DNA from: Thiotrichaceae bacterium UBA5859
Lineage (GTDB): Bacteria; Pseudomonadota; Gammaproteobacteria; UBA5859
DNA length: 64,000 nucleotides
Direction: 5' to 3'
NCBI GenBank assembly: GCA_002432655.1
Contig: DJFZ01000032.1
Location: forward strand, 1,775-65,774
In this document: piece by piece, positions 1 to 64,000 of the stretch
How positions within the stretch are numbered: the stretch's first letter is position 1
How the letters are laid out: each line of letters starts with the position of its first letter
The notes under the pieces: generated by a model
Told to the model about the DNA's origin: nothing
Database searches by the model: none
Seen by the model: the letters and a program-made list of their open reading frames with translations, nothing else
Translations under genes and position numbers: made by a program

Positions 1-1266
1 CCTTTCGTCTGACCAACCATTATCTTCGCTACGACTTTGTTTTAAAAAAGTCTCGGGATCTGCCTGTAAGATACCCAGCACATCGCTTAACTGGATTAAG
101 GTGGCACATAACCTAGAGGCCGCGACTTCATCCAGCGATTTTAAGCGATTGATCTCTCGCACCAGATCAAACAATACAGCCAATGCTTCGGGCGTATTAA
201 AGTCATCGGCCATGGCATGATAAAAACGTTCGCTATAGTCCTCTTTTTCAGCTGCTTCGGTGGCCGTCACCGTTCGCAACAGACTATAAAAACGATCCAG
301 TGCCGCCTTCGCATTATCCAACTGTTCGGTAGAATAATTTAATGGGCTACGATAATGACTGGCTATCATTAGATAACGAATGACTTCGGGATGGTACTCT
401 TTCAACACCTCTCTGATGGTGAAAAAGTTTCCCAAGGATTTGGACATCTTCTCTTGATTGACCTGCACAAATCCCACATGAATCCAGGTGTGTGCAAACG
501 GTTTGTCCGTTGCGGCTTCTGATTGGGCAATCTCATTTTCATGATGCGGGAACTGTAAATCCAATCCGCCTCCATGAATGTCAAAACTATCACCTAAGCA
601 ACGAGTGGACATGGCAGAGCACTCGATATGCCATCCGGGTCGCCCTGGCCCCCAAGGAGATGACCAGCTCGGTTCATCCACCTTCGCCGACTTCCATAAC
701 ACAAAATCGAGAGGATCCTTTTTCGCTTGGTTTAACTGAACTCTTGCGCCAGCACGTAGATCAGTCACTTGCTTGTGAGACAATTTGCCGTAAGATTCAA
801 ACCGACCGACCTCGTAATAGATATCTCCATTTTCTGCTGAGTAGGCAAAACCTTTCTTCTGTAGCACCTCAATCATCTGAATGATATCTGCCATAGACTC
901 AGTGGCTCTTGGTTCGATATCCGGTGGCAAGACATTTAATTTTTTTTCATCTTCATGCATTGCTTGGATAAACTCATCCGTGAGTGACTGAATCGTTCGA
1001 TTCTGCTCATTGGCTCGTTGAATGATTTTGTCATCCACGTCGGTGATATTGCGCACGTAGGTGACATCATAACCGCAGGCGCGCATGAACCTCACCATAA
1101 AGTCGAAACTGACCAGCACTCGAGCATGCCCCAAATGACAATAGTCATAAACCGTCATGCCACAGACGTACATGCGAATTTTTCCTCTGCAGAGAGGGGT
1201 GAACTCTTCTTTCTGGCGGGTGAGGTTGTTGTATATTTGAATCGATCTTAACTGCTTCTCGGCCAT
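1..1266 (-). CDS. cysS: Cysteinyl-tRNA synthetase, 3' end cut by the window edge (N-terminal ~422 aa present). It is absent from the ORF track because no stop codon falls inside the window.
   Basis: Manual reverse-complement translation from ATG at 1266..1264 gives [15 protein letters not shown]...[15 protein letters not shown] (HIGH-type motif) ... [10 protein letters not shown] (KMSKS motif). The frame is open to position 1. Confidence 0.9.
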
Positions 1267-1368
1267 ATGCCCTCACTTAGAGTTCTAACTGCGGCGACTT
1301 CATAGAGTGTAAAAAACCCGTTATGATCCTGTCACAGACAACGGATCCCAAAAAGGGAGAATTCTAAC

Positions 1369-1983
1369 ATGCTCAGCCGGAGAAAATGGCCCCTCGCATT
1401 TTTAATAGCGCAACTCATGGCGATCTCTTACGTTGCGGCTTCCAGTAGCCAGGTACCAGAGGCAACCGAGCAAGAAATTCGGGTCAGAATGCTGACCAAC
1501 CAGGGTGAAGTCTTGCTGGCGCTCTATCCTCAACAGGCCCCCATCACAGTGGAAAACTTTTTGACCTATATTCGAGAGGATTTTTACCGGGGTACTATTT
1601 TTCACCGTATCATCGACAATTTTATGATCCAAGGCGGCGGTTTTACACAAACTTTCGAGCAAAAACCGACCCGATCTGCAATCTTAAATGAGGCCAATAA
1701 CCAACAACCCAATGTGCGCGGTAGCCTCGCGATGGCGAGATTATCTCCTCCCCATTCGGCCACTTCACAGTTCTACATCAATTTGGTGGATAACCCCGGG
1801 TTAAATTATCGCAGTTCAACCAATCAAGGCTGGGGATATTGTGTCTTTGGTCGAGTGATTGCCGGCATGTCGGTGGTAGACAAAATTGGCAAAATGCCCA
1901 CCCGTGCGATGGGACCCTTCTCGGCAGATTATCCTATACAGCCAGTGATTATCCTGAAAATGGAAGTCCTAACTAATTCATGA
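1369..1983 (+). CDS. ppiA: Periplasmic cyclophilin-type peptidyl-prolyl cis-trans isomerase
   Basis: N-terminal signal peptide; FHRIIDNFMIQGGGF cyclophilin core; AGGGA-like RBS upstream of ATG. Confidence 0.85.
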   Translation: MLSRRKWPLAFLIAQLMAISYVAASSSQVPEATEQEIRVRMLTNQGEVLLALYPQQAPITVENFLTYIREDFYRGTIFHRIIDNFMIQGGGFTQTFEQKPTRSAILNEANNQQPNVRGSLAMARLSPPHSATSQFYINLVDNPGLNYRSSTNQGWGYCVFGRVIAGMSVVDKIGKMPTRAMGPFSADYPIQPVIILKMEVLTNS

Positions 1984-2738
1984 TTGCGCATTCAGGAGAG
2001 CAACTCTGTTATTTCATTTCTGATCTGCATCTCGCATCAGCCAATGACGCTGCATTTGAGCTCTTCGTGCAATTCGCTCAACAGGAAGCCTTGAAGGCGC
2101 AACATCTCTATATCCTGGGGGATCTTTTTGAAGCCTGGATTGGCGACGACGCCCCTACTGATTCTCTACAGCCGATACTCTCCCGACTTCGGCGTTTGTC
2201 TGACAATGGTACTCAGCTTTATATCATGCACGGGAATCGTGATTTTTTACTTGGAGACCAATTCACCAAATCAATAGGCGCAAAGCTACTGCCTGAGTAC
2301 ACAGTCATCAATCTATTTGGCACCAGCACTCTGCTACTGCACGGTGACAGCCTCTGTACAGATGATGCAGCTTATCAGGAATTTCGCGCACAGGTGAGAG
2401 ATGCCAATTGGCAACAGGAATTTTTATCTCAACCTCTCGCGTCCCGCAGAGCCTACGCGGAACAAGCTAGAGGTAAAAGCGGAGAATACAAGGCACAGGT
2501 AGAAAAGGACATCATGGATGTAAATGACGACGACGTGACCGCAACAATGGCGCGCTATCAGGTGCAGCAAATGATTCACGGGCATACTCATCGGCCAGCG
2601 GTACATCATTCAACGGTTGGTTCAAGAACTTGCGTGCGTTACGTTTTAGGGGACTGGTCAGACAATGCGCTAATTGTACGAGCAACGCACAAACAGACCG
2701 CACTCATTCAGTATAGTCTTTCCGGCTTTGCAGAATGA
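1980..2738 (+). CDS. lpxH: UDP-2,3-diacylglucosamine pyrophosphatase
   Basis: FISDLHLAS...LYILGDLFEAWIGDD calcineurin-like metallophosphatase motifs; ATGA overlap with the ppiA stop, matching the conserved ppi-lpxH pair. Confidence 0.9.
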   Translation: MIAHSGEQLCYFISDLHLASANDAAFELFVQFAQQEALKAQHLYILGDLFEAWIGDDAPTDSLQPILSRLRRLSDNGTQLYIMHGNRDFLLGDQFTKSIGAKLLPEYTVINLFGTSTLLLHGDSLCTDDAAYQEFRAQVRDANWQQEFLSQPLASRRAYAEQARGKSGEYKAQVEKDIMDVNDDDVTATMARYQVQQMIHGHTHRPAVHHSTVGSRTCVRYVLGDWSDNALIVRATHKQTALIQYSLSGFAE

Positions 2739-2756
2739 TTGCATCGTAAAAACACT

Positions 2757-3929
2757 TCAATTCAAACCAGCAATTAAATCTGCCTGAATATCTTCAACGG
2801 CTTCCAAGCCTACTGCGATCCGTACCAGGCCGTCGCCGATACCTGCTTCGCTTCGCTGTTGTTCACTCAGTTTGCCATGAGTGGTTGTAGCGGGATGAGT
2901 AATAGTCGATTTTGTATCTCCTAGGTTCGCAGTGATTGACAGCATTTCAGTCTGATTGATCAGCGCCCAGGCATCGGCTCGCCCACCTTTCAACTCGAAA
3001 GAAACAATGGCGCCGAAATCAGACTGCTGTTCTTTGGCCAACTGATGTTGCGGATGCTCAGGTAAACCAGGATAAAACACTCGCGTCACCTTTGGTTGTT
3101 GTGTTAACCAGTGAGCCAATTGGGACGCATTTTGACAGTGGGCTTGCATTCTGACCTTCAATGTTTCGAGTCCCTTCAAAAATACCCAGGCATTAAAGGG
3201 ACTCATTGCCGGACCTGCACTGCGTAAAAAACCGAATACCTCTTCTAAGGTCTGCTCATCCCCGCAAACGGCGCCCCCCAAACAACGACCTTGGCCATCG
3301 ATAAATTTGGTTGCAGAATGAATGACTACATCTGCACCTAAATTGAGTGGTTGTTGCAGCGCAGGTGTACAAAAACAGTTGTCCACTACCAGGCGAATAT
3401 CCTGTTGGTGTGCGATCTGTGCTAACGCGGCAATATCCACTAAATCGGTTAACGGATTGGACGGACTTTCGCAGAAGAATATTTTAGTATTTGGCTGAAT
3501 GGCCTGTTGCCAAGAATTGAGATCAGACAATTTGACAAAGGTAAATTCAATACCGAACTTGTGCAAATATTTATTAAACAGTGTCACCGTAGAACCAAAC
3601 ACCTCGCGGGCGCAGACCACATGATCACCGGACTGCAAAAGCGCCATACAGGTACAGAGAATGGCGGCCATGCCTGAGCCAGTCGCGACGCAACGTTCGG
3701 CATTTTCCAAAGCCGCCAACCGCTGTTCGAAGGTACGTACAGTGGGATTAGTGAATCTGCTATAAATATTACCAGCAGTCTCGCCGCTAAATTTTGCCGC
3801 TGCTTCCTCGGCGCTGCCAAACACAAAACTCGAAGTAGGAAAAATTGCTTCGGAATTTTCCTGCTCGTGGCTACGGATCTGACCGGCGCGTATCGCCTGA
3901 GTTTGCCATGAGGGTGGATTTTTTTTCAT
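2757..3929 (-). CDS. metZ: O-succinylhomoserine sulfhydrylase / Cys-Met metabolism PLP enzyme
   Basis: 390 aa, PLP-fold gamma-family; the Ser-Ala-Thr-Lys PLP-lysine motif is visible (SATKFIDGQGRC); sits immediately downstream of purF as in Pseudomonas. Confidence 0.8.
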   Translation of the reverse strand: MKKNPPSWQTQAIRAGQIRSHEQENSEAIFPTSSFVFGSAEEAAAKFSGETAGNIYSRFTNPTVRTFEQRLAALENAERCVATGSGMAAILCTCMALLQSGDHVVCAREVFGSTVTLFNKYLHKFGIEFTFVKLSDLNSWQQAIQPNTKIFFCESPSNPLTDLVDIAALAQIAHQQDIRLVVDNCFCTPALQQPLNLGADVVIHSATKFIDGQGRCLGGAVCGDEQTLEEVFGFLRSAGPAMSPFNAWVFLKGLETLKVRMQAHCQNASQLAHWLTQQPKVTRVFYPGLPEHPQHQLAKEQQSDFGAIVSFELKGGRADAWALINQTEMLSITANLGDTKSTITHPATTTHGKLSEQQRSEAGIGDGLVRIAVGLEAVEDIQADLIAGLN

Positions 3930-3935
3930 ATTGAC

Positions 3936-5453
3936 CTAGCTATTATTATGTACTGCCAAGACAGTATAACCCTTATCCTGTGATCGCCTTCTCTCTTGGG
4001 CTGCATCATTACGGCTATCTTTCAATCTTTTCAGGTAAGCCTCATCCACATCACCCGTGACATAATCTCCATTAAAACATGAACTATCGAAACGAGTAAT
4101 GTGTCCGTAGTGACCACATACAGCGTTTTCCAAATCTTCCAATGTTTGATAGATGAGCGCATCGGCACCAATCGCTTGGCGGATCTGCTCTAACTCTCGT
4201 TGATGGCCTATCAATTCACTGGCGCTGGGCATATCGATTCCATATACATTCGGAAAGCACACCGGTGGCGCAGCGGACGCAAAATAGACCTGATTCGCAC
4301 CCGCGTCTCGCGCCATCTGGACTATCTGTTGCGACGTGGTGCCACGCACAATGGAATCATCCACCAAGAGCACGTTTTTGCCATCAAACTCCAAATCTAT
4401 GGCATTCAGTTTTCGCCTCACGGAGCGTTGACGTTCTTTCTGACCAGGCATAATAAATGTTCGACCAATGTAACGATTTTTGATAAACCCTTCGCGATAA
4501 ACCACGTTGAGTTCCCGAGCCAATTCCATCGCAGCGGTACGCGCCGTATCCGGGATTGGAATCACCACATCGATATGTTTATCGTGCCACTGTTTTTTAA
4601 TTTGTTGTCCGAGTTTTTCACCCATTCTGAGTCGACTTTTATAGACCGAGATACCGTCTATCATAGAGTCCGGTCTAGCAAAATAGACATACTCAAATAT
4701 ACATGGAGAACGCTGCGCCTTGTCCGCACACTGTTTAGTCCAGAGATTTCCATCTAAATCACAATATACAGCCTCTCCCGGCGCCACATCAGCGATCAAC
4801 TCAAAGCCTTGAAAATCGAGTGCCACACTCTCTGACGCCAACATATATTCATCGCCTTGTTCAGTCTCTCGTTTACCGTATACCAAAGGTCTAATACCGT
4901 TGGGATCTCGAAAACCGACCATACCGTGGCCATTTATCATCAACACCACGGCATAAGCGCCGCGACAACGCCGATGAACTGCGGAAACTGCGTTAAAGAT
5001 ATCTTCTTGATCGAGATCAGCTTTACCCAGGCGATGCAACTCATGTGCAAATACATTCAGCAACACCTCTGAGTCGGAATCCGTATTCACATGACGCATA
5101 TCGGTACGAAACATCTCTTGCTTCAGGGCCATAGCGTTAGTGAGATTGCCATTATGCGCTAGGGAAATACCGAAAGGTGCATTCACATAAAATGGTTGAG
5201 CCTGAGATGAGCTGGATGATCCAGCGGTGGGATAACGACAGTGACCAATCCCTACACGACCCGTCAAGCGCAACATATGGTCAGCTTGAAACACATCATG
5301 CACTAAACCGTTACTCTTACTTAAATTGAAATAGCCGTTGTCCAAGGTGGTGATGCCCGCAGCATCTTGACCTCGATGCTGCAATACCGTCAAAGATTCA
5401 TAGAGTAAAAGATTCACATCGCTTTTTAAAACCGCACCGACAACACCACACAT
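3936..5453 (-). CDS. purF: Amidophosphoribosyltransferase
   Basis: MCGVVG N-terminal nucleophile; 505 aa; PRTase domain. Confidence 0.95.
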
Positions 5454-5469
5454 TTAACTCATCCACCTA

Positions 5470-5976
5470 TTAAAGATTTAACCTAGGGTCTAGCGGTATC
5501 GGCGCTGACGCCTCTACAGGGAAATGGGACTCCAACCAGTTGACCACTATCAAAATTTGAGGGATGACTACTGAGCTTTGCCAAGTTCTATTTTGACTCA
5601 ATGGCGTTAAGCTACCGATCATCACCAACAGGATTAACAATATAGTCCCCCGTAAGGTACCAAATACCAAGCCAAACACTCTGTCCGGCACTTTGAGTAG
5701 CGTTTTATGTATCAAATTTTTGACCAATGCTTTAACCAAAGAAGCCACTAGCAGCACAACAACAAATATCACTAAAACCGAAATCGCATAGGCAAGGGAA
5801 GACTGAGGCACCCAGGCACCCAACTGCACAGCCAGAGATGGCGAAAACAGCAGCGAACATACGCCTGCGACCACCCATGCAAGGATGGACAACACTTCGG
5901 TTACTAATCCACGGATCCAGCCTACTAAAGCGGAAACTGCCAAAATTAGCAAAAGCAGAATGTCAATCCACACCAT
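5470..5976 (-). CDS. cvpA: Colicin V production membrane protein
   Basis: 168 aa polytopic membrane protein directly upstream of purF. Confidence 0.85.
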   Translation of the reverse strand: MVWIDILLLLILAVSALVGWIRGLVTEVLSILAWVVAGVCSLLFSPSLAVQLGAWVPQSSLAYAISVLVIFVVVLLVASLVKALVKNLIHKTLLKVPDRVFGLVFGTLRGTILLILLVMIGSLTPLSQNRTWQSSVVIPQILIVVNWLESHFPVEASAPIPLDPRLNL

Positions 5977-6039
5977 AGACGATAAAATCTGGGCCTGATA
6001 TAGGGACGGCTAGTCTATCAAATTAGTGGCAACAGTGCC

Positions 6040-6603
6040 CTAATCCTTCAACTCTCTAACTAAGCCCTCGGTAGAAAATTTGTTCTGAATCTGTTGCTGA
6101 CCTTGCATCGCTTCGTTTTTAGTTTTAAACGGACCGGCGATGACACGATACCCTGGTTTGTTTTTCACCGTTATCGATTCTATATAGGCGGTGAATCCGC
6201 CCTTTTGTAGTTCATCTCGAAACCTTTGCGCGTTTTGACGTTGACTAAAGCTCGCTACCTGAACCACCCACTCTCCCTTAGCTGCTGAACTCTCAGCAGT
6301 CCGATTTTTTTGTTCAGACTGGTTCTTCTCAACTAAGCCACTTTCCTTGTTCGCACTCGCCCGCTCCTCCCCCTTCTGCAACGAGGACGGGGCCAAACGT
6401 TTGCCTCCGGTCTCTCCGGCATCAAGTGCACTCCCCGGTACGATCCCTGTTGGTTCTAGCAATGCCGGGGGTACAGGTGGCACCTGATCATCCAGATAGG
6501 CTTCATATCCCTCACCATCAAAAATCATGGGTAAAAAAATGACCGCCAGTAACACTAAAATTATAGCGCCTACTAGTCGTTGCTTGATTTGGATTTCTTC
6601 CAT
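6040..6603 (-). CDS. dedD: SPOR-domain cell-division protein, DedD-like
   Basis: N-terminal TM, Pro/Gly-rich linker, C-terminal SPOR-like WVVQVASFSQRQNAQRF...GYRVIAGPF; lies at the folC-dedD-cvpA-purF position. Confidence 0.75.
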   Translation of the reverse strand: MEEIQIKQRLVGAIILVLLAVIFLPMIFDGEGYEAYLDDQVPPVPPALLEPTGIVPGSALDAGETGGKRLAPSSLQKGEERASANKESGLVEKNQSEQKNRTAESSAAKGEWVVQVASFSQRQNAQRFRDELQKGGFTAYIESITVKNKPGYRVIAGPFKTKNEAMQGQQQIQNKFSTEGLVRELKD

Positions 6604-6625
6604 ATCAGTTTAATCTTACTTGTAG

Positions 6626-7894
6626 TTAATCCACAGACAAATTCAACTCACGCATTAGATCGCCAATTAAGACAAATGAGCCAAATGCGATTATCGGCTT
6701 ATCTCCGGACTGTCGTTGCGCGCCATGCCAAGCTTCAAGCGCACTTTGGTAACAATAAATATTCGCATCTGGATCACCTGCTTTGATGATATGCGCCAAA
6801 TCTGACGTACCGAGCGCACGGTCATCAACTAAAGGGACAAGATGCCAAGCGCAAATATTCCCCTTAACCTGCTCTATGCTACCTAAGATGTCTTTGTTCT
6901 GCAGCATAGCAAATAACACATGTACTTCACCGGCTTCTGGATAATCTTCGTATAATTTTTCAAATAGGGCTGCTATTGCCGGTTTATTATGCGCAACATC
7001 AAGAACTTGTAGAGGATTTTCAGAAATTACCGAAAATCTACCGGCCAATCGCTGTATGCTTCCTGAGGCCAATGCTTGGCTCGACACCGGTAACTGAGCA
7101 GACAACAGTTCCGCCGCTTGCATCGCGCAAGCGATGGCAGATTTATTTAGTTGACTAGTATGCAGAGGGATTTGCAATTTTTCCCCATCAGCCTTTATCC
7201 CTCGCCACATCCATTGTTTACCGCTGGAATCTATTTCAAACTCCCGACCATACAGATAGAGTGGTGTGTGCAATCGCGCCACTTCTTTCATAACCGCTGT
7301 TGGCGGATTGTCATCTCCATACACTACCGGTTTACGAAGACGAAAAATACCCGCTTTCTCACGACCGATGGAATCCAGATCTGGGCCGAGGTAATCCATG
7401 TGGTCGTGCCCCACACTGGTGATGACCGCCACATCTGCGTCCACTACATTCACCGCATCCAAGCGCCCACCCAAGCCTACCTCTAATAACATCACGTCTA
7501 CGTTGGCATGGTAAAAAATCCACAGTGCGGCCAAGGTGGTAAATTCGAAAAAGGTTAAGGAAGTGCCTTGACGCGCCTGCTCCACATGAGTGAATGCGTC
7601 TATCAGAAGATCATCACTCAGAGGCTGTCGATTGATACGAATGCGTTCATTAAATTGCACAAGATGGGGTGAAGTGTAGCTTGCTACTTGATACCCTTGT
7701 TGCAAATAGATAGCTTCTAATGCGGCCACACAGGTGCCTTTACCATTGGTTCCCGCAACGGTAATCACAGGCATTGGAAAACCTTGCAGTAAAAAACGAT
7801 CAGCAACCAGAGAAACACGCTCTAGCCCCATATCAATGGTTTTGGGGTGTTGTTTAGTTAATCTCAGCAACCAATCTTGCAGCGCTGGCGACAT
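6626..7894 (-). CDS. folC: Bifunctional folylpolyglutamate synthase / dihydrofolate synthase
   Basis: 422 aa; Mur-ligase P-loop VAGTNGKGT. Confidence 0.9.
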   Translation of the reverse strand: MSPALQDWLLRLTKQHPKTIDMGLERVSLVADRFLLQGFPMPVITVAGTNGKGTCVAALEAIYLQQGYQVASYTSPHLVQFNERIRINRQPLSDDLLIDAFTHVEQARQGTSLTFFEFTTLAALWIFYHANVDVMLLEVGLGGRLDAVNVVDADVAVITSVGHDHMDYLGPDLDSIGREKAGIFRLRKPVVYGDDNPPTAVMKEVARLHTPLYLYGREFEIDSSGKQWMWRGIKADGEKLQIPLHTSQLNKSAIACAMQAAELLSAQLPVSSQALASGSIQRLAGRFSVISENPLQVLDVAHNKPAIAALFEKLYEDYPEAGEVHVLFAMLQNKDILGSIEQVKGNICAWHLVPLVDDRALGTSDLAHIIKAGDPDANIYCYQSALEAWHGAQRQSGDKPIIAFGSFVLIGDLMRELNLSVD

Positions 7895-7903
7895 GCAAAT
7901 CGA

Positions 7904-8794
7904 TTAACTAGCTGGCTCAGGATCATCTGCCACTACTGGTGTGATTTTCTGCATAATCAAAAGTAGATTATGCAGACGCTCTCTCATTTGGGTGCGCGGG
8001 ATAATCATATCGATAGCACCGTGGGTGAGCAGAAATTCAGCGCGTTGGAATCCTTCCGGTAATGTTTCCCGCACTGTTTGTTCAATCACACGAGGCCCCG
8101 CAAATCCGATTTGCGCATTGGGCTCTGCCACATTTAAATCTCCCAGCATCGCAAAACTGGCAGAGACGCCTCCAGTAGTGGGATCCGTCAATACGGAAAT
8201 ATAAGGCACCCCAGCATTTGCCAAACGACCAAGGGCGGCGCTGGTTTTTGCCATCTGCATGAGTGAAATCAATGCTTCTTGCATGCGAGCACCACCAGAA
8301 GCAGAGAAGCAAATAAGGGGATGACAATGTTCACGGGCCACGTCTACCGCACGCACGAATCGTTCCCCCACTACAGCACCCATTGATCCCCCCATGAAGG
8401 AGAATTCGAAAGCCGCGCATACTACCGGCAAGTTTAGCAACGTGCCACTCATCGCCACCATCGCATCCGTTTCATTGGTCTTTTTCTGCATTTGCAGAAT
8501 TCGATCACGATATTTTTTACTATCTTTGAATTTTAAAACATCCACTGGCTGCAGCTTGGCACCGATCTCCTCTCGGCCGCCCGCATCCAGAAAAGTGTCC
8601 AAACGTCTTCTCGCACTGATGCGTAAATGATGTCCACACTTCGGACAAACACTCAGATTGCGCTCTAACTCGGCGGTATATAGCATCGCGTCACAAGCTG
8701 GGCACTTGGTCCAGATCCCCTCTGGCACATCTTTCTTCTCACCACTCGCTTCCGTACGAATCTTGGAGGGAATTAATTTTTCAAACCAACTCAT
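7904..8794 (-). CDS. accD: Acetyl-CoA carboxylase carboxyltransferase beta subunit
   Basis: N-terminal C4 zinc ribbon CPACDA...CPKCGHH; carboxyltransferase domain. Confidence 0.95.
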
Positions 8795-8815
8795 CTATCA
8801 CCACCCATTTTTATC

Positions 8816-9637
8816 TTATTTTTCAAGCGCAGGCAGACCATCAATAGCCGCACGAATATCGCGCATCACCTGAGACATGGCCTGCTTCATTGTATGAGGG
8901 TCGGTTGCGTATTTTTCAACACAATTCACCAACGCACTGCCCACTACCAGGGCATCTGCATGACGCCCCATTGCTGTTGCGGTAGCCCCATCTCGAATGC
9001 CAAATCCTACACCCACTGGCAGAGACGTATGCTTGCGAATTTTCGCAACTTGATCTGCTATCTCTTGATAGTCACTCACTTGTGCGCCAGTCACGCCCCG
9101 TAAAGAGACATAATAAACGAATCCCTTAGCCAATTCACAGGCACGCTGAATACGCGCATCACTACTAGTAGGCGCCAATAAAAATACCGGAGCCAAATCG
9201 TGCTCCTCGAAAACCTGGATCACTTCATCTGCCTCCTCTGGAGGCATATCCACGATGATAAGACCATCCACCCCCGCAGCATTCGCCTGGGCGGCAAATT
9301 TTTCGAATCCCATACATTCTATGGGATTCAAATAACCCATTAGCACAATTGGTGTACTTTTGTCTTGCTGGCGAAACTGAACCACTAGCTGTAACACCTG
9401 GGACAAACCCATATGATGAGCTAAAGCCCTCTCGTTTGCCTTCTGTACCACTGGGCCATCCGCCATAGGATCAGAAAAAGGCATTCCTAATTCCAATACG
9501 TCCGCACCCTCCGCCACCAAATGATGCAATAGGGAAACAGTCATTTTAGGCTCAGGATCACCGGCGGTAATAAAAGTGATAAATGCTCGCTTACCTTGCT
9601 CTTTTAAGGAAGCAAACCTAGCATCAAGTCGGCTCAT
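8816..9637 (-). CDS. trpA: Tryptophan synthase alpha chain
   Basis: 273 aa TIM barrel; overlaps the trpB stop by 4 nt. Confidence 0.95.
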
Positions 9638-10857
9638 ATCTCAATGCCTTCTAGGGATGCCACCGTGTGCACATCTTTATCCCCACGACCGGATAAGTTC
9701 ACTAAAACAATCTCATCCTTACTACGTGCCGCAGCAAGTTTGGTCGCATAAGCAATGGCATGGCTCGATTCTAGCGCGGGCAAGATACCCTCTACTCTCG
9801 TAAGCAAATGAAAAGCCTCTAACGCTTCCTGATCTGTTACCGCCACATATTGAGCGCGGTGCATGTCTTTCCAATAGGCATGTTCCGGCCCCACCCCCGG
9901 ATAATCTAAGCCGGCGGAGATAGAATGGGTTTCAATGATTTGACCGTCCTCATCCTGCATGACGTAAGTCCGGTTGCCATGTAATACACCTGGCGAGCCA
10001 GCACACAAAGGCGCTGCGTGATGGCCAGTACTGACACCTTCGCCGGCGGCTTCTACGCCATACATCTCAACGTCAGCGTCGTTCACGAATGGATGAAACA
10101 ATCCGATTGAATTCGATCCACCACCGACACAGGCCACTAGCGCATCGGGCAGACGACCTACCTGGGCTAACATCTGTTCTTTTGCTTCACGCCCGATGAT
10201 ACTTTGAAAATCACGCACCATCGCGGGATAAGGATGAGGGCCGGCCACCGTGCCAATAATGTAGAAGGTCTCCTCCACTCGCGTCACCCAGTCCCGCAGG
10301 GCTTCGTTCAGAGCGTCTTTTAAGGTTTTCGAGCCGGAGCTGACGGGAACCACTTCCGCCCCTAAGAGTCGCATGCGATAAACATTAATCGCCTGGCGGC
10401 GGATATCCTCTTCCCCCATGTAGACAGTACATTGCAATCCAAGGCGAGCAGCCACAGTGGCCGAGGCGACGCCATGCTGTCCCGCACCTGTTTCCGCAAT
10501 TACCCTCGGTTTGCCCATGCGTTTGGCTAGCAATGCCTGACCCACAGTATTATTAATTTTATGGGCACCGGTGTGGTTTAGATCTTCGCGTTTGAGATAA
10601 ATCTGCGCGCCACCTACCTGTGCAGTTAGACGCTTGGCAAAATAGAGCGGCGATGGCCTACCCACGTAGTGTTTGAGATCTTCATCGAATTCAGCTAGAA
10701 ATTCAGCCTCCTGAAGATAGTGTTTATAGGCGCTTTCCAACTCACTGATGGCACCCATCAGGGTTTCCGAGACATATTTCCCGCCATATTGACCAAAATG
10801 GCCTTTTGCATCTGGCATTTGCGCCAAATGTTCCCAACCGCGCCTCGTGTCATTCAT
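9634..10857 (-). CDS. trpB: Tryptophan synthase beta chain
   Basis: 407 aa; PLP lysine motif HTGAHKINN. Confidence 0.95.
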
Positions 10858-11471
10858 ACCACAGATTTAGCAACCTCTATAAATCTTTTCACTTTTTCCG
10901 CATCTTTGATGCCAGGGGCAGATTCTACACCACTACTGACGTCAACGGCGCTTGGTTTTACGGTTTTGATGCCACTTTCCACGTTTTCCGCAGTTAACCC
11001 GCCTGCCAATATCACTGGCAGCGTTAAGCAAGGGGACTGAGACCAGTCAAAAGACTGTCCTGTGCCCCCATGAGCTTCGGTATCGAACTTATCCAATAAT
11101 ATGGCACGAGCAGAGGTATAGGTAGATGCGATCCCTACCATGTCAACGCCCCTGGCCACACCGATGGCTTTTATATAGGGCAAAGAATAACGTTCGCAGT
11201 CAGTAACAGATTCTTTGCCATGAAATTGCAACAGGTTTAAGGGCACGGCCTGGCAAACTTGTTCTATTTCTGCAGGCGACTGATCCACGAAGAGCCCGAC
11301 CAATAATACTAGCGGACATAATCCCTCGACGATTTCACTGGCAAGCTCAATGTTCACGTATCTTCGACTACCAGGATAAAATACTAAGCCAATCGCATCC
11401 GCACCAGCAGCGACAGCAATTTGTGCATCCTTTGGTCTCGTAATTCCACAAATTTTCACTCTCACGGCCAT
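10854..11471 (-). CDS. trpF: Phosphoribosylanthranilate isomerase
   Basis: 205 aa; [11 protein letters not shown] start; 4-nt overlap with trpB. Confidence 0.9.
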
Positions 11472-11478
11472 GCTTAAA

Positions 11479-12282
11479 TTATCCTTCTGTAGATAGGCGG
11501 GGCCAAGATGTCACTTTGCCGTCGGGCAGTTGAAATTCAGGAGGATATTGTACACTGGTCAAGTACAGACCACAGGCGGGCGCAGTGGCAGCACATTGTC
11601 GTCGATCACGACTGCTCAACACCTGCTCCAGCCACTCAATAGGCCGCTTACCGCGTCCCACTTCAAACAAACATCCCGCGATGTTTCGTACCATATGCAA
11701 TAAAAACGCATTGGCCTGAACAGTGAAACAGATACCCTGCTCTTCACGTTGCACCACCACATAAGAAACATGTCTCATAGTACTGTGAGACTGACAACCA
11801 GCGCCGCGAAAAGCACTAAAATCCAACTCACCGATTAAACTCTGACCGGCTTGGTGCATTGCCTCTACATCCAACATATAGGGTGTCCACGCCATTCTAT
11901 TACGCGCTAGCGCGGAACGCACTCTTCCTTCTTGGATCCAGTACTGATAGCGCCTACTTTGCGCACTGAAACGAGCATGAAAATCTTTATCTACTGCTTT
12001 CGCCCAATGGATGGCGATGTCGTCCGGGCAATTTACATTGCCACCCAACACCCATGCGTCGGCATTTCTAGCGGCATCAGAATCAAAGTGGACAACTTGA
12101 TTCAATGCATGCACGCCGGCATCGGTTCGTCCCGCACACTGCAAAAACACAGATCGGTTTGCCACTTTCGACAGGGCGGCCTCCACTGCTCCCTGCACAG
12201 TACGAACAGCAGGTTGACGCTGCCAACCATGGAAAGCCGTGCCATCGTATTCTATTGATAATGCCCAACGCACAAGATCCAA
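11479..12282 (-). CDS. truA: tRNA pseudouridine(38-40) synthase
   Basis: 267 aa; catalytic-Asp motif GAGRTDAGVHA. Confidence 0.9.
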   Translation of the reverse strand: MDLVRWALSIEYDGTAFHGWQRQPAVRTVQGAVEAALSKVANRSVFLQCAGRTDAGVHALNQVVHFDSDAARNADAWVLGGNVNCPDDIAIHWAKAVDKDFHARFSAQSRRYQYWIQEGRVRSALARNRMAWTPYMLDVEAMHQAGQSLIGELDFSAFRGAGCQSHSTMRHVSYVVVQREEQGICFTVQANAFLLHMVRNIAGCLFEVGRGKRPIEWLEQVLSSRDRRQCAATAPACGLYLTSVQYPPEFQLPDGKVTSWPRLSTEG

Positions 12283-12306
12283 ACCTTATTGCTCAATACG
12301 AAAAAT

Positions 12307-12324
12307 CCAGCGACAAGTCGCTGG
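12307..12324 (-). terminator. Candidate intrinsic terminator between fimV and truA
   Basis: Perfect inverted repeat ccagcgac-aa-gtcgctgg, followed on the minus strand by ATTTTTCG; A-run on the other side, so possibly bidirectional. Confidence 0.4.
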
Positions 12325-12378
12325 ATCCGTATTATTTTAAATGGTTGATGGCGTTTATGTTAGATCTATGGGAAATAT

Positions 12379-14550
12379 CTATGCATTGGTTGCTTTTAAT
12401 CGCTCCATGAGAGACTCTGCTTCTTCCTTTTCCTTCTCATCTCCCTCTTTGAGCACTTCGCGAATCAATTCCTCAGCACCTTCAAAATCTTCCATCTCTA
12501 TGTAGGTAGTGGCCAAATCCAACTGAGTGCTAAAATTATCTGCACCAAAGCTGTCTTCACCCTCATCTTCCGTGGCGACTTCCTCTTGGAATGCAGACTC
12601 ATCGTCTGTCAGCTCCAATATACCCAAATCACCTTCCTCATCGAGCGCAGTCAATTCTGCGAACGCTTTTGCTTCTAACTCAGGATCCACCGTTTCTTGT
12701 TTAGTAGTAGAGCCAGCCAATAGCGATGCTGGAGCTTCCAGATCTTGATTCATATTTAGTGGCTCTTCATCGCTGACGATTCCTGTATCCAATCCGTCCA
12801 TTAACTCTGTGTCAGTCTCGTGATGTTCGACATGAAATTGCCCTTCCTGCAGCGTAGAGCCCGTGTCGTGAGTATCCGTAGTTTCAGCAAACAACCAATG
12901 TTCTGGCGCCACCTCTAAACCCAGAGCTTGTACTCGATTCCAACCGCTATATTGTGTGCCTACTATGAGAGAATGAAGACGTTCTGCTTCGGAGACGAAC
13001 ATATGAATGTTGCCTGCATCATAATAAATTTCAATTAGTCTAGTGCGTGCATCGTGATCGTCGGGATGCATTTCCAGATGTTCTTTTAACAGTTTTTGTG
13101 CTGCCGCTTGCTGATCTTGCTCAACCAGTTCGTCCGCTTGTTCCAATACACCTTTGGCAGCTGAGGTATGCTCTTGAATCATGGTACCCGCATCGGGTTC
13201 CTCAGATTCAAATTCAACGTAGTCTTCTGCGGCCTCTTGTCGACCTTTCAAGAAACGTAATCCAACGGCTACCAATGCTAACAGCAGCAACGCTCCTAAC
13301 AAAAACAGAGTACGATTTTCTGCAATGCTATCTACCAATCCAGTGGGCTCTGGCTCTTGCGCGGTCGCTTGTTCCGCTTCATTGGTTGCTAACTCTGGCG
13401 CATTCGCTGGCGCTTGTTCTACCACTTGCGGCTCTTCAATAGCTTGCGATTCAAGCTCTACCAACTGCTCACTACGTAACTGGATCAACGCCTCCATATT
13501 CTGAATTTGAGACTCTAAATCCAAGATACGAGATCTTAGTTCATCGTTTTCTCGCACCACGGCATCCATAGCTTCCTGGGCAAGGCTGGATCCGTCCGCG
13601 CCATTTTCTGTCGCAGCGTCCGCTCCGGAACCACCTGCTTGCTCCAGGCTCTCGTTTACCTTCGGTACGATAAGCTCCAGTTGCGGACCAGTCACTGCGC
13701 CGCCACTACCGGAAGGCAAGGGAGTCTCCGGTTTCGAGGTGGTAAGGGGTGCTTGAGGGGCGCTTTGGGCGCTGGTAATACGATTGCTTTCCCATGCACT
13801 ATTTTGTCTAACAAATTCTTGATGGGCTTCCGACCGACTCATAGCCTTAAAGGTCGCAGCACTTGGAATTCTTAAGACCTCCCCGCGCTTGAGTTCATTC
13901 ACATTGTTATTGATGAATGCGTGAGGATTAGCCTCTAACAAGGCCATCATCGATTGGTAAACACTAACAGAATCGTCGGGTCGAACTTCCGTAGCGATGC
14001 TCCAAAGGGTTTGATTTTCCAACACTGGCCCATAAAGCTCACCTGCCAAATCGACATTTTGGTCTGCAGTCGCGGAAGGTCCGGGCTGTGCAGCACTCTC
14101 CTCAGCTAACCTGGCTTCCAGCGGAGCACCCTCTTCTGAAAACACCGGGGGATCCAACAACACGGTAAATTCGCGCTGCAATCGACCAGCGGGCCAGGTG
14201 AGATCTACTAGAAAATTCAGGAAAGGTTCGTTGACTGGCGCCTCAGTAGTCACCAACAATTTTGGCTCTGCGCCCGCCCTGGAAACAGTAAATTGTAGGT
14301 TGAATAGATCCGCCACTCTTTGAATACCGGCGCGCTGAAAAGCTTCACCATCCGCTAATCCCGCGTCAACGGTATCAAAATTTATTCCATCTGCAGAAAC
14401 GAAACCAATTTCTGCTTCTAAAGGTTCGCCCAGTTTAGAATTGACTTGGATCTGTCCCAAACCAAGCGCCAATAGAGCTTGAATCGGCAATAGGAAAAGA
14501 GTGAATATCAAACTCCATTTCGTCATCCTGGCCTGTACAAACACGCTCAT
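12379..14550 (-). CDS. fimV: FimV-like peptidoglycan-binding motility/polar-organiser protein
   Basis: Signal/TM at the N-terminus, LysM-like segment, highly acidic low-complexity middle, single TM (LFLLGALLLLALVAVGL), conserved FimV C-terminal TPR motif (TQLDLATTYIEMEDFEGAEELIREVL); asd-fimV-truA synteny. Confidence 0.8.
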   Translation of the reverse strand: MSVFVQARMTKWSLIFTLFLLPIQALLALGLGQIQVNSKLGEPLEAEIGFVSADGINFDTVDAGLADGEAFQRAGIQRVADLFNLQFTVSRAGAEPKLLVTTEAPVNEPFLNFLVDLTWPAGRLQREFTVLLDPPVFSEEGAPLEARLAEESAAQPGPSATADQNVDLAGELYGPVLENQTLWSIATEVRPDDSVSVYQSMMALLEANPHAFINNNVNELKRGEVLRIPSAATFKAMSRSEAHQEFVRQNSAWESNRITSAQSAPQAPLTTSKPETPLPSGSGGAVTGPQLELIVPKVNESLEQAGGSGADAATENGADGSSLAQEAMDAVVRENDELRSRILDLESQIQNMEALIQLRSEQLVELESQAIEEPQVVEQAPANAPELATNEAEQATAQEPEPTGLVDSIAENRTLFLLGALLLLALVAVGLRFLKGRQEAAEDYVEFESEEPDAGTMIQEHTSAAKGVLEQADELVEQDQQAAAQKLLKEHLEMHPDDHDARTRLIEIYYDAGNIHMFVSEAERLHSLIVGTQYSGWNRVQALGLEVAPEHWLFAETTDTHDTGSTLQEGQFHVEHHETDTELMDGLDTGIVSDEEPLNMNQDLEAPASLLAGSTTKQETVDPELEAKAFAELTALDEEGDLGILELTDDESAFQEEVATEDEGEDSFGADNFSTQLDLATTYIEMEDFEGAEELIREVLKEGDEKEKEEAESLMERLKATNA

Positions 14551-14666
14551 CTCCGTTGAGTTGTCCTGATTTTTTGAGTAGCCTACCCGTTTCCATCTGG
14601 GTTTTTAAGGCCACCAGTTACGCACACGCTTATGGTGCGATTCCCTTAGTCTATCCGTACTATTTC

Positions 14667-15704
14667 CTATGATGGCGGCAGATTGAAGTAATCTTTTATC
14701 AAAATTTCAGCAATTTGAACACTATTAAGGGCAGCCCCTTTACGTAAATTATCAGCCACCACCCATAGATCGATGCCTCTAGGATGTGAAATATCCTCCC
14801 GAACGCGGCCCACATATACTGCATCAGTATCCGCAGCCTCAGTGGCGGCAGTGGGATAACCGCCGTCCTCTCGCTCATCCATGAGATGAATGCCGGGCGA
14901 CACCCTGAGTAAATCCTGTACCTCAGAAGCGGATATCTTTTCCCGGGTCTCAATATGAACGGCCTCAGAGTGACCATAAAATACCGGTATTCGCACAGTG
15001 GTCGGGTTCACCTGGATGCGGTCGTCACCCATAATTTTTTTCGTCTCCAAGACCATTTTCATCTCTTCTTTTGTGTATCCGTTATCCATAAAAACATCGA
15101 TTTGGGGCAGTGCATTAAAGGCTATCTGCTTGGGATACACTTTACTTTCGACTTCGTTACCATTGAGCAATGTAGCGGTCTGCATGGCTAATTCCTCTAT
15201 CGCTTCTTTGCCCGTTCCGGACACCGCTTGATAAGTGGCCACATTGATGCGCTCAATGCCTACGGCATCATATATAGGCTTTAAAGCCACCACCATCTGA
15301 ATCGTTGAACAGTTTGGATTGGCGATGATATTGCGTTCGCGATAATCCGCAATATCAGCCGCGTTCACCTCCGGCACAACCAAGGGAATATCTTCATGCA
15401 TACGAAAATGGGAGGTATTGTCGATCACCACACAGCCTGCATCTGCAGCTAGCGGCGCGAATTGCGCAGAAACTGAACCTCCAGCGGAGAAAAGCGCTAT
15501 TTGGGCTTGGGAAAAATCGAACTCCTCAAGTAAGCCAACAGTCAAGTAACTGCCAGCGAATTGAATTTTACTGCCCGCGCTGCGGCTGCTAGCAAGCGGA
15601 TAGAGCTTGCGCACTGGAAACTGACGCTGCTCAAGAATTGCAATCATCGTCTCACCCACCGCACCAGTTGCCCCAACGACAGCTATATCGAAACCTTCAC
15701 TCAT
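14667..15704 (-). CDS. asd: Aspartate-semialdehyde dehydrogenase
   Basis: 345 aa; N-terminal NAD(P)-binding VAVVGATGAVG; active-site Cys region NPNCSTI. Confidence 0.9.
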   Translation of the reverse strand: MSEGFDIAVVGATGAVGETMIAILEQRQFPVRKLYPLASSRSAGSKIQFAGSYLTVGLLEEFDFSQAQIALFSAGGSVSAQFAPLAADAGCVVIDNTSHFRMHEDIPLVVPEVNAADIADYRERNIIANPNCSTIQMVVALKPIYDAVGIERINVATYQAVSGTGKEAIEELAMQTATLLNGNEVESKVYPKQIAFNALPQIDVFMDNGYTKEEMKMVLETKKIMGDDRIQVNPTTVRIPVFYGHSEAVHIETREKISASEVQDLLRVSPGIHLMDEREDGGYPTAATEAADTDAVYVGRVREDISHPRGIDLWVVADNLRKGAALNSVQIAEILIKDYFNLPPS

Positions 15705-15753
15705 TTATAAATCGCCTAAAATTCATTTAGTTAGTATAGTTAAGTAATCAACC

Positions 15754-16824
15754 TTATAAATAATCCAACACAGCATCACCCATTTCCTCTGTGCCCATCA
15801 ATTTGTTTCCGGGTTGATAAATATCCGCAGTTCTTAATCCCTCGGCCAACACCTGTTGAATAGCGTTTTCGATTTTATCCGCTAATGCAACCTCATCCAG
15901 GCTATATTTTAATAGCATGGCTAACGAGAGTAAGGTGGCAATGGGATTAGCCTTATTTTGTCCCGCAATATCGGGTGCCGAGCCATGGACTGGTTCATAT
16001 AAGCCTTTGTTATCTGCATTCAGTGATGCCGAGGGCAACATGCCTATGGATCCTGTCAACATGGCGGCACAATCGGACAAGATATCGCCAAATAGATTAG
16101 TGGTCACCACCACATCAAACTGCTTCGGTGCACGTACCAGTTGCATCGCCGCGTTGTCCACATACATATGAGAGAGTTCAATAGCTGGATACCGTGCTGA
16201 CAACTCAGTGATACATTGTCGCCACAGTTCAGTACTCTCAAGGACATTCGCCTTATCCACAGAACATAACCGACCCTGACGCTTAGCAGCAATTTCAAAG
16301 GCTATACGACCAATGCGATTGATTTCTGACTCGCTGTAGACCAGGGTATTATAGCCTTCGCGTTCGCCAGATGCATTGTTGCGTATTCCCCTAGGCTGTC
16401 CAAAGTAGATGCCTCCGGTCAATTCGCGTACGATGAGGATATCTAACCCCGCCACCACTTCAGGCTTTAAGGTAGAAGCATCCGCTAATTCTGGATACAA
16501 AATCACCGGTCTTAAATTAGCGAACAACCCCAACTCAGAACGTAATTTTAGAAGTGCGATCTCGGGACGTTGACTGATCTCCAGTACCTCCCATTTCGGT
16601 CCCCCAACCGCCCCGAATAAGATTCCATCTGCTTCTTTTGCCCGCTGCAATACTTCATCAGTTAAAGGGCTACCGTAAGCATCGAAACTGGCGCCTCCCA
16701 CCAGAGCCTCACTTGTCTCGATCTGCAAGCCATGATCAGATCGCAATTTTTCAATCAGCTTTTTTGCCTGGGAAATGATCTCAGGCCCTACCCCGTCTCC
16801 CGGCAACAATAAGATTTTTTTCAT
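15754..16824 (-). CDS. leuB: 3-isopropylmalate dehydrogenase
   Basis: 356 aa; [16 protein letters not shown] start typical of LeuB. Confidence 0.95.
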
Positions 16825-16855
16825 TTAATCAACCTTTGATAATATTGGTAAGATT

Positions 16856-17509
16856 TTAGATGTCACCTGGCGCATTAAACAGCCAGGGAACCTGTTGCCG
16901 ACGCTTCGACTCATAAGCTCTAATGAGATCTGCCTTTTGCAACGTAAGGCCGATTTCATCTAATCCTTCCAGTAACGCCTGCTTGCGAAACTCTTCCAAC
17001 TGAAAATTCACGACTTCCCCGTCTGGCTTACATATCTGCTGCTTAGCTAGATCGACAGCCAATTCATAGCCCGGATCAGCTAATACCTCGGCAAATAACT
17101 GTTCAACTATTTCTTCATTTAGAACAATAGGTAATATTCCATTTTTAAAGCAGTTGTTATAAAAAATCTCGGCGAAGCTAGACGCTATTAAGACTCTGAA
17201 TCCAGCATCCAACAAAGCCCAAGGGGCGTGCTCCCGGCTCGATCCACAACCAAAATTTTCCCGCGCTAATAATACAGTTGCGCCTTGGTAGCGCGACTGG
17301 TTCATTACGAATTCGGTGTTCAGCCGCCGTTTTGAATGGTCATCTCCAGGCTCACCCGGATCCAAATAGCGCCAATCATCGAACAGGTTGGGACCAAAGC
17401 CGGTTCGCTTGATGGATTTTAGATACTGCTTTGGAATGATGGCATCAGTATCCACATTCGCTCGATCCAAAGGCATCACAATGCCCTGCCACTCTGTTAG
17501 TTTTTTCAT
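16856..17509 (-). CDS. leuD: 3-isopropylmalate dehydratase small subunit
   Basis: 217 aa LeuD fold. Confidence 0.95.
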
Positions 17510-17527
17510 TGATGTGTTCCCTTCGTC

Positions 17528-18931
17528 CTACGCTTCTCTGACATCCACAAAGTGGCCAGCGATGGCAGCAGCGGCGGCCATTGCCGGACTCACCAAATGG
17601 GTACGGCCGCCCTGCCCTTGACGACCTTCAAAATTTCGATTGGAAGTAGAAGCGCAACGTTCCCCCGGAGCCAGGCGATCTGCATTCATCGCCAGACACA
17701 TGGAGCAACCTGGTTCGCGCCATTCAAAACCCGCTTCTTTAAAGACCTTGTCCAAACCCTCTTTTTCTGCTTGGGCCTTGACCAAACCAGAACCAGGCAC
17801 CACCATCGCCAACTTGATGTTTTCCGCTATCTTATTGCCCGCCACCCAACGCGCAGCTTGCCGCAGATCTTCAATGCGTGAATTGGTGCACGAGCCGATA
17901 AAGACTTTATCCAGCGGTATGGAGTTAACCCGGGTACCGGGCGCTAAGGACATATATTCCAACGCCCGTTGCAACGATTTTCGTTCCGCATCTGTTTGCA
18001 TCTGCTCGTAGGTGGGTATGGCACCATCTATGGGCGCGACCATTTCCGGTGACGTTCCCCAAGTCACCTGTGGTGCAATGGTACCAGCGTCTAATACTAT
18101 CTCTTTATCAAATTCACAATTCTCGTCACTCACCAAAGTTCGCCAATAACTCACCGCTTGTTCCCATACCTCGCCTTGAGGCGCATAAGGACGATCTCGA
18201 AGATACTCAATGGTGATTTCATCCACCGACACTAACCCTGCCCGGGCGCCCGCCTCGATGGCCATATTACACAGGGTCATCCGGCCTTCCATCGACAAAG
18301 TGTGTATCGCCTCACCGTCGAACTCGATTGCGTAACCAGTCCCCCCTGCCGTCCCCAACTCTCCAATCACCGCTAAAATGATGTCTTTCGCTGTCACACC
18401 CACCGCCAATTGCCCATCTACTTTGATGCGCATATTTTTCATCTTTTTTTGAATCAGGCATTGAGTCGCCAACACATGTTCTACTTCAGAAGTACCAATA
18501 CCGTGTGCTAAGGCACCAAAAGCACCGTGAGTTGAGGTATGGGAATCGCCACAAACAATTGTCATCCCAGGCAAAGTCGCACCCTGTTCAGGCCCCATCA
18601 CGTGCACGATCCCCTGTCGAATATCATTCATGGGGATCTCGGTGATACCAAAATCCGCACAATTCTTGTCCAAAGTTTCCACTTGGAGGCGAGACACCGG
18701 ATCGGAAATTCCTCTGCTACGGTCAGTAGTGGGTACATTGTGATCAGGAACTGCCAAATTGGTCTCCAGTCGCCAAGGTTTTCGATTTGCCAAGCGCAAT
18801 CCCTCGAAGGCCTGGGGCGAGGTCACTTCATGCAGTAGATGTCTGTCTATATAGAGTAACGCGGTACCGTCTTCCTGCTCTGACACCAAATGCTGCTGCC
18901 AAAGCTTGTCGTAGAGGGTTTGTGCTGCCAT
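17528..18931 (-). CDS. leuC: 3-isopropylmalate dehydratase large subunit
   Basis: 467 aa aconitase-family; Fe-S Cys ligands present. Confidence 0.95.
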
Positions 18932-19017
18932 TGAGTTGCTCCTATGTACTTTTGCAATATTTTACGGTTCGACTTAACATTACTCAAATTCATATTGATA
19001 ATATTTTGTATTCCTTA

Positions 19018-19914
19018 ATGGAATGGATAGTGGAAACCAATCAACTAAAAGCGTTTGTGGCAGTCGCGCAGCTAAATAGTTTTTCCTTAGCAGCGGACAA
19101 GCTACACCTCACTCAACCGGCTATCAGTAAACGCGTTGCCGCTCTAGAGAACCATCTACAACAAAAGCTATTCGATCGCATTGGCAAGCGATTGATGTTA
19201 ACGGAGGCAGGCCATCTGCTCTTACCTCGCGCGCAAACATTACTGCAGGAGTTAGACGCCATTAAGCAGTTGGTTACCGATCTCTCGGCACCCGTACAAG
19301 GACCTCTGGCGCTCTCTACCAGTCACCACATTGGGCTACATCGACTACCGCAGGTGTTGCGACAATTTAGTAAGCAGTTTCCCCAAGTATCCCTTGACCT
19401 AAAATTCGTCGATTCGGAAAAAGCTTGCGAGCAGGTATGGAAAGGTGAAATTGAACTTGGCGTGGTCACCCTACCTACCATCCCATGGAAAGATTTACGC
19501 TTTACGCCTATCTGGCCAGATCCACTAAAATTTGTGGTTGCCCAAGACCATGCACTCGTCTCTCAATCCAATATCAGCTTACACACGTTAAGCCAGACAC
19601 CCGCATTATTACCGTCAGAGGGTACCTTTACCCGAGATATTGTGACTAAAGTCTTTCAAGAAGTTGGATTAAATTTCACCACCGCTCTAAATACCAACTA
19701 CATGGAAACTTTAAAATCCATGTGTGCCATCGGCTTAGGATGGAGCTTGCTGCCTACGACCATGATTGATGAGACGCTGACCATCCTAGAAGTGCCCGGA
19801 GTTCAGCTACAACGCATATTAGGTATGGTGATTCACGAACAAAGAACTTTGAGCCGGGCTGCTCTAGCTTTCACAAACCTACTAGAAGATGCTCAATTCA
19901 ATCCATTAGGTTAA
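19018..19914 (+). CDS. LysR-family transcriptional regulator, divergent from leuC
   Basis: HTH LTQPAISKRVAALE plus LysR substrate-binding domain. The track ORF 18787..19914 carries a 77-aa extension overlapping leuC, so I place the start at ATG 19018 (MEWIVETNQLKAF). Confidence 0.75.
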   Translation: MEWIVETNQLKAFVAVAQLNSFSLAADKLHLTQPAISKRVAALENHLQQKLFDRIGKRLMLTEAGHLLLPRAQTLLQELDAIKQLVTDLSAPVQGPLALSTSHHIGLHRLPQVLRQFSKQFPQVSLDLKFVDSEKACEQVWKGEIELGVVTLPTIPWKDLRFTPIWPDPLKFVVAQDHALVSQSNISLHTLSQTPALLPSEGTFTRDIVTKVFQEVGLNFTTALNTNYMETLKSMCAIGLGWSLLPTTMIDETLTILEVPGVQLQRILGMVIHEQRTLSRAALAFTNLLEDAQFNPLG

Positions 19915-20461
19915 ACAATAACCTATTTAACAATCTTTCCTTAATGCTGGGCACACTATTGTCTGTATAATTTTGATCCAGATGTGTCAGTATCGGTCTT
20001 GTGTGATGAATCCACATTTGTTCGTCCCAGAATAATGGTAGTGACAAACTACCTTGCGCAGCTAGCTTTTGATCGATAAGAGATCCTTCGTCCACCCGAA
20101 CTGATACAAAGTCTATTGCTTTTCGTTCCAGTGCCATACGCACGAGAGCAGCATAAGGACAGTGTGGTCTTTGGTATAAAACCTTATACCCATTAGTATT
20201 ATCAACTACTTCTACAGGGTTCGGTTTTGACGAAGGCAGCTGTTTATTTTCAATGCTGGTACTAGTTCGGTTATCTTCAACAGATTTTTTTTCTTGCTCG
20301 AAGGATTGCCACAGATCCAATAAATCAGCCTCGATGGATTTAGATGCAATTTGGCCCTTTTTCTTAAGAGGAGTTTTTCGACTACGTCCAATTTTCTCAG
20401 CCACTTCCGCTTGTGATCCATAGTGGCTAATGAGTGCCTCCAGAATCTCTAGTGACGTCAT
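19898..20461 (-). CDS. Hypothetical protein: N-terminal HTH-like segment plus C-terminal thioredoxin-fold (glutaredoxin/GST-N-like) domain
   Basis: C-terminal KVLYQRPHCPYAALVRMALERKAIDF...LPLFWDEQMWI resembles a glutaredoxin/GST-N monothiol CPYA motif; N-terminal YGSQAEVAEKIG is HTH-like; 3' end overlaps the LysR gene convergently by 17 nt. Confidence 0.4.
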   Translation of the reverse strand: MTSLEILEALISHYGSQAEVAEKIGRSRKTPLKKKGQIASKSIEADLLDLWQSFEQEKKSVEDNRTSTSIENKQLPSSKPNPVEVVDNTNGYKVLYQRPHCPYAALVRMALERKAIDFVSVRVDEGSLIDQKLAAQGSLSLPLFWDEQMWIHHTRPILTHLDQNYTDNSVPSIKERLLNRLLFNLMD

Positions 20462-20647
20462 GCTCCTCTCCTTTTTGATGCATCGAGATTTTTATCAGTC
20501 AACTTATCCATCAACGATACACCGAATTGACCTAGTAAAAAAGTCTGTGCTTCTTTACATTTGACAAGTAGCGCAAAAATCACTTAAAAAACACGGTCAT
20601 GTGTTAAACTGGCTGTCGAAATAAAAACAAGACCCCAAGGGGCTAAT

Positions 20648-22384
20648 GTGTTGAAATCCGCCATCACCGCCTTGAAAGAGGCACATAAACGAGCCTTAAA
20701 TCTATATAAGCTACGGCGCGGCAGGATTGCCGACTATCTCTTTCTTGATCTCAACGGTCCATTGCGCGAAAAACCTTTACGTTTACCCTGGTGGCATCGA
20801 TACCAACCCGCACCAGTACGCACACCGGTGGACGGCCATAGTCTGGATGAACTCAGAGAAACTCTGAAGGTCGTCAGCTCTGATCCTCGTGTCAAAGGTC
20901 TAATCGTTGATGTCACCTTGTTGGAAAGCGGTTGGGCCAACATACAGAGCTTGAGATCCATTTTTGACCAATTCAAAGAGTCTGATAAAAAGCTTGTGGT
21001 GTATGCGGATGACTTCAATATTCTAAACTACTATCTGGCCAGTGCTGCCGATCTGATAGTCATGCCGCCAGGAAGCTATTGGAATGTATTAGGCCTTGCC
21101 ATGAGTTTCTCCTATTTGGGAGAGTTTTTAGAGACACTAGGACTGAAACCAGAAGTCATTGCCATCTCACCCTATAAAGGTGCAGGGGATACTTACGCAC
21201 GCACCAGTATGTCCGATGAACAGCGTGAAATGATGAGCTGGATCCTAGACGCGCAGTATGACACCTTGGTTGAAGGTATGAGCCAAGGAAGAAATATACC
21301 TATCAACAGCATCAAAGATCTAATTGACAAGATACCCTATCGTGCGGAACAGGCTCTGGAACATAAATTAATAGATGAAGTGGCCTATCTCGATCAACTC
21401 GCCAATATTCTCAGTGAAGAACCCGTTAGTCTCGATACAAAGCCGCCGAGGGTGGCACCGCTGCAACAGGCATTAGCCAACTTGATCCAACCACCGAAAA
21501 CAGTGTCATCAAATAAAATTGCCATTGTCTCGGTAGAGGGCACCATTCAATACGGTTCTAGTCGCGCGATTCCGTCTCCTATCCCCTTACCTTTTATAGG
21601 CAATCAGCAAGCGGGATCACACACCTTTGCCCAAGCCATACGACGAGCGGAACGAGATCCGAAAGTGTCTGCCATCGTCTGTTACATTAATAGTCCAGGT
21701 GGTTCTGCTCTCGCATCTGATCTGATGTGGCGGGAACTCGAGCGCGTACGCCGACGCAAACCCGTAGTCGCTTACATGGGTAACGTCGCTGCATCTGGTG
21801 GGTACTATATTGCAGCCGGTTGTGATCACATCGTTGCGCAACCGCTCACCTTGACCGGCTCTATCGGTGTGTTGTTTATGAAGCTTTCTAGTCATGATTT
21901 TTATGAAAACATGTATATTTATAAAGAATCACTACAAAGAGGCCAACGAGCAAGGCTTTACGATACGGAGTCCTCATATACTGCAGAAGAAAAACAGGTC
22001 ATCGAAGATACGATTCGCGATTCTTATGTGCAATTTAAAGATAGAGTTCTCAATGGCAGACCCCTAGATGATGAGCATTTAGAGCCAGTAGCCGGTGGCA
22101 GAGTATGGTTGGGCAGCCAGGCAGCAAAACATAACTTAGTGGATGAACTGGGTGATTTACACTCTGCTATAGACAAAGCAAAAATGCTGGCCGGCATCGA
22201 TAAAGATCAAGAGACCAGTCACTATTGGCTACGGCCGTCTAGAAAATGGCGATTACCCTTACCGATCACAGCACAAGGTGTGCGGCAACCTCTGAAACAG
22301 CTCCAAGAATCTTTGTCCCCCGTGACTCGGGAACGTCTATGGTTCATCATGCCGTTCCATTTCAAACAAAATTCTAAACCTTAG
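20648..22384 (+). CDS. sppA: Signal peptide peptidase A (protease IV, 67K two-domain type)
   Basis: 578 aa with two ClpP/crotonase-like S49 domains; GTG start. Confidence 0.85.
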   Translation: MLKSAITALKEAHKRALNLYKLRRGRIADYLFLDLNGPLREKPLRLPWWHRYQPAPVRTPVDGHSLDELRETLKVVSSDPRVKGLIVDVTLLESGWANIQSLRSIFDQFKESDKKLVVYADDFNILNYYLASAADLIVMPPGSYWNVLGLAMSFSYLGEFLETLGLKPEVIAISPYKGAGDTYARTSMSDEQREMMSWILDAQYDTLVEGMSQGRNIPINSIKDLIDKIPYRAEQALEHKLIDEVAYLDQLANILSEEPVSLDTKPPRVAPLQQALANLIQPPKTVSSNKIAIVSVEGTIQYGSSRAIPSPIPLPFIGNQQAGSHTFAQAIRRAERDPKVSAIVCYINSPGGSALASDLMWRELERVRRRKPVVAYMGNVAASGGYYIAAGCDHIVAQPLTLTGSIGVLFMKLSSHDFYENMYIYKESLQRGQRARLYDTESSYTAEEKQVIEDTIRDSYVQFKDRVLNGRPLDDEHLEPVAGGRVWLGSQAAKHNLVDELGDLHSAIDKAKMLAGIDKDQETSHYWLRPSRKWRLPLPITAQGVRQPLKQLQESLSPVTRERLWFIMPFHFKQNSKP

Positions 22385-22747
22385 ACTGGCTACATGAGCG
22401 CCATTGGAAAACCGCTCTATAGAGTGGGCAATTTATAACCAGCTGGCCATTAAGATGTTGAATCAATAAATAATTATGTTTGCAGCCCATTGGAAATTAT
22501 AGACATTTGAAAGCCAACCTCCGTAGAGTCTCATTGCTGTCATCCGTCACCTTGATCCGGCAGATATTCATCAAGTGTAGTTTACGCCTACTTACCCGAT
22601 GTTCACCTAACGAATTGAGCAAACTCAGTGCGCTGCCCCCACAGTGGAGGAAATAAGTACTTTAAAAAGACAAACAGACCGCTTGAACTTGTTCGCTAAC
22701 CTTCATTATCTGACTAAGATAGGAATCAGAGCCACCGCTTTGGGTTC

Positions 22748-23089
22748 TCAAGAAATTTTGGAACCACGTGCCCGAACTGCTACCTCTAGAGACTTGTTCA
22801 CCCAAACACGTAATTCTTTTACGTCCTCAAGCACCTCCTCAGGGATTTGATAGAAATTCATTTTTGTGGGTCGATCTTTAAAGGGAATGAATTGCGCCAT
22901 GCCCACTGCTTCAAAATCATGTCGGTTGGTTTCATCAACTTTGAGAAACAGGCCGTCTTCAACAATCAAACCAAAAAATAGTTCTTCAAAATAGAGGCCG
23001 ACCCCACCAAACATATTTCGATGTCGAATCGGCCCTAACTGAGATAACTGCTCAATGATGTGCTTCTTGAGTTGTTCACTAACTGCCAT
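22748..23089 (-). CDS. TfoX N-terminal-domain-only protein
   Basis: MFGGVGLYFEELFFGLIVEDGLFLKVDE matches the TfoX/Sxy N-domain consensus; 113 aa, no C-terminal domain. Confidence 0.65.
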   Translation of the reverse strand: MAVSEQLKKHIIEQLSQLGPIRHRNMFGGVGLYFEELFFGLIVEDGLFLKVDETNRHDFEAVGMAQFIPFKDRPTKMNFYQIPEEVLEDVKELRVWVNKSLEVAVRARGSKIS

Positions 23090-23101
23090 GGTGTCTATAC
23101 A

Positions 23102-23728
23102 CTAACTCTGTTTCTCTCTTGCCATACCGCGAATCCAGTAATCCACACTGAAATATCGCCCTGCCCCTACAAAAAATAACGTCAATAACATGATGAAATA
23201 GGTAGCGGCAAACTCAATGCCATTATTTAAGATAACAGGTCGACCATGTTCCGTAATGGTCTCATAGCGTCCTGGATAAGCATCCTTCAACCAACCTAGA
23301 AAACCCTTAAGATCCTGAGCCGCCTGCACGGCGGCATCACTGCTCAAGATATCTGGAGTAGAAGGTGCGATCGCATACCAACCATGTTCTAAGTGAACAG
23401 TCGCGGCAGCCACAACCATGGTCACCATCAGAGGAACCGCTATCCAGCGCACAGCGAATCCGATCAACAAAAATAGTGCACCAACTACTTCTGATAAAGT
23501 TGCTAACCAAGCTAGAATCACAGGAAAAGGTAAACCTAAGCCCCAATCTGGATTGCCAAACCAGGCGATAGTGCTCTCCATACTGTTCAACTTATTGGTA
23601 CCTGCGATCCAGAAAATCGGTACCAAATAGAGCCGCAGTGCCAACGGGCCCAAAAAATCTACCCGTTTTGTCGCATCGAGAATATCCTGACCTTGGTTTC
23701 CTAATTTCTTCAAGAGTTCTATCATCAA
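23102..23728 (-). CDS. DoxX-family membrane protein
   Basis: 208 aa, 4 TM, LRLYLVPIFWIAGTNKL DoxX-like first helix. Confidence 0.5.
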   Translation of the reverse strand: MMIELLKKLGNQGQDILDATKRVDFLGPLALRLYLVPIFWIAGTNKLNSMESTIAWFGNPDWGLGLPFPVILAWLATLSEVVGALFLLIGFAVRWIAVPLMVTMVVAAATVHLEHGWYAIAPSTPDILSSDAAVQAAQDLKGFLGWLKDAYPGRYETITEHGRPVILNNGIEFAATYFIMLLTLFFVGAGRYFSVDYWIRGMAREKQS

Positions 23729-23997
23729 TTTGACCTTTCACATCCTAACGGTATTTGTTGGTTTATGTTCCCGATACGACCAATAGTAAATAACAATATT
23801 ACACTTTCACTAAAAACCAACAAAAAGATCGAGAATAAGGCATCAATTCATAAGAAATTTCTTATTTATCATGACTAGACAAGATTATTTTTACTGTAGC
23901 TTATTAAAAGTGTTGCATAAGTTATCCAGTGAGATAGTATTACACGCTGACAGGAAGTTAATTATCGCAAGCGATTGTCCACCTATAGGGGAAATGA

Positions 23998-24582
23998 ATG
24001 AAACAGAAATCATATCTAACTCCTAACGAAGTGGCCGAGCTGTTAATGGTCTCTCCAATTACTATCCGCCAATGGGCGCAGAAGGGTTTAATTCACGCCG
24101 TGACCACCGCCGGTGGCCACCGAAGATTTAAGTTCAGTGATGTTAAGGCCTTTGCCCGACAAAGGGGTTTGACCCTTAATACGGTAGATTTTGAAAAGCG
24201 CATATTGATTGTAGATTCCAACACTCACCAACAACAGCAGTTGGCAGATAAAATTAAAAGCACGGACGCTGAAGTAGAGATAGAGCAAGCCGAGGATGGC
24301 TTCGATGCTGGGGTCAAGTTGATGACCTTTAAACCGACACAGATCTTTATCAATTTGGACGCGCCAGATCTAATCGGGTACGACATCTGTCGCTATATTA
24401 AGCAAGAACCCGACTTAAAAGCCATTGATATTGTGGCAGTTTTAAGTGAAGAGATAGCGGAAAAAGTAAAACTTGCTGAGTCTGCTGGGGCGAACCATTG
24501 CTTAATCCTGCCGATTGAGGAGACTCAGTTAGAAGCTTGTCTAGGTATAGGCTCTCCCCTATCTACCGGTCAACTAGCCTAG
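23998..24582 (+). CDS. Excisionase/MerR-type HTH fused to a C-terminal receiver-like domain
   Basis: LTPNEVAELLMVSPITIRQWAQKGLIHAVTTAGGHRRFKFSDVKAF is an excisionase-family HTH; it is followed by ILIVDS...IFINLDAPD...IVAVLS receiver-like signature. The conserved Lys appears replaced. Confidence 0.55.
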   Translation: MKQKSYLTPNEVAELLMVSPITIRQWAQKGLIHAVTTAGGHRRFKFSDVKAFARQRGLTLNTVDFEKRILIVDSNTHQQQQLADKIKSTDAEVEIEQAEDGFDAGVKLMTFKPTQIFINLDAPDLIGYDICRYIKQEPDLKAIDIVAVLSEEIAEKVKLAESAGANHCLILPIEETQLEACLGIGSPLSTGQLA

Positions 24583-24722
24583 TGTAAGCAACTAACTCAT
24601 CAATAAGCATTATCTGTATTAATTATGTTAATGTGTTTGGGCTTAAAATAAATTTTTAGGTGCTATGGTGATTCAAGTATTTACAATAGATCTGAGCTAT
24701 TGTAACAAGACGAGAGACACCG

Positions 24723-25154
24723 ATGGCTACTATACTGATAGTTGAAGACGATACCAACATTCGGACTCTTATCACCGAATTCCTAACTCTAAACCATCAT
24801 CATATCATCGAAGCCAAAGACGGCGCCTCTGGGCTGACACAATATCAACTACATTGTCGAGAAATAGACCTCGTCATCACAGATATAGTGATGCCGGGTA
24901 CCGAGGGTGTTGAGTTGATCTTAGAATTGAAACGCATCGATCCAAGTATCCCGATACTCGCGATCTCTGGTGCGGACGTTAGGATCCCGGTCAGCCACCT
25001 GAGTACCGCGAAAGCATTGGGAGCAGATGCCACCCTGAAGAAGCCCTTTAGCTTTAGCACGTTGAAAAACAAGGTAGACAAACTCACGACCATTAATAAG
25101 TATCGGCTCCGACAATTATCAAACACAAAGAATCACTCCACTCCTTTGAAATAA
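24723..25154 (+). CDS. Single-domain CheY-like response regulator
   Basis: ILIVEDD, ITDIVMPG (phospho-Asp), ILAISG, KKP motifs. Confidence 0.8.
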   Translation: MATILIVEDDTNIRTLITEFLTLNHHHIIEAKDGASGLTQYQLHCREIDLVITDIVMPGTEGVELILELKRIDPSIPILAISGADVRIPVSHLSTAKALGADATLKKPFSFSTLKNKVDKLTTINKYRLRQLSNTKNHSTPLK

Positions 25155-25451
25155 TAATCTGCTAAAAGATGACTGAAGCAAACGCGAACCGTGCTAACTA
25201 TGTTCAGGGTCGTAGCAGAATTGCTGGAATATAGACTCATCCATTGAATGTACAGCCGGAGTAACACGCCAATACTAGCTACTGAAAAAGCACCTCTTAG
25301 CAGCCCTCTCCTTAAATCCATTTTGAGGCCAGCAATCCCTTAAAATATTGTCAGTTATTTTCAATAAAAAACAATGATATACTGTTGTGCTCTTAGTCTG
25401 AATTTAAAATAGAGAACATCTCCTAGAGACATCTGCAAATCCATCCATCTT

Positions 25452-28400
25452 ATGCCGCAAAAAGACTCCGCTAATTTAGCCTCACTATTAGGTAAGAATA
25501 TCTTAATCATTGATGGCGCAATGGGAACCATGGTTCAAGCTTACCGGCTAGATGAGCAGGATTACCGTGGTGCTCGATTTATAGATCATACCTGTGATTT
25601 AAAGGGCAATAATGATCTGCTCACCCTCACACAACCTCAGATTGTGAAAGATATCCACGCTGCTTACTTGCAAGCGGGCGCCCATATCATTGAGACCAAC
25701 ACCTTCAATGCCACACATATATCCCAGGCAGATTATCAGCTGGAGGAAATAGTATTCGAACTCAATCAACGAAGCGCCGAATTGGCCAAGCAAGCGTGCG
25801 AGGAAGCTTACACTAAAAATCCCAATATCCCGCGATTTGTCGCCGGCGTTCTGGGTCCCACAAATCGCACTGCTAGCATCTCGCCCGACGTAAACGATCC
25901 TGGCTCTCGCAATGTGAACTTCGATCAACTGGTGCTTGCCTACCGTGAAGCCACCTCCGGCTTGGTGGCAGGTGGCGCAGACATTTTGCTCATAGAAACT
26001 ATATTCGACACGCTCAACTGTAAAGCCGCTATCTATGCCATTGCTGACTATTTCTCAGCAACCGGCAACCAATTACCGGTGATGATCTCTGGCACTATCA
26101 CAGATGCCAGCGGAAGGACTTTGTCGGGACAAACTACCGAAGCGTTTTGGAATTCCGTCAACCATATCAATCCTATCTCCATCGGACTCAATTGCGCATT
26201 GGGTGCGCAAGAGCTAAGACCTTACATTGAAGAATTATCGAGCATTGCGACTTGTCATGTCAGCGCCCATCCGAATGCGGGTCTGCCCAACGAATTTGGT
26301 GAGTACGAACAAACACCAGAACAAATGGCAGATATTCTAGAAGAGTTTGCCGATAGCGGCTTTCTCAATCTAGTAGGTGGCTGTTGCGGTACAACACCCA
26401 ATCACATCCGTGCTTTAGCCAATCGCATGGCAAGCAAAACACCTCGTGCCTTACCCAAGATCCCACCCCAGCTGAGGTTGTCGGGATTGGAGCCGTTGAA
26501 TGTTGGTGAATCCACGCTATTTGTTAATGTGGGCGAACGAACGAATGTTACCGGCTCGAAACGCTTTGCCAATCTGATTAAAGCGGGAGATTACGAAACG
26601 GCATTGGATGTCGCCCGCCAACAAGTGGAGAACGGCGCTCAAATTATAGATATCAACATGGATGAAGGCATGCTCGACTCACTCGCAGCGATGAAAACCT
26701 TTCTCCATCTAGTAGCTTCCGAACCAGATATTAGCCGCGTACCGATCATGCTGGACTCATCCAAATGGGAGGTGATTGAAACGGGACTAAAATGTATCCA
26801 AGGCAAAGGCATTGTTAATTCTATCAGTCTGAAAGAAGGCGAAGAGAAGTTTCTCGAATGTGCCCGTACTATTCGTCGCTACGGCGCAGCAATTATTGTG
26901 ATGGCATTCGATGAACAAGGCCAAGCTGACACTCGTGCCCGTAAAGTGGAAATCTGCAAGCGTTCATATGACCTACTTGTGAATCAAGCTGGCATCCCAC
27001 CAGAAGATATTATCTTTGACCCTAACATTTTCGCTATCGCCACAGGTATTGAAGAACACAACAACTACGCTTTGGATTTTATCGAAGCGACAAAAGAGAT
27101 CAAACAGACTTTAGCCTACGCTAAAATTAGTGGTGGCGTGAGCAATGTTTCTTTCTCTTTTAGAGGCAACAATCCAGTACGCGAGGCAATACATTCAGTC
27201 TTTCTCTACCACGCAGTACAAGCCGGGATGGATATGGGTATTGTCAATGCTGGCCAGCTCACTGTGTACGAAGATATTCCCACTTCGTTGCGGGAAGCAG
27301 TAGAAGATGTAGTCTTGAACCGTCGTTCGGACGCCACAGAGCGCTTGTTGTCTTTGGCCTCCGAAGTCAAAGGCGTAGAAAAAACTGACGTACAAGATCT
27401 CGCTTGGCGGCAAACCTCGGTCGCGGAACGACTGTCTTACGCCTTAGTAAAAGGTATCACTGAGTATATTGAAGAGGATACCGAAGAAGCTCGACTAAAC
27501 TCAAATCGGCCGTTAGATGTCATCGAAGGTCCTTTAATGGATGGCATGAATCGCGTTGGCGATCTGTTTGGCGCGGGAAAAATGTTTTTACCTCAGGTTG
27601 TGAAAAGCGCTCGCGTGATGAAAAAAGCTGTGGCCTATCTCATCCCCTATATTGAGCAAGAAAAACTGAGGACTGGTAATCAATCAAAATCGAATGGCCG
27701 AATTTTGCTGGCCACGGTGAAAGGTGATGTACACGATATCGGTAAAAATATCGTGGGCGTAGTATTGCAATGCAATAATTACGAAGTAATCGATCTGGGC
27801 GTCATGGTACCTACCCAAGAAATACTCAAAATCGCGCAACAGAAGCAAGTGGACATTATCGGCTTAAGTGGGCTAATTACTCCTTCCTTAGAAGAAATGA
27901 GCCACGTCGCTAAAGAGATGCAAAGACAACAGTTCGCTATACCATTGCTGATCGGTGGCGCCACCACATCTAGAGTACACACAGCAGTGAAAATTGCGCC
28001 TCATTATGATCATACATCCGTTTATGTTAAAGATGCTTCGCGAGCCGTTGGTGTCGTCAGTCAATTAGTAAGTGACACGCTTCAAGCTGAATACACTGAA
28101 AAAATTGCCGCCGAGTATCAACAAATCAGGGAACGACATAAACAAAAACAACTAGCAGCAAAGTGGCTGAGTATCGATAGCGCAAGAAAGAACAGACTGC
28201 AATCAGATTGGTCCGAAGTAGAAATAGCGATACCGAAAGAGCCAGGAATTCACATACTCAAAAACTACTCTCTCAAGCAGCTACAAGACACTATCGATTG
28301 GACGCCGTTTTTTCAGTCATGGGAGTTAGCGGGACGGTTCCCTAAAATATTAGCGGATGAAAAAGTCGGTAAACAGGCTCAACAGCTTTATCAGGATGCT

Positions 28401-29156
28401 GAGGAACTGTTACAGAAGATTATCAACGATGAGTTACTGACCGCTCATGCTATCTTCGGTCTTTTCCCAGCTAATAGTGTGGGTGACGACATAGAAGTCT
28501 ACGCGGATGAAAATCGCAGTTCAGTGATTCAGGTGTTGCATACTCTCAGACAACAAAGTGAAAAACCAACCGGCAAACCCAATCTAGCGTTGGCTGATTT
28601 TATTGTACCGAAATCGACCGGGCGCACCGACTATATCGGGGCTTTCTGTGTCACTGCAGGCTTTGGGGTAGATGAATTGGTCGCTGAATTCGAAAAACAA
28701 CACGATGATTACAGCGCCATTATGGTCAAAGCTCTGGCTGACCGACTAGCAGAATCCTTCGCCGAACATTTACATCAATTGGTTCGTCAACGTTTCTGGG
28801 CGTATGCAGAAGAAGAATCCCTTAGCAATAATGAGTTAATTGATGAGGCATATCAGGGTATACGGCCTGCGCCAGGCTACCCTGCCTGCCCAGATCATAC
28901 TGAAAAACAGACTATTTGGTCTCTCCTACAGGTTCAGGAAAAAATCGGTGTCAGCCTCACTGAAAGTCTAGCTATGTTTCCCACCGCTTCTGTCAGTGGT
29001 CTATACATCGCACATCCTGGAGCACGCTACTTCGGCTTAGGAAAAATTTACCGCGATCAGATAGAAGATTACGCCGCCCGGAAAAACATGGACATCAACT
29101 TGGTGGAAAAATGGCTTGCCCCCAACTTGGGTTACGATCCGGAAGACGAAAATTAG
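25452..29156 (+). CDS. metH: Cobalamin-dependent methionine synthase
   Basis: 1234 aa covering Hcy-binding, pterin-binding, B12-binding ([14 protein letters not shown]) and AdoMet activation domains. Confidence 0.95.
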
Positions 29157-29335
29157 AGCAAACTCATCAACCAACTTCGGCCTTTTTGTAGGCGCGCTCT
29201 TTAATTAAACAATCGGTATTGATTAAAGTATTTTCAATAACAAGCGACACTCTAAAATATGTGACTAAGGGGTTTCCCTCAGGCTCCCGTCTGCAAAAAA
29301 TACAAAATCTCCGAATAACTTTATTATAAAGACGA

Positions 29336-30049
29336 TTGCCTGGTGCCGTGAGCGATACATTGATTCAATACGACTTCCGCCTTTCTGAGGAACTATTCGA
29401 ATATCAAGTAAGACTTGATCCAAACTCCCTTGCAATCACCGAAGAAAATGAAACTTATCCGGATTGGGTATTGCTACAGTTTCACCAATGTCCACACTGC
29501 CCACTCAAACCCGAAGAAACCCAATACTGTCCCTTGGCAAAGCATATCAGTCATGCAGTGGATTTTTTCGCGGAAATGCCCTCCTTTGAACAACTTCAGG
29601 TAGCCGTTTCCACCAAAGATCGAAAGTTCTTAATGCAAACAGATGCACAAGACGGTATGCGCTCCTTGTTAGGTCTAATTATGGCTACCGCGGGATGTCC
29701 ACACATGAACTGGTTTAAACCCATGGCTAGATTCCACCTCCCAAAAGCTAATTTGGCAGAAACAATTTATCGTGTGACCTCTATGTATCTTTTAGCACAA
29801 CATTTTGTTGCCAAAAATGGAGGCGAACCAGATTGGGAACTGCGAAAACTACCGGAACTCTACGGCAATGTGGATTTAGTCAATACCTATATCTTAAAGC
29901 GACTACGATCTTTTATTAGTAAAGATTGTTCCCTTAACGCATTGGTCATTCTCACGGTATTTTCAACACAATTGAACGAATCTGTTACAGAACCCCTAGC
30001 TGAGTTGGAATATCTATTTAGCGATTTCCTACCCTCTCCTCACACCTGA
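29336..30049 (+). CDS. Hypothetical Cys/His-rich protein; start codon uncertain (TTG in track)
   Basis: Open 237-codon frame; motifs CPHCPL, YCPL, AGCPHMNW could form a metal site; no family recognised. Confidence 0.35.
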   Translation: MPGAVSDTLIQYDFRLSEELFEYQVRLDPNSLAITEENETYPDWVLLQFHQCPHCPLKPEETQYCPLAKHISHAVDFFAEMPSFEQLQVAVSTKDRKFLMQTDAQDGMRSLLGLIMATAGCPHMNWFKPMARFHLPKANLAETIYRVTSMYLLAQHFVAKNGGEPDWELRKLPELYGNVDLVNTYILKRLRSFISKDCSLNALVILTVFSTQLNESVTEPLAELEYLFSDFLPSPHT

Positions 30050-30164
30050 CAATCTAGTGGCATTTTAATATACTCTTCCCTAGGCATTCTCTGTCGCTTC
30101 GGTTTTATGAGATCCTTATTGAATATCTGTTTCCACCAATTCATCTACGGCAGCTATCTAAAAT

Positions 30165-30827
30165 ATGTCCTTAACCACCACCCCGATAAATGAAATACTA
30201 AATCAGTATATACAGGATATTGGTATCCGTGAGCCGGAAGTCCTCAAGGCGATTCGTACGGCCTCTAAGGATCACCCACTAGCAGCAATGCAAGTGGCCC
30301 CGGAGCAAGGGCAATTCCTAGCCATCATTCTCAAACTGATGAATGCTCGTCGAATATTAGAAATCGGTACATTCTTAGGATACAGCGCGACCGCCTTTGC
30401 GTTGGCTTTAGGAGAAGATGGTGAGGTAGTAACTTGCGATATACGTCAAGATTGGGGGGAACTAGCCAAAGCGAACTGGCAAAAAGCGGGCGTGGATGGG
30501 ATCATCTCTCAGAAGATTGGACCTGCTACGGAGACTCTAGTTGCATTACGTGGGACACTGGGGGATGGATATTTTGACTTTGCCTTTATCGATGCGAATA
30601 AACAAGATTATCTGACCTACTACGAACACTGTTTAAAGTTGGTTCGTAGAGGTGGATTAATTACCATCGACAATACGCTCTGGAATGGAGAAGTCGTTGA
30701 TTCAAATTCAACAGACAACAAGGTAGCTGCGATAAGGCAATTTAACGCTTTTGTCCACCAGGATCAGCGTGTTGATATCTGTCTCACACCCGTTGGTGAT
30801 GGCTGTACACTACTATATGTGAGATGA
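30165..30827 (+). CDS. Class I SAM-dependent O-methyltransferase (caffeoyl-CoA OMT family 3-like)
   Basis: LEIGTFLGYSATAFALAL glycine-rich SAM motif, EVVTCDI acidic loop, ~220 aa size typical of the family. Confidence 0.75.
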   Translation: MSLTTTPINEILNQYIQDIGIREPEVLKAIRTASKDHPLAAMQVAPEQGQFLAIILKLMNARRILEIGTFLGYSATAFALALGEDGEVVTCDIRQDWGELAKANWQKAGVDGIISQKIGPATETLVALRGTLGDGYFDFAFIDANKQDYLTYYEHCLKLVRRGGLITIDNTLWNGEVVDSNSTDNKVAAIRQFNAFVHQDQRVDICLTPVGDGCTLLYVR

Positions 30828-30873
30828 TTAATAGATTCCGATTCGACTAGTAAACTCATCCCACTGGTTAAGC

Positions 30874-31962
30874 TTATGGGGTAGTGGTCGCAAGTTCTCC
30901 CGTAAGCTCACGAATTTGTTGCTGCCTTTCGGGGTCTTCTCTATGTAGCTCTAGGACAAACTGGAAAAATTCAGCGCTACTATCCACTGAACCCACAGCC
31001 ACCAAAGTCCGTCCGATTTCCATAAAGATTCGCTCATCCTCTTTGTCTATTTTTTGGACTTCTTTATAATATTTTTTTACTTCATCCAAATTACCACGAA
31101 TGGCTGCCACTTTGGCTAACCCACTCCAAGCGAACTTGTTATTAGTTTTTTGCAGAACCTGACGACAGGTATTTTCGGCATCTTCCAGCCTGCCCACATT
31201 TCTATAGGCATCTCCGAGCCGGGTTAACATCTCAATGGTGCCTTCATGCCTAGTTAAAATGCGCTCCCAATGACTGATTGCTTGTTCATACTGTTGTTGC
31301 CATCGCAAACAGTCACCCATTCCAAATAATGCATAGGCATTAAATGGCTCTTCGTCTAAAGCTATCGAGTAGTAACTCTTGGCTTGTTCAAATTCTTTTT
31401 TATAGCGATAAATATTACCCGCCATAGTCAGCACGTGTACCGACCGTGGATCCTGTTCCAATACCTTCAAATAATGAACCAAGGCCTGATCCGCACGTTC
31501 GGTTTTTTGATACAGATCTGCAATACCAATGAGTGCGTAACGATCTTTAGCATTTATCTCCAAGGCCTTATTGTAGAAACTTTCAGAGTCTAGATAGTTG
31601 CCAATTTTTTTATAGGCATCGGCCACGCGAGTAATCACGAAAATATCATTCGGGCGTTCTTCAAGATATTTTAGCCACACCTCAGCCGCGTCTATGTATC
31701 GATGTAATCCTCGATAGGCATCTCCCAGGCCTCTAAGCGAAAATACATTCTTTGGATCCACCTTGAGTACGGAAAGATAGCATTGAGTGGCTTCACTGAA
31801 TTCTTTACAGCGACGTAACACATCGCCCAGCCCCGTCAAGGCATATGCATTCTGAGACTCAATATGCAATGCCTTTTCAAAACTTGCGCGTGCGTCTTGG
31901 AGGTTATTTTGTTTGGAAAAGCGATTGCCTTGTTTACAAAGCTCAACGACCGTGGAATGCAT
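30874..31962 (-). CDS. Cytoplasmic TPR-repeat protein
   Basis: Repeated A..Y...G.....A...Y.KAL..P 34-residue units across 362 aa; no signal peptide. Confidence 0.65.
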   Translation of the reverse strand: MHSTVVELCKQGNRFSKQNNLQDARASFEKALHIESQNAYALTGLGDVLRRCKEFSEATQCYLSVLKVDPKNVFSLRGLGDAYRGLHRYIDAAEVWLKYLEERPNDIFVITRVADAYKKIGNYLDSESFYNKALEINAKDRYALIGIADLYQKTERADQALVHYLKVLEQDPRSVHVLTMAGNIYRYKKEFEQAKSYYSIALDEEPFNAYALFGMGDCLRWQQQYEQAISHWERILTRHEGTIEMLTRLGDAYRNVGRLEDAENTCRQVLQKTNNKFAWSGLAKVAAIRGNLDEVKKYYKEVQKIDKEDERIFMEIGRTLVAVGSVDSSAEFFQFVLELHREDPERQQQIRELTGELATTTP

Positions 31963-32293
31963 TTAGAAATCCTTTATACTCCATTTGTACTCATTTTAAG
32001 CAGTTCGATTGAAGCGTTAATCGGGGTTTTAACAATGTGTTAGTCATCAAAATATGGGTGACGAACAGCTATTTTCGGTATCGGCTCAGGGGCAGAAAAA
32101 GTAAGCCGAAAAGCACCCCCGACGGATCGCTATTGTGCCGCCTTGAGACAAACGAAAAATACTAGAGAAAAGCTAAAATTTATCTCTTAATCAATCTGTT
32201 ATATAAATGACAGGGCTATTAGAAAGGGGACTTATTTATCCGAATTAGGATAACAAGCAAAGAGTTAAAACGATAAACGGGTAAAATTATAGT

Positions 32294-32977
32294 CTACACG
32301 GCGGCCGGTAACAGAGCGTCTTCATTCTCCACGGCGCTTTTGTACTCCGCCTCTACACGGCTATGAAAATATCTTCTATTTTCCTTCAGAGCTTGGAGCA
32401 CTTGTTGAGGTCTTCCTACGTAGGGCACCCGCTTGCCCCGATGCCGGCACTCTTGTCCACACTGCTTTAACTCAATACCTAATGAGCGATAGACGCGCAA
32501 AAGTGTGAGAGGCACAATACCGACGATGCCCTCAACCTCTGCTTGATCTGAATGAGCCGAAGCGGCGCGCAACATACCCGCGATAATCGGCTTCTCCGGG
32601 CGAATGGTTTCCCTCTTTAAGCCTACTCCGATCAGCGTTTGAATAGCCAATTCTCTATCGATACACAGACGCGACAGCTCGACAATTTTTCCATGACGGC
32701 ATTTATTTAAGATGCCATCATCCAACTCAGTAATCAGTGCTGAGGGTATTTGCGGATTAGACGAAATCAAGCGAAATCCTGCCACAATCGCATGAGATGC
32801 TTTGGATTTAACAATAAAATGGCTAGAAGTTTGATCGAAGAAATCCCGCTCCATTCTATCTTTGCTGACCCGCTCAAACTGCTTTAATTCACAAAATATT
32901 CGATGTCTTAACCTAAAGTGAGCCAGTCTTGTTTCTTCATCATTTGCCAATATTACTTCAAAATGATCATCGAACAT
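32294..32977 (-). CDS. LuxI/FeeM-like GNAT-fold acyltransferase, paralog A (resembles PEP-CTERM/exosortase-associated acyltransferases)
   Basis: FRLRHRIFCEL...ELSRLCIDRE...HGKRVPYVG motifs are shared with the downstream paralog and with autoinducer-synthase/N-acyl amino acid synthase-like families. Confidence 0.55.
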   Translation of the reverse strand: MFDDHFEVILANDEETRLAHFRLRHRIFCELKQFERVSKDRMERDFFDQTSSHFIVKSKASHAIVAGFRLISSNPQIPSALITELDDGILNKCRHGKIVELSRLCIDRELAIQTLIGVGLKRETIRPEKPIIAGMLRAASAHSDQAEVEGIVGIVPLTLLRVYRSLGIELKQCGQECRHRGKRVPYVGRPQQVLQALKENRRYFHSRVEAEYKSAVENEDALLPAAV

Positions 32978-33305
32978 CTACATAAACCTTCCTTGAATAC
33001 TGCTTTCAATATCTCCGCTGGAGATTAACTTTTTACGTTTCTAGGCACTGCGCGGGGTTAAAACCCAGATTGACTCATCTTATAGCGACTGGATTGTGCT
33101 CAGATTGAAGACGGGATCACCTTCGGATTGGCTCACTTCCGCCCTCTATCTATCGATGAAAAAATGAATTTATCAATAAAAATAAGGTGTTGGGAGGTTA
33201 ATCTAGAGTATAAAAACAAAAGTCGAACCTTTTCAACAGATTTAATATATTTCAGCGTTTATTCAACATCGTTTTTATTAAATTTTTCTTAATAATGCAC
33301 AACTT

Positions 33306-34121
33306 TTAAACATGATTAACGCAAGAACGCGGTGGATGCCAATAACACTCTCCATTGGTAATAAAATGGTAAACTTCCGGGCGCAAATGTTGAATGCCCA
33401 ACAAAACCTCTTCCACGCTGTTAAAAACCGGAACCCTCTTGCCATGGTATTCCACGTCCGTTCCAATACGCATAAATTCGATACCAAATCTCTTTAAAAG
33501 CCGTAACAACATAGGTTCCATCACCGCAAACCAATTATCAATGCCTTGGTCCGCACTCATTTGCACAATCGAACGGAACAGCCCTAAGGTGATATAGGGT
33601 AGATAGCGACGCTCATTGCTCATCGGTCCCTCATCCAATTGTTGAACAGCTTTATTGGTTATACCATGATGTACGTTTTGCTCACCAATGCGTCGTCGAA
33701 ACTCGCGAGAAACAGCAAATCTAGAAATTTCTGCAGCCGTCTTTCTGGTTTGGGAAGATACGCGGTAGCCGTAGTTTGCCAAACTAGTTCCACAATGCTG
33801 TTCAATCGGAAGCAGACTAAATTCTGAGCCATCCATCGGCAGGACCAACCGTACAGTTGCGGCATCCCAACCTGTTCTTTTATGGCGGATCAGGCAGTGT
33901 ACTGATCGACTATCGTAAATATCCCGCTCTAATCCACGATAACATTGTTGAGGATTTTCAAACGGATGCTCCAAACAATACACTTGATAACGTAGCCGAA
34001 ATACTGCGTCAAGCATTTCATCAGTTTTCACAGGCAAGATTTCGAAATAGTCGAAAAAATGATCTAACTCACTTTGTGTGGCGCTCCTGCCTAGCTCCCT
34101 TGAAACTTGTTTACTCATCAT
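33306..34121 (-). CDS. LuxI/FeeM-like GNAT-fold acyltransferase, paralog B
   Basis: FRLRYQVYCLEH...EISRFAVSREFRRR...YHGKRVPVFN; clearly alignable with paralog A along its length, with an extra N-terminal ~20 aa and internal indels. Confidence 0.55.
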   Translation of the reverse strand: MMSKQVSRELGRSATQSELDHFFDYFEILPVKTDEMLDAVFRLRYQVYCLEHPFENPQQCYRGLERDIYDSRSVHCLIRHKRTGWDAATVRLVLPMDGSEFSLLPIEQHCGTSLANYGYRVSSQTRKTAAEISRFAVSREFRRRIGEQNVHHGITNKAVQQLDEGPMSNERRYLPYITLGLFRSIVQMSADQGIDNWFAVMEPMLLRLLKRFGIEFMRIGTDVEYHGKRVPVFNSVEEVLLGIQHLRPEVYHFITNGECYWHPPRSCVNHV

Positions 34122-34278
34122 GGCGACTGTGGCCTACTTTCCGAATAATTATATTTACTATAATAATAGTCGACCCGATATTGTCCCTATTGAGTGTCTA
34201 ATATTTAAACAGTTGTGAACCTGGTCGCAAAAATTAATATTTATTTATATGTAGAAAGAGGGCTTAACCTGGATACGG

Positions 34279-36540
34279 CTAGGAAACCGTGCTCGAACGG
34301 CGCAATCGCTCCACTATAACTACTAGAGCTGGCAACAATAACAGATCAAATGCTAACGCGGTCATCATGCCTATGGTGGTTAATAGACCAAAATATTCTA
34401 TGGGCTTGAAGCCGGAGACCACCAATAAACCAAATTGTAAACTTAAAATAATTGTGGTGACAGATAGGGCCGCCCCGACTTTCGTTAGGGCAATATGAAT
34501 CGACTGATGGACGTTTATTCCCGATTGACGGGATTGGCGATAAGCGTGAAAGAGGTGAATGGTATCATCTACGGCCACTCCCACGGCGACGCTAGCAATC
34601 ATTGCAGTGGCCATATCCAACCAAATACCACAGATCCCCATCACTGCAAAAATCAATATGATGGGAGAGATATTCGGTATCATACAAAGGATAGCGGCGG
34701 GTAAACTTCTGAATAAGATTAACAACGAAATAAAAATAAGCGACAAAGCGCCAAACAAGCTTCGAACTTGACCGCTAATGAGGAGCGATTCTTGATCCGC
34801 AAACAATCGGCCATCACCCGCTATTTGAACGGTTACTTGATCTAATGGCACCTCATTCAATCTGTCTTCGATTCGACTCATTAACCCCCGAATTTTTTGT
34901 GAGCCCTGCTCATGTACACTGATCAAAATCCGGGTTTGCGCGAAATCTCTATCCACAATGTCATATAGATCTTCGCCATCATATAACTTTAAGTATTGGG
35001 CAATTAAGCGATCGCGTTGTGGGACAACACGATAATCTTCCACGCCATCATGGAACGCCCAGTGCATCTCCTCTACATATTCCGCCATAGATAGGGTGCG
35101 ATCCACTTCTGGCTGCGCCTCTAACCAGATCTGCATCGCGCGTATCCAATTTTGACTATGTGCATTCAGCAAACCATCCCGCTGCGATGACGTGAGCAAT
35201 AGTTCCAATGAGGTGACACCACTTATTTGTTCTTGAAATTTTTCTGTGGCTTGGACTAATTCGGAGTCCGACTCAAAGTACTCCAGAAAGTTTGTTTCTG
35301 TATGGATAGCTGTGATCTTGGGAATACATGTAAACACTACAAATGCAAAACCCGCCACCACCAAGAAGGGATAGCGAGTAGCCAACAGGCTACAACTTTC
35401 TAACATTGGATCGAAGATACCCACACCAAAACGAGTTTTGGACCAACTTTTATTGTCCCACTTAGCAAACAGCGGTGGCACAATAAACATTACGATAAAA
35501 AACAAAATAAACACACCCAGGGCACTGATCAATCCGAATGTACGAATGGGTACTATCGGACTTAAACTAAGTGACGCCAAACCCGCTGCAGTGGTGATGG
35601 ATGTAAACAGTGCTGGCTTGTATATTTGTTTTAATGCTTGCGTAAACCTTCCATTCCCTTGATATCCCGATTGCTCCGCTAACAACACACTATTATAAAA
35701 ATGCACCAACAGCGCCACGGTAAGCGCGCCTAGTAAAGATGGCATCATAGTGGAAACCAGTGTATACGGTTGTCCGCTAATCACAAATAGCGCGAGGGTG
35801 GCAGTACTCACGGTATGCATCGCCACCAAGCCCACTACCACAGCCATGACACGTCGAAACATCCACCACAGTAATAACAATGCTATCCCTAACGTCAATG
35901 GGATCAGGCGCATATTTTCCTGCATCATTAAATTGAGCTGATATACATCCACTGCCACTTGACCGACGCTGCCTTGGTACCATGACATCAAATGATGTTG
36001 TTCCATTAAACCCAGTGTGGTCTGTACAAGAGAGTTTCTTTCTACACTGTTACCCATGTCGTTAGGTCGTATTACCATCGCTACAGCGGTTGCATCCTCA
36101 CTCACTAACCATCCAGGTGCGAACCTATCTTGAAGTACTGTTTGTCGAATGACATGGGGTTCGAGCTGTACAAAATTGGCCACATCGACTAATGGGACGA
36201 TTTCAAAACCGTCCTCTACTGGTTTAACAGATTCCACAGTCGTAAAAGTTAATACTTTCTCCACAAAATCTTGCCTGGAAAGATCTGTTGCCAAGTGATT
36301 TAGATTGATTAACACATTGTGCTGAAAAAGATCCTGTCCTTCAAAGAGTAAGATCAACACTTGGTCTTGAGGGAATTTCTCACGAATGAGTGCATCAATT
36401 TGCACAGCCGGTTCGGCATCGGACAAATACACGCCAGGTGCATTGTTGATTTCAAGTTGGCTTAATAGTCCAGCGGGTAAAACCAAAAATAAGATCAAGA
36501 TGATTACGGCTTGTTTGGCGCTAAAGTAGATCTTGTTCAA
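34279..36540 (-). CDS. MMPL/RND-superfamily exporter (two 6-TM bundles with sterol-sensing-like regions)
   Basis: 753 aa; periplasmic domain between TM1 and TM2, two hydrophobic bundles; TTG start overlapping the stop of the upstream gene. Confidence 0.75.
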   Translation of the reverse strand: MNKIYFSAKQAVIILILFLVLPAGLLSQLEINNAPGVYLSDAEPAVQIDALIREKFPQDQVLILLFEGQDLFQHNVLINLNHLATDLSRQDFVEKVLTFTTVESVKPVEDGFEIVPLVDVANFVQLEPHVIRQTVLQDRFAPGWLVSEDATAVAMVIRPNDMGNSVERNSLVQTTLGLMEQHHLMSWYQGSVGQVAVDVYQLNLMMQENMRLIPLTLGIALLLLWWMFRRVMAVVVGLVAMHTVSTATLALFVISGQPYTLVSTMMPSLLGALTVALLVHFYNSVLLAEQSGYQGNGRFTQALKQIYKPALFTSITTAAGLASLSLSPIVPIRTFGLISALGVFILFFIVMFIVPPLFAKWDNKSWSKTRFGVGIFDPMLESCSLLATRYPFLVVAGFAFVVFTCIPKITAIHTETNFLEYFESDSELVQATEKFQEQISGVTSLELLLTSSQRDGLLNAHSQNWIRAMQIWLEAQPEVDRTLSMAEYVEEMHWAFHDGVEDYRVVPQRDRLIAQYLKLYDGEDLYDIVDRDFAQTRILISVHEQGSQKIRGLMSRIEDRLNEVPLDQVTVQIAGDGRLFADQESLLISGQVRSLFGALSLIFISLLILFRSLPAAILCMIPNISPIILIFAVMGICGIWLDMATAMIASVAVGVAVDDTIHLFHAYRQSRQSGINVHQSIHIALTKVGAALSVTTIILSLQFGLLVVSGFKPIEYFGLLTTIGMMTALAFDLLLLPALVVIVERLRRSSTVS

Positions 36541-38366
36541 AATGCCACGCTCCAGCCAAGCGCAAGATAGTCTCTGGAGTCAAAAAATCCGCCTATTGTT
36601 TGTTCATCTCCATCAAATGTATGGTAGGCAACAATCAGCTCGTGGGGTTCGAAGTTGCGAAACACAAGCTTCGGAGAGAGATAATAGTCCTCTTCACTGA
36701 GACCGATGCGACTACGCAGTTGAAAGCGGACACGATCATTCGCGAAAGCGTACTCAAGCTGACCATTGAGTGCATAAGTTTCGTCATCATCGAGAAATGG
36801 CTCATCCGCAGTTTTGCGATTGCCCGTCAACTGTATATTGATTCGAGTATCTTTATCGCCCGGATAAAACTCCATATCCAAAATCCAATGTAGTTGTTCA
36901 CTCTCGAGTAGTGCAAGATCCACGCCCGTCACCGGCATATCCTGCAAATTTGCCACTTCAAAGCGTAGTAATGACAAACCAAGATCCCAGGCGAACTCTA
37001 ACCCTGTGGCGACGATTTTTGGATGAACTTCAAAAAAGGTAGGCCCGCTGGTGGCTGCCAGCGCAGTGTCCACATCATTGTTGGATAAAACGAGATTCTG
37101 CACCATTTCTGGTGAGACGATAAAATAAGGCTGAGGGTTTTGTGTTTCCAAATAGCTCATTCCCCAATCCATCGAATTTAACGATTGCGTAAACCTAATC
37201 CCTCCAGACTCCTGCTCTTCTTCACGTATGCTAAGGGAGCCTTGTGTCACTAGACGAGCGATCAGCGGTGTCTCACTAAAGCCTAATAGCTGCCCACTCT
37301 GAGGGGACATCAGAGTCCAGAATTGGTCTCGATCAGCGGTCAATGGAGATAAGCTATTTGGTATATATAGAACATCCAGCTTGGCAGAGCCCAGAAACCA
37401 CTCGAGACGAAGCGCCGGAGTAGCCAATCGCCGTTCAGGTAACTCATCTATAAACCCGCGTCTAATATCCTGTCGACTGAGTAAATCTAATGGGCTGAAT
37501 TCGTCTGCTTGCCCCCAAATCACCGTTTGTGCACCCAAAGTCAAACGTGCAGACTCGCCACGGTAGCGCAAATAGGCTTGATCTAGTAAAAGCTTATAAT
37601 CTCTAACTTCATTAACCGCACTAAGCACGTAAGCATCTGCTCGTGCACCGATCCTAATTTTCCAGCCTGGAGACAACGCCCAATTTAATTCAGATCCAAT
37701 ACGCAAATAATTTGGATAGGTTTCATGTTCTGCAGTTGAACGCCCAAGTTCAGAATAAAGCTCATTTTTCAGTTCAATGGACGCAAATAATGCGCTTGTT
37801 ACCTCAGTTGTTTTCTCCGGAACTGAGTCTAGTACCTCTTGTCGCTGCTCAGTGCCGTCTTCTGCTAAGTACCCTCGCACTATATATCGGAGTTGTTGCT
37901 GTTCGAAAGGATGGGAATCAACTTTGTATCCTAGCGATTCGACTCTATTTTTGGTTCTTTGCAGATAATCCCGACTTTTAAAAATGCCTACTGATATCCA
38001 TAACTGCTGAATATGTTGATTACCAAAGATCTGTGTTTCAACTCCATGCTGCGCAAGCCTTCGCTGCACCCTCTGCGCCTCATCCATTTGAGAGATCGGA
38101 CCGATGCGCAGTTGGGTGAACAACACCAGTGTCTGTTTCTTCTCAATAGAAATATTGGTTGCGCCCTGGGCTACAAGAACGTCTACCCGCTCTTGCGCGG
38201 CCGATTGTGTCTCATACATCTGCTCAAACCAATTAGAGTGTTCCTGAGCTACGAGTGTGGACAGTAAGGTGTTAATCACAAAGAGGGTGACCAGGAAAAT
38301 GAGGGTTCGGAAATGGCTGACAGCGATGAGCATACAAACAAAGTTCCGCAGGCGTAGATTTGCCAT
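36537..38366 (-). CDS. Putative outer-membrane beta-barrel protein with N-terminal signal/anchor and SPOR-like module
   Basis: 609 aa; long hydrophobic N-terminus; alternating amphipathic beta-strand-like pattern; C-terminal ...LGWSVAF ending in Phe, typical of OMP barrels; translationally coupled to the MMPL gene. Confidence 0.45.
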   Translation of the reverse strand: MANLRLRNFVCMLIAVSHFRTLIFLVTLFVINTLLSTLVAQEHSNWFEQMYETQSAAQERVDVLVAQGATNISIEKKQTLVLFTQLRIGPISQMDEAQRVQRRLAQHGVETQIFGNQHIQQLWISVGIFKSRDYLQRTKNRVESLGYKVDSHPFEQQQLRYIVRGYLAEDGTEQRQEVLDSVPEKTTEVTSALFASIELKNELYSELGRSTAEHETYPNYLRIGSELNWALSPGWKIRIGARADAYVLSAVNEVRDYKLLLDQAYLRYRGESARLTLGAQTVIWGQADEFSPLDLLSRQDIRRGFIDELPERRLATPALRLEWFLGSAKLDVLYIPNSLSPLTADRDQFWTLMSPQSGQLLGFSETPLIARLVTQGSLSIREEEQESGGIRFTQSLNSMDWGMSYLETQNPQPYFIVSPEMVQNLVLSNNDVDTALAATSGPTFFEVHPKIVATGLEFAWDLGLSLLRFEVANLQDMPVTGVDLALLESEQLHWILDMEFYPGDKDTRINIQLTGNRKTADEPFLDDDETYALNGQLEYAFANDRVRFQLRSRIGLSEEDYYLSPKLVFRNFEPHELIVAYHTFDGDEQTIGGFFDSRDYLALGWSVAF

Positions 38367-38374
38367 GACGATGA

Positions 38375-39154
38375 TTAAAGTTCTTCTAAGGAGCGTCGTG
38401 AGAATCTATCCCTTGACAAGCCCATGTCATAGTCTATGGACTCCAAGCGAATTTCGGTGCTATGTTGAGAGATCAAATCGGTCATGACCGAATGCGTCAC
38501 AGTCCAATATCCCTCGATTTTCTTTTTCGAAAGAACTTTAAAACTCTTTATAGGGTCCTCATCACCCGACCGATAAAACTCGATTTTCATCGCTAATAGG
38601 GTGTCGGGATCAATCCAGCTGAGACGCTTGCTATAAACAGTAGACTGCGCTCTGAGCGGAATACTCTCTAAAACTATACAGTCGCAGCTGCCAATGGGCA
38701 TCGCTTTCACAATCGCATGTTTATCAAGATTAGGCGGCCTATCTCTAAGATCTTCAAAGAAGATATCAGAGCCAACAAATCGTCCTCCCTTTCTGGAAGA
38801 AGCAATACGACGTGCTCGATCAAGATCAGGTAAAAAAACCAATTGCTCTTTGTTTACCCCACTCACATCATGGGTCAACAAACCCACCCCCTTCATATCT
38901 GCTGGCGAGCTAAAACGTATCAGCGAGCGAATGCCTCCAGCTCCTTCATCTAGGCGATAGGTAGTCATGCGGCGAATACGAGGCTTGGTACCAGGTGAAA
39001 TTAAATGCATTTCGCCTACAGAAACGAAATCAATACCGTCAGGTCGTTCATACACCCGCTGGGCAAGAAGATCACCATCTTCCGTTGCCCATGAGGGTTG
39101 AACAAACAGCGTCAGTATAGGCGCAATAACAGCTAAAAGTATAGAAAACCGCAC
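38375..39154 (-). CDS. LolA-like outer-membrane lipoprotein-sorting family periplasmic protein
   Basis: Signal peptide; IRFSSPADMKGVGLLTH...QLVFLPDLDRARRIASSRKGGRFVGSDIFFEDL matches the conserved core of the LolA_like family often paired with MMPL transporters. Confidence 0.65.
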   Translation of the reverse strand: MRFSILLAVIAPILTLFVQPSWATEDGDLLAQRVYERPDGIDFVSVGEMHLISPGTKPRIRRMTTYRLDEGAGGIRSLIRFSSPADMKGVGLLTHDVSGVNKEQLVFLPDLDRARRIASSRKGGRFVGSDIFFEDLRDRPPNLDKHAIVKAMPIGSCDCIVLESIPLRAQSTVYSKRLSWIDPDTLLAMKIEFYRSGDEDPIKSFKVLSKKKIEGYWTVTHSVMTDLISQHSTEIRLESIDYDMGLSRDRFSRRSLEEL

Positions 39155-39240
39155 TTCATCCCTGTGTGCTGAATAGATGATTCCCTGAGAGTTTAATCGG
39201 CGAAGAGTACCAGAGCCACAAGGTGGAAACTATATCTGGC

Positions 39241-39280
39241 AAAAAAAAAGCCTCGCAAGGCGAGGCTTTTTTGTTTTTTT
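39241..39280 (-). terminator. Rho-independent terminator downstream of the PEP-CTERM gene, likely bidirectional
   Basis: A9-gcctcgc-aag-gcgaggc-T6gT7: a GC-rich 7-bp stem, 3-nt loop, flanked by an A-run and a T-run. Confidence 0.8.
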
Positions 39281-39287
39281 ATCGGAT

Positions 39288-40181
39288 TTACCGAACTCTT
39301 CGTCGAGCCAGACCACCCATCCCTAATAATCCTAACCCCATCAAAGCGAGCGTTCCAGGTTCAGGTACAGCAACTGTGAAGTCGATACTACCATTATGGT
39401 CAGAAAGCACAGTAAACAGTTCAGAATTTAAAGGATCTCCAGGACCTACTACTACATTATCTGTGTTTTGGTCTAAATTCCAGGAAAGCGCAATGATGCC
39501 ACCATCTAATAAATCGTTGGCATCGGAATCTGCGCTTGTATCTGCAATACCATCACCATTGCTATCAAAGAAGAAGAAATCTTCCAGAGCAAAAGTGATT
39601 TCACCAAAAATAATGGAAGAACCTGATACAAAAGCACCACCCGCGAAAAGATTCGAGCCTGTACCACCGAGAATAGTCAACTCAAGAACCTTGGTTCCAT
39701 CACCGTAGCCAGTGTCATCACCCAGACCTAAACTACCATTGTCATTGCGATTTAATGCGGTATCTAGATAAAACGAGATGACGGTACCAGAATCGTAGGT
39801 AGTGGTTTGATTTACGCCGTCAAAAGCAGTTACGGTTCCGCTTAGTCCAGTCCAGGTTGCGGTTAACTCATACCCGCCTAGAGAATCCAAACCTTCATCA
39901 TCAATTATCGCTGAAGCTATCAATCCATTAATGTAGGCATTACCAGAATCAACAAAGGAGTCCCCTACGGTTAGACCTGGATTACCATCATCATCAAATT
40001 GAACAGACTCTGTGTTCGCAGAAAAAGCGAACTGCTGTGCCACACCAGTCAGAGTGTTGGCATCAAAGCCTGTTCCAGCAGAACCTGCCACACCAACATC
40101 ATAAAAAAAGCCAGTAGCAAAAGCACTAGAACTTGCCGCTAATATTGAAGCCCCTAAAGTCGCCTTACTTAAAGTTTTCAT
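39288..40181 (-). CDS. PEP-CTERM sorting-domain exoprotein
   Basis: Signal peptide MKTLSKATLGASILAASSSAFA; Gly/Asp/Thr/Ser-rich body with Asp-rich D-x-N-x-D-G-like loops (FDSNGDGIADTSAD); C-terminal VPEPGTLALMGLGLLGMGGLARRRVR, i.e. PEP motif, TM helix and Arg cluster. Confidence 0.9.
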   Translation of the reverse strand: MKTLSKATLGASILAASSSAFATGFFYDVGVAGSAGTGFDANTLTGVAQQFAFSANTESVQFDDDGNPGLTVGDSFVDSGNAYINGLIASAIIDDEGLDSLGGYELTATWTGLSGTVTAFDGVNQTTTYDSGTVISFYLDTALNRNDNGSLGLGDDTGYGDGTKVLELTILGGTGSNLFAGGAFVSGSSIIFGEITFALEDFFFFDSNGDGIADTSADSDANDLLDGGIIALSWNLDQNTDNVVVGPGDPLNSELFTVLSDHNGSIDFTVAVPEPGTLALMGLGLLGMGGLARRRVR

Positions 40182-40230
40182 TTTATCACCCTTACATCAC
40201 TAGGATTTATCTCTATCTGCTTAAGCTATC

Positions 40231-40246
40231 AGCAAGTGCTGTGCCA
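40231..40246 (-). promoter_or_regulatory. Sigma-54 (RpoN) -24/-12 promoter for the PEP-CTERM gene
   Basis: Minus strand reads TGGCAC-AGCAC-TTGCT, a perfect TGGCAC-N5-TTGCW match. The -12 element lies ~50 nt upstream of the ATG, with an AAGGGTGA Shine-Dalgarno between; the sigma-54 activator PrsR is encoded just upstream. Confidence 0.65.
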
Positions 40247-40479
40247 AACCGTCTTAACCAGAATATCTTATTGTTTTATAAAGCATTTTTTATTTATGCA
40301 TCACGACTAGAATCCACCTTAAAAGTCAGTTAGCAGGATCCGCTGATAAAACGTAAAAATAGCTGACAGATTTTATCCATGATCCTGAAACCATCTAGGC
40401 AGCCATATTGACAAATGGTCTTTTATTGTTATTTTTCAATAGCTTATATTTTAGTCGGCAGTGTAAAAAAATTTAACGG

Positions 40480-41394
40480 CTAAGGTTGAGAGCGCGCGAG
40501 TCTGCTACCGAATTGCCTTTTAGCATGTGAAATGAGCAATCTTTGCATGGGGTTCCTCCATCCAAAGGGTCTCCAAGTTTTACGTAATCGTTGTTTGTAG
40601 GCATCGAAGTGTAAGCCCCATGGTGCCGTTGTCACCTTTCCCCTAGCAAGCAAGATTTTTAAGGCTTGAGTGGCGGCTAGTCCCGCACATAACTCACAGG
40701 CCATTGGCGTAGACGGCCCTTGTCTGCGGTTAAAATCCACACGACTAGGCTCGATCAGATAACCCATCTGCAACATGGCCGGTGAAAGGCCGACCAGAAA
40801 TCGTATATATTGTTCCACTTCATCACGTCCTTGTAGGCCAAAATATGCCTCGAAAGACATGCCGCTGGGTAAAAATGCTAAGAACGCACAACCCATGCCC
40901 AAGGGAGCTGCAGTAATCGCCGGAATACCGCGCTCACCACAGGCGGTAAACAAAGCAGAACGTATTGGTAGCTGAAAAAAATCCAGGCTATCGACATAAA
41001 TATCAACGTCTTGGAGAAAATCATCCAGATTTTCCTCAGACACCCCTTGTTCAAAACCGGTTAAGTGCAACTCGGGATTAATATCGAGCGCCATCTGTGT
41101 CATGGTCTCTAATTTCGAACAACCCATGGAGCGAAGGCTGGCACCCGCTTGTCGATTAAAATTCGCAAGCTCAAAGCGATCAAATTCAGCCAGACTAAAA
41201 CCACCAACACCTAATCGGGTTAGAGTCAGCAAATGACTTCCCCCCACCCCGCCTAAACCGGCGATGGCAATTTTTTTTGCGCGTAAAATTTGCTGCTCAG
41301 ATTCGGTCACCCAACCCAGATTGCGTGAAAAAGCTTGTTCGTACTGAAACTGATTATCATCCATGATTCGTATATCGCGTGATGTCACCCTCAT
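40480..41394 (-). CDS. ThiF/MoeB/HesA-family E1-like adenylyltransferase
   Basis: IAIAGLGGVGGSHLLTLTRLGVGGFSLAEFDRFELANFNRQ is a Rossmann nucleotide-binding and E1 signature; 304 aa; a single C-x-x-C (CELC) near the C-terminus. Confidence 0.75.
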   Translation of the reverse strand: MRVTSRDIRIMDDNQFQYEQAFSRNLGWVTESEQQILRAKKIAIAGLGGVGGSHLLTLTRLGVGGFSLAEFDRFELANFNRQAGASLRSMGCSKLETMTQMALDINPELHLTGFEQGVSEENLDDFLQDVDIYVDSLDFFQLPIRSALFTACGERGIPAITAAPLGMGCAFLAFLPSGMSFEAYFGLQGRDEVEQYIRFLVGLSPAMLQMGYLIEPSRVDFNRRQGPSTPMACELCAGLAATQALKILLARGKVTTAPWGLHFDAYKQRLRKTWRPFGWRNPMQRLLISHAKRQFGSRLARSQP

Positions 41395-41405
41395 TCATGA
41401 GTCGA

Positions 41406-44183
41406 CTATTGTTTAAGTTCCTGCCAGAGGGCTTCTGCTTCAGCTCTTGAATTGAATTCCCTTTGGCTATAAATAAAGGGCTCGAGGATCTCTCGCGCCC
41501 TTTCTTTGGCATTCAGGTGACTATTTACGAGCGCTAGGTGATAAGCGATGTCGGCGTTATTTCGCTGCTTTTGATATGCTCTACTCAATAACTCCTGCGC
41601 CTTAGTCCATTTATTTTCTTCCACCAGCAGCATAGCATAAGTATCCATGACTGCCGGCACCTCTGGTGCTAACTGATAGGCTTTTTCAGCGTGAGATAAG
41701 GCTTGTTGATACTCTTTGTCCCTTAAGTGCCAGGCTAGATTATTTAATGCCACTAGATTATTAGGTTTAACAGCTATTACTTTCTGCCAATAGGTAATCG
41801 CCAACTCTATTTGAGCCAGAGCTAAATATTCGTTTGCCATCCAAATCATTAAGCCCGTATCCTGGGGTCTATCTGCTATCCAGGCGTCGACAAATCTTTC
41901 CACCTGTTGCCAACCGCGACCAAGCTTTATCACCTGAGCAAGTGCGATAGCATTGCGCTCAGAGGCTTCAATCTCGATAGCTTGCCGCAGCGCGCGCTCT
42001 GCTCTTGAAAAATCTTGTACACCGTGGGCCAAGTCCGCCTCTAGCTCAAGTCCCATCACGGCCTCAGGCCACAACTGACGATATCGGTTAACTAAGGGCT
42101 CCGCTCGGCTAAATTGCTTTTCTTGCAGTAACAGTAAGGCAAGAATTCCTGTGGCAGACTGATTTTGTTCCTGCTCTTGTAACACCTGACGCAGATGGAA
42201 CTTAGCCTCTTCTGGATAACCGGCCGCCATATACGCCTGCGAAATGAGCAAGTTCGCATCAATATGGTTAGGATATGCATTCAATACGCGACGACAAGAC
42301 TGCACGGCTTGTTCCGGTTTGCCACGGCGAATCAATAGTTCACAATGAAACAGGGTGAGATCAGGTTGATCGGGTTCAACCTCCAACCCTTCATTAATTT
42401 GCGCCAGGACTTCGTTTAGCCTCTCTTCACTGAACAAATACTTAATTAAGGCAATTCGATTTTTAATCGAGTTTGCATCACTTCGCAATGCCAGCCGCAA
42501 CCAGCGCTCATAAGCATCAAAATCTTTTCGGGCACGGGCTAACTTGGCCATTTTCTCAATAGCCACTACATTGTTTTCATCTTGCTTCCAAACATCTAAA
42601 AACCACTTCTCAGCAAGCTCGTAGTCACCCCGACCCATAGCTATCTCGCCAATGTTAAATGCCGGCGAAGGATTTTTTCCATCAAGCTGATGTGCGCGTT
42701 CGAAACTAGCCATTGCTTCGTCCTCTTGTTTCAAGGACAAATGTGCGATACCCATCAAATTGTACGCAACAGGCTCCTTAGGGTAAGCAGCCACCCACTG
42801 GTTCGCAGCCTTAATAGCCGCATCAAATCGTTGCGCATCCAACAAGGCGAGGGTTTTAGTGAGATGAATTTGTGGGCCTGCTTGCGGTCGACCGAGTAAC
42901 GTATCAAGTTCTGTTAAGCCTCTATCAACCTGATCTGCGTCCACCAATGCTCCTGCCAGCTTAAACCTCAAAATATCTTCGTTTGGATTCTTGTCTACTA
43001 TCTCCTCCATCAGTTGCAAACCACGTTCTGTTTCGCCTTCACGCAGATATAGTTGTGCAGACAATAGCGTCAAACCGAGATGATCCACCGACAAAAGTAA
43101 ACCCTCTTCCACCACTTTTCTCGCCCGCTCTAGTTGCCCACTCTGAATTAAGATTTCCCCCAATAGTCGATAGGCGCCCACATTTTTGGGATGATCAAAA
43201 AGATATCGGGATACCAAACGCTCTGCCTGTGAATAATTTTTATCCTGCAAAAAAATAGTTGCCAACAGCAAAGGCACGTCCCTAAAGGAACGATACCTGG
43301 ACTCAATTTCCAGAAGAATCGCTCGTGCCTCATCTACCTGTCTATTTTGTAAAAGGATACGAGCCTTAGCGTATCGAGTTTCCAAATTACCATATATTTT
43401 ATCTGCTAATTCCACGTCTTTTAGGGCGGCTGCCGGTTGATTGCTATCGCTAAAATAATAGGCCCGTTGCAGCACTGCTAACCAATGATCCCGACTTCCA
43501 GGTACCGCCGATTTGATTGCTTGCGCGAACACGGCTTCCACCTCTGCACCTGATTCACCTTGAGTGGCCAACAGTAGCGCATAGATTCGGTATGCTTCCG
43601 ATACTGCACTATCCATCTGAATGGCCCTACTCAATGTGAGTGTCGCTTCTTCGAGATCGCCTTGGTTCTTTAAAATCAATCCGTATAAAGCAAGTGCTTC
43701 GCTATCGCTTGATAAATTTTCTAGACTGGTCAATAAATCTATCGCTTCTGGATAGCGGCCAAGAGCGAGCAGCACCCTCGCCTCTAACTTTATCAATGCA
43801 GATGTCGGCACCGCATTTTCAGGAACTTGTGCCAAACGAGATAATGCCAGTTCATTCTCATGCCTAAAGTGCGCAGCCTCGGCAAACGCCAGAATAAAAT
43901 CAAGGTCGGTTGCCCCCAATGCCTCTGCTTTTTCTAATTCCTTTTCCGCCGTGGGACCATCGCCAAGCAGCAAATAGTTTTCACCCAATAGGCGACGAGC
44001 TTCCACATGGTCTGGGCTGCGTTGCAATATGGTTTTCAGATCCAAAACACTTGCCTGGATCTCTCCTTGAGACTGCGCTACTTTCGCCCGCTCAAACAGC
44101 TCCTCATCGGAGGGTGTCCTGCTACAAGCGACTAACAGAAGTACCGGAACTAAAAAACCAAAAACCATCCTAATAAAACCCAT
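41406..44183 (-). CDS. prsT: PEP-CTERM system TPR-repeat lipoprotein, PrsT-like
   Basis: 925 aa; lipobox LLLVAC-S after the signal peptide; TPR repeats throughout; size and context match PrsT. Confidence 0.7.
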   Translation of the reverse strand: MGFIRMVFGFLVPVLLLVACSRTPSDEELFERAKVAQSQGEIQASVLDLKTILQRSPDHVEARRLLGENYLLLGDGPTAEKELEKAEALGATDLDFILAFAEAAHFRHENELALSRLAQVPENAVPTSALIKLEARVLLALGRYPEAIDLLTSLENLSSDSEALALYGLILKNQGDLEEATLTLSRAIQMDSAVSEAYRIYALLLATQGESGAEVEAVFAQAIKSAVPGSRDHWLAVLQRAYYFSDSNQPAAALKDVELADKIYGNLETRYAKARILLQNRQVDEARAILLEIESRYRSFRDVPLLLATIFLQDKNYSQAERLVSRYLFDHPKNVGAYRLLGEILIQSGQLERARKVVEEGLLLSVDHLGLTLLSAQLYLREGETERGLQLMEEIVDKNPNEDILRFKLAGALVDADQVDRGLTELDTLLGRPQAGPQIHLTKTLALLDAQRFDAAIKAANQWVAAYPKEPVAYNLMGIAHLSLKQEDEAMASFERAHQLDGKNPSPAFNIGEIAMGRGDYELAEKWFLDVWKQDENNVVAIEKMAKLARARKDFDAYERWLRLALRSDANSIKNRIALIKYLFSEERLNEVLAQINEGLEVEPDQPDLTLFHCELLIRRGKPEQAVQSCRRVLNAYPNHIDANLLISQAYMAAGYPEEAKFHLRQVLQEQEQNQSATGILALLLLQEKQFSRAEPLVNRYRQLWPEAVMGLELEADLAHGVQDFSRAERALRQAIEIEASERNAIALAQVIKLGRGWQQVERFVDAWIADRPQDTGLMIWMANEYLALAQIELAITYWQKVIAVKPNNLVALNNLAWHLRDKEYQQALSHAEKAYQLAPEVPAVMDTYAMLLVEENKWTKAQELLSRAYQKQRNNADIAYHLALVNSHLNAKERAREILEPFIYSQREFNSRAEAEALWQELKQ

Positions 44184-44210
44184 GTGCTTCCCTTTATTAT
44201 ATTTTCATTT

Positions 44211-46982
44211 CTAGCTATCTAACTGGGTCAGAAGCTGTTCTGCTTGTGTTCGACTACTAAACGATCCAGGATTGGACAACAACTTTGTCAATAACGCTTT
44301 TGCTTCTGACTTTTTACCATTTCGCTGCAGTAACACCGCCAAATGATATGAAATCTCCTGATCTTTCGGATTAAGCCTATGTGCCTTATGAAGCAACTCG
44401 CTGGCGTGGTTCAGTTTGTTGTGCGACAGAAGCACCCACCCATACGTATCCACCACCGCAGCATCCTCAGGCGCCAATTGATAAGCCGATTTAGCATGCT
44501 TAAGAGCTTTTTGCAGATCAGTGTCTAGATAAAGATAGGCCAGATTGTTGTGGATCTGTACTTCTGATCCGGAAGATTCGTCCAGCAATCTTTCGTACTC
44601 GGCAATTGCCAAAGTGGACTGCCCAAGACGATGATATAAGGTCGCGAGCGCCAATCTGATATCTGTATTTGGTTCGTTGATGGTCAATGCGTCCGTTAAA
44701 AGAGTTATCGCCTTTTTTGGCTGTCCGGCTCGGAGACTTGCCCGGCTTGCTTGTATTAAAATCTCATCGGCTGGCTCTCGCACGTACGCGATTTCGTAGT
44801 TTTCGGCAGCCAATCCGAATCGATTTTGATGCGTGTAAATCTTAGCCGCCAAGTGATATCCCACAGCTTCATTTGGAGCTAACTGCTGCAGTCTATATGC
44901 AAATGCAAGCGCCAGATCTGGCTTCGCCCGACGCATCGCCAAATCCACTGCTACGATTAAGGTTCTCGGCCTCAAGCTATCTTCTGCGATTGACTGTAAC
45001 TGACTCCAAGCTTGTTGATATTGTTGTTGTTGGTAAAGTGCGTAAACAATAGATTCTGTGACACCGACTCCTGGGCTGAGTGCCCCCCCTAGTCCCTGAT
45101 AGTAGTCCAAAGCCAATGACCAGTGTTCATATTCTAAAAACACGTCACCGATACGCCTTCTCAGAGACAAACCGTCTGCATTCAAATTAAGTAATTGCTC
45201 CGCTATTCGTTGCGCCGCGGACGGATCCCCCATAGTCAGATGCACCCGCATGGTCATAAAACCAGCAGCTAAATCCTGAGGATTCAATTCCCAAGCCTGC
45301 TGGGCTGTTTGCAAAGCTTTTGAGTTATTTCCCGAATATAGATAGAACCTAGCTTGAGTTAACAACAGCTGTTTATCCAAAGGTACCTTTTTGCTCGCCT
45401 TTCTATAAAGCCTCTCTGCTTCATCAAAGTCTCGCTGCTGACGCTTAACTTCAGCTAAATTTAGCAGCGCTGGTAGATAATCTGCTTGCATCGATAACGC
45501 ATGATTGAATCGTTCCGAGGCCGCATCCACATCACCCTGATACAGTTTCACTAGCCCCAATAAATTAGCAGCAAAGGGTTCACTGGGATATCGGGCGAAC
45601 AAACGCTCAGCTTCTACAACTGCATCGTCGCTATATCCCGCTGTCAACAATGATAATACGGTAATATAACCGCTCTGTAATGAATCTGCTGCCGCACTAT
45701 ATCGTGCTTGCTCTAATGCTTGTTCTATTTGTCCGGAATAAATTGACTGAATCGTGTTTCGAATTTTTGCATTTTCGTCGTAGGGCTGAAGAAAACTAGC
45801 TTTCTCCAAAAGGTGCAATCCTTTTTTTTGCTCTCCTGATTCAATGTAAGCCAACCCCAATAGAGTCATTAGATCCGTATTGCCGTGATTCGATGATTGA
45901 ACCTGAGTTAACGTTGACACCGCACAAGAACTACAGCCCAGTAGTAACTGGACATTGGCATAAAGCATACTAATTTCTAAATTATTAGGTTCTAATTCTA
46001 AGTAATGCTTGAAGTGCTGTGTCGCTTGCTGATGATTGTCCTTGGCCATCGCTACTCGACCCAACAACTCCAATGCAGAAAGCTGATTCGGCTCCACCGA
46101 CAAAATTTCTTTTAGTTGCTGCTCGGCCAGATCATACTGTTGCGCAGACCACAACCATTGCGCCTGTAAAATTTTAGCAGGGAGCAAAGTGGGCTCTCTT
46201 TCCAATAACCAATTAATATCTTCCTGGGCACGATTGAACTCTTCATCAGCTAACAACAAGGCTGCGCGTCTTAACCTCGCTTCTATATTCTGAGGATGTG
46301 TTCTCAAGATTTTGGAATATTGTAATCTAGCTGCTTTTATACTCCCCCGTTTTTCATACAGTTGTGCACGTATAAACTGTGCACCAGAGTCATTCGGAAA
46401 ACTATCTAATAGCATGGTTAGATGACGTTCTGCAGAAACATCATCTCCTAGTTCAAATGCTTTGCGCGCCAAAGCCCAATTCGCCGTATGGCTTTTTGGG
46501 GATAACTCTAAGGCCTGTTGGAATTTAATTGTACCCTCTTTTATTTGACCCAAGTTCAATTCGGCCTGTGTTCGAAGCGCCAGAATTTCTCCTCTGATCT
46601 CTTGTGAATCATTGGCTTGCACTGTCAATTGATTCAGTATTTCTCTATTTTTTTCCTGTGCTAGGAAAAACTGCCCAAGCCATATCACATAAAATTTACG
46701 AGATAAGCCTTTCGTCTTAGCCAACTCAATCGCATGTTCTGCTTCATCGTAGCGCCCCATTTGCGCATAGATTTGGCTCAATAGAAATGGTGTGGAGAAG
46801 TTATTGGGATCTGCTTGTTGCGCATTCTTCAATTCAATCAATGCGGCACGAAAGTCTCCAGCCTCGACATATAGACGAGCACTGTCTTGAAATTGATCTA
46901 CGGAATCAGCCGCGAGCGGTATTGGACAGAGAAGAACAATCGCTATGAACTGTAGGTTTCTAGCTAACTTCACAACACTCAT
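44211..46982 (-). CDS. Second PrsT-like ~920-aa TPR protein (paralog; signal peptide, lipobox doubtful)
   Basis: 923 aa; signal peptide; TPR repeats; same length class and orientation as the adjacent prsT. Confidence 0.65.
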   Translation of the reverse strand: MSVVKLARNLQFIAIVLLCPIPLAADSVDQFQDSARLYVEAGDFRAALIELKNAQQADPNNFSTPFLLSQIYAQMGRYDEAEHAIELAKTKGLSRKFYVIWLGQFFLAQEKNREILNQLTVQANDSQEIRGEILALRTQAELNLGQIKEGTIKFQQALELSPKSHTANWALARKAFELGDDVSAERHLTMLLDSFPNDSGAQFIRAQLYEKRGSIKAARLQYSKILRTHPQNIEARLRRAALLLADEEFNRAQEDINWLLEREPTLLPAKILQAQWLWSAQQYDLAEQQLKEILSVEPNQLSALELLGRVAMAKDNHQQATQHFKHYLELEPNNLEISMLYANVQLLLGCSSCAVSTLTQVQSSNHGNTDLMTLLGLAYIESGEQKKGLHLLEKASFLQPYDENAKIRNTIQSIYSGQIEQALEQARYSAAADSLQSGYITVLSLLTAGYSDDAVVEAERLFARYPSEPFAANLLGLVKLYQGDVDAASERFNHALSMQADYLPALLNLAEVKRQQRDFDEAERLYRKASKKVPLDKQLLLTQARFYLYSGNNSKALQTAQQAWELNPQDLAAGFMTMRVHLTMGDPSAAQRIAEQLLNLNADGLSLRRRIGDVFLEYEHWSLALDYYQGLGGALSPGVGVTESIVYALYQQQQYQQAWSQLQSIAEDSLRPRTLIVAVDLAMRRAKPDLALAFAYRLQQLAPNEAVGYHLAAKIYTHQNRFGLAAENYEIAYVREPADEILIQASRASLRAGQPKKAITLLTDALTINEPNTDIRLALATLYHRLGQSTLAIAEYERLLDESSGSEVQIHNNLAYLYLDTDLQKALKHAKSAYQLAPEDAAVVDTYGWVLLSHNKLNHASELLHKAHRLNPKDQEISYHLAVLLQRNGKKSEAKALLTKLLSNPGSFSSRTQAEQLLTQLDS

Positions 46983-47021
46983 GTTAAAGATTCTTAGTTT
47001 GGGATTGCATCCATATTAGGA

Positions 47022-48383
47022 TCAAACTTTCAAATTATATTTACTCATTAAAGAGTAAAGTGTCGGCCGAGTGATACCTAGTAGTTCAGCAGCACGGGAC
47101 ATATTCCCTCCGGCATGACCTACTGCCTGAATGATGGCGTTCGTCTCTGCGCGTTCACGTACGGTGCGTAAGTTAAGAGGCAAAGACTGGTCTTTTTCTG
47201 CCGGAGTAATTTCTAGCTCGTCTGCTGAGATTTCATTGCCCTCAGCCATAATGACCGCTCTCTTGACGCGATTTTCTAATTCACGCACATTGCCAGGCCA
47301 TGCATAGTCCACAATTGCTTGACTGGCTTGAGAGGAAAACCCCTTAATTTCGATGCGATTCATTTCCCTTTTGAACCTATCTAAAAATGCCTTTGCCAAT
47401 AGCAGCACATCGCCTTCACGGGCTTTCAGCGGAGGAATATTAACCGTTACTTCACTAATTCGATAATACAAATCTTCTCTAAAATCACCTTGTTCTATTT
47501 TTTCTAATAGATCTTGATGAGTCGCTGAAATGATCCTCACGTCTACAGCTATTTGCCGTCGCCCCCCTACTCTCTCGATCACGCGCTCCTGGAGAAAACG
47601 TAAAAGTTTCGCTTGTAGTGGCAGGGGTAAGTCACCTATCTCATCCAGAAACAAAGTACCGCCGTTGGCCTGCTCAATCTTACCAATGGTTTGCTTAATG
47701 GCCCCGGTAAAGGCACCTTTTTCATGACCAAAGAGTTCCGATTCCAGCAAGTTGTCGGGGATAGCCGCACAATTGATAGCAATAAATGGCTCCTGCTCTC
47801 GACGACTTAGTTCATGTAATGCACGGGCAATGACTTCCTTCCCGGTACCACTTTGGCCAAGTAATAACACGGTTGCGTCGGTAGGGGCCAATTTTTCCAC
47901 CGTTCGACAAACTTTTAACATTTGAGGACTGGCCGCAATAATCCCCTTCAAGGGCGACGTCAGTTGAGTACTATGCTGCTGTCTCGACTCCTCTTCCAAC
48001 TGCCATACATGAAACGCTCGATCAACTATTAATTTAAGCACATCCGCATCAATAGGTTTTTGATAAAAATCATAAGCACCTTTTTCAACCGCCTGAATCG
48101 CTACTTTGCGATCCTCGTTTCCGGTCACCACAATGATTTTAGTGGCAGGTTGCAACTCTAATATTTCGGCGAGCGCCTTGAGCCCCTCACTTGCATTCGC
48201 CGGATCGGGTGGTAAGCCTAGATCACAAATCACCACTTGAGGCTCGTGACGTCGCAAGGCTTTAATTCCCGTCGCTCGGTCCGAACTAATCTCAACTAAA
48301 TAATCCTCGAAACACCATTTCAGCTGTTTTTGTAATCCTGCATCATCTTCAATTATCAAAATTGTTGGTTTTTCTTCCGACAC
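47022..48383 (-). CDS. prsR: Sigma-54-dependent response regulator of the PEP-CTERM system (NtrC family)
   Basis: Receiver domain (ILIIEDD...CDLGLP), AAA+ sigma-54 interaction domain with Walker A GQSGTGKE and GAFTGA motif (EKGAFTGA), C-terminal Fis-type HTH. Confidence 0.85.
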   Translation of the reverse strand: MSEEKPTILIIEDDAGLQKQLKWCFEDYLVEISSDRATGIKALRRHEPQVVICDLGLPPDPANASEGLKALAEILELQPATKIIVVTGNEDRKVAIQAVEKGAYDFYQKPIDADVLKLIVDRAFHVWQLEEESRQQHSTQLTSPLKGIIAASPQMLKVCRTVEKLAPTDATVLLLGQSGTGKEVIARALHELSRREQEPFIAINCAAIPDNLLESELFGHEKGAFTGAIKQTIGKIEQANGGTLFLDEIGDLPLPLQAKLLRFLQERVIERVGGRRQIAVDVRIISATHQDLLEKIEQGDFREDLYYRISEVTVNIPPLKAREGDVLLLAKAFLDRFKREMNRIEIKGFSSQASQAIVDYAWPGNVRELENRVKRAVIMAEGNEISADELEITPAEKDQSLPLNLRTVRERAETNAIIQAVGHAGGNMSRAAELLGITRPTLYSLMSKYNLKV

Positions 48384-48401
48384 TCTAGAATCCTGCCCTG
48401 G

Positions 48402-50492
48402 TTAATTGCTCTTTTCTGTCGGTTTGACTAAGGGTAATCGAATAGTGAACAAGCTTCCCACACCGGGCTCACTTTGCACATCCAGACTGCCATCCATTCC
48501 AAGAATTATCGACTTACTCTCGTAAGCACCGATTCCCATACCGGCATTGCCCTTGGTGGTGTCAAACGGCACGAATAATCGCCGACGAATAAATTCTTGC
48601 GACATGCCTATACCTTCATCGGCAATTTCAATTTTTGCCAAATGTCCTTGATCATCTTTGCCTATCGTCACCCTGACGGGTGTATCCGATTCTGTTGCCT
48701 GCTGAGCATTCTGAATCAGGTGTTCTAGCGCAGAATACAGCTTCTCCCGATCCCCCAATACCTCCACTGATGAGTGTTTAGTGTTCAACATCACCTCAGG
48801 GGATTCGACCGATCTATCGGTGACCACCTGTTTCACCAAATGGTTCAATTCTATCGGTTGACGCTTGTAACCTGCTCGACCGCCTTGCCGCAAATGTGCC
48901 AACATACTCTCCACTCGAGCTACTGCATTGGCAACGGTATTGATTGCATCATCTACAAAATCGGGATTTCGCCGATGCTTGTCAGCATTGGCGACCACTA
49001 ACGAAAGCTGGGCATTCACGTTTTTGAGATCATGTACGACAAAGGCGGACAATCGATTAAATGCCTCGAACTGTCTAGCTTGTACCAAATTATCTGTGGC
49101 CTCTAGCAGTGCCACGGTATTGGCCAACTGTAGCCCCGCAGTCTTCAACAGATCCCTGTCTTCCCAATTAAGCTGTCTGGGCACGCGAGACGGCAGCAAT
49201 CCCACCAACCCAATCATATCATTCTGATAAAAGAGCGGCACCAAGACTGATAGTGACCCACTTTTCACCATCCAATCAGGCAAATCTAATCCCTGATAAA
49301 AATCTGGATTATCAAGATATTCCGTGACTTCTACTACCCAACCGGTTCGCCGTGAAAACTCTAACAAGGAGTGCTTTGCCGCTATCGCAGGCCAATCCGT
49401 TGGTGAACTGGTCTGCCAGGAAACCTCCGGTAGATAGTCGCCAGATTCGCTTTTCGTCCACAAAATTGCGCCAGTACTTTCAAACAGATCACAGATGGCT
49501 TTTAGAGCTTGTAGTTTTGGTTCCACTCTCTCATCAAATGTGGTTAAGGTTTCCATGAACCTAAGCCACTCTTTGCGGTAATCGTAGCCCTGTTGATAAA
49601 AATTCTTTTGGATGAATACTCTCATCCTGGCGCGCAGTTTCCCAGAAAAGAGCAACAGAGCCAGCAAGAGCACCGCACCCACCAAAAACACTGCCTGCAT
49701 TGCCATACCCCAGCTACCACCAATGGCCCTCAATAAATAGGCTGCCATCGCCATCAGCAGCAGATAAAACCCGGTAGCCGCGAGCGTGACTGTGTGCAGA
49801 ACAAGATCTTGGGAAATAAAAATTTCACGAGAACTAAAGTGGGTACGGCGAATATAGGGAATAACAATGAGCATAGCTAATGCAAAGACGAATCCCCTTG
49901 ATTGCCATAAAATGGGATCCAAAGCACCAAACAATAGTGCATGGGTATAGAGGAATAGATCATAGCCGAATATTGTCAGCAGCCCGAGGAACAAAAACTT
50001 CCAGCTCCACCGGTGCTCAACCTTGGTATTGGAGATCAGCTGCTCAGTGGCCAACAAACCAGAAACAGCCAATAAAGAGTGCCCCACAAGACGGATCTCC
50101 ATCTGCTGGCCGACACCGAATAACGCTTGGATGCTGAGAGGAAAGAGATCCACTACAAGTAGTAGCAGGCAAAAGAGATAAACTATAGGTTGGACAACAT
50201 TAAAGATTCGTCGAGCGTTACTGCCAGTGTCTACCAACGGTTGCAGTAACCGAAAAATAAAAGCAAACCAAAGCAGGTTTCGACCAATCTCGGCAACGTA
50301 ATAATAGTTTCCTAAATGCTTAAAATCGTCATAGGTGCTGTATCCGGCCACCAATGACCAAGCGGCCATGCCCAAAACAGGTAAAGTTAATTGATTCGCA
50401 TGTTCAGTTCGTCGTCGATTAGCCAGTAAGAAGGCACCGAGCACCAGCGCCACCACAGACGCTACGAGAAAACTAATAACCCCGACAGACAT
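48402..50492 (-). CDS. prsK: PEP-CTERM system sensor histidine kinase
   Basis: 696 aa; multi-TM N-terminal half, GAF-like region, HisKA H-box (VHDLKN), HATPase_c G-boxes; adjacent to prsR. Confidence 0.8.
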   Translation of the reverse strand: MSVGVISFLVASVVALVLGAFLLANRRRTEHANQLTLPVLGMAAWSLVAGYSTYDDFKHLGNYYYVAEIGRNLLWFAFIFRLLQPLVDTGSNARRIFNVVQPIVYLFCLLLLVVDLFPLSIQALFGVGQQMEIRLVGHSLLAVSGLLATEQLISNTKVEHRWSWKFLFLGLLTIFGYDLFLYTHALLFGALDPILWQSRGFVFALAMLIVIPYIRRTHFSSREIFISQDLVLHTVTLAATGFYLLLMAMAAYLLRAIGGSWGMAMQAVFLVGAVLLLALLLFSGKLRARMRVFIQKNFYQQGYDYRKEWLRFMETLTTFDERVEPKLQALKAICDLFESTGAILWTKSESGDYLPEVSWQTSSPTDWPAIAAKHSLLEFSRRTGWVVEVTEYLDNPDFYQGLDLPDWMVKSGSLSVLVPLFYQNDMIGLVGLLPSRVPRQLNWEDRDLLKTAGLQLANTVALLEATDNLVQARQFEAFNRLSAFVVHDLKNVNAQLSLVVANADKHRRNPDFVDDAINTVANAVARVESMLAHLRQGGRAGYKRQPIELNHLVKQVVTDRSVESPEVMLNTKHSSVEVLGDREKLYSALEHLIQNAQQATESDTPVRVTIGKDDQGHLAKIEIADEGIGMSQEFIRRRLFVPFDTTKGNAGMGIGAYESKSIILGMDGSLDVQSEPGVGSLFTIRLPLVKPTEKSN

Positions 50493-50507
50493 TCCTTTAA
50501 GACGCCT

Positions 50508-51905
50508 TTAGCGCGCCCCTTTTGCCCATAGAATCACATATATGGTTTGAAACAACACCATCAAGTCCAGGAACAGACTGTGATTTTTAACATAGTAGAG
50601 ATCAAACTGAAGTTTTTCCCTGGCTTCTTCCTCAGAAGCACCATAGGAATAACGAATTTGTGCCCAACCGGTTATCCCCGGTTTAACACAATGGCGAATA
50701 TTATAATATGGGATCGATTCACCAAACTGTTTCACGAACTCTGGGCGTTCTGGCCGAGGCCCAACAAAACTCATTTGGCCCTGAATGACATTTAACAGCT
50801 GCGGCAATTCATCGATTCGCGTCTTGCGTATCAATCGACCCACGTTTGTTATTCTGGAGTCATTCTGCTGAGCCCATTGGGGTTTGCCGTCCACTTCAGC
50901 ATTTTCTACCATGCTACGAAACTTCAAAACGTCGAACACCTCTCCATCCCGCCCCACTCGTGCCTGATGGTATAACACACTACCTTTCAAGCCAGACTCT
51001 AACCAAATGGCAAGCGCGGTGAATAACATCAGCGGCCACACCATTGAAAAGAGCGCGAGGCTAGAGAAAAGGTCAAAAATTCTTTTCACAATTCGTTTAT
51101 ACATGGGTTGGTGAAACCCCTCTGAAAAGATGATATCGCCAGGAGAAATAGCGTCCAGACGCACCTTTCCAGTCTCTCTTTCATAGAAACTGAATAGATC
51201 CGTCACCTGGATGCCGCGCGTCTTACATTCGAGAATTTGATCCATAGGGAAGTTTTTCCGCCGATCTCGTTTCGCGATCACCAATTCATCGATATTCATG
51301 TTCATCAGCGTCTCGTATAGAGATCCATTGTATTTCACGACTTGTGAATCAGGTACAGCTACATGTTCTTCGGGATTTTGGATGAAACCGATAAGATTGA
51401 ATCCTCGCTCCCCCATAGTTGCAGAAAGTTGCCCAATTTCCGCTGCCCGCTGGCCAGTGCCCAAAACCATTAACCGGTGATTAAACCACTCATTTCTCTT
51501 AAAAATAAAAATAAAGGTTCTGCTGAGAAGTAAACCAACCCAAGCTATCAACAATGAGATGGCAAATTCGCCTCGCCACATATGCAATGAAGGAATGCTG
51601 TACTGAATCAGCATCATTGTTAATCCAGCCACCGCCACAGCACCAGTGAGTCTGAATAAAACATCTTGGATCCCGTGCCACAATTCCCGCTGATAAAGCC
51701 CCACCGAAGTCAATAACAACCAACCCACAGAGGCAAAAATAAGCGCCCGTGCTAAAAGTGATTCGACGGAGCCTGCATAAGCATCATTGACCAACTGATG
51801 GCGAAGCAAAACCCCTAAATACACTGATCCGGTCAGCAGTAGAAATTCTACCAACCCCAACCACAATAACTGCCGAGGTACGTAGTGCCCAAATAATTTA
51901 ACCAT
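50508..51905 (-). CDS. Polyprenyl-phosphate sugar phosphotransferase (EpsB-type, PEP-CTERM associated)
   Basis: 465 aa; N-terminal 4-5 TM plus C-terminal bacterial sugar transferase domain (DELPQLLNVIQGQMSFVGPRPERP). Confidence 0.85.
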   Translation of the reverse strand: MVKLFGHYVPRQLLWLGLVEFLLLTGSVYLGVLLRHQLVNDAYAGSVESLLARALIFASVGWLLLTSVGLYQRELWHGIQDVLFRLTGAVAVAGLTMMLIQYSIPSLHMWRGEFAISLLIAWVGLLLSRTFIFIFKRNEWFNHRLMVLGTGQRAAEIGQLSATMGERGFNLIGFIQNPEEHVAVPDSQVVKYNGSLYETLMNMNIDELVIAKRDRRKNFPMDQILECKTRGIQVTDLFSFYERETGKVRLDAISPGDIIFSEGFHQPMYKRIVKRIFDLFSSLALFSMVWPLMLFTALAIWLESGLKGSVLYHQARVGRDGEVFDVLKFRSMVENAEVDGKPQWAQQNDSRITNVGRLIRKTRIDELPQLLNVIQGQMSFVGPRPERPEFVKQFGESIPYYNIRHCVKPGITGWAQIRYSYGASEEEAREKLQFDLYYVKNHSLFLDLMVLFQTIYVILWAKGAR

Positions 51906-51936
51906 ATATCTTACATCGGCCGAGTAGTTCTTCTAT

Positions 51937-52920
51937 TCATACCCTTGATTTAGCTAATTTTTCTTCCCACTTAAGCGCACTTTGTATAATGACGCTTAAA
52001 TCATTGTATTTTGGCGACCAATTCAGTTCTGTTAAGATTTTTTCATTATTAGCGACAAGTTGCGGTGGATCACCAGCTCGCCTGGGCGCCTCTAGGATCT
52101 TGAACGATCCACCCGCCACGGCAGTAATTTCATCTAACACTTCACGTACGCTATAGCCTCTACCATAACCACAGTTCAAAATCTCAGAACGGTTTTCATT
52201 CACCAAAAAATCTAGCGACGCCAAATGCGCGGACGCCAAGTCCTCCACATGAATGTAATCTCTAACACCAGTACCGTCTGGCGTGGAAAAATCGGTACCG
52301 AATATAGACACAGATTCCCGCTTGCCCACTGCAGCTTCACAGCCCACTTTGATTAGATGGGTAGCATTCGGCGTTGCTTGCCCAATACGACATTGCAGAT
52401 CTGCGCCAGCCACATTGAAATACCTTAAAGAAACAAATTGCATATCTGAACTGGATGCATAGTCGGCAATCATACGTTCAGACATCATTTTCGAGGCACC
52501 ATAGGGATTAATTGGTTGCAGCGGCGCCTGTTCAGAAACGGGCACCTGATCCGGGATTCCGTATACGGCGGCGGTACAGGAAAATACCAAATACTTGACT
52601 TGATACTCTTGCATGGTTTCTAAAAGATTCAATGTATTAGAGGTATTATTTCTATAATACATTAGTGGATGTGCCACTGACTCGGGCACCACTATCTTGG
52701 CCGCGAAATGTAACACCGCGTCGAATCTATGGGTAGAGAACAAGCTAGCCAGAGCTTGCCGATCACTTAGTGTCCCCTGGACTAAGTCACCATACAACAC
52801 TGCTTCCTCACGCCCCGTGGATAGGTCGTCATACACCACGATTTGGTGTCCAGCCTCTCCTAATTGACGCACAACATGAGAGCCTATATATCCGGCTCCG
52901 CCGGTTACTAATAGTTTCAT
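51937..52920 (-). CDS. galE: UDP-glucose 4-epimerase / NAD-dependent sugar epimerase
   Basis: TGGAGYIGSH Rossmann start; YxxxK catalytic pair; 327 aa. Confidence 0.8.
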   Translation of the reverse strand: MKLLVTGGAGYIGSHVVRQLGEAGHQIVVYDDLSTGREEAVLYGDLVQGTLSDRQALASLFSTHRFDAVLHFAAKIVVPESVAHPLMYYRNNTSNTLNLLETMQEYQVKYLVFSCTAAVYGIPDQVPVSEQAPLQPINPYGASKMMSERMIADYASSSDMQFVSLRYFNVAGADLQCRIGQATPNATHLIKVGCEAAVGKRESVSIFGTDFSTPDGTGVRDYIHVEDLASAHLASLDFLVNENRSEILNCGYGRGYSVREVLDEITAVAGGSFKILEAPRRAGDPPQLVANNEKILTELNWSPKYNDLSVIIQSALKWEEKLAKSRV

Positions 52921-53509
52921 GGCTAACTTTCTACTTAATACAGACAGAACTTAGAAAACGGATCATATGAATAAGTTGTTCGACCACAGGTACTTCGATT
53001 ACCCCAAACCGAGTAGTTTCAATGCGCACTTTCCCAAGATCGGCTCATGCGCCAACTTTTGATCTAACAGAATGATGGAAATAGGATACGACAAGGCAAA
53101 CACTTTATCCAGAAAAGAGATGCAACATCCACTCTAGTTAAGAACCCACTTCTGCGCTGGTAAGCCCCCCATCGGTATCTCATGCTTTCTAGCCTATCTC
53201 AATTATTATGACTTAACAGCTTCCCTGATCCTGGAATACCGAATCCTACTTTATCTCTTAGTTTTCATTCTGAACCCAACGAACCTAATCCGCAAATACT
53301 CAATTGTTATTCACATACTGTGAACTTGTAGACATAACTATTTGATGTTTTGCAAACGAACAGAACGTAAAACATTAGTTCCTTCTGTACACACACGAGG
53401 CAACTAGGTTTACCAACCACTTTAAAAATCCATGATGTGCTGTTTTGCCGGTTGCCACACCGTCATTTTAAAAGGGCGATAATAGGAACCCGCTAGATGT
53501 ATTTTGTAT

Positions 53510-54316
53510 TTAAGGTGAACCTGAGGATCCAGCCTTATTGAGCAGTAGTTGTGCATACTTTGCTGGAATGGCGTAAGAGATGCCACTCGGTTGGCTCAAC
53601 ACATTCTCCTTACTCTGCTTCACGAACACCATATTTAAAATACCAATTACTTCACCAGTATTTGGATCATAAAGTGGACTGCCACTGTTTCCGGGATAAG
53701 CGATGGCATCCAGCTGTAATACTTGATAAGATTCTCTTAACCTATTGATTTTATTTCTATCTAACTGCTTGGTAGAAGATGCGGGTATGGCTATTGGCGT
53801 GATTGCAGAGATGTATGCTCTATGGGTGACAGGATAAAGCCCTAACACAGCACCGATCGGAAACCCGGTAAACCCATATTCATTTCCCTCTCGCACTCGA
53901 GCATTCGGGGCCAATATCAAGGGGGGCAACTTGGTGTCTATTTTAAGCAACGCGAGATCATGATCTTCATCCTTGGCGACTATTTTCACAGGTAGCACTT
54001 TTCGCTGCTTCTCACCGCCGGTGACCACAACCCAGTGCTCGAACTTTTCCCTATCTAGCGTCGTTGATACCACATGAGCATTGGTCAAGATTAGATTTCC
54101 GTCACCTACCGCAAATCCAGTACCGGAAAATTTAAATGGCGGTCTTCGGGTGGAAAGTACCGTGCCAATACCCACTACGCTCTGCTTCACTCGAGCGACC
54201 GTATCCGCAAACTCTGATGCCCTGGCAGGTAGTAAGCAAATAGAGAACAAACCCATCACAAAAAGAATATGGGCCTGTTTCTTGAAGATACCGAATTTGA
54301 ACAAATCGCTCGACAC
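53510..54316 (-). CDS. Secreted trypsin-like (S1/DegP-type) serine protease without PDZ domain
   Basis: Signal peptide; catalytic triad contexts TNAHVV (His), DHDLALLK (Asp), GNSGSPL (Ser). Confidence 0.75.
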   Translation of the reverse strand: MSSDLFKFGIFKKQAHILFVMGLFSICLLPARASEFADTVARVKQSVVGIGTVLSTRRPPFKFSGTGFAVGDGNLILTNAHVVSTTLDREKFEHWVVVTGGEKQRKVLPVKIVAKDEDHDLALLKIDTKLPPLILAPNARVREGNEYGFTGFPIGAVLGLYPVTHRAYISAITPIAIPASSTKQLDRNKINRLRESYQVLQLDAIAYPGNSGSPLYDPNTGEVIGILNMVFVKQSKENVLSQPSGISYAIPAKYAQLLLNKAGSSGSP

Positions 54317-54919
54317 TGTCAGCTGCTTCTTATCATCAATGACATTTTTCTTGTGACCGTATTGCGGACACCCAGTTCACTCTAAACTATAGAGTGATAC
54401 TAGAGTCCGAATATATCTAGCCATTAAGGATGCGAGTATCGCTTCCATCCCTTCTCTTTCAATATGGCTTACACCTACCGCTTGCATGCACATTTTATTT
54501 TGAGTAATAGAATGTGCAATGTGTCACATCCATGCTCACTAATAGATCACTCCGTGAATTATTATACGAAAACCATAGGATGATTTCTCCCAAAAACAGC
54601 AATATATTCCCATCTAAAGTTTATTTGCTGTTCCAAAAAAATATTTAGATTTAATAAATCTTAAACATACTTAAAATAGCTCATTGCCGATTTCTCACCC
54701 TGTTCAAAACAGAATTACCAGGCATTCTAATAGGTTAATCTACCCACCACAAAACAGTTGGATTTAACCTTATCAGCTGCTGGTAATTCACCAATGATCA
54801 TCCTTCCGGAACCATTGCTGTTAGATCTTACCCAACCACTCTATTATTGTTCCAGATCAGGCGATTCTTCCACAGACTAGCTTTACCCTCAGCGGCTTTT
54901 TCTGTTTAATGCTGATATT

Positions 54920-56941
54920 TTGATTGGCAGATATCTTTTAGAAATTCACACAAACCTCGTTAATATTGAACTTTTTGATTGTACATATTGTCGGTTCAAT
55001 GACATTAAATTTGGTTCTAGTTACGCAAACACTCATCTCGATGATGAAGGAATTTTTACGCTCTTGACGAAATCAATCAATCTCTACGCAGTTTCCGCCG
55101 GGCGGCTACTTGCGTCCCTACCAATATTAGCCTGGGCATTATGGTTCGCTCTGACTCACCCATTGTCACCATCACTGCTTTTCTTGTTCAGCTTAGTATA
55201 TTTTATATTAATACTGATCCAGCCCCACTTATGGCTTTGGATTGTCCCAGCCGCGTTACCCATCCTAGATCTAGCTCCACTAACCGGACGCTTCTATTTA
55301 GACGAATTCGATCTCTTAATGGCATTAACCATAATACGATTCTTGTTATTTCCTTCAGTACCTATCAGATCTAGCAGGCGGTTTCATTTCACGCTGTTTA
55401 ATTTGTTTATACTCTTTTATGGCGTTGCGGCAATACATGCACTCTTGCCCCTAGAAGCGATGCATTCAACCACCTTTTTCTCCTACTTCACACAATATAA
55501 CGCACTTCGCCTAATAAAGGGGCCAATGTGGGTTGGGCTTATTTATATTTTAGTTCGACATAATCAGATGCTGTTTAACAAACGCACACTATTTAACGGA
55601 ATCACGTTAGGCATGTCGTTGACCATCGCTGTTTGCCTGATAGAACGATTGTTATTTACGGGGTTACTGGATCTTTCCAAAGATTATCGCATAGCTGGGC
55701 TTTTTTCCGGAATGCACATAGGTGGTGCATATATTGACTCATATCTTGTACTGGCGTTGCCAGTTTTTATTTACACCTTACTTCATCGACAGAGAACTGC
55801 CGTTTGGACGATATTGATCTATATTTCAGTCCTAGCTTCAGTATATATAATTTATGTCACCTACTCTCGCACCACCTATCTGGCAGCCGTTTTTTGTGTA
55901 TTACCACTTTTATGGGTAGCCTACAAAAATCAGCGAGTCATAGGCGATAACAGCGACACAAAGAAATCTATTGTACTTTTAGGTCTCGTTCTCTTAACCA
56001 TCAGCTTACTTGTTTTCTCGGGTGGATTTATCCAGAAAAGGGTTGTAGATGTACCTGCGGATATGGAAAACCGCTATTCACACTGGAAAATGGTGCTGAG
56101 TTTGAAACAGAAAGATGTTTTTCATCATTTATTCGGTATGGGACTGGGTCAATACCCATTGCATTATTTTTGGAGTAGCAACTCTGATCGACGTCCGGGG
56201 GTTATCGGCATCAAGCACGCGCCAAATTCACACACGGTGTTGCTCTCCGGCGGCTCTCCTGTCTATCTTAACCAACACTTTGAACCTCAGAAAATGCGCG
56301 TGTTTTCTCTCATGATTAAGGCGAGAGCCCTCACTCCAGGCTCACATTTGGTCATCTATCTTTGTGAAAAATCCTATCTTTTTTCCGCTGATTGCTTGGT
56401 TCGTCATATTGGCGCCATCGTACCAGGCAGTGAATGGCAAAAAATTAATGTCTCTCTAACCTTAGACAACAGTTTGGGGAAATTCCAGGGAGTCAGAGAT
56501 AGTTTCGTCCCCTTAAGCCTGGGATTAGTTAATACCGGACAACATTCGCTATTGGAAATAGAATCAGTGACACTTCGTAATTCCAATGGAAAACAGCTGA
56601 TTAGAAACCATGAATTCAGCCACGGGACTCACCATTGGTTTTTCACCGCCGACAATCATTTAGCCTGGCATGTGGAAAATCTATTTATCTATTTCTGGTT
56701 TGAGTTAGGCATCATTGGTTTATTAATATTTTTGGCACTTTTGTCGCAATTATTACTAGCAGCATTAGGATCCTATAAATCTGGCCAAGCAGAAGATATA
56801 ATTCTATTTGGAGGGGTTTGTGGCTTAGTATTTATTGGTCTGTTTAACAGTCCATTTGACTTTCCACGTATTCTATTGCTATTTGGCTTATATTGTATCA
56901 GTATTTTGATTTTTGAAAGCGAACCGTATAAAACTACATAA
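54920..56941 (+). CDS. O-antigen ligase/polymerase-like (Wzy_C) polytopic membrane protein with a large periplasmic loop, of the PEP-CTERM-locus type
   Basis: About 10 TM N-terminal block including YSRTTYLAAVF; ~150-aa hydrophilic domain; two C-terminal TMs. Start codon uncertain because the first ~50 aa are not membrane-like. Confidence 0.55.
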   Translation: MIGRYLLEIHTNLVNIELFDCTYCRFNDIKFGSSYANTHLDDEGIFTLLTKSINLYAVSAGRLLASLPILAWALWFALTHPLSPSLLFLFSLVYFILILIQPHLWLWIVPAALPILDLAPLTGRFYLDEFDLLMALTIIRFLLFPSVPIRSSRRFHFTLFNLFILFYGVAAIHALLPLEAMHSTTFFSYFTQYNALRLIKGPMWVGLIYILVRHNQMLFNKRTLFNGITLGMSLTIAVCLIERLLFTGLLDLSKDYRIAGLFSGMHIGGAYIDSYLVLALPVFIYTLLHRQRTAVWTILIYISVLASVYIIYVTYSRTTYLAAVFCVLPLLWVAYKNQRVIGDNSDTKKSIVLLGLVLLTISLLVFSGGFIQKRVVDVPADMENRYSHWKMVLSLKQKDVFHHLFGMGLGQYPLHYFWSSNSDRRPGVIGIKHAPNSHTVLLSGGSPVYLNQHFEPQKMRVFSLMIKARALTPGSHLVIYLCEKSYLFSADCLVRHIGAIVPGSEWQKINVSLTLDNSLGKFQGVRDSFVPLSLGLVNTGQHSLLEIESVTLRNSNGKQLIRNHEFSHGTHHWFFTADNHLAWHVENLFIYFWFELGIIGLLIFLALLSQLLLAALGSYKSGQAEDIILFGGVCGLVFIGLFNSPFDFPRILLLFGLYCISILIFESEPYKTT

Positions 56942-56961
56942 ATAACACTTTTAGCGGATCC

Positions 56962-57633
56962 GTGAAGGAAGTTCATAACATGACAATAAGACTATCGCCA
57001 CTGCCAACCAAAGAGGTTTTGTTTGTACTTTTTTTCTCATTACTAGGAATTAGTTCACTGGGCTACGCAATAGAATTCAAAACTTTTCAACCTAATTCGC
57101 CAGCCAATCAAAATGACTATTTTTCAACCGATTCAATCTCTACGAAAAGAGTTCGCACTGTAGAGCGCCACCATTGGGATAAAGCGCGCCAACATAAGGA
57201 ACGTGGCGAAATACAATACGCTTTTGGAGATATCGATTTCATATTACGCTATGTGCCCAACCACCCCCATGCGCTCATGCAGATGTCTGAAATTAGCATG
57301 GCTGCAGGTAAACCGGACACGGTGCGCCCCTATCTAGACTACGCAATACAATATCGTCCGAAGAATTCCTCCACCCACATCATATATGGTATCCATCTAC
57401 ACCGCACCAAGAACTACAGCGAAGCTGTGCAACACTACAAAAGAGCGCTTGAATTAGATCCTAAAGCCAGCGAGACACACTATAATTTAGGGCTCAGCTA
57501 TTTTGAACTAAAAGAGTATACCCTAGCCCAGAAGCACGCTAAAATTGCCTACGACCGTGGTTATCCTTTGCCCGGACTAAAAGACAAATTGCGCCAACTA
57601 GGCCATTGGCCAGCACAAGAGAATTCACCATAA
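56962..57633 (+). CDS. Secreted TPR-repeat protein
   Basis: Signal peptide then 3-4 TPR units (AVQHYKRALELDPKASETHYNLGLSYFEL). Confidence 0.6.
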   Translation: MKEVHNMTIRLSPLPTKEVLFVLFFSLLGISSLGYAIEFKTFQPNSPANQNDYFSTDSISTKRVRTVERHHWDKARQHKERGEIQYAFGDIDFILRYVPNHPHALMQMSEISMAAGKPDTVRPYLDYAIQYRPKNSSTHIIYGIHLHRTKNYSEAVQHYKRALELDPKASETHYNLGLSYFELKEYTLAQKHAKIAYDRGYPLPGLKDKLRQLGHWPAQENSP

Positions 57634-57724
57634 AACTCGGCAAAATCGTTCGTCAGCCGCTATAATCAACAATCCACAAAATAATAAATTAATAGGTCAG
57701 AACAGCTCCTACAGTGATTCAAGG

Positions 57725-58858
57725 ATGGATCTCTATTTTCAATGCATCACTAATTTTGAAGATTTCCTGGGCTTAAAACACTCCTGGCGCCAGCTATTGG
57801 CTAAGATTGACTCTCCGAGCCTATTTCAAACCTTTGAGTGGCATGAATCGGTTCTTTCCTGGGTTCGCGATGAAGTATCCCTGCGAATTTTATTGTTATA
57901 TGGTAATGATGAACTAATCGGCATTGCACCTTTCGCGCTCTATGAGAAAAGGGCCGCCGGAATTCGATATCTGGTCTTGGACTTTATAAAATGTCCGGAT
58001 AATCAGATCTGTGATTTTCTTCTACATCCTCAATATAAAGATGAAAGTATCAAATTAGTTGCTCAATACCTACGACAATCTTCCGATTGGACGGCCCTAA
58101 ATCTTGCTCATAATCCAGCCAATTCCAGCCATGCAGAAAAACTACAGGAAGAGCTAGATTCCGTCGGATTAGTGACTGATTTATCCTCATTCGATAACAA
58201 TTGGTTTATCTCTCTCAACTCTACCTGGGAAAGTTTTTACCGAGATCGCAGCAGGCGTCTTAAAAAAGGAAACAACCTTGTACTCAATAAACTCAATCAA
58301 TCTCACGAATGGGAAATAAAACAGTATCAAAATACCGAACTGCTTCCCGAGTCTGAATTAATTCAACTTGTGACCAAACTGTCGGCGAATAGTTGGAAAG
58401 TAGACACAAATAACAGCCTCAACTTCCCTGGCCCACAGGCATTTATTCGCACATTAACACACCATCTATTGGAAAATGGCTGGTTGTCCTTGTGGGTATT
58501 GTATATTGATGGCACTCCTGCCGCGATGGAATATCAAGTTAAATATGGCACAAGTTACCACGCCCTGCGATCAGATTTCGATCAGCAGTTCAGTCAACAG
58601 TCTCCGGGGACATTGTTAACATGGAAACTTACGGAGCAATTGTTCCATGTTCATGAAAGTAGTCCGTTCAAATATTATCTTGGCCCCGGTACCAATGACT
58701 ATAAAAAGCGTTGGACCACGTTTTCGGAACCACTTAGTGTGTTAAAGGGCTATAATCACACCTGGCTTGGTTATTTAATACAAACATATGATAAACAGAT
58801 CCTTCCAATTGCCAGAACATTGAGATCCAATCTTAATCAAAAATGGTCTAGTGAATAA
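57725..58858 (+). CDS. FemAB/CelD-like (BioF2-like GNAT) protein, PEP-CTERM-locus type
   Basis: 377 aa; C-terminal WLSLWVLYIDGTPAAMEYQVKYGTSYHALRSDFDQQF is typical of the FemAB-related acetyltransferase_6 family. Confidence 0.6.
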   Translation: MDLYFQCITNFEDFLGLKHSWRQLLAKIDSPSLFQTFEWHESVLSWVRDEVSLRILLLYGNDELIGIAPFALYEKRAAGIRYLVLDFIKCPDNQICDFLLHPQYKDESIKLVAQYLRQSSDWTALNLAHNPANSSHAEKLQEELDSVGLVTDLSSFDNNWFISLNSTWESFYRDRSRRLKKGNNLVLNKLNQSHEWEIKQYQNTELLPESELIQLVTKLSANSWKVDTNNSLNFPGPQAFIRTLTHHLLENGWLSLWVLYIDGTPAAMEYQVKYGTSYHALRSDFDQQFSQQSPGTLLTWKLTEQLFHVHESSPFKYYLGPGTNDYKKRWTTFSEPLSVLKGYNHTWLGYLIQTYDKQILPIARTLRSNLNQKWSSE

Positions 58859-58860
58859 AT

Positions 58861-60675
58861 ATGAGTTATTTATTGTCCATCGCAACATCTATTCATTCCT
58901 CATATAGAGACAGGTTAGAGGCACTAAAATTTAAATCAGATAATGAGTTCACGTTTCATCAGTCTTCTTCTGCTTGTGTACTGATAAGCGCAGATGACAC
59001 TTCCTGCAATTATTTCGAGCTCTTTCCTTGGGTGGTCTTTTTGCAAGGTTATCCCTTCCTTCAGCAATATTCTTCCAACCGACCAAACGTACCTTTAGAT
59101 GCAAAAAACATTCTTGATCTCTATTTGTCAGAACCTACAGAACTCGGGACTAAGTTATCTGGATCTTATAGCTTAGTGATTGGCAATATAGAGACAGGTG
59201 AAACTTACTGTTGTACGGATCTATTTGCCTCTTACCCAATATTTTATTTTCACCTTAACCAATGTTTCATTGTCAGCTCATCTGCTAAGCTTTTAAAAAG
59301 AGTGGTGGGCCAAGATGCACCACTGAGTCATCAATCTATCTTTGATTATTTTTTCTTTCATGTTATCCCTCACCCTCATACGCCTTACCAAAATATATAT
59401 CGATTGGCGCCGAACAGATTTGCACATTTTTACCGAGCTAGTTTGAACCATGGGGAGATAAAACCTTATCCGAATAAACATAAACACAAGAGTTTTAAAA
59501 CACTCAAAAAAGAATTAAAAATTATATTAAATGACACAACGGAGCAATTACTGAACCTAGATGGTGATGCAGGTTGTTTTTTAAGCGGCGGCCTAGACAG
59601 CTCTACGGTAGCGGGGCTACTTTCGGCTCATCAATCTAATAGCCAAGCCTTCTCTATCGGCTTTGATGCTGAAGGGTACGATGAAGTGCCTTTTGCCCAA
59701 CAGTCAGCTGATCATTACGATATCTCACTCACAACTCGCTATGTGACGCCCAAAGATGTGGTCGATTTCGTACCCACTCTAGCAGCCGAGTCTGAGTTGC
59801 CTTTTGGGAATGCCTCTGCCGTGCCTACCTATTATTGTGCACTGTTAGCCAAGGAAAATGGCAAACGTTCTTTGTTCGGGGGAGATGGCGGCGACGAGCT
59901 CTTCGGGGGCAATGAACGCTATCTTAAACAACAACTCTTGTGGCAATACGACAAATTGCCGAAATTTCTGAGCCAAAAATTGATTAATCCCTTATCTCCG
60001 GTGTTGCCTAGAATAGGTCTAAACAAACTAAAAAGCTACATTCAACAAGCTCAAATACCATTGCCTGCCAGGTTGCAATCTTACAATTTGCTTTACCAGC
60101 TAGGCATGGAAAATATATTTAACCCGGACTTTTTTACCAACATCGACATTCAACACCCAATCGACTTGATGAACGAACAGTACCACGCTTGCCCGGCAGG
60201 CCCGACCTTAGAAAAGATACTGTATACCGATCTACAATTTACTCTCGCCGACAGCGACATTCCCAAAGTAGTGAATATGTGTCATTTGGCTGGAATTGAA
60301 GTACAGTTTCCACTACTAGACGAGGAGCTTATCAATTTTTCTCGAAATATACCGCCTGATCTAAAACTTAAGAATAGAGAGTTGAGATATTTTTATAAAA
60401 AGTCTCTGGCAGATTGGCTGCCACCTCATACCTTAAAGAAAAGTAAACATGGGTTCGGACTGCCGTTTGGCGTGTGGATGGTACAGGATAGGCGGTTAAA
60501 GGAGATGGCCTTCGACCACTTAATTAGTTTTAAAGAGCGCCAAATATTATCTAGTGAGTTCCTGGATAAAATTGCCAATGAACATCTAATTAACCACCCC
60601 GCTTATTACGGTACTTTTGTTTGGTTGATTTTGGTTTTAGAATCCTGGTTACAGGAAAATACCATTCACCACTAA
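58861..60675 (+). CDS. Asparagine synthetase family protein lacking the N-terminal Cys nucleophile
   Basis: PP-loop FLSGGLDSS present; the N-terminal domain begins MSYLLSI rather than MCG; 2-nt gap after the upstream FemAB-like gene. Confidence 0.75.
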   Translation: MSYLLSIATSIHSSYRDRLEALKFKSDNEFTFHQSSSACVLISADDTSCNYFELFPWVVFLQGYPFLQQYSSNRPNVPLDAKNILDLYLSEPTELGTKLSGSYSLVIGNIETGETYCCTDLFASYPIFYFHLNQCFIVSSSAKLLKRVVGQDAPLSHQSIFDYFFFHVIPHPHTPYQNIYRLAPNRFAHFYRASLNHGEIKPYPNKHKHKSFKTLKKELKIILNDTTEQLLNLDGDAGCFLSGGLDSSTVAGLLSAHQSNSQAFSIGFDAEGYDEVPFAQQSADHYDISLTTRYVTPKDVVDFVPTLAAESELPFGNASAVPTYYCALLAKENGKRSLFGGDGGDELFGGNERYLKQQLLWQYDKLPKFLSQKLINPLSPVLPRIGLNKLKSYIQQAQIPLPARLQSYNLLYQLGMENIFNPDFFTNIDIQHPIDLMNEQYHACPAGPTLEKILYTDLQFTLADSDIPKVVNMCHLAGIEVQFPLLDEELINFSRNIPPDLKLKNRELRYFYKKSLADWLPPHTLKKSKHGFGLPFGVWMVQDRRLKEMAFDHLISFKERQILSSEFLDKIANEHLINHPAYYGTFVWLILVLESWLQENTIHH

Positions 60676-60676
60676 C

Positions 60677-61630
60677 TTATCGATAATAGTTGATCCACAT
60701 ACGAGCCAGATACTTGAAGACAGTGTCATCCCATGGGGTAAATCTGTTCAATTGCCATAGATCACTATTTCTATCTGACACGCCCCATTCTGTAGACAAG
60801 GCAGCTTTAAAACCCTCATTCTTGACAAGATCCACATCTCGTTGGCTATAGTCCTGATCACGTTTGCCATTTGGATAGGCAAAGTAATCCACCGGCGCTT
60901 GAATCAGATTTTCCAATATTGTTTTGCTTTCTCGGATCTCTACTTTTGCGTCATTATCGCTTAGAGTATGTAATATAGGATGAGATTGGGTATGTGCTCC
61001 AATGCCCATACCTGCTCTGTGTAACATCTTGACTTGGTCTGCATTCAGCATCAGACTTTTAGGTATATGCACACCTAGTTTATTGACGACTTTGGATGCG
61101 AAATCCAATCGCTCTGTTGGAACTAAATATTTTATTGCGTGGATGATCTGTTTACCAGCCTGCAATCTCTCCCCTTCTGACGCCAGGGAATAGTGGCCTA
61201 ATCCCAACTCAATCAGTTCCACTTCTTGATGTTGAGTATCACGCATAGACTCCCAAATATAGTCGTTCCACATCGCCCCTCCTTCAATATAATTCGTTGT
61301 AATAAAGAAGGTCGCTGGGATTTGATAACGCTCCAAAATGGGCAATGCGACCAATAGATTGTCTTCATAGCCATCATCAAAGGTGATGCACACTGAGCCT
61401 GGCTTCAAATCCCCTTGCTGTAACTGCTCCAACGCATCCACTAAAGAAAGAGGGGCAAAATACGCTCTTAACAACGACATTTGCCACTCAAACTGTTTAG
61501 CCATCATATCTGTGGGCAATGGATATCCCTCAGGATGGACTCGGTGATAAATCAGAATAGGGAGCTTCACGCCGTTTTGGCCTCTCGCCACTACTCGTGT
61601 GACAGATTTTGCTAGCAGCGACAGGTTCAT
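60677..61630 (-). CDS. Polysaccharide deacetylase (NodB-homology domain)
   Basis: ITFDDGYEDN NodB motif 1. I place the start at the internal Met (MNLSLLAKS), which makes an ATGA overlap with the upstream methyltransferase stop; the track ORF extends to 61669. Confidence 0.75.
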   Translation of the reverse strand: MNLSLLAKSVTRVVARGQNGVKLPILIYHRVHPEGYPLPTDMMAKQFEWQMSLLRAYFAPLSLVDALEQLQQGDLKPGSVCITFDDGYEDNLLVALPILERYQIPATFFITTNYIEGGAMWNDYIWESMRDTQHQEVELIELGLGHYSLASEGERLQAGKQIIHAIKYLVPTERLDFASKVVNKLGVHIPKSLMLNADQVKMLHRAGMGIGAHTQSHPILHTLSDNDAKVEIRESKTILENLIQAPVDYFAYPNGKRDQDYSQRDVDLVKNEGFKAALSTEWGVSDRNSDLWQLNRFTPWDDTVFKYLARMWINYYR

Positions 61631-62367
61631 GTTTGCGGGCGCTCCGCTTGAATCACATAGGAGTGGCAAAATAAACGCGCGATACTATCACTCTTTCTAA
61701 ATAACCAATCTACGTAAGATCGTTCTAGTACAACCTGTGCCTTCGGTAATCGAGATGGCGCCATGGGTAGCCAGTGGTTCGCTTGTACTTGAAATTTATT
61801 TTGTTCCAATACCGCCACTAACTGCTGTGGACGAGTGTAATTTAAATGTCGGGATAGACCTTGTCGTTTACGTCTACTAATTTCCCAGCGATGAGGAACA
61901 CATTCTAGATTGAGGCCATCAATCCAAATCTTCGCACCAGGTTTGCTCACACGATACATTTCACTGATTAATTCATCTATGTTATGTAAAACTTGACTGA
62001 CACCGAAACAGATCATCCCTGAAAAGCTAGCATCCGCAAAGGGAAGAGATAAAGCCGAACCGTTCACCCAACAGATATGCTGAGGGTAAAACTGCTTGGC
62101 TCTTAACAATGAGGGCAACGAATAATCCAATCCCACGACTGTTTGACATCCATAATTTCGTAACCATTGACAATAGGTTCCCGCGCCGCAACCGATATCT
62201 AACCAACTCTCCATCCCGGTTGGATCGCAATGACGTTGAAAAAACCGGAGCCTTGTTTGCAGGCCGGGAGTAGACCAACCCGCCACTCCTGCTTCATCTG
62301 TACCCTGATTGGCGAATTCTTTAAACCGGGTTTTCCATTTATCTTCAAATTCTGAATCAGCGTTCAC
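61627..62367 (-). CDS. Class I SAM-dependent methyltransferase
   Basis: WLDIGCGAGTYCQWL motif I; 246 aa. Confidence 0.75.
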   Translation of the reverse strand: MNADSEFEDKWKTRFKEFANQGTDEAGVAGWSTPGLQTRLRFFQRHCDPTGMESWLDIGCGAGTYCQWLRNYGCQTVVGLDYSLPSLLRAKQFYPQHICWVNGSALSLPFADASFSGMICFGVSQVLHNIDELISEMYRVSKPGAKIWIDGLNLECVPHRWEISRRKRQGLSRHLNYTRPQQLVAVLEQNKFQVQANHWLPMAPSRLPKAQVVLERSYVDWLFRKSDSIARLFCHSYVIQAERPQT

Positions 62368-63718
62368 GACAGATCACTTCTTCTCGGTATGTCTGAACGA
62401 CTGAATCAAACAACTGCGCTAACTGCTTGGAAAGCGTCTGACGTGAGTACTGTTTGATCTGTCCTAATTCACAGCAATTTTGCGCAAGATGAGTAGCGCG
62501 CCATAACTCGATTGCCGTGGCAACCGCCTCCTCCAATGCCATCGGATCCTTTGGATCGATTGCCCAGCCTGCCGACAAATTCGTGATCAGATCGCTACTG
62601 GCACCTGACTGTACTAATGCAAATACAGGTGTCTGTGTACGTAAATATTCAAATAGCTTGGCCGGAATCAAACTGCGGGTATCTTCAGATGCTTGCAACA
62701 ATAATAAGAGATCAGCTTTGGCCATTTTCTCTAAAGCCTCATGATAAGGTATACGCTCATGGAAGCTAACAGAACTTTGTAATTCATTCTGTCTAATTGA
62801 CTCAGCCATTGCGTCACTATGGGCGAATTGGCCTGGGCCATAAAACTCAATTCTGATCTCTTCCGCCGACAGCTTTCCATTGTTGATAAGTTTCCCTAAG
62901 GTATCGAATAGTGGCCGCGGATCGCGAAAATTATCATTGACGCTCCCGGCATGGATCATAGTAAAAGTGCTACTTTGCGGCTCTTTCTTTTGCTCGATAT
63001 GCACAAAATCCGTCTCATCGTATCCGTTATAGATAGTGCAAAACTTCTCGGACACTTGCGGGTATCGTCGCTTAAAAGAGTCGGACAACTCGTTTGTAGT
63101 ACTCACCACCGCATTGGCCTGCTGAATGTACCGAGCCTCTGTCTTGCGGGCATACTGATGAACCAGCCAAGGGGTACCCGGCTCCGGTGGCTCTTCATAC
63201 CAAGGATCTCGAAAATCCATCACCCAAGGGACAGCCATTTTTTTCTGCAATGCCGACGCAATGCTGTGTGCAGTCGCGTGAGGACTAGTGGAATAGATTA
63301 AATCGTAGGGATCTCGCCGATAGATCTCCACTCCTTGAGGCACTGCCCACCATTTCCAGCCCATCCAGCGATCAGGAAGAGCAAGAATAGATGGATAGAT
63401 CCCTTTGATTGATAATTGAGTCTTGGAATTAATATAAGGTGTTCTATAAAGCGTAACATGAGATCCCACTTGATCTGTCAAAGTGGCATCAGTCATCTCG
63501 TAAGCATCTTCCTTTACTGACAGAACTGATACTCTCCAGCCAGATTCAATTAGATAGTTCGCATACTTGAGCGTCCGCAATACTCCGCTGCTACTGGCTT
63601 CTGGAGGAAAATGAAATGCGACGAAAAGAGCATGTCTTTGGGTATTCTGATCCTTGCTACCCACTTTGCGGATCCGTACTGATCTTTGTAAACACCGGGG
63701 CGCCTTGAGTAGTGACAA
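62357..63718 (-). CDS. GT4-family glycosyltransferase
   Basis: N-terminal ALFVAFHFPPEASSSG (GT4 N-domain), C-terminal E-x7-E-like region; 453 aa. The 5' end overlaps the next ORF, so the true start may be internal or non-ATG. Confidence 0.7.
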   Translation of the reverse strand: MSLLKAPRCLQRSVRIRKVGSKDQNTQRHALFVAFHFPPEASSSGVLRTLKYANYLIESGWRVSVLSVKEDAYEMTDATLTDQVGSHVTLYRTPYINSKTQLSIKGIYPSILALPDRWMGWKWWAVPQGVEIYRRDPYDLIYSTSPHATAHSIASALQKKMAVPWVMDFRDPWYEEPPEPGTPWLVHQYARKTEARYIQQANAVVSTTNELSDSFKRRYPQVSEKFCTIYNGYDETDFVHIEQKKEPQSSTFTMIHAGSVNDNFRDPRPLFDTLGKLINNGKLSAEEIRIEFYGPGQFAHSDAMAESIRQNELQSSVSFHERIPYHEALEKMAKADLLLLLQASEDTRSLIPAKLFEYLRTQTPVFALVQSGASSDLITNLSAGWAIDPKDPMALEEAVATAIELWRATHLAQNCCELGQIKQYSRQTLSKQLAQLFDSVVQTYREEVICRER

Positions 63719-64000
63719 AGCCCCGTCGTTTGACTTTGTTTTGCTCCTGCTGCACCAAATCTAACTCTCGACGTTCCCGATCTAATACTACCGACAGAAT
63801 TATAAAAAGGAACGCCAAATCAAAATAAGCAACACTTAGAAAGGCCCCAGTAGCGGCAAACGCAAACATACCGTAACGCAAACCCTTGGCAAAACTAGAA
63901 ATCCAATAGTGTTCAGAATCTTTCTTAAAGGTGCGTGCTGTTTTCGACAAGGTGCGATAGGTAGCCAACAATAATGCCATGTAAAGGAAAAGCCCCAAAA
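63657..64000 (-). CDS. C-terminal part of a polytopic membrane protein, cut by the window edge
   Basis: Frame open to position 64000; two hydrophobic helices then a basic, charged tail; the N-terminus lies outside the window. Confidence 0.35.
   Translation of the reverse strand, partial: LGLFLYMALLLATYRTLSKTARTFKKDSEHYWISSFAKGLRYGMFAFAATGAFLSVAYFDLAFLFIILSVVLDRERRELDLVQQEQNKVKRRGFVTTQGAPVFTKISTDPQSG

Follow-up and report, generated by a model that had tools for sequence, protein, structure and literature searches.

The locus studied here raises the question of whether two acyltransferases and the envelope transport genes encoded beside them form a single pathway that makes a lipid and carries it outward. 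The locus lies in a 64,000-nucleotide stretch of contig DJFZ01000032.1 from Thiotrichaceae bacterium UBA5859 (hereafter the window). An earlier note on this DNA had described five open reading frames, NAS-A, NAS-B, an MMPL transporter, an outer-membrane barrel and LolA_like, and all five were confirmed on the minus strand at the coordinates given below.

NAS-A (32294..32977, minus strand, 227 aa) is a short, divergent GNAT acyltransferase resembling N-acyl amino acid synthases, and NAS-B (33306..34121, minus strand, 271 aa) is a canonical PEP-CTERM/exosortase system-associated acyltransferase (N-acyl amino acid synthase). In the HMM search that the earlier note had proposed, both proteins matched Acetyltransf_5 (45.7 bits for NAS-A, 52.2 for NAS-B) and Autoind_synth (42.6 and 37.8 bits) above the Pfam gathering scores; FeeM (PF21926) gave 23.4 bits with NAS-B against a gathering score of 27 and no match with NAS-A. 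NAS-B reached 250.4 bits against TIGR03694, whose cut-off is 111.95, bearing out the suggestion that this is the acyltransferase family associated with PEP-CTERM/exosortase loci, and a public protein 100% identical to NAS-B is named PEP-CTERM/exosortase system-associated acyltransferase. With 105.2 bits, 6.7 below that cut-off, NAS-A is a fringe member of the family and not a clean one. These profile matches on long ORFs are strong, and chance is excluded. The AlphaFold (AF2) model of NAS-B (pLDDT 85) had LasI, TofI, RpaI, BjaI and FeeM as its top Foldseek matches, and the predicted structure superimposes on FeeM 2G0B (E 1.7e-7, TMt 0.68-0.73). A PDB profile search with the NAS sequences returned AHL synthases as best matches and missed FeeM, and PDB searches that used NAS-A or NAS-B as a single sequence gave no useful information. 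NAS-A and NAS-B are LuxI/FeeM-fold GNAT acyltransferases, so that the original placement of both in a LuxI/FeeM-like GNAT group holds, on the Pfam scores and on the proximity of the NAS-B model to LasI, TofI, BjaI and FeeM.

The FRLR(H/Y)..(F/Y)C and (E)xSR(L/F) motifs occur in both proteins, as had been noticed; the third motif thought to be shared is common only as GKRVP, the exact HGKRVP being confined to NAS-B and NAS-A reading HRGKRVP. NAS-B also has an insert of ~35 aa that is absent from NAS-A. Their description as tandem paralogs is right as to paralogy, but a recent tandem duplication is ruled out by an identity of 24% and by their separate clades: in an NJ tree, NAS-A grouped with the second copies of loci L002, L003, L004, L052, L055, L056 and L075, a clade that scores 105-163 bits against TIGR03694. 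Judged by these comparisons, the two are ancient paralogs from distinct, anciently diverged clades. As for their product, the family had been thought to have none known, a view that the literature contradicts: heterologously expressed TIGR03694-family members yield long-chain N-acyl amino acids or amides (Craig et al. 2011, as reported in PMC9762135, PMC7293339 and PMC4897644). By analogy with these members, the window proteins would be enzymes that make long-chain N-acyl amino acids. In Methylomonas LW13, knockout of a NAS family gene led to the loss of a polysaccharide band.

Directly upstream of the NAS genes, on the same strand and tightly packed, are three genes whose Pfam scores agree with the first assignment of a LolA-like carrier, a predicted outer-membrane barrel and an MMPL/RND pump. 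LolA_like (38375..39154, minus strand, 259 aa; PF17131, 163.1 bits versus 30) is a TP_0789-like/LolA3-type periplasmic hydrophobic-ligand carrier with a Sec signal peptide (SWA|TE) and no lipobox Cys; its PDB matches were 9TP6, LolA3 of P. gingivalis (5e-26), and also 4Z48 and 3BK5. The outer-membrane protein (SPOR-DUF1302; 36537..38366, minus strand, 609 aa) matched DUF1302 at 31 bits versus 23.2 and SPOR at 25.8 versus 21, and its orthologs score higher (DUF1302 41-61 bits, SPOR 36-58 bits). It comprises a signal peptide, a SPOR-like peptidoglycan-binding domain at ~52-145 and a DUF1302-type beta-barrel, ending in ...GWSVAF. Its AF2 model, made from 5 sequences, was poor (pLDDT 47) and suggests ~20 long beta strands over residues 197-608; the barrel fold is thus a predicted one, with the Pfam score, signal peptide and C-terminal aromatic residue as the grounds for membership. 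The MMPL/RND inner-membrane transporter (34279..36540, minus strand, 753 aa; Pfam MMPL, 90.8 versus 20.5) has 12 TM helices predicted by hydropathy in a 1+5/1+5 arrangement, two periplasmic loops of ~175 aa and, around TM10, a DDT motif that is invariant. It scored 132.9 bits against HAE3 TIGR00921 (cut-off 351.9) and 75.8 bits against the HpnN model (cut-off 751), its nearest solved structures are HpnN, MmpL4/5 and MmpL3, and it is an RND/MMPL protein of an unmodelled subfamily. The LolA_like TAA is followed after 8 nt by the barrel ATG, and the barrel TGA overlaps the TTG start of MMPL (TTGA); in the public gene call, the barrel starts 11 codons later (598 aa), leaving a 41-nt gap to LolA_like.

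The linkage of this trio to NAS genes is real, and the pairing recurs in many unrelated bacteria. Among gammaproteobacterial MAGs and metagenomes, the trio is joined to NAS in at least eight different gene orders, so that the adjacency to MMPL and LolA-like genes first noticed here extends to other genomes; the trio lies immediately next to NAS, in the same direction, in the window and in L081, L018/L101, L035, L044/L100, L103, L105/L106 and L110, with gaps down to 29-56 bp (L044, L035). At 11 of the 80 NAS loci, two FtsX/MacB-type permeases and an ABC ATPase take the place of MMPL, while LolA_like and the SPOR-DUF1302 barrel are kept. MMPL is thus not a fixed part of the module, and the gene content points to a non-orthologous displacement in which a LolCDE-like ABC transporter stands in for the pump as an interchangeable motor. 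The module lies within 10 kb of 12 of the 37 fully flanked NAS loci, where random placement expects 0.2-0.9, and is absent within 10 kb of the other 25, mostly betaproteobacterial, all these counts overstating independence because the NAS loci are phylogenetically related. We found no paper in the searchable literature that describes the NAS-trio linkage, in keeping with the earlier belief that it is uncharacterised.

Across genomes, no neighbour accompanies the synthases and the transport module as constantly as a ThiF-like gene, in the window a stand-alone ThiF/E1-like adenylyltransferase of PRK08223 type (40480..41394, minus strand, 304 aa; NF006077, 420.8 bits versus 266); in most genomes the enzyme is fused to a nitroreductase domain. 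Of 80 loci, 37 have ThiF next to a NAS; among fully flanked NAS loci, 11 of the 17 with ThiF carry the transport module, against 1 of the 20 that lack it (Fisher p=2e-4). The presence of the module is more strongly correlated with the ThiF-like gene than with NAS itself, which counts against a joint pathway of synthesis and transport. The proposed tie to the synthases therefore stands as adjacency but not as the module's sole tie, since the module tracks the ThiF-like gene more closely, is often near PepA-like genes and in some loci lacks NAS, the trio occurring with no NAS detected in L082, L087, L093, L097 and L108.

Such loci bear on an alternative, unlikely in our judgement, in which the trio is a general DUF1302/LolA-superfamily/RND transporter of hydrophobes or envelope lipids (for efflux, uptake or outer-membrane lipid homeostasis) that resides in the XrtA island through co-regulation or co-inheritance with biofilm genes, with no tie to a NAS substrate. 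It accommodates the trios located away from any NAS (L082/L083, L087, L093, L108), the lack of a detected promoter common to trio and NAS genes, and the literature on related cassettes, which act on monoterpenes (AmeABCD), fatty esters/Tween and long-chain alkanes. It accounts poorly for the immediate co-directional adjacency to NAS across so many gene orders and for the retention of the NAS/ThiF neighbourhood where the inner-membrane component has been swapped. Nor does it fit the SPOR-DUF1302 subfamily, whose long contigs are mostly XrtA/NAS loci and whose size is small: among 1.84 billion proteins, 156 representatives reached E<=1e-30. Two word-index homolog searches for the barrel, the first from a single sequence and the second from a 9-sequence profile, returned only 5 proteins.

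On its other side, the trio borders pepA (39288..40181, minus strand, 297 aa), which encodes a PepA-type flocculation-associated PEP-CTERM protein (NF033554, 101.1 bits versus 80; PF07589 match) with a signal peptide and a C-terminal VPEPGTLALMGLGLLGMGGLARRRVR. Between pepA and the LolA_like gene is a strong hairpin terminator (39244..39272, minus strand) with a 13-bp stem and flanking T/A runs; it is kept in L081, where changes fall in the loop and next to it, and insulates pepA from the trio. A sigma-54 promoter (-24/-12), TGGCACAGCACTTGCT (40231..40246, minus strand), precedes the ATG by 49 nt; no other site in the window matches without a mismatch, and in L081 the promoter is 100% conserved. 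Upstream of it, an enhancer-like block, TGTCAGCTATTTTTACG (40352-40368), is conserved and unique in the window. This layout corresponds to motif 1/motif 2 of Haft 2006 and is found also at Aquincola pepA. By these elements pepA is a separate sigma-54 unit with its own terminator, and the earlier note's placement of the module directly beside the PEP-CTERM gene is correct as adjacency but does not extend to a shared unit.

Within 2 mismatches, a sigma-54 promoter or PrsR-box was found at pepA only and none upstream of the trio or the NAS genes. Sigma-70 promoter and terminator scans gave no enrichment over shuffles, and an Rfam scan of 30-42 kb gave as its sole match a sub-threshold Leu_leader atop the pepA terminator, which we took as an artefact. 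No promoter common to the trio and the NAS genes was found, which counts against linked synthesis and transport. The same is true of the 157-bp spacer between MMPL and NAS-B (34122..34278, minus strand), which has no sigma-54 match and contains long blocks conserved in a 76-84% identical relative; this conservation suggests a possible separate regulatory region for NAS-B.

Within 20 kb of the NAS genes are PrsK, PrsR, two PrsT genes, EpsB_2 (TIGR03013) and PepA, and XrtA-type EPS genes lie at 54.9-63.7 kb; XrtA itself is absent from the window. The NAS genes and the trio form one end of this biofilm/floc PEP-CTERM/exosortase gene island. A PepA-like PEP-CTERM gene occurs within a few kb in 10 of the 14 MMPL-type loci; in the window, L081, L017, L019 and L039 it is the immediate neighbour of the module. 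This proximity speaks for a second alternative, which we also regard as improbable, that the module is a Lol-like branch for exosortase substrates: XrtA would cleave the tail, the PepA-type protein would be joined to a lipid made by NAS and ThiF, and extraction by MMPL or the LolCDE-like transporter, carriage by LolA_like and passage to the SPOR-DUF1302 barrel would lead to surface display. Rhombosortase and archaeosortase do join their substrates to lipids. The constant parts are machinery of lipoprotein type (LolA_like and, in 11 loci, LolC/E-like FtsX permeases with a LolD-like ATPase), PrsT and ThiF often lie nearby even at loci with no NAS seen (L089, L092, L097), and several processed forms of Aquincola PepA are described in the literature. 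However, no PEP-CTERM protein is known to be lipidated, only those N-acyl amino acids that are built on Lys or Orn have a free amine, and pepA is a separate sigma-54 unit with a strong terminator at its end. Moreover, only one of the ABC-type loci has a PEP-CTERM gene within 10 kb, and PEP-CTERM genes are common in such islands anyway. Less probable still is the fully specified version, a dedicated Lol-like route in XrtA systems in which NAS and the ThiF-like enzyme build an amino-lipid, the exosortase joins it to the cleaved PepA C-terminus, and the MMPL or LolCDE-like motor, the LolA3-type carrier and the SPOR-anchored DUF1302 barrel insert or display the product; if true, it would identify the long-sought exosortase acceptor and an outer-membrane targeting step.

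Finally, it is highly improbable that NAS-A and NAS-B are LuxI-like quorum-sensing signal synthases served by the trio as an efflux route for a hydrophobic signal, even though their Autoind_synth matches exceed the gathering score, AHL synthases are their best PDB matches by sequence and by fold, and long-chain AHLs are known to need efflux. An AHL synthase identity was rejected on the scores against AHL-synthase equivalog models (18.6-31.2 bits, cut-offs 250-292), which, with Autoind_synth and the LasI/TofI fold, place both proteins in the LuxI superfamily but outside the LuxI family; no LuxR-type receptor is present among the annotated ORFs of the window, which cover part of those at 1-20.5 kb, and the characterised TIGR03694 members give N-acyl amino acids or amides rather than homoserine lactones.

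The explanation that we prefer, although we put it a little short of an even chance, is that the locus combines N-acyl amino-acid lipid synthesis with inner-to-outer-membrane transport, as an accessory unit of the XrtA/PEP-CTERM exopolysaccharide-floc island. In the cytoplasm, NAS-B and the divergent NAS-A would transfer the long fatty acyl chain of an acyl-ACP or acyl-CoA to an amino-acid amine, and the ThiF-like enzyme encoded nearby may serve to activate the lipid's free carboxylate. The proton-driven MMPL/RND pump would then pull the amphiphile out of the inner membrane, soluble LolA_like would shield the acyl chain across the periplasm, and the SPOR-tethered DUF1302 barrel would take the lipid at the outer membrane, to be inserted there or released into the matrix. 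The analysis established the family memberships, folds and topology, how the genes are packed and that the neighbourhood is conserved; from these we infer the substrate, the direction of transport, the hand-over from protein to protein and the role of ThiF. This explanation is supported by the identity of the NAS proteins together with the N-acyl amide literature and the loss of the polysaccharide band on knockout. It is further supported by the recurrent adjacency, the displacement of the inner-membrane motor and the enrichment of the module near NAS, and by the origin of all trio parts in lipid-handling families. Against it count, besides the points already given, the 25 NAS loci with no module nearby, the trios with no NAS detected and the PepA-like genes near most MMPL-type loci. 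E. coli that expresses NAS genes, moreover, needs no dedicated exporter to release N-acyl amino acids. The direction of transport in HAE3/DUF1302 systems is also unsettled in published work, which weighs on the same side.

The conserved neighbourhood brings the synthases together with an activating enzyme of ThiF-like type, a carrier of LolA type with its SPOR-tethered barrel, and an interchangeable RND/ABC inner-membrane motor. A vague genetic link thereby becomes a concrete, testable envelope pathway, which suggests how a poorly understood surface system handles a lipid and is relevant to activated-sludge flocculation, methanotroph biofilms and amino-lipid biology.

We compared the locus with known systems. 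It resembles the TIGR03694 system in that NAS-B is a full member by HMM score with the LuxI/FeeM GNAT fold and sits within an XrtA/PEP-CTERM island with PrsK, PrsR, two PrsT genes, EpsB_2 and PepA. The window differs in adding a second, short and divergent paralog just under the cut-off, and in a linkage to ThiF-like and envelope lipid-transport genes that is absent from the published description within the literature searchable. Like the pepA of Zoogloea and Aquincola, which encodes an RpoN-dependent flocculation protein, the gene here is monocistronic: a sigma-54 -24/-12 promoter precedes it, with an enhancer-like motif further upstream, and a stem-loop terminator follows it. In the window it has the ThiF-like gene on one side and the trio on the other, whereas theirs is upstream of prsT.

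The trio has counterparts in AmeABCD of Castellaniella defragrans and in the Pseudomonas DUF1302/DUF1329/BNR/RND cassettes, which act on hydrophobic molecules and likewise encode together a DUF1302 protein (AmeA in AmeABCD), a LolA-superfamily periplasmic protein and an HAE3/MMPL-like RND protein. Their periplasmic protein is a DUF1329 of ~450 aa, in contrast to the PF17131 LolA_like of 259 aa here, and their context is catabolic, while the window barrel has an N-terminal SPOR domain and lies in an EPS/PEP-CTERM island. A four-part cassette was not found at the trio (DUF1329 21.3, below 23.1; no BNR/COG4447 gene), which works like an AmeABCD-type cassette without being a member. The window MMPL shares the 12-TM topology and two small periplasmic domains of the HpnN/MmpL3-type RND transporters, its nearest solved relatives, which move hopanoids or trehalose monomycolate outward from the inner membrane, but it scores far under the family cut-offs and has dedicated periplasmic and outer-membrane partners. 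With the Lol pathway (LolCDE-LolA-LolB) and LolA3, the locus has in common a soluble LolA-fold carrier, nearest in solved structure to LolA3 (9TP6), paired with an inner-membrane extractor that in sister loci is a LolCDE-like ABC transporter. The window departs from that pathway in lacking a canonical LolA/LolB signature, in having an RND pump as its extractor, and in an outer-membrane partner that is a large predicted barrel where the Lol pathway has the LolB lipoprotein.

On the minus strand of the window, open reading frames for two LuxI/FeeM-fold acyltransferases, NAS-A (227 aa, 32294-32977) and NAS-B (271 aa, 33306-34121), both also matched by HMMs, are joined by a trio encoding an MMPL protein (753 aa, 34279-36540), a predicted SPOR-DUF1302 barrel (609 aa, 36537-38366) and a LolA_like protein (259 aa, 38375-39154); the coordinates given in the earlier note matched the ORFs exactly. 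The same strand carries ORFs for a PepA-type PEP-CTERM protein (pepA, 297 aa, 39288-40181) and a ThiF-like protein (304 aa, 40480-41394) and, farther upstream of the latter, a tandem pair of full-length PrsT paralogs, both TPR lipoproteins (41406-44183 and 44211-46982; TIGR02917, 433 and 484 bits), PrsR, PrsK, a TIGR03013 glycosyltransferase and GalE. The PrsT pair was also present in the relative L081 and in several more loci. XrtA-type EPS genes at the right end (54920-63718) encode a Wzy_C-like 673-aa protein, a TPR protein, a FemAB-like GNAT, asparagine synthase, polysaccharide deacetylase, a methyltransferase and a GT4 glycosyltransferase; no gene for XrtA, the exosortase itself, turned up in the window. 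Since housekeeping genes occupy the left 23 kb and the Prs/EPS genes lie on the other side, the NAS and trio genes sit at the edge of a large XrtA/PEP-CTERM island. This edge is marked by a 362-aa TPR protein ORF downstream of NAS-A (30874-31962, minus strand), whose conservation is confined to the nearest relatives (L001, L081 and L086) and which is adjoined by convergent housekeeping genes (O-methyltransferase, DUF6901, metH). The nearest public relatives are MAGs of Thiotrichaceae or "Gammaproteobacteria".

Both acyltransferases exceeded the gathering scores of Pfam Acetyltransf_5 and Autoind_synth. NAS-B is a clear member of the N-acyl amino acid synthase family TIGR03694 (250.4 bits; cut-off 111.95), whereas NAS-A scored 105.2 bits, slightly under the cut-off. 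The proposed placement in the LuxI/FeeM-like group held for both proteins. PDB matches of the family profile were LuxI-type synthases, and an AlphaFold model of NAS-B (pLDDT 85) superposed best on LasI, TofI, RpaI, BjaI and FeeM. An identity as AHL synthases was rejected, as the equivalog models scored far under threshold. The two sequences share 24% identity, and NAS-A lacks a ~35-residue insert. In a neighbor-joining tree of 105 homologs drawn from related loci, NAS-A fell among the "second copies" from seven further loci, remote from NAS-B; its clade scored 105-163 bits against TIGR03694, and 21 of the 80 NAS-B loci sampled below carried two copies. The separate clades and low identity show the two genes to be paralogs of old divergence, encountered as a pair across lineages. 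According to papers that cite Craig et al. 2011 (PMC9762135, PMC7293339, PMC4897644), the family yields long-chain N-acyl amides upon heterologous expression, and a family knockout in Methylomonas LW13 led to loss of a polysaccharide band; the earlier statement that the family has no known product is therefore outdated.

The upstream export set, described beforehand as a LolA-like carrier, an outer-membrane barrel and an MMPL/RND exporter, was supported by domains, topology and tight packing. The LolA_like protein begins with a Sec signal peptide and lacks a lipobox; its relatives include LolA3 of P. gingivalis and structural-genomics LolA-like proteins. Eight nucleotides separate its stop from the barrel ATG (in an alternative public annotation the barrel begins 11 codons downstream), and the barrel stop overlaps the MMPL start in TTGA. 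The barrel protein combines a signal peptide with a SPOR-like region, matches DUF1302 above the gathering score and ends in Phe; both SPOR and DUF1302 matches are clear in its orthologs, and its structure prediction, poor with a five-sequence input (pLDDT 47), was all-beta across residues 197-608. The MMPL protein shows RND topology (1+5/1+5) with two small periplasmic loops and an invariant DDT motif, its closest solved structures being HpnN and MmpL3/4/5. Neither the LolA_like nor the barrel protein is named by an NCBIfam model.

We scanned 80 NAS-B loci, one genome per species, with HMMs built from the locus. MMPL and LolA_like genes were found in seven, three of which also had the orthologous barrel, while the barrel alone occurred in three. 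Another 11 loci carried an ABC version, comprising two FtsX/MacB-type permeases, an ABC ATPase, a LolA_like protein and a SPOR-DUF1302 barrel, which adjoins ThiF and NAS at the place of the MMPL gene in the window. It was confirmed by Pfam in L004 (351-5997) and L011 (1771-7721) and was found further in L009, L012, L021, L031, L054, L060 and L076; in this version LolA_like lies on the opposite strand and the barrel is of the (SPOR-)DUF1302 type. With at least 8 kb on each side, 12 of 37 loci contained either version of the module, against 0.2-0.9 expected from random placement. The module goes with the ThiF-like gene: 11 of the 17 well-flanked loci with ThiF had it, versus 1 of the 20 without (Fisher p=2e-4, a value that overstates independence because the loci are phylogenetically related), and betaproteobacterial NAS loci mostly had neither. 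In most genomes this neighbor is a ~660-690-aa fusion of ThiF and nitroreductase-like domains, split into two adjacent genes in some (ThiF-like neighbors at L011:7777-9765, L018:7325-9313 and L110:405-2483, all minus, L089:17238-18293 and L097:8762-9880); in the window it stands alone, and no nitroreductase gene is visible there.

In the metagenome scan from MMPL, LolA_like, barrel and MMPL genes always occurred together. NAS adjoins the trio in the long-flank loci L100, L101 and L103, and in L089 a fusion of a FeeM-type NAS with a cNMP-binding domain lies ~7.5 kb away. The gene for this 410-aa protein (19669-20901, plus strand; PF21926, 69 bits) is divergent from that for ThiF. Searching from the barrel gave the order ThiF, LolA-barrel-MMPL, NAS, NAS and EPS export genes in L105/L106, and ThiF plus nitroreductase, NAS, trio, PilZ and EPS export in L110. 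Counting the window and L081, trio and NAS are joined in at least eight gene orders, with smallest gaps of 29-56 bp; together with the 80-locus scan, these bear out the predicted co-occurrence and adjacency in other genomes. Two unrelated loci have a PilZ-domain (c-di-GMP receptor) gene next to the MMPL trio (L097:7980-8765, plus; L110:9129-9743, minus). In other loci of the scan from MMPL, ThiF and/or PrsT were present and no NAS was seen (L092 and L097), no related gene was seen (L082 and L093), or only a PrsR-like regulator lay close by (L087). In L082 (1991-2893) and L108 (1032-2477 and 5127-6713), NAS-less LolA_like-barrel(-MMPL) sets have AAA_16/AAA_22 ATPases and two unannotated proteins on their flanks. 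A distant barrel branch (L085:10001-11707 and L111:10001-11764) stands alone in housekeeping context, with no LolA_like or MMPL gene found nearby; it lies between ndk-rlmN-hisS-der and isc Fe-S genes, beside an unannotated ~400-aa protein.

Judged from its flanking signals, pepA is a transcription unit separate from the trio. At a distance of 49 nt 5' of pepA (40231-40246, minus strand) is a sigma-54 -24/-12 promoter, which is the window's sole perfect match and is identical in L081; no such promoter was found before the trio or NAS genes. An enhancer-like upstream block, TGTCAGCTATTTTTACG (40352-40368, minus strand), ending TTTACG, is kept in L081. Promoter and block are arranged as in Haft motif 1/motif 2, and the layout matches the experimentally studied Aquincola pepA; it also fits the PrsR "PEP-CTERM box", but the spacer of ~105 nt exceeds the published maximum of 92. 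A strong hairpin terminator 3' of pepA is conserved, with changes in and beside the loop. A sub-threshold Rfam Leu_leader match overlapping this hairpin (39243-39307, minus strand; 27 bits versus 50) is most likely an artefact. The minus-strand spacers before NAS-B (34122-34278) and NAS-A (32978-33305) contain long blocks with 100% conservation in a relative of only 76-84% protein identity, such as TTTTTGCGACC.GGTTCACA.CTGTTTAAATA and GTCTTCAATCTG..CACA.TCCAGTCGCTATA; neither spacer gave a known promoter or an Rfam match.

The constant elements are the LolA-type carrier and the DUF1302 barrel with its SPOR tether. The motor at the inner membrane is exchanged, RND in some loci and LolCDE-like ABC in others, and the ThiF/NAS neighborhood persists. 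[quoted passage not shown] For this cargo the NAS product is the simplest candidate, which we propose tentatively. A bolder reading, in which a PEP-CTERM protein carrying a lipid derived from NAS/ThiF is transported, is unlikely, and its full version is more doubtful still. Of 14 MMPL-type modules, 10 have PepA-like genes near them, but such genes are rare near ABC-type modules. A looser reading, in which the module shares the island and handles an unrelated substrate, is likewise improbable.

Our literature search found no paper that brings together exosortase and LolA, or PEP-CTERM, MMPL and LolA, in keeping with the suggestion that this linkage is uncharacterised. The NAS-PEP-CTERM link is already published, and, for Rubrivivax/Thauera, a published table gives [quoted passage not shown] in a PEP-CTERM locus, uncommented. 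Cassettes of HAE3, DUF1302 and LolA-superfamily proteins are known from hydrophobe metabolism. The single genes are ordinary family members; the novelty lies in the conservation of their combination, in the fusion of SPOR to the barrel and in a motor that can be exchanged.

Follow-up and report, generated by a model that had tools for sequence, protein, structure and literature searches.

The minus strand of the window (the whole 64-kb stretch of DNA that was analyzed) carries, in this order, genes for a LolA_like periplasmic carrier, a predicted outer-membrane barrel protein and an RND pump of the MMPL/HAE3 type, whose products in our judgment probably export a hydrophobic or amphiphilic molecule across the whole envelope, as part of an XrtA/PEP-CTERM biofilm-matrix system. 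The pump, presumably proton-driven, would collect its cargo from the inner membrane and hand it to the soluble periplasmic carrier, which would pass it to the DUF1302-like barrel of about 18 strands, where the cargo would be inserted in the outer membrane or released at the surface. A periplasmic SPOR module at the N-terminus of the barrel protein, with predicted peptidoglycan binding, would tether this end of the route to the peptidoglycan. We infer the direction of transport, the hand-over among the three parts, the binding to peptidoglycan and the identity of the cargo. All features given with coordinates lie on the minus strand, with the exception of one hairpin to which no strand was assigned.

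The coordinates of the three genes were confirmed. The carrier gene (38375..39154, 259 aa) has a GTG start, which is also found in two relatives, L006 and L001, and the motif AGGGA lies just upstream of it in the window and in L006. The barrel gene (36537..38366) encodes 609 aa from ATG 38366, or 598 aa from ATG 38333, and the pump gene (34279..36540) encodes 753 aa from a TTG start. The initial annotation had argued that the pump can start only at TTG 36540, and this is supported: the earliest in-frame ATG of the open reading frame is codon 155, the first predicted transmembrane segment covers aa 11-29 (hydropathy scan), and the frame is closed by a stop 14 codons before the TTG, with no ATG, GTG or TTG in the interval. 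TTG 36540 is thus the sole start that retains the first transmembrane segment. It overlaps the TGA stop of the barrel gene in the sequence TTGA (36540-36537), and a GGAG Shine-Dalgarno-like motif (36549..36552) is found 8 nt upstream, within the end of the barrel gene. The relative L006, with a barrel protein 67% identical to that of the window, keeps both the TTGA overlap and the TTG start, and most of the changes in the opening codons are synonymous.

The 4-nt overlap proposed between barrel and pump genes holds, but the 8-nt spacing proposed between carrier and barrel genes applies only with a start at ATG 38366, a codon that is ATC in L006. In both L006 and L001, the start of the barrel protein corresponds to Met12 of the window protein (ATG 38333), and a deposited protein that is 100% identical to the window barrel, P0001, is also called from Met12; with this conserved start, the gap is 41 nt. 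Among the relatives checked, the gap between carrier and barrel genes varies from 10 to 280 nt, whereas the barrel-to-pump junction ranges from -19 to +18 nt (8 gene-called contigs), and only the latter is tight in all of them. Gene coupling had also been taken to mean stoichiometric co-expression of the three components; what the coupling implies is coordinated expression rather than a stoichiometry. Upstream of the carrier gene, a palindromic G+C-rich hairpin between runs of A and T (39244..39272), conserved in L006 and L001, is read as the terminator that follows the neighboring gene pepA and as the 5' boundary of the three-gene unit.

Gene order was compared across 73 non-redundant related loci. 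Immediately before the barrel gene, with the same orientation, a LolA-like gene is present in 51 of 52 cases, and an MMPL gene directly follows the barrel gene in 49 of 53, which supports treating the three genes as one conserved unit. At locus L005, the barrel and its SPOR module occur in a distant paralogue (P0005) that has neither a LolA-like nor an MMPL neighbor. No conserved fourth partner was found, as the next neighbor family, PrsT-like, is present in just 22 of 66 loci.

For the middle protein, Pfam reports DUF1302 (PF06980, 31 bits) and SPOR (PF05036, 25.8 bits), both above their cut-offs. The DUF1302 match is weak and partial (aa 263-482, profile positions 148-371 of 541, against a cut-off of 23.2 bits) and is detected in just 16 of 80 close relatives; the barrel is most fittingly placed in a group that is a distant sister of DUF1302. 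An AF2 model built from 121 sequences (pLDDT 91.1, pTM 0.72) begins with the helix of a signal peptide; three beta-alpha-beta units follow (aa 46-167) and are joined by a disordered linker to a beta-barrel of about 18 long antiparallel strands (aa 197-609; 36540..37778; pLDDT mostly above 90). When the model was compared with the PDB using Foldseek, the best matches were the OmpF, OmpC and OccK porins, with E of about 1e-11 and a TM-score of about 0.5 (normalized to the target). The C-terminal residue is Phe, as in most of the relatives shown, which fits an outer-membrane barrel. The model thus supports the proposed identity of the middle protein as a beta-barrel of the outer membrane. This and the co-conservation of the three genes are the two points on which the initial annotation had said that its reading could fail, and both results support it.

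The N-terminal module (aa 46-167; 37866..38231) is predicted to be of the SPOR peptidoglycan-binding type, with three beta-alpha-beta units and a hairpin that amount to about 1.5 SPOR domains. In the model, its strands (aa 46-51, 69-91, 112-116, 121-129 and 150-167) and helices (aa 54-66, 94-106 and 132-144) all have pLDDT above 90. The N-terminus alone (aa 44-170) matches Pfam SPOR with 32.3 bits (E 1.2e-7), the same profile matches the N-termini of 18 of 20 relatives, and a profile of the family finds the SPOR structures of CwlC (1x60, E 1.2e-9), FtsN (1uta, 3.4e-4) and DedD (6ztg, 4e-3). The initial annotation, which had seen a SPOR-like segment here and had considered it unusual for an outer-membrane protein, is therefore borne out as to the SPOR fold but not as to its peculiarity: SPOR is found at the N-terminus of 37 of 80 barrel relatives, AMIN at that of four, and in some relatives an acidic region takes this place. 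The SPOR fusion is typical of the barrel family and not special to the window locus. SPOR domains are best known from the inner-membrane division proteins FtsN, DamX and DedD and from the lipoprotein RlpA. Outer-membrane components with a periplasmic peptidoglycan-binding module are familiar from the OmpA-like C-terminal domain and from the AMIN domain of PilQ, but the module of the window protein is SPOR and is placed N-terminally on a porin-like barrel. No description of a SPOR- or AMIN-bearing barrel architecture was found in the literature searched.

The carrier matches PF17131 with 163 bits against a cut-off of 30, over profile positions 4-183 of 184, and is thus a LolA_like protein of the TP_0789-like type. 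Its signal peptide (aa 1-23, ending SWA/TEDG) has no lipobox cysteine, and its solved relatives are 9tp6, 4z48 and 3bk5 (E 5e-26 to 1e-20). Against DUF1329 (PF07044) the protein scores 21.3 bits, under the cut-off of 23.1. We rejected its assignment as the LolA of the canonical Lol pathway, since no match to canonical LolA (including PF03548) was found in Pfam or NCBIfam at E ≤ 1e-2 and since its partner is an RND pump. None of the unit's proteins matches the canonical LolA, LolB, LptA or LptD families in these two databases. The proposed route follows the logic of the Lol and Lpt systems, in which a hydrophobic moiety is taken out of the inner membrane, ferried across the periplasm and received by an acceptor in the outer membrane; those systems, however, use ABC transporters and ATP, whereas here the pump is of the RND superfamily.

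The pump matches MMPL (PF03176) in two stretches, with 90.8 bits against a cut-off of 20.5. Its best NCBIfam match is HAE3 (TIGR00921), although at 132.9 bits against a cut-off of 351.9, and with only the second half aligning well, it falls short of curated membership. Twelve transmembrane segments and two large periplasmic loops, after the first and the seventh segment, are predicted, with segments clustered at aa 210-354 and 586-743 and the seventh at aa 392-410 (approximate positions from a hydropathy scan). Acidic proton-relay residues are expected in the fourth and tenth segments of this superfamily branch. As read by eye and unaligned, the region of the tenth segment has the motif VDDTIH, and the equivalent stretch of the fourth, LLVHFY, has no acidic residue. 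The closest solved relatives are HpnN, MmpL4 and MmpL5. HpnN, an HAE3 hopanoid transporter, is the closest of the solved pumps by sequence (6wu0, 5khn); it transports lipid out of the inner membrane toward the outer membrane and is reported to do so without periplasmic or outer-membrane partners encoded beside it (PMC6394551). The window pump differs in scoring far under the HpnN cut-offs and in having co-encoded partners.

This kinship with HpnN and with MmpL lipid and siderophore exporters could indicate HpnN-like upkeep of bulk outer-membrane lipid, phospholipid or other, that was recruited for matrix-linked remodeling of the envelope, the more so as a Pseudomonas group of DUF1302, DUF1329, BNR and RND genes was proposed to export a cell-wall component (bioRxiv 10.1101/2020.07.04.188060). 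We nonetheless consider such a role unlikely, as the unit is patchy and accessory rather than housekeeping: related clusters numbered just five in a word-indexed search and a few hundred at E ≤ 1e-10 in an exhaustive profile search, and some related loci lack the unit.

The initial annotation had described the unit as a Lol/Lpt-like conduit with a different class of pump. The pump class is not new, as it has precedents in AmeABCD, in the Pseudomonas cofitness group and in aryl polyene systems, and the general design of an HAE3 pump, a LolA-superfamily protein and a DUF1302 barrel has already been described, namely in the AmeABCD cassette of Castellaniella defragrans (PMC6394551) and in the Pseudomonas DUF1302/DUF1329/BNR/RND cofitness group (bioRxiv 10.1101/2020.07.04.188060). 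Both share with the window unit these three kinds of component, which are read together as an envelope route for apolar compounds (PMC6394551). Compared with AmeABCD, however, the window unit has three components rather than four, with no Ycf48/BNR-like gene beside it; its carrier is of the short PF17131 type (259 aa) and not DUF1329 (about 450 aa); its barrel matches DUF1302 weakly and bears the N-terminal SPOR module; and it is found within exosortase loci, not in catabolic islands. As was proposed for AmeABCD, the unit could alternatively serve general efflux or tolerance of hydrophobic xenobiotics or solvents, with its place in the exosortase locus being incidental. Three protein superfamilies are shared with AmeA, AmeB and AmeD, and deletion of the cassette lowers monoterpene tolerance (PMC6394551). 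Such a function is nevertheless improbable in our view, given that the fourth Ame component is missing, that the carrier is of another family, that a predicted peptidoglycan-binding module is undescribed for AmeA (PMC6394551) and that the neighbors are consistently matrix and PEP-CTERM genes rather than catabolic or stress genes. Import of hydrophobic nutrients across the outer membrane, one reading of the Tween and fatty-ester phenotypes in Pseudomonas, where P. putida DUF1302 and DUF1329 mutants are defective on fatty esters (bioRxiv 10.1101/2020.07.04.188060), seems to us very improbable, as RND pumps are known to act outward and catabolic genes are absent nearby.

For export of a specialized lipid, the aryl polyene (xanthomonadin) systems offer another likeness. 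These also combine genes for an RND pump and a LolA-like protein, in the Ape case beside genes for the biosynthesis of a specialized lipid, and the pump ApeM and the LolA-like ApeL were proposed to place aryl polyene lipid in the outer membrane (bioRxiv 10.1101/2020.12.19.423268). The Ape system, however, has the LolB-like ApeN (DUF3261) in place of a large beta-barrel and has neither a SPOR module nor a link to exosortase.

The most informative clue to function, overlooked in the initial annotation, is the PEP-CTERM/exosortase context. Such systems are common among environmental bacteria that form flocs and biofilms. Within 15 kb of the unit, PrsK, PrsR, two PrsT proteins, TIGR03013, PepA and TIGR03694 all score above their curated cut-offs. 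Immediately upstream of the unit lies pepA (39288..40181), which encodes a PEP-CTERM protein of the flocculation-associated PepA family (NF033554, 101 bits against a cut-off of 80) with a PEP-CTERM tail, and about 50 nt upstream of pepA is a perfect sigma-54 promoter consensus, TGGCACAGCACTTGCT (40231..40246), the sole zero-mismatch match of this kind in the window. Beyond are a ThiF-like adenylyltransferase of the PRK08223 family (40480..41394), which is a recurrent neighbor of the unit, and the core of an XrtA/PEP-CTERM locus (41406..52920), with two PrsT paralogues, PrsR, PrsK, a TIGR03013 priming glycosyltransferase and GalE. No gene for XrtA was recognized in the open reading frames of the window that were scanned. 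On the other side of the unit are two PEP-CTERM/exosortase-associated acyltransferases, which are FeeM-like N-acyl amino acid synthases. The nearer one (33306..34121; TIGR03694, 250 bits against 112) also matches Acetyltransf_5 and Autoind_synth, with a FeeM match below its cut-off; the other (32294..32977) is more divergent, with 105 bits for TIGR03694, just below the cut-off.

The association recurs at related loci of unrelated genomes. A region of ±8-10 kb of each related contig was examined, and in an unbiased clustering of the neighboring open reading frames, the families that rank after the unit's own genes are PrsT-like TPR proteins (22 loci), ThiF-like proteins (16 loci), N-acyl amino acid synthases (14 loci, 24 genes) and PrsR-like regulators (10 loci). 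Lower-ranked families include EPS export-like and chain-length-like proteins (assigned by inspection only) and PEP-CTERM proteins. Of the 38 loci that span at least 9 kb, 14 encode a PEP-CTERM tail no more than 8 kb away, and 10 have N-acyl amino acid synthases near the unit, a link by neighborhood only. At two further loci no unit is found within 10 kb: L081 has synthase and ThiF-like genes beside PEP-CTERM genes, and L082 has ThiF-like and PEP-CTERM genes. Because of these loci, the unit is seen as tied to the whole locus and not to the synthase in particular.

How mature PEP-CTERM products pass the outer membrane is stated to be 'yet unknown' (PMC7726332; likewise PMC1569441). With this gap, with the unit beginning directly after pepA, and with PEP-CTERM, PrsT, PrsR and ThiF-like genes among its neighbors, one could propose a Lol-like route for the PEP-CTERM proteins themselves, in which an XrtA-cleaved protein (or a lipid or glycan acceptor) is extracted by the pump, carried by the LolA-like protein and displayed at the surface via the barrel. 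This is rather unlikely, as protein extraction by RND/MMPL pumps is without known example, the PF17131 carrier is not a canonical LolA, a barrel of porin size is an improbable conduit for proteins, and the unit is missing from many XrtA-type loci.

For the export of a hydrophobic or amphiphilic molecule, which we prefer, the most likely cargo is N-acyl amino acid lipids, and the acyltransferase at 33306..34121 is the candidate for its maker. The synthase gene is preceded by a conserved block of its own and may not share a transcript with the unit. The physiological role of N-acyl amino acid synthases is 'still not clear' (PMC4897644). A bolder proposal, to which we give a low probability, is that the unit is the outer-membrane delivery arm of exosortase: the N-acyl amino acid made by the neighboring enzyme, perhaps activated by the ThiF-like protein, would be the lipid that receives PEP-CTERM proteins or matrix polymer transferred by XrtA, and the pump, carrier and SPOR-anchored barrel would move this lipid or the lipid-linked product to the surface. 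If this were true, it would constitute a Lol-like pathway that is powered by the proton-motive force and not by ATP.

The barrel family comprises 156 representative clusters at E ≤ 1e-30, and the window's own member is deposited as 'hypothetical protein'; a sizeable and barely annotated family of outer-membrane barrels is thereby defined. The unit offers a genetically testable candidate both for the exit of PEP-CTERM products and for the link of the synthase to the system.

The three genes of the unit lie on the minus strand and encode, in order, a LolA-like carrier (38375-39154; 259 aa, GTG start), a predicted outer-membrane barrel protein (36537-38366; 609 aa, ATG start) and an MMPL/HAE3-type RND pump (34279-36540; 753 aa, TTG start). 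In Pfam, the carrier matches PF17131 (LolA_like) at 163 bits, the barrel protein matches both DUF1302 (31 bits, aa 263-482) and SPOR (25.8 bits, aa 52-109), and the pump matches MMPL in two stretches at 90.8 bits. HAE3 (TIGR00921) is the top-ranked NCBIfam model for the pump, with a score under that model's cut-off, and no NCBIfam model matches the carrier or the barrel protein. The carrier has a signal peptide without a lipobox, and its solved relatives are 9tp6, 4z48 and 3bk5. The public MAG record, from the cluster of P0001, a deposited protein identical to that of the window, splits the barrel gene into two fragments, both named 'hypothetical protein' (HBC58094.1, 181 aa; HBC58095.1, 389 aa), and labels its neighbours 'outer membrane lipoprotein-sorting protein' and 'RND transporter'. 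The second half of the pump carries an acidic motif, VDDTIH, in the TM10 region (aa about 640-660), and its TM4 counterpart in the first half, LLVHFY (aa about 255-285), contains no acidic residue, so that the putative proton relay looks asymmetric. The pumps of most relatives are ~880 aa long, with an N-terminal extension of ~130 aa (L002 7316-9964; L011 8456-11119) that is absent from the 753-aa protein, and at one related locus a 1110-aa pump is fused to an FGE-sulfatase domain (L008 7015-10347).

The initial annotation had placed the pump start at TTG 36540, overlapping the upstream TGA, and had noted the lack of an in-frame ATG for ~150 codons; both points hold. At the barrel/pump junction (…GCA TTT TGA), a TTG begins one base before the stop, giving a TTGA overlap (36540-36537), GGAG lies 8 nt upstream of this TTG, and the first in-frame ATG is codon 155. 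Between this TTG and an in-frame TGA 14 codons upstream there is no ATG, GTG or TTG, and the later start candidates, TTG codons 15 and 19, fall within TM1 (aa 11-29). In L006, a related locus whose barrel protein is 67% identical to that of the window, the TTGA overlap and TTG start are identical, and the differences in the first pump codons are mostly synonymous, so that these codons are under coding constraint. Given the upstream stop, the position of TM1 and the conservation in L006, we accept TTG 36540 as the predicted start. The 8-nt gap proposed between the carrier and barrel genes is weaker. The barrel ORF of the window has an extra upstream ATG at 38366 (region 38333-38366, minus strand) that adds 11 residues, L006 has ATC at this position, and the barrel proteins of L006 and of L001, the locus of a Thiotrichaceae MAG, both begin at the equivalent of Met12 of the window protein, leaving 41 nt to the carrier gene; P0001 is likewise called from Met12. 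The junction between the barrel and pump genes is tight in all of the eight gene-called contigs (-19 to +18 nt), and the carrier-to-barrel gap is variable (10 to 280 nt).

Word-indexed searches with the barrel protein, as a single sequence and then as a five-sequence profile, returned only five clusters and gave the impression of an orphan. This impression was overturned by an exhaustive profile search, which yielded 1672 representatives at E ≤ 1e-3, 422 at ≤ 1e-10 and 156 at ≤ 1e-30. An earlier structure run on five sequences was uninformative (pLDDT 47) and was replaced by an AlphaFold2 run on a 121-sequence alignment (pLDDT 91.1, pTM 0.72). In this model, a signal helix (aa 3-39) is followed by three beta-alpha-beta units and a hairpin (aa 46-167), a low-confidence linker (aa 168-196) and a barrel of ~18 long antiparallel strands with a terminal Phe. 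A Foldseek search of the PDB matched the model to porins of both the general and the substrate-specific kind (OmpF, OmpC, OccK; E about 1e-11, target-normalised TM-score about 0.5) and revealed no close solved relative. The model and these matches agree with the earlier proposal that the 609-aa protein is a beta-barrel, and we thus consider the middle protein a predicted outer-membrane barrel. As the strand count is even, the N-terminal module would face the periplasm.

This module had initially been described as SPOR-like and as unusual for an outer-membrane protein. The SPOR assignment is confirmed: the isolated N-terminus matches Pfam SPOR at 32.3 bits (E 1.2e-7), as do the N-termini of 18 of 20 relatives. 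The N-terminal domain as a single sequence gave no matches in the PDB and a family profile was needed, which matched the solved SPOR domains of CwlC (E 1.2e-9), FtsN (3.4e-4) and DedD (4e-3). The module consists of three half-SPOR units; Pfam aligns units 1-2, and the CwlC alignment and the initial annotation pick units 2-3, which explains the difference between the two SPOR readings. The module is, however, not peculiar to this locus. Of the 80 nearest full-length representatives, 37 have SPOR and four have AMIN, which is also peptidoglycan-targeting, so that the SPOR-barrel fusion is a trait of the barrel family; our literature search found no description of it. Other relatives have an acidic low-complexity N-terminus. 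Where this replaces SPOR (L002 1991-4984; L011 176-5697), genes for an AAA_16-type ATPase and for two or three unannotated proteins (245, 416-489 and 648 aa) lie ahead of the unit, and the last of these genes overlaps the start of the LolA-like gene.

Gene order was followed in 73 non-redundant loci, comprising one genome hit (L001), contigs from exact look-up and 69 metagenome loci from a scan with an alignment of 11 closer barrel sequences. The LolA-like gene is directly upstream of the barrel gene, on the same strand, in 51 of the 52 loci with enough flank, and the MMPL gene is directly downstream in 49 of 53, which bears out the expected co-conservation of the three genes. Relatives are known from Thiotrichaceae-like bacteria and other Proteobacteria. 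The exceptions are L033 (pump upstream), L041 (gene inserted), L059 and L005. The last holds a distant paralogue, P0005 (L005 8001-9707, 24% identity), which keeps the SPOR module and barrel without a LolA-like or MMPL neighbour and whose gene has unannotated genes of 390 aa and 618 aa on its two sides.

In the window, a strong hairpin terminator separates the unit from the upstream gene pepA, which encodes a PEP-CTERM protein with a score above the NF033554 cut-off. A perfect sigma-54 promoter consensus, TGGCACAGCACTTGCT (40231-40246, minus strand), is located about 50 nt ahead of pepA. It is the sole zero-mismatch match in the 64 kb and fits control by the sigma-54 activator PrsR (encoded at 47022-48383); directly upstream of the LolA-like gene no sigma-54 promoter was found. 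Further upstream are a ThiF-like gene (40480-41394, minus strand), two tandem full-length PrsT (TIGR02917) paralogues (41406-44183 and 44211-46982, minus strand), both above the curated cut-off, PrsR, PrsK, a TIGR03013 glycosyltransferase and GalE. Downstream, on the same strand, are two acyltransferases of TIGR03694 type that resemble N-acyl amino acid synthases. The PrsT duplication also occurs in L001 and L006, and a DUF6901 protein (29336-30049, plus strand) and an O-methyltransferase-like protein (30165-30827, plus strand) flank the locus and occupy the corresponding position in L006.

When all ORFs of the related loci were clustered without bias, the three unit genes ranked first, followed by PrsT-like TPR proteins (22 loci), ThiF-like proteins (16 loci), N-acyl amino acid synthases (14 loci, 24 genes) and PrsR-like regulators (10 loci), and then by EPS export and chain-length-like families, assigned by inspection only, and PEP-CTERM proteins. 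A regular-expression scan of the 38 loci that are 9 kb or longer found PEP-CTERM tails in 14. The ThiF-like family is very conserved (61-68% identity, >100 clusters, in Chromatium, Thioalkalivibrio, Methylobacter and Competibacteraceae), its members being sometimes fused to, or followed by, a nitroreductase-like domain. ThiF-like genes adjoin PEP-CTERM genes in two more genomes, of which one matches a Chromatium okenii protein and the other is from Ca. Methylobacter favarea; the three-gene unit is not within 10 kb of the ThiF-like gene in either locus (L081, L082), and a synthase gene stands beside the ThiF-like and PEP-CTERM genes in L081, one of the two checked. The recurrent neighbours and tails, together with PEP-CTERM loci that are without the unit, thus indicate that the unit is a putative accessory of XrtA/PEP-CTERM loci and not part of their core. 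The association of the unit is with the entire PEP-CTERM locus, not with the synthase gene in particular.

The combination of an HAE3 pump, a LolA-superfamily protein and a DUF1302 barrel is already described. In AmeABCD, an HAE3 pump is accompanied by a DUF1302 barrel, a LolA-superfamily protein of DUF1329 type and a Ycf48-like protein (PMC6394551), cofitness is seen among Pseudomonas DUF1302/DUF1329/BNR/RND genes (bioRxiv 10.1101/2020.07.04.188060), and in aryl polyene clusters an RND pump is paired with LolA-like and LolB-like proteins (bioRxiv 10.1101/2020.12.19.423268). The initial annotation saw a Lol/Lpt-like conduit with a different pump class. The logic of this proposal stands, as the unit would work like Lol or Lpt, although the novelty of the design does not, given AmeABCD, and the unit, having no ABC transporter and no LolA/LptA-family match, is not a member of Lol/Lpt. 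It differs from the described cassettes in its three components, its carrier of PF17131 type, its barrel, which is only a distant DUF1302 relative and bears a predicted peptidoglycan-binding module, and its consistent placement in exosortase loci. In the searchable literature, outside which Craig et al. 2011 falls, no paper was found connecting PEP-CTERM with MMPL or LolA-like genes, which Haft et al. 2006 (PMC1569441) do not mention either.

By analogy with characterised relatives, a cargo that is hydrophobic or amphiphilic would be extracted from the inner membrane by the RND pump, ferried through the periplasm by the soluble LolA-like protein and taken over by the barrel, with the SPOR module tying the barrel to peptidoglycan. 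We consider this general export model reasonably probable. As to the cargo, work by Craig, Cherry and Brady in 2011 is said to tie N-acyl amino acid synthases to the exosortase. In related systems, these synthases yield long-chain N-acyl amino acids; the link between the synthases and the exosortase is published, and their physiological role is described as 'still not clear' (PMC4897644). With such synthases adjacent to the unit, N-acyl amino acids are the best, if tentative, cargo candidate, in our estimation about half as probable as the export model itself. Synthase-ThiF fusion was considered as a link to the cargo; the 120 top ThiF-like homologues are stand-alone or nitroreductase-fused, never acyltransferase-fused, and the cargo hypothesis gains no support from this test.

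A block of ~100 nt that immediately precedes the first acyltransferase gene (34122-34230, minus strand) is about 90% identical to L006 14110-14216, and the sequence just after the pump stop codon is not conserved between the two loci. The block holds a promoter-like site (34187-34160) and an imperfect inverted repeat (GCGACC…GGTCGA), has no Rfam match and folds no better than shuffled sequence (z = -0.92); over 31900-40600, Rfam gave sub-threshold terminator-like matches only. The block is probably a promoter/operator, and, having its own conserved upstream block, the synthase gene may be transcribed separately from the unit.

Our results confirm the initial observation and partly support its interpretation, which they sharpen: the unit would be a PEP-CTERM/exosortase-specialised version of the HAE3/LolA-like/DUF1302 export cassette, with a SPOR-anchored barrel. 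While the transporter architecture is ordinary, its value lies in providing a concrete, testable candidate for two open questions of the exosortase system.

Follow-up and report, generated by a model that had tools for sequence, protein, structure and literature searches.

The stretch of DNA analysed here (64 kb in length, hereafter called the window) carries on its minus strand, in this order, galE, epsB2 (a TIGR03013 glycosyltransferase), prsK, prsR, two copies of prsT, a thiF-like gene, and pepA. The features that bear on the expression of pepA are listed in the direction of transcription (UAS, upstream activator site; EBP, enhancer-binding protein).

48402..50492, minus strand: prsK, transmembrane sensor histidine kinase (TIGR02916, 636 bits, cutoff 300)
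47022..48383, minus strand: prsR, sigma-54-dependent response regulator (EBP; TIGR02915, 706 bits, cutoff 503)
44211..46982 and 41406..44183, minus strand: two prsT genes in tandem, full-length TPR lipoproteins (TIGR02917, 484 and 433 bits, cutoff 312)
40480..41394, minus strand: ThiF-family gene (PRK08223; ThiF/E1-like adenylyltransferase; NF006077, 421 bits)
40478..40462, minus strand: candidate distal, weaker PrsR site CGTTAAATTTTTTTACA, 110 nt upstream of the main UAS and in the same orientation
40368..40352, minus strand: main UAS, a 17-mer TGTCAGCTATTTTTACG and predicted PrsR site ("motif 1" of Haft et al.), 105 nt upstream of TGGCAC
40351..40247, minus strand: AT-rich spacer between UAS and promoter, 105 nt, 32% GC, presumed looping or bending region
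40246..40231, minus strand: sigma-54 promoter core TGGCAC-AGCAC-TTGCT (TGGCACAGCACTTGCT), read directly ("motif 2" of Haft et al.)
40220..40182, minus strand: predicted transcription start site (G at ~40220) and 39-nt leader, placed by standard -24/-12 geometry
39288..40181, minus strand: pepA, 297-aa secreted PEP-CTERM protein (NF033554)
39272..39244, minus strand: intrinsic terminator, 16 nt past the pepA stop codon, with a 13-bp stem, a GC-rich core, and U9

The product of pepA matched the model NF033554 ("flocculation-associated PEP-CTERM protein PepA") at 101.1 bits (cutoff, 80), with residues 3 to 295 aligned, which agrees with an earlier note on this DNA that had taken the gene for a PEP-CTERM gene. 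A signal peptide (MKTLSKATLGASILAASSSAFA) is present, the C-terminus (VPEPGTLALMGLGLLGMGGLARRRVR) carries a sorting signal of the form VPEP-TM-RRRVR, and a public protein of 100% identity, encoded by a gammaproteobacterial MAG, bears the NCBI name PepA and carries PF07589. The terminator hairpin folds at -22.6 kcal/mol (z = -4.3), and none of 200 shuffles was equally stable; it is bidirectional, because its A/T flanks are palindromic. At this site, Rfam gave nothing beyond sub-threshold leader- or terminator-like matches. This strong hairpin with its U9 tract 3' of the stop codon implies that pepA is a single-gene unit.

We found the receiver Asp (VVICDLGLP), Walker A (GQSGTGKE), EKGAFTGA, and C-terminal HTH all intact in the translation of PrsR, whose model TIGR02915 is named after the "PEP-CTERM box," the cis-regulatory region described by Haft et al. 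in 2006. The earlier note had placed PrsK and a PrsR with an intact GAFTGA motif directly upstream of pepA. Both genes are indeed on the same strand and well identified; however, prsR lies 6.8 kb from the promoter and is not directly adjacent, because the two prsT paralogues (925 and 923 aa) and the ThiF-family gene intervene. The thiF-like gene, between prsT and pepA, has the same position in the Thiotrichaceae orthologue (L001 and L002). The annotated open reading frames of the window included no rpoN and no gene for an exosortase, and thus the circuit from PrsK through PrsR and sigma-54 to the PEP-CTERM gene, which the note had called self-contained, is not fully contained there, although its sequence elements check out.

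Two other regions of the window were recorded. Downstream of pepA, at 32294-39154, lies a conserved string of genes for a LolA-like protein (PF17131), a DUF1302 protein, an MMPL/RND transporter, and a pair of paralogous exosortase-associated acyltransferases (TIGR03694), of which the second scored just under the cutoff (105 versus 112 bits). The gene at 23102-23728 scored 215 bits with NF050144, a model for HvfX-family Cu-binding RiPP maturation proteins, a match suggesting that the unannotated DNA on its flanks (22.4-24.6 kb) may hold a small RiPP cluster.

The sigma-54 core and the leader

The perfect -24/-12 core claimed for the minus strand at 40246..40231 was confirmed by direct reading, with GG at 40245/40244 (-25/-24) and GC at 40233/40232 (-13/-12). 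Its last -12 base is separated by 49 nt from the pepA start codon (ATG at 40181), very near the ~50 nt given before. The extended sigma-54 consensus is YTGGCACGr-N3-TTGCW; the base 3' of TGGCAC is A here instead of G, whereas the core consensus is perfect.

On both strands of the 64-kb window, the exact pattern TGGCAC-N5-TTGCW occurred only at this intergenic site, against 0.09 matches expected. At least one exact match was also present in 9 of 100 shuffled windows, so the match by itself is only mildly improbable, and at one or two mismatches the counts were at chance level. Taken by itself, the rarity of the -24/-12 match is only suggestive, and the case is built on context and conservation. 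All four one-mismatch sites lie within coding sequences, and three of them lack an intact GG or GC. The other, TGGCACTTTTGTCGCA at 56733..56748 on the plus strand, is the sole further site to keep both dinucleotides; it was rejected as a promoter, being inside a Wzy_C-like coding sequence, 214 nt before a small TPR gene and with motif 1 absent nearby, and is probably due to chance.

The intergenic region of pepA (40182..40479) measures 298 bp and has a GC content of 33.9%, compared with 45.4% for the window. An Rfam search of this region returned no match, and no sigma-70-like promoter was detected in a scan of its minus (pepA coding) strand. On the plus strand, the pepA control region contains a sequence that resembles a sigma-70 promoter well (40408-40435; TTGACA-16-TATTTT, TG extended); it faces the thiF-like gene in antisense orientation and probably arose by chance in AT-rich DNA.

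Alignment with the intergenic region of the PepA orthologue in a Thiotrichaceae MAG (84% identity; fully syntenic locus, L001, L002, and L007) left three conserved blocks, while the rest had diverged. The first comprises the sigma-54 element and about 30 nt of leader (GTTTGGCACAGCACTTGCTGATAGCT..AGCAGATAGA.ATAAATCCTA), the second is the 17-mer TGTCAGCTATTTTTACG, identical at 17 of 17 positions within the diverged spacer, and the third is a short stretch directly past the thiF stop codon. The sigma-54 core was identical at 16 of 16 positions in the orthologues L001, L002, and L003. The orthologue is present in SRR26541420 as well. These comparisons indicate a functional sigma-54 site and not a chance match, because the site was kept together with the leader and the 17-mer while the intergenic DNA of the orthologue diverged.

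Besides, exact TGGCAC-N5-TTGC was present upstream of distant, non-syntenic PepA homologues with 35 to 42% identity (L004, from a Logan contig; L006; L009, from Coxiellaceae; and L010, from Berkiella), and a homologue from Desulfuromonadales (L011) has the variant TGGCAT-N5-GTGCT. The motif TGTC-N6-TTTTACA, of the same length as our 17-mer, precedes the sigma-54 site by 118 nt in L004, 119 nt in L009, 118 nt in L010, and 60 nt in L011. In about 170 kb of fetched DNA, which covered loci from Thiotrichaceae, Coxiellaceae, Berkiella, Desulfuromonadales, and the Logan contig, a PEP-CTERM gene directly followed each composite of motif 1 and a sigma-54 site. The DNA upstream of the Francisellaceae homologue (L008) had neither a sigma-54 site nor a motif 1 that could be recognised. 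The 35%-identical homologue at L006:9690-9890 (GCA_054023835.1) has an exact TGGCAC-N5-TTGCA, upstream of which three or four GGAAAAA(A)TTTTTCC palindromes replace motif 1; this arrangement points to the use of a different activator in that lineage.

Within the leader, transcription would start at about G40220 (12 nt past the C in the GC of the -12 element), and a Shine-Dalgarno sequence, AAGGGTG, is found at 40193..40187 on the minus strand. The segment 40230..40201 (minus strand) contains GATAG repeats and AGATAAAT (40212..40205) and matches the orthologue at 27 of 30 positions, in contrast to a mostly diverged spacer. Two distant homologues, L004 and L006, also have AGATAAAT in their leaders. 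Across 33 PEP-CTERM promoters, the AGATA element of the leader was not enriched, and thus it stands outside the general motif.

Predicted upstream activator sites and the spacer

We characterized motif 1 with a position weight matrix (PWM) built from 33 dereplicated PEP-CTERM promoter sites, the consensus of which is TGTCGG-wwww-TTTTACA. TGTCAGCTATTTTTACG was the top match in the window with 20.1 bits, and the exact pattern TGTC-N6-TTTTACR occurred once there against 0.05 expected. The window copy of motif 1 is authentic but suboptimal, since other sites of the matrix score 21 to 27 bits; its bases at positions 5 and 17 are A and G, respectively. An inverted-repeat UAS had been anticipated within 40300..40450. 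A conserved UAS was found in this interval, but it is not a long inverted repeat: the repeat search yielded weak AT-rich pairs only, and the conserved 17-mer, of the form TGT-N11-AC(G/A), emerged from footprinting instead.

A second site may lie farther upstream. The sequence CGTTAAATTTTTTTACA begins 1 nt past the thiF-like stop codon and scores 13.4 bits, the third-best PWM match in the whole window on both strands; a match this good would arise by chance in 111 nt of the same composition with P ~0.001. Additional upstream copies of motif 1 are common among other PEP-CTERM promoters. Its counterpart in L001, CGTTATATTTTTTAACA, is only partly conserved, and thus we hold the assignment of 40478..40462 as a second PrsR site to be tentative.

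The earlier note had pictured a region of about 300 bp, AT rich, with room for activator sites and an IHF bend site. The length, the base composition, and a UAS were borne out, but no IHF consensus (WATCAANNNNTTR) was found at one mismatch or fewer in the spacer of either the window or L001; among the spacers scanned, one-mismatch IHF sites were present in L004, L009, and L010 only. Conservation in the spacer is confined to A-tracts (AAAAAA and AAAACAA, at ~40291..40265), and alignment A1 with the orthologue shows the AAAACAA block retained. A role of the spacer in bending or looping may be presumed.

Four other PEP-CTERM promoters (L025, L064, L082, and L085) combine a distal spacer of 104 to 105 nt with a second copy of motif 1 located 42 to 43 nt downstream of the first. 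The two copies are about four helical turns apart, and the second forms a proximal site ~62 nt from the promoter, which reconciles the long-spacer matches with the mean of 63 nt reported by Haft et al. Such a proximal copy (about +42 nt from the main site) is absent from both the window and L001. Helical phasing of the spacers was not apparent, the vector strength being alike for all periods from 8 to 13 nt; this flat signal is explained by a spacer distribution bounded by the search range.

The composite in metagenomes and in known systems

We scanned a metagenome collection for TGTC-N6-TTTTAC-N(96-126)-TGGCAC-N5-TTGC without using any protein information. The scan gave at least 120 matches, of which 80 loci were fetched and 59 had a complete downstream open reading frame (alignment A4). 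Among the matches listed, the Pfam PEP-CTERM domain (PF07589) was detected in 27 of the 59 downstream products, VPDSG-CTERM in 9, CBS in 4, and Usp in 3; a local HMM that included VPDSG-type tails called 31 of the 59. Classifiers based on regular expressions were discarded in favor of the Pfam and local HMM calls, as they were unstable (25 versus 18 positives). One locus from the scan, L069 (contig OBJS01001194.1), was identical to the window in both promoter and PepA.

PEP-CTERM proteins are only a small fraction of any proteome, and judged against this general expectation the result of the scan is a very large enrichment. This enrichment marks the composite as the regulatory region of PEP-CTERM genes. 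Spacers of 95 to 121 nt were common before PEP-CTERM genes among the matches listed, the scan being limited to 95 to 125 nt, and the share of PEP-CTERM genes at these distances (27 to 31 of 59) suggests that long spacers belong to the same class.

In the same scan, a look-alike composite, TGTCAGTTTTTTTTACA about 105 nt upstream of TGGCACGACACTTGCT, was found before CBS-domain genes (L013, L014, L033, L074, and L077) and before Usp genes (L036, L037, L041, and L043), none of them PEP-CTERM genes. The look-alike may reflect a related EBP whose site is similar, and its presence before these genes means that TGTC-N6-TTTTAC is not exclusive to one regulon.

A composite of this kind was described by Haft et al. 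in 2006 as motif 1, a spacer, and the sigma-54 motif 2 before 99 of 167 PEP-CTERM genes from proteobacteria, most of which form single-gene operons with large upstream regions (PMC1569441). The region in the window shares with it the 17-nt motif ending in TTTAC(A/G), the spacer, the -24 GG/-12 GC element, more than 200 nt of noncoding DNA before a single-gene PEP-CTERM operon, and the presence of genes for PrsK, PrsR, and PrsT. The distance of 49 nt between motif 2 and the ATG is within the published range (23-221). TGTCAGCTATTTTTACG fits the published description of motif 1 (17 nt with a 3' TTTACA; PMC1569441) with one substitution, as it ends in TTTACG, with G instead of the final A. The window further differs in lacking a proximal copy at ~62 nt and in its spacer, which is 105 nt, compared with 62.8 +/- 10.6 nt and a range of 32-92 nt, a descriptive statistic from 13 genomes (PMC1569441).

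The closest experimental parallels come from floc-forming bacteria. In the betaproteobacterium Aquincola tertiaricarbonis RN12, Xia et al. (2023) mapped the transcription start site of pepA downstream of TGGCAC/CTGCTT and found its transcription to depend on RpoN1; in the rpoN1 mutant, transcription of pepA decreased while that of the neighboring prsT was unaffected (PMC9850573). A predicted enhancer upstream of pepA and a floc-deficient prsK transposon mutant were also described (PMC9850573). Common to Aquincola and the window are a protein of the PepA family, TGGCAC at -24, a terminator 3' of pepA, and associated prsT, prsK, prsR, and epsB2. The arrangement differs: in Aquincola, pepA is located upstream of prsT, is preceded by only ~85 nt of intergenic DNA, and has CTGCTT at -12, and prsK-prsR occupy a separate locus, whereas the window has the order epsB2-prsK-prsR-prsT-prsT-thiF-pepA and a control region of 298 bp, and its circuit is predicted from sequence.

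In Zoogloea resiniphila MMB, transcription of pepA requires RpoN and PrsK-PrsR (Gao et al. 2018, as summarised in PMC9012009). According to that summary, flocculation that depends on pepA is lost in prsK and prsR mutants, and overexpression of pepA bypasses both defects. As far as the summary describes it, the logic is common to both cases, a two-component system and sigma-54 acting on a PEP-CTERM gene that keeps exopolysaccharide cell bound, while organism and habitat differ. Thus, the circuit is already known in kind, having been predicted in 2006 and shown experimentally in Zoogloea (2018) and Aquincola (2023), and the differences of the present case are modest: a 105-nt spacer beyond the published range, another gene order, and a new lineage.

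At promoters of the NtrC/NifA type, an EBP with a receiver, an AAA+ domain (GAFTGA), and a Fis-type HTH acts from a UAS about 100 nt upstream, across an AT-rich spacer, and the UAS of NifA is TGT-N10-ACA. The window resembles this type in the domains of its EBP, the distance of the UAS, the TGT...ACA-type ends, and the AT-rich spacer. Unlike the NifA UAS, motif 1 has an N11 spacing of half-sites and an asymmetric interior (TGTCGG...TTTTACA), and the IHF consensus was not found in the spacer.

Control of pepA transcription

We interpret 40182..40479 as the PrsR-activated sigma-54 control region of a monocistronic pepA, a reading to which we give a probability of roughly 85%. The circuit proposed in the earlier note is supported insofar as the cis-sites are conserved, the regulators match curated models, and the same circuit has been shown in Aquincola (PMC9850573) and, as summarised, in Zoogloea (PMC9012009).

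It is improbable that the sigma-54 promoter is real but that the 17-mer is bound by an EBP other than the neighboring PrsR. Look-alike composites precede CBS and Usp genes, the L006 homologue pairs its sigma-54 site with different upstream palindromes, and we know of no biochemical demonstration of direct PrsR binding to motif 1 in any organism. What weighs against another EBP is that PrsK, PrsR, and PrsT were discovered and named from the phylogenetic profile of motif 1, with an exact match across 13 genomes (PMC1569441). Moreover, prsR stands in the same gene string as pepA, with synteny kept in the orthologue, and no second EBP was present among the annotated open reading frames of the window. 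The loss of pepA-dependent flocculation in the Zoogloea prsK and prsR mutants, rescued by pepA overexpression according to the summary (PMC9012009), likewise favors PrsR.

More improbable still is that most pepA transcripts stem from a weak sigma-70 promoter or from read-through out of the upstream prsT/thiF-like operon, with a minor part for the -24/-12 element. A region of 298 bp with two selectively conserved blocks is unexpected for a simple operon continuation, and the -24/-12 element was kept in non-syntenic homologues with other upstream genes (L004, L006, L009, and L010). Some read-through into pepA is possible, because a scan of 40182..40479 detected no terminator-like site between pepA and the stop codon of the thiF-like gene (40480), and all of the genes are on the same strand. 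The minus strand of the intergenic region, however, showed no sigma-70-like promoter, and the Aquincola rpoN1 mutation lowered pepA transcription but left prsT unaffected (PMC9850573). That the -24/-12 match is a functionless accident of AT-rich intergenic DNA is hardly credible even though 9 of 100 shuffles hold such a match, as the site has the correct orientation and distance to a gene of a class known for such promoters, occurs together with another rare and conserved motif, recurs in distant homologues, and is effectively removed from chance by its perfect conservation amid diverging DNA.

Under PrsR control, the region would work as follows, by analogy with the general NtrC-type mechanism and with the genetics of Zoogloea and Aquincola. 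Sigma-54 RNA polymerase would sit on 40246..40231 as a closed complex unable to start alone. PrsK would phosphorylate the receiver Asp of PrsR, and the activated PrsR would assemble on TGTCAGCTATTTTTACG (40368..40352) and probably also on the weaker copy at 40478..40462. Looping of the 105-nt A-tract spacer could then bring the GAFTGA loop of PrsR into contact with sigma-54, and ATP hydrolysis would open the promoter. Transcription is predicted to run from about G40220 through the 39-nt leader and to end at the hairpin at 39272..39244. The product would be secreted as a PEP-CTERM protein belonging to the flocculation-associated PepA family and presumably be processed by an exosortase with a gene outside the window.

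It is conceivable, albeit rather unlikely, that the pepA subfamily has a distinct layout in which the proximal ~62-nt site is absent, the far site lies at 105 to 119 nt, a second site lies ~110 nt beyond, and the leader adds a second layer of control. Such a layer, for example a repressor or a control at the RNA level, may act through the GATAG/AGATAAAT segment (40230..40201) on top of PrsR and sigma-54.

As the understanding of the system is unchanged, the practical value of these results is mainly in annotation. They narrow the likely PrsR site to one specific 17-mer and extend the spacing between motif 1 and the promoter well past the 32-92 nt of 2006. The PrsK-PrsR-sigma-54-pepA flocculation circuit, which has been studied in betaproteobacterial sludge organisms, has recognisable cis-elements in uncultured gammaproteobacteria of the Thiotrichaceae-like and Coxiellaceae/Berkiella-like kinds.

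Follow-up and report, generated by a model that had tools for sequence, protein, structure and literature searches.

A ThiF-fold adenylating enzyme of a PEP-CTERM locus as a candidate N-acyl amino acid cyclase

Activated sludge offers one example of the bacterial flocculation that PEP-CTERM/exosortase systems drive; the chemistry of these systems is largely obscure. In 2011, N-acyl amino acid synthases (NASs) were reportedly linked to them by genetics, without an explanation. To our knowledge, the ThiF-type oxazolone synthetases were discovered between 2020 and 2025, and we know of no biological role for them. Craig, Cherry and Brady are said to have dealt in 2011 (J Bacteriol 193:5707) with the acyltransferase of the same PEP-CTERM/exosortase gene clusters. 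The searchable literature on ThiF-type oxazolone synthetases, including the OxzB papers, makes no mention of a link to exosortases or PEP-CTERM proteins. The 64-kb stretch of DNA analysed here (the window) contains a gene for a ThiF-fold adenylating enzyme between prs genes and a PEP-CTERM gene, which raises the question of which carboxylate this enzyme activates: that of a PEP-CTERM protein, of a small carrier or of a small molecule.

The gene and its setting

The open reading frame encodes 304 aa from its first ATG. Its product matches the Pfam ThiF domain (PF00899, E 1.1e-37) and the NCBIfam equivalog NF006077 (PRK08223, 'hypothetical protein') at 420.8 bits against a cut-off of 266 (E 2.3e-126), the latter nearly end to end (residues 14-298 versus profile positions 3-288 of 296), and these matches show that the frame is not a chance ORF. 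An identical public protein is annotated with 294 aa, which together with the N-terminal limit of the homologues favours M11 (position 41364) as the start; the protein thus probably comprises 294 aa, with a Rossmann fold that begins about 20 residues in.

Family scores bear out the prsK, prsR and two prsT genes originally assigned upstream on the minus strand (Table 1). The reported spacing of 11 nt behind the second prsT stop is correct when counted from the first ATG and becomes 41 nt if M11 is the start, and the PEP-CTERM gene, pepA, is indeed the next gene downstream, after a spacer of 298 nt. The original prediction also placed the ThiF gene last in a prsK-prsR-prsT operon. This is plausible: the genes share a strand and are separated by short gaps, and scanning the 11 nt between the second prsT and the ThiF gene revealed neither a terminator nor anything resembling a promoter. 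The position directly behind prsT is a rare arrangement, found in 2 of 52 orthologous loci. XrtA itself is absent from the 64-kb window.

Table 1. Features of the locus (window coordinates; scores in bits)
Feature	Position	Strand	Evidence
TIGR03013 XrtA/PEP-CTERM sugar transferase	50508-51905	-	TIGR03013 545 bits
PrsK	48402-50492	-	TIGR02916 636 bits
PrsR	47022-48383	-	TIGR02915 706 bits
PrsT TPR lipoprotein genes, two tandem full-length paralogues	44211-46982 and 41406-44183	-	TIGR02917 484 and 433 bits, cut-off 312
ThiF-fold adenylating enzyme gene	40480-41394	-	NF006077/PRK08223 family; ORF and family scores, AF2 fold
Sigma-54 promoter-like element TGGCACAGCACTTGCT	40231-40246	-	50 nt upstream of pepA ATG
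PepA-like PEP-CTERM structural protein, flocculation-associated type	39288-40181	-	NF033554 floc_PepA 101 bits (cut-off 80), Pfam PF07589
Terminator-like GC-rich 13-bp hairpin, T/A runs on both sides, usable on either strand	39244-39272	.	immediately after pepA
LolA-like periplasmic protein, signal peptide	38375-39154	-	Pfam LolA_like 163 bits; first gene of trio
DUF1302-type predicted outer-membrane protein, N-terminal SPOR domain	36537-38366	-	Pfam DUF1302 and SPOR
MMPL/HAE3-type RND transporter	34279-36540	-	TIGR00921 and Pfam MMPL
N-acyl amino acid synthase (NAS), predicted substrate supplier of the ThiF enzyme	33306-34121	-	TIGR03694 250.4 bits, cut-off 112
Second, more divergent NAS paralogue	32294-32977	-	TIGR03694 105.2 bits (just below cut-off); Pfam Acetyltransf_5, Autoind_synth

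The spacer ahead of pepA contains the only exact match to TGGCAC-N5-TTGCW in the 64-kb window, and this element is identical in an 83%-related locus (L001). The pepA gene of Aquincola is RpoN-dependent (PMC9850573). The pepA gene of the window probably has a sigma-54 promoter of its own, and the ThiF gene apparently shares its transcript with prsK-prsR-prsT.

Fold, catalytic residues and family placement

The AF2 model of the protein (pLDDT 92.8) has an E1-like fold, and PaaA, ThiF, AclA, MoeB and MccB are among its top-ranking structural matches in the PDB; together with the PF00899 and NF006077 matches, this upholds the assignment to the E1/ThiF-fold adenylating enzymes. The adenylation residues R24, G46/G48/G51, D72, N78, N80, R81, Q82, K94, D135 and D138 are invariant across 57 sequences, and because not one of them varies, the enzyme looks active as judged from its sequence, in which a signal peptide is absent. 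D135 is the aspartate of the adenylation motif and aligns with D127 of the E. coli ThiF. For TrzS, D217 has been described as belonging to this motif, and its mutation abolishes cyclisation (PMC12856293); we infer that D135 corresponds to it.

Housekeeping E1 enzymes share this fold, with query-length TM-scores of 0.65-0.70 for ThiF/MoeB and 0.58 for TcdA, as well as the adenylation residues, but their identity to the window protein is only 20-24%. TcdA likewise cyclises an activated carboxylate. A housekeeping ThiF, MoeB or TcdA that lies beside PEP-CTERM genes by chance would account for the ThiF Pfam domain and for the public annotation of homologues as 'molybdopterin/thiamine biosynthesis adenylyltransferase', but the protein scores far under the cut-off of every ThiF, MoeB, MoeZ and TcdA model (54-79 bits versus 159-377 for these families). 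The best ThiF model reaches 78.5 bits versus 159, TIGR02356 77.2 versus 275, MoeB 69.5 versus 266 and TcdA 54.5 versus 304, so that placement by HMM does not group the protein with housekeeping MoeB or TcdA and leaves NF006077 as its family. The zinc-site pattern of ThiF/MoeB, two CxxC pairs and a crossover-loop cysteine, is also lacking. The single pair is C233-E-L-C236 (304-aa numbering), as had been noted from the sequence, and it is only partly conserved (C233 in 44 and C236 in 53 of the 57 sequences); from the end of the Rossmann core to residue 232, which includes the crossover-loop region, no cysteine occurs. Unlike ThiF and MoeB, the protein also has no carrier partner that could be found in the window. 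A misplaced housekeeping enzyme is thus almost certainly the wrong explanation.

Conserved partners in orthologous loci

Peptide patterns of the query retrieved 52 loci, which are close relatives from one collection and not an unbiased sample. PEP-CTERM-system markers are present in 47 of them, and in 32 of the 33 loci with 5 kb or more of sequence to either side; in 17, the ThiF gene has a PEP-CTERM ORF no more than 2 kb away, mostly right after the gene for a nitroreductase-superfamily flavin oxidase (FDO). A NAS gene is located directly upstream of the ThiF gene, at less than 400 nt, in 30 loci, and 43 loci have one at some position; 34 carry an FDO, either as a fusion or no more than 400 nt away. 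Thirteen loci have no FDO and keep their NAS genes. NAS, ThiF enzyme and usually FDO therefore form a recurrent module of PEP-CTERM loci, often directly upstream of pepA. The original prediction had suggested a check for such recurrence, which shows that the ThiF gene is not the unrelated hitch-hiker that had also been considered. A crude clustering of ORFs from the loci yielded numerous antisense shadow ORFs where the DNA is GC-rich, and such clusters were ignored.

The partners are also found as fusions. Among the best 150 representatives of 50%-identity clusters, scanned with NAS, ThiF and FDO models only, at least 86 are FDO-fused or NAS-fused as follows: 75 ThiF-FDO, 8 FDO-ThiF, 2 NAS-ThiF-FDO and 1 NAS-ThiF. 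NF006077 also matches the ThiF half of a ThiF-FDO di-domain protein (L006) at 447.9 bits. As for the partners, the FDOs are matched by the Acg/Rv3131 family and by the Rv1355c (TrzS) model in its C-terminal half, and the NASs belong to TIGR03694 or Pfam FeeM. A tblastn search of a plasmid collection turned up a NAS-ThiF-FDO triple fusion inside a PEP-CTERM locus of the Desulfovibrio plasmid pDV1, where the flanking genes encode a TIGR03013 transferase, a TPR protein and three PEP-CTERM proteins; the middle domain of the fusion matches NF006077 at 353.8 bits. The synteny with NAS, FDO and PEP-CTERM genes thus holds in a different phylum as well, which speaks further against a housekeeping gene placed by chance. 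The same plasmid search returned no oxzAB of Skermanella or Pseudoalteromonas. Homologue searches with a di-domain protein (L041) and with a stand-alone ThiF protein of Alteromonadaceae (L044) returned only the name 'ThiF family adenylyltransferase' and no match from the five species that had supplied oxzAB genes for expression. The association with PEP-CTERM genes is not universal: in Thalassotalea marina, a TIGR03694 NAS, a PRK08223 ThiF and an FDO are encoded in one operon without PEP-CTERM genes within 10 kb, and the ThiF encoded there shares 55% identity with the window protein in a gapless alignment of 283 residues.

In the window, the conserved partners (NAS genes at 32294-34121; LolA-like, DUF1302 and MMPL genes at 34279-39154) lie outside the stretch to which the original prediction referred. 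Both NAS genes belong to the cluster of the ThiF gene and follow it at a distance of 6.4-7.5 kb on the downstream side; the one with the higher score is a member of TIGR03694, the 'PEP-CTERM/exosortase system-associated acyltransferase' that comprises the NASs of PEP-CTERM/exosortase clusters, and is also matched by Pfam Acetyltransf_5, Autoind_synth and FeeM. Tandem NAS pairs repeatedly adjoin the ThiF gene in loci of Ectothiorhodospiraceae. Of the trio, the LolA-like gene lies less than 400 nt from the ThiF gene in 14 of the 52 loci, the MMPL gene is present in 20, and the DUF1302 gene co-occurs with the other two beside the ThiF gene; the three probably constitute a lipid exporter. No FDO was detected in the 64-kb window by HMM or by tblastn with 10 queries (best E not below 0.09), and none was found in the nearest relative, L001.

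These partners bear on the possibility, raised in the original prediction, that the carboxylate to be adenylated is the C terminus of a protein or peptide, be it a PEP-CTERM tail, a ThiS/MoaD-like carrier or a RiPP precursor. Most characterised E1-like enzymes do act on protein, peptide or tRNA carboxylates (PMC12596934), a PEP-CTERM gene adjoins the ThiF gene, and the top fold matches listed above include enzymes of this kind such as PaaA, ThiF and MccB along with AclA and MoeB. Nevertheless, the leader-binding clamp domain that precedes the adenylation domain in MccB/PaaA-type RiPP enzymes is absent, MccB and PaaA aligning only from their residues 109-127 on, and the crossover-loop segment has no cysteine. 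The expected ThiS/MoaD-like ORF did not materialise: the single ORF of 40-160 aa that ends in GG in the window (34495-34704, plus strand) is antisense within the MMPL gene, and related loci share no ORF of this kind. With the three models used, the fusions found in the 150 representatives are to NAS and FDO, and a peptide-binding or carrier domain did not appear in any of them. Since NAS and FDO are the fused and neighbouring partners, they point to a small-molecule lipid pathway and not to protein C-termini, and chemistry on a protein or peptide terminus is very unlikely.

N-acyl amino acid cyclisation and the fate of the product

Based on the observed fold, adenylation residues, family membership, fusions and neighbourhood counts, a possible substrate, product, export route and role in flocculation can be proposed. 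We consider it probable, at roughly 0.6, that the product of the gene is a cytoplasmic enzyme with a ThiF fold and of the OxzB/TyzB/TrzS type, which catalyses ATP-dependent adenylation and cyclisation of N-acyl amino acids to give a lipid tied to PepA- and exopolysaccharide-based flocculation. With ATP and Mg2+, the enzyme would adenylate an N-acyl amino acid at its free alpha-carboxylate, and attack of the amide oxygen on the acyl-adenylate could then form a 2-alkyl-5(4H)-oxazolone (azlactone). In most relatives, the fused or adjacent FDO would subsequently desaturate the amino-acid side chain. Here, the FDO may be encoded elsewhere in the genome, or the product may be a saturated, more reactive oxazolone or a hydrolysis or transfer product thereof. 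The co-clustered LolA-like, DUF1302 and MMPL proteins probably pass the lipid to the envelope, where it probably acts in flocculation together with the PepA-type PEP-CTERM protein and exopolysaccharide.

The proposal draws on characterised systems in which N-acyl oxazolones are produced, namely OxzA/OxzB (bioRxiv 10.1101/2020.06.11.147165; review PMC12596934), TyzA/TyzC/TyzB (PMC10404671) and TrzA/TrzS (PMC12856293); their ThiF part performs the ATP-dependent cyclisation and accepts the saturated N-acyl amino acid. OxzB, which occurs in Pseudoalteromonas rubra among other proteobacteria, combines a ThiF and a nitroreductase domain in one oxazolone synthetase and has the N-acyltransferase OxzA as partner (de Rond et al., bioRxiv 10.1101/2020.06.11.147165; PMC12596934). 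Like the window protein it is proteobacterial, and its NAS gene lies directly upstream of the ThiF gene. In di-domain proteins of this layout, such as L003, L006 and L041, the ThiF half shows 57-67% identity to the window protein, which has no counterpart of the FDO domain of OxzB. TyzB (Rv2338c, formerly 'MoeW'), encoded in tyzACB of M. tuberculosis, is a stand-alone ThiF-type N-acyl-tyrosine cyclase of 318 aa (PMC10404671), similar in this respect to the stand-alone window protein of about 300 aa. It carries out an ATP-dependent cyclisation to the oxazolone, as is proposed by analogy for the window protein, and the tyz cluster is flanked by mmpL9 (PMC10404671) just as the window cluster has an MMPL gene. 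In contrast, TyzB is actinobacterial, is encoded beside the FDO TyzC and lacks a PEP-CTERM context, whereas the window gene has no FDO in the window and is part of a PEP-CTERM locus.

A further, indirect tie to TyzB runs through Thalassotalea. Thalassotalic and kyonggic acids are N-acyl dehydrotyrosines, and the operons that make them, in Thalassotalea sp. PP2-459 and Massilia kyonggiensis, have a NAS-ThiF-nitroreductase composition (PMC12479983). The thalassotalic-acid producer PP2-459 has the operon described above for T. marina, and its ThiF is reported to resemble TyzB (PMC12479983); because the window protein belongs to the same equivalog as the Thalassotalea ThiF, it is linked to TyzB in turn. 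The T. marina operon is composed of TIGR03694, NF006077 and an Acg-type FDO, the first two of which are shared with the window. The Thalassotalea and Massilia operons include an FDO and that of T. marina lies outside any PEP-CTERM locus, the opposite of the window on both counts.

Several observations weigh against cyclisation. No oxazolone was seen in the producers of thalassotalic and kyonggic acids, and the role of ThiF there was called enigmatic (PMC12479983). The Rv1355c (TrzS) family model gives 71.5 bits versus a cut-off of 476, about level with the ThiF models, and the NAS genes lie 6.4 kb from the ThiF gene instead of adjoining it. With no FDO in the window or L001, the canonical two-enzyme chemistry is incomplete here.

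If N-acyl amino acid cyclisation is nevertheless the correct reading, the window locus and the 52 related loci suggest that the oxazolone synthetases and the PEP-CTERM NASs are two accounts of the same pathway. Oxazolone and N-acyl-dehydroamino-acid lipids would gain a physiological context in floc and exopolysaccharide formation under PrsK/PrsR/sigma-54 control, and research on PEP-CTERM systems would have a defined small molecule to search for. The FDO-less variants would be predicted to make a chemically different, more reactive product.

Such a product need not be released. In an alternative that we regard as unlikely, the acyl-adenylate or saturated azlactone donates its N-acyl-aminoacyl lipid to the PepA-type protein or to exopolysaccharide, thereby linking exosortase sorting to lipidation; that the activated species is a donor, or an acceptor precursor, for covalent lipid modification of exosortase substrates (PepA) or of exopolysaccharide is, as a specific claim, quite unlikely. 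Saturated 5(4H)-oxazolones are reactive acyl donors, and oxazolones have been called versatile synthetic intermediates (de Rond et al.). The FDO is absent here and in the 13 loci that retain NAS genes, and PEP-CTERM genes come after the ThiF gene or the FDO gene in 17 of the 52 loci and on pDV1. Recombinant PepA in Aquincola runs as three bands, which indicates an unexplained processing or modification (PMC9850573), and a mutant of Methylomonas LW13 in the NAS gene (ExoAT) loses its polysaccharide band (PMC11072679). If true, such donation would connect NAS genes chemically with exosortase sorting and floc formation, a connection that has long been missing. Against this, a transferase for the step has not been identified, the characterised homologues all release small molecules, and the Thalassotalea operon described above has PEP-CTERM genes nowhere in the surrounding 10 kb. 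FDO-less ThiF proteins also show no systematic sequence change relative to FDO-linked ones: a comparison of the 57 sequences for residues that set apart ThiF proteins lacking an FDO partner gave nothing convincing, with only three minor positions that differ. At all three, the window protein carries the FDO-linked residue, and in a neighbour-joining tree without support values it nests among FDO-linked relatives.

Family assignment of the ThiF-like protein

[quoted passage not shown] Because an identical public protein (P0001) is annotated at 294 aa and the alignment of homologues begins at approximately residue 14-16, M11 is likely the true start. The adenylation residues R24, G46/G48/G51, D72, N78/N80/R81/Q82, K94, and D135/D138 are invariant in 57 of 57 family sequences, and the single CxxC pair noticed earlier is C233/C236, which is conserved in part (C233 in 44 and C236 in 53 of the 57). 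Housekeeping identities were rejected, in agreement with the original prediction for ThiF and MoeB, since the protein scores far below the family cut-offs of the ThiF (78.5 bits, cut-off 159), MoeB (69.5 bits, cut-off 266), and TcdA (54.5 bits, cut-off 304) models. The nearest solved structures by sequence are ThiF, TcdA, MoeB, UBA5, PaaA, and MccB (E 1e-14 to 1e-5). The confident AF2 model (pLDDT 92.8) matches structures of these types with TM values of 0.58-0.70 at 16-24% identity, which points to an E1-like fold that lacks close relatives among known structures. No N-terminal peptide-clamp domain was found in the sequence, the structure matches, or the AF2 model, no cysteine occurs in the sequence segment corresponding to the crossover loop, and the protein has no signal peptide. 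The missing clamp domain and cysteine argue against adenylation of a protein or peptide C-terminus, the chemistry proposed originally, which is retained here as an improbable rival.

Relationship to oxazolone synthetases and PEP-CTERM loci

The set of related loci, 56 in all, consists of close relatives found via peptide patterns of the query and was retrieved from one-genome-per-species contigs. Annotation was by tblastn and HMMs built from conserved neighbours, with crude ORF calling; PEP-CTERM ORFs were found by regular expression with Pfam spot checks, and neighbour counts cover 52 loci, those at 50% identity or more. The usual gene directly 3' of thiF encodes a nitroreductase-superfamily flavin-dependent oxidase (FDO) of approximately 355 aa, often fused to the ThiF domain. 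The oxidase is hit by Pfam PF00881, by the NCBIfam model for Acg/Rv3131 FMN oxidoreductases, and by the C-terminal half of the model for the Rv1355c family. [quoted passage not shown] PEP-CTERM ORFs occur within 2 kb in 17 loci and anywhere in 26; within 400 nt, a LolA-like gene was found in 14 and PrsT in two. Orthologues do recur in PEP-CTERM loci of other genomes, as 47 of 52 loci carry some PEP-CTERM-system marker (32 of the 33 whose flanks extend to 5 kb or more on each side). These markers, together with the low ThiF, MoeB, and TcdA scores, make a housekeeping hitch-hiker gene scarcely credible; an unrelated hitch-hiker was the other explanation offered originally.

When 1.84 billion cluster representatives were searched exhaustively, 386 proteins matched at E 1e-30 or better, and the best 150 comprise 75 ThiF-FDO, 8 FDO-ThiF, 2 NAS-ThiF-FDO, and 1 NAS-ThiF fusions and approximately 58 proteins with ThiF alone. 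The ThiF half of one di-domain protein (locus L006) scores 447.9 bits on NF006077. DVU_RS16045, the PRK14852 prototype, joins FeeM-type NAS, ThiF, and nitroreductase in one chain of 989 aa; the gene for this triple fusion lies on megaplasmid pDV1 of Desulfovibrio (Nitratidesulfovibrio) vulgaris Hildenborough (locus L057; NC_005863.1, 37254-40223). It is preceded by genes for a TIGR03013 XrtA/PEP-CTERM glycosyltransferase and a TPR protein and followed by three PEP-CTERM genes (two THxN-family and one other). Such a fusion is Rosetta-stone evidence for a predicted three-enzyme pathway, and its location shows that the PEP-CTERM association of ThiF reaches another phylum.

The NAS, ThiF, and nitroreductase-type FDO architecture is shared with three oxazolone synthetase systems described in recent years, OxzA/OxzB, TyzA/TyzC/TyzB, and TrzA/TrzS. 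OxzA/OxzB come from Pseudoalteromonas rubra and further proteobacteria (bioRxiv 10.1101/2020.06.11.147165; review PMC12596934), TyzB of M. tuberculosis is a stand-alone ThiF of 318 aa whose gene lies beside mmpL9 (PMC10404671), and TrzA/TrzS is another characterised system (PMC12856293). In these systems, the NAS forms an N-acyl amino acid, the ThiF enzyme activates the carboxylate of this product by adenylation and closes the oxazolone ring, and the FDO desaturates. In the case of TrzS, cyclisation precedes desaturation, the saturated substrate is accepted, and mutation of D217, the conserved Asp of the ThiF adenylation motif, abolishes cyclisation (PMC12856293). In 2025, producers of thalassotalic and kyonggic acid (N-acyl dehydrotyrosine) were reported to carry a NAS-ThiF-nitroreductase operon, in which the role of the TyzB-like ThiF was called enigmatic (PMC12479983). 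The Thalassotalea marina operon was confirmed to encode a TIGR03694 NAS (269 bits), an NF006077 ThiF (410 bits), and an Acg-type FDO; an ungapped alignment of 283 residues shows 55% identity between its ThiF and the window protein, and no PEP-CTERM genes were found within 10 kb. Genes for an AMP-binding (acyl-activating) enzyme and an Orn/DAP/Arg decarboxylase precede this operon on the same strand (L058/L059), a possible sign that further tailoring or substrate provision takes place in this lineage. Three lines of argument underlie the assignment of the window protein as a putative oxazolone synthetase: membership of a common equivalog family, the architecture, and the published description of a TyzB-like ThiF.

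The ThiF enzyme family and its chemistry, published in 2020-2025, are already known. Craig and colleagues reportedly linked NAS genes (TIGR03694) genetically to PEP-CTERM systems in 2011. As far as the searchable literature shows, the ThiF cyclase and FDO as recurrent parts of PEP-CTERM/pepA loci are new, as are FDO-less variants wired to a prsKRT operon and a LolA/DUF1302/MMPL trio; no paper there treats oxazolone, OxzB, or TyzB together with either exosortase or PEP-CTERM, and these last two terms are absent from the OxzB preprint, the review PMC12596934, the two M. tuberculosis papers (on tyz and on trz), and the paper on stieleriacine.

Gene order around thiF and the missing FDO

The window arrangement, entirely on the minus strand, is prsK-prsR-prsT-prsT-thiF, pepA, lolA-like-DUF1302-MMPL, NAS, NAS, TPR, and the closest relative (L001, a Thiotrichaceae MAG locus, 83% identity) has the same order. 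As originally described, prsKRT genes precede thiF and a PEP-CTERM gene follows it: a TIGR03013 XrtA/PEP-CTERM sugar transferase, PrsK, PrsR, and two full-length PrsT paralogues are encoded 5' in the same orientation, separated by 15-39 nt, the second prsT stops 11 nt before thiF (41 nt with the M11 start), and the PepA-like gene (NF033554, 101 bits, cut-off 80) lies 298 nt 3'. The PrsT paralogues, in tandem rather than single, are 923 and 925 aa long, and the locus is bordered by genes for two shorter TPR proteins that partly resemble PrsT. With a sigma-54 element, also kept in L001, before it and a hairpin after it, pepA is most likely a separate sigma-54 transcription unit, and thiF appears to form the 3' end of the prsKRT transcript. 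A 17-nt block approximately 105 nt upstream of this element is identical in the window and L001, the rest of the spacer around it having diverged, and could be a candidate PrsR enhancer-binding ("PEP-CTERM box") site.

Features of the window discussed in the text
Feature	Position (strand)	Remark
ThiF ORF	40480-41394 (-)	likely start M11 at 41364
PrsT paralogues	41406-46982 (-)	
Conserved block	40352-40368 (-)	TGTCAGCTATTTTTACG; thiF-pepA spacer
Sigma-54 consensus	40231-40246 (-)	TGGCACAGCACTTGCT; thiF-pepA spacer; sole exact consensus match in whole window
Strong hairpin	39244-39272	directly after pepA
LolA-like/DUF1302/MMPL genes	34279-39154 (-)	
NAS genes	33306-34121 (-), 32294-32977 (-)	
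Shorter TPR proteins	30874-31962 (-), 56962-57633 (+)	
DUF6901 protein and O-methyltransferase	29336-30827 (+)	
DoxX-domain protein	23102-23728 (-)	NF050144, 215 bits
Trypsin-like serine protease	53510-54316 (-)	Pfam Trypsin_2
Wzy_C/O-antigen-ligase-like membrane protein	within 54920-63718	EPS-type
GNAT Acetyltransf_6 (FemAB-like) protein	within 54920-63718	EPS-type
Asparagine-synthase-like protein	within 54920-63718	EPS-type; like XrtA/PEP-CTERM amidotransferase, far under cut-off (207 vs 817 bits)
Polysaccharide deacetylase	within 54920-63718	EPS-type
Methyltransferase	within 54920-63718	EPS-type
GT4 glycosyltransferase	within 54920-63718	EPS-type

No FDO was found anywhere in the 64-kb window by tblastn and HMM searches. 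NAS genes are likewise kept without an FDO within 10 kb in 13 of the 52 orthologous loci, mainly of Ectothiorhodospiraceae and in the order NAS-NAS-ThiF-LolA-DUF1302-MMPL. Since a neighbour-joining tree without support values places the window protein inside a group of gammaproteobacterial sequences whose FDO is fused or adjacent, and since the protein shows none of the residue differences (few in all) of other FDO-less members, the FDO was probably lost or relocated recently, and the enzyme itself looks orthodox. The expected product without an FDO is a saturated 5(4H)-oxazolone, with a hydrolysis or transfer product thereof as an alternative possibility. Saturated 5(4H)-oxazolones are labile, easily racemised acyl donors.

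Proposed role and further genes of the window

The favoured proposal, with a probability of roughly 0.6, is that N-acyl amino acids are adenylated at the expense of ATP and cyclised in the cytoplasm, yielding an exported lipid coupled to PepA and exopolysaccharide (EPS). The NAS enzymes of the cluster would make N-acyl amino acids, which the ThiF enzyme may adenylate with ATP and cyclise in the cytoplasm; the LolA-like, DUF1302, and MMPL proteins would then probably export the lipid, which could be functionally coupled with PepA and EPS. This coupling is suggested by the gene order NAS-ThiF-FDO-pepA conserved in related loci, by Aquincola flocculation, which needs pepA and prsT (PMC9850573), and by a Methylomonas NAS mutant whose polysaccharide band is gone (PMC11072679). 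Use of an activated N-acyl amino acid species to lipidate PepA or EPS is a less favoured, rather unlikely alternative.

No recognisable exosortase (XrtA) match was obtained among the larger window ORFs (at least 120 aa) scanned with NCBIfam or Pfam. The DoxX-domain protein matches the "HvfX family Cu-binding RiPP maturation protein" model; no obvious hvfA, hvfB, or hvfC lies beside its gene, whose sole neighbour is a 113-aa ORF (22748-23089). Homologues of the serine protease (46-52% identity) are encoded a few kb from thiF in four related loci (L002, L021, L033, and L044), the neighbourhood of the T. marina operon likewise contains a trypsin-family gene (L058, 4425-5180), and an S1 peptidase heads the Rubrivivax PEP-CTERM cluster. 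Past the end of the NAS/TPR cluster, downstream of metH, genes for a DUF6901 protein and a class-I (caffeoyl-CoA-type) O-methyltransferase are present.
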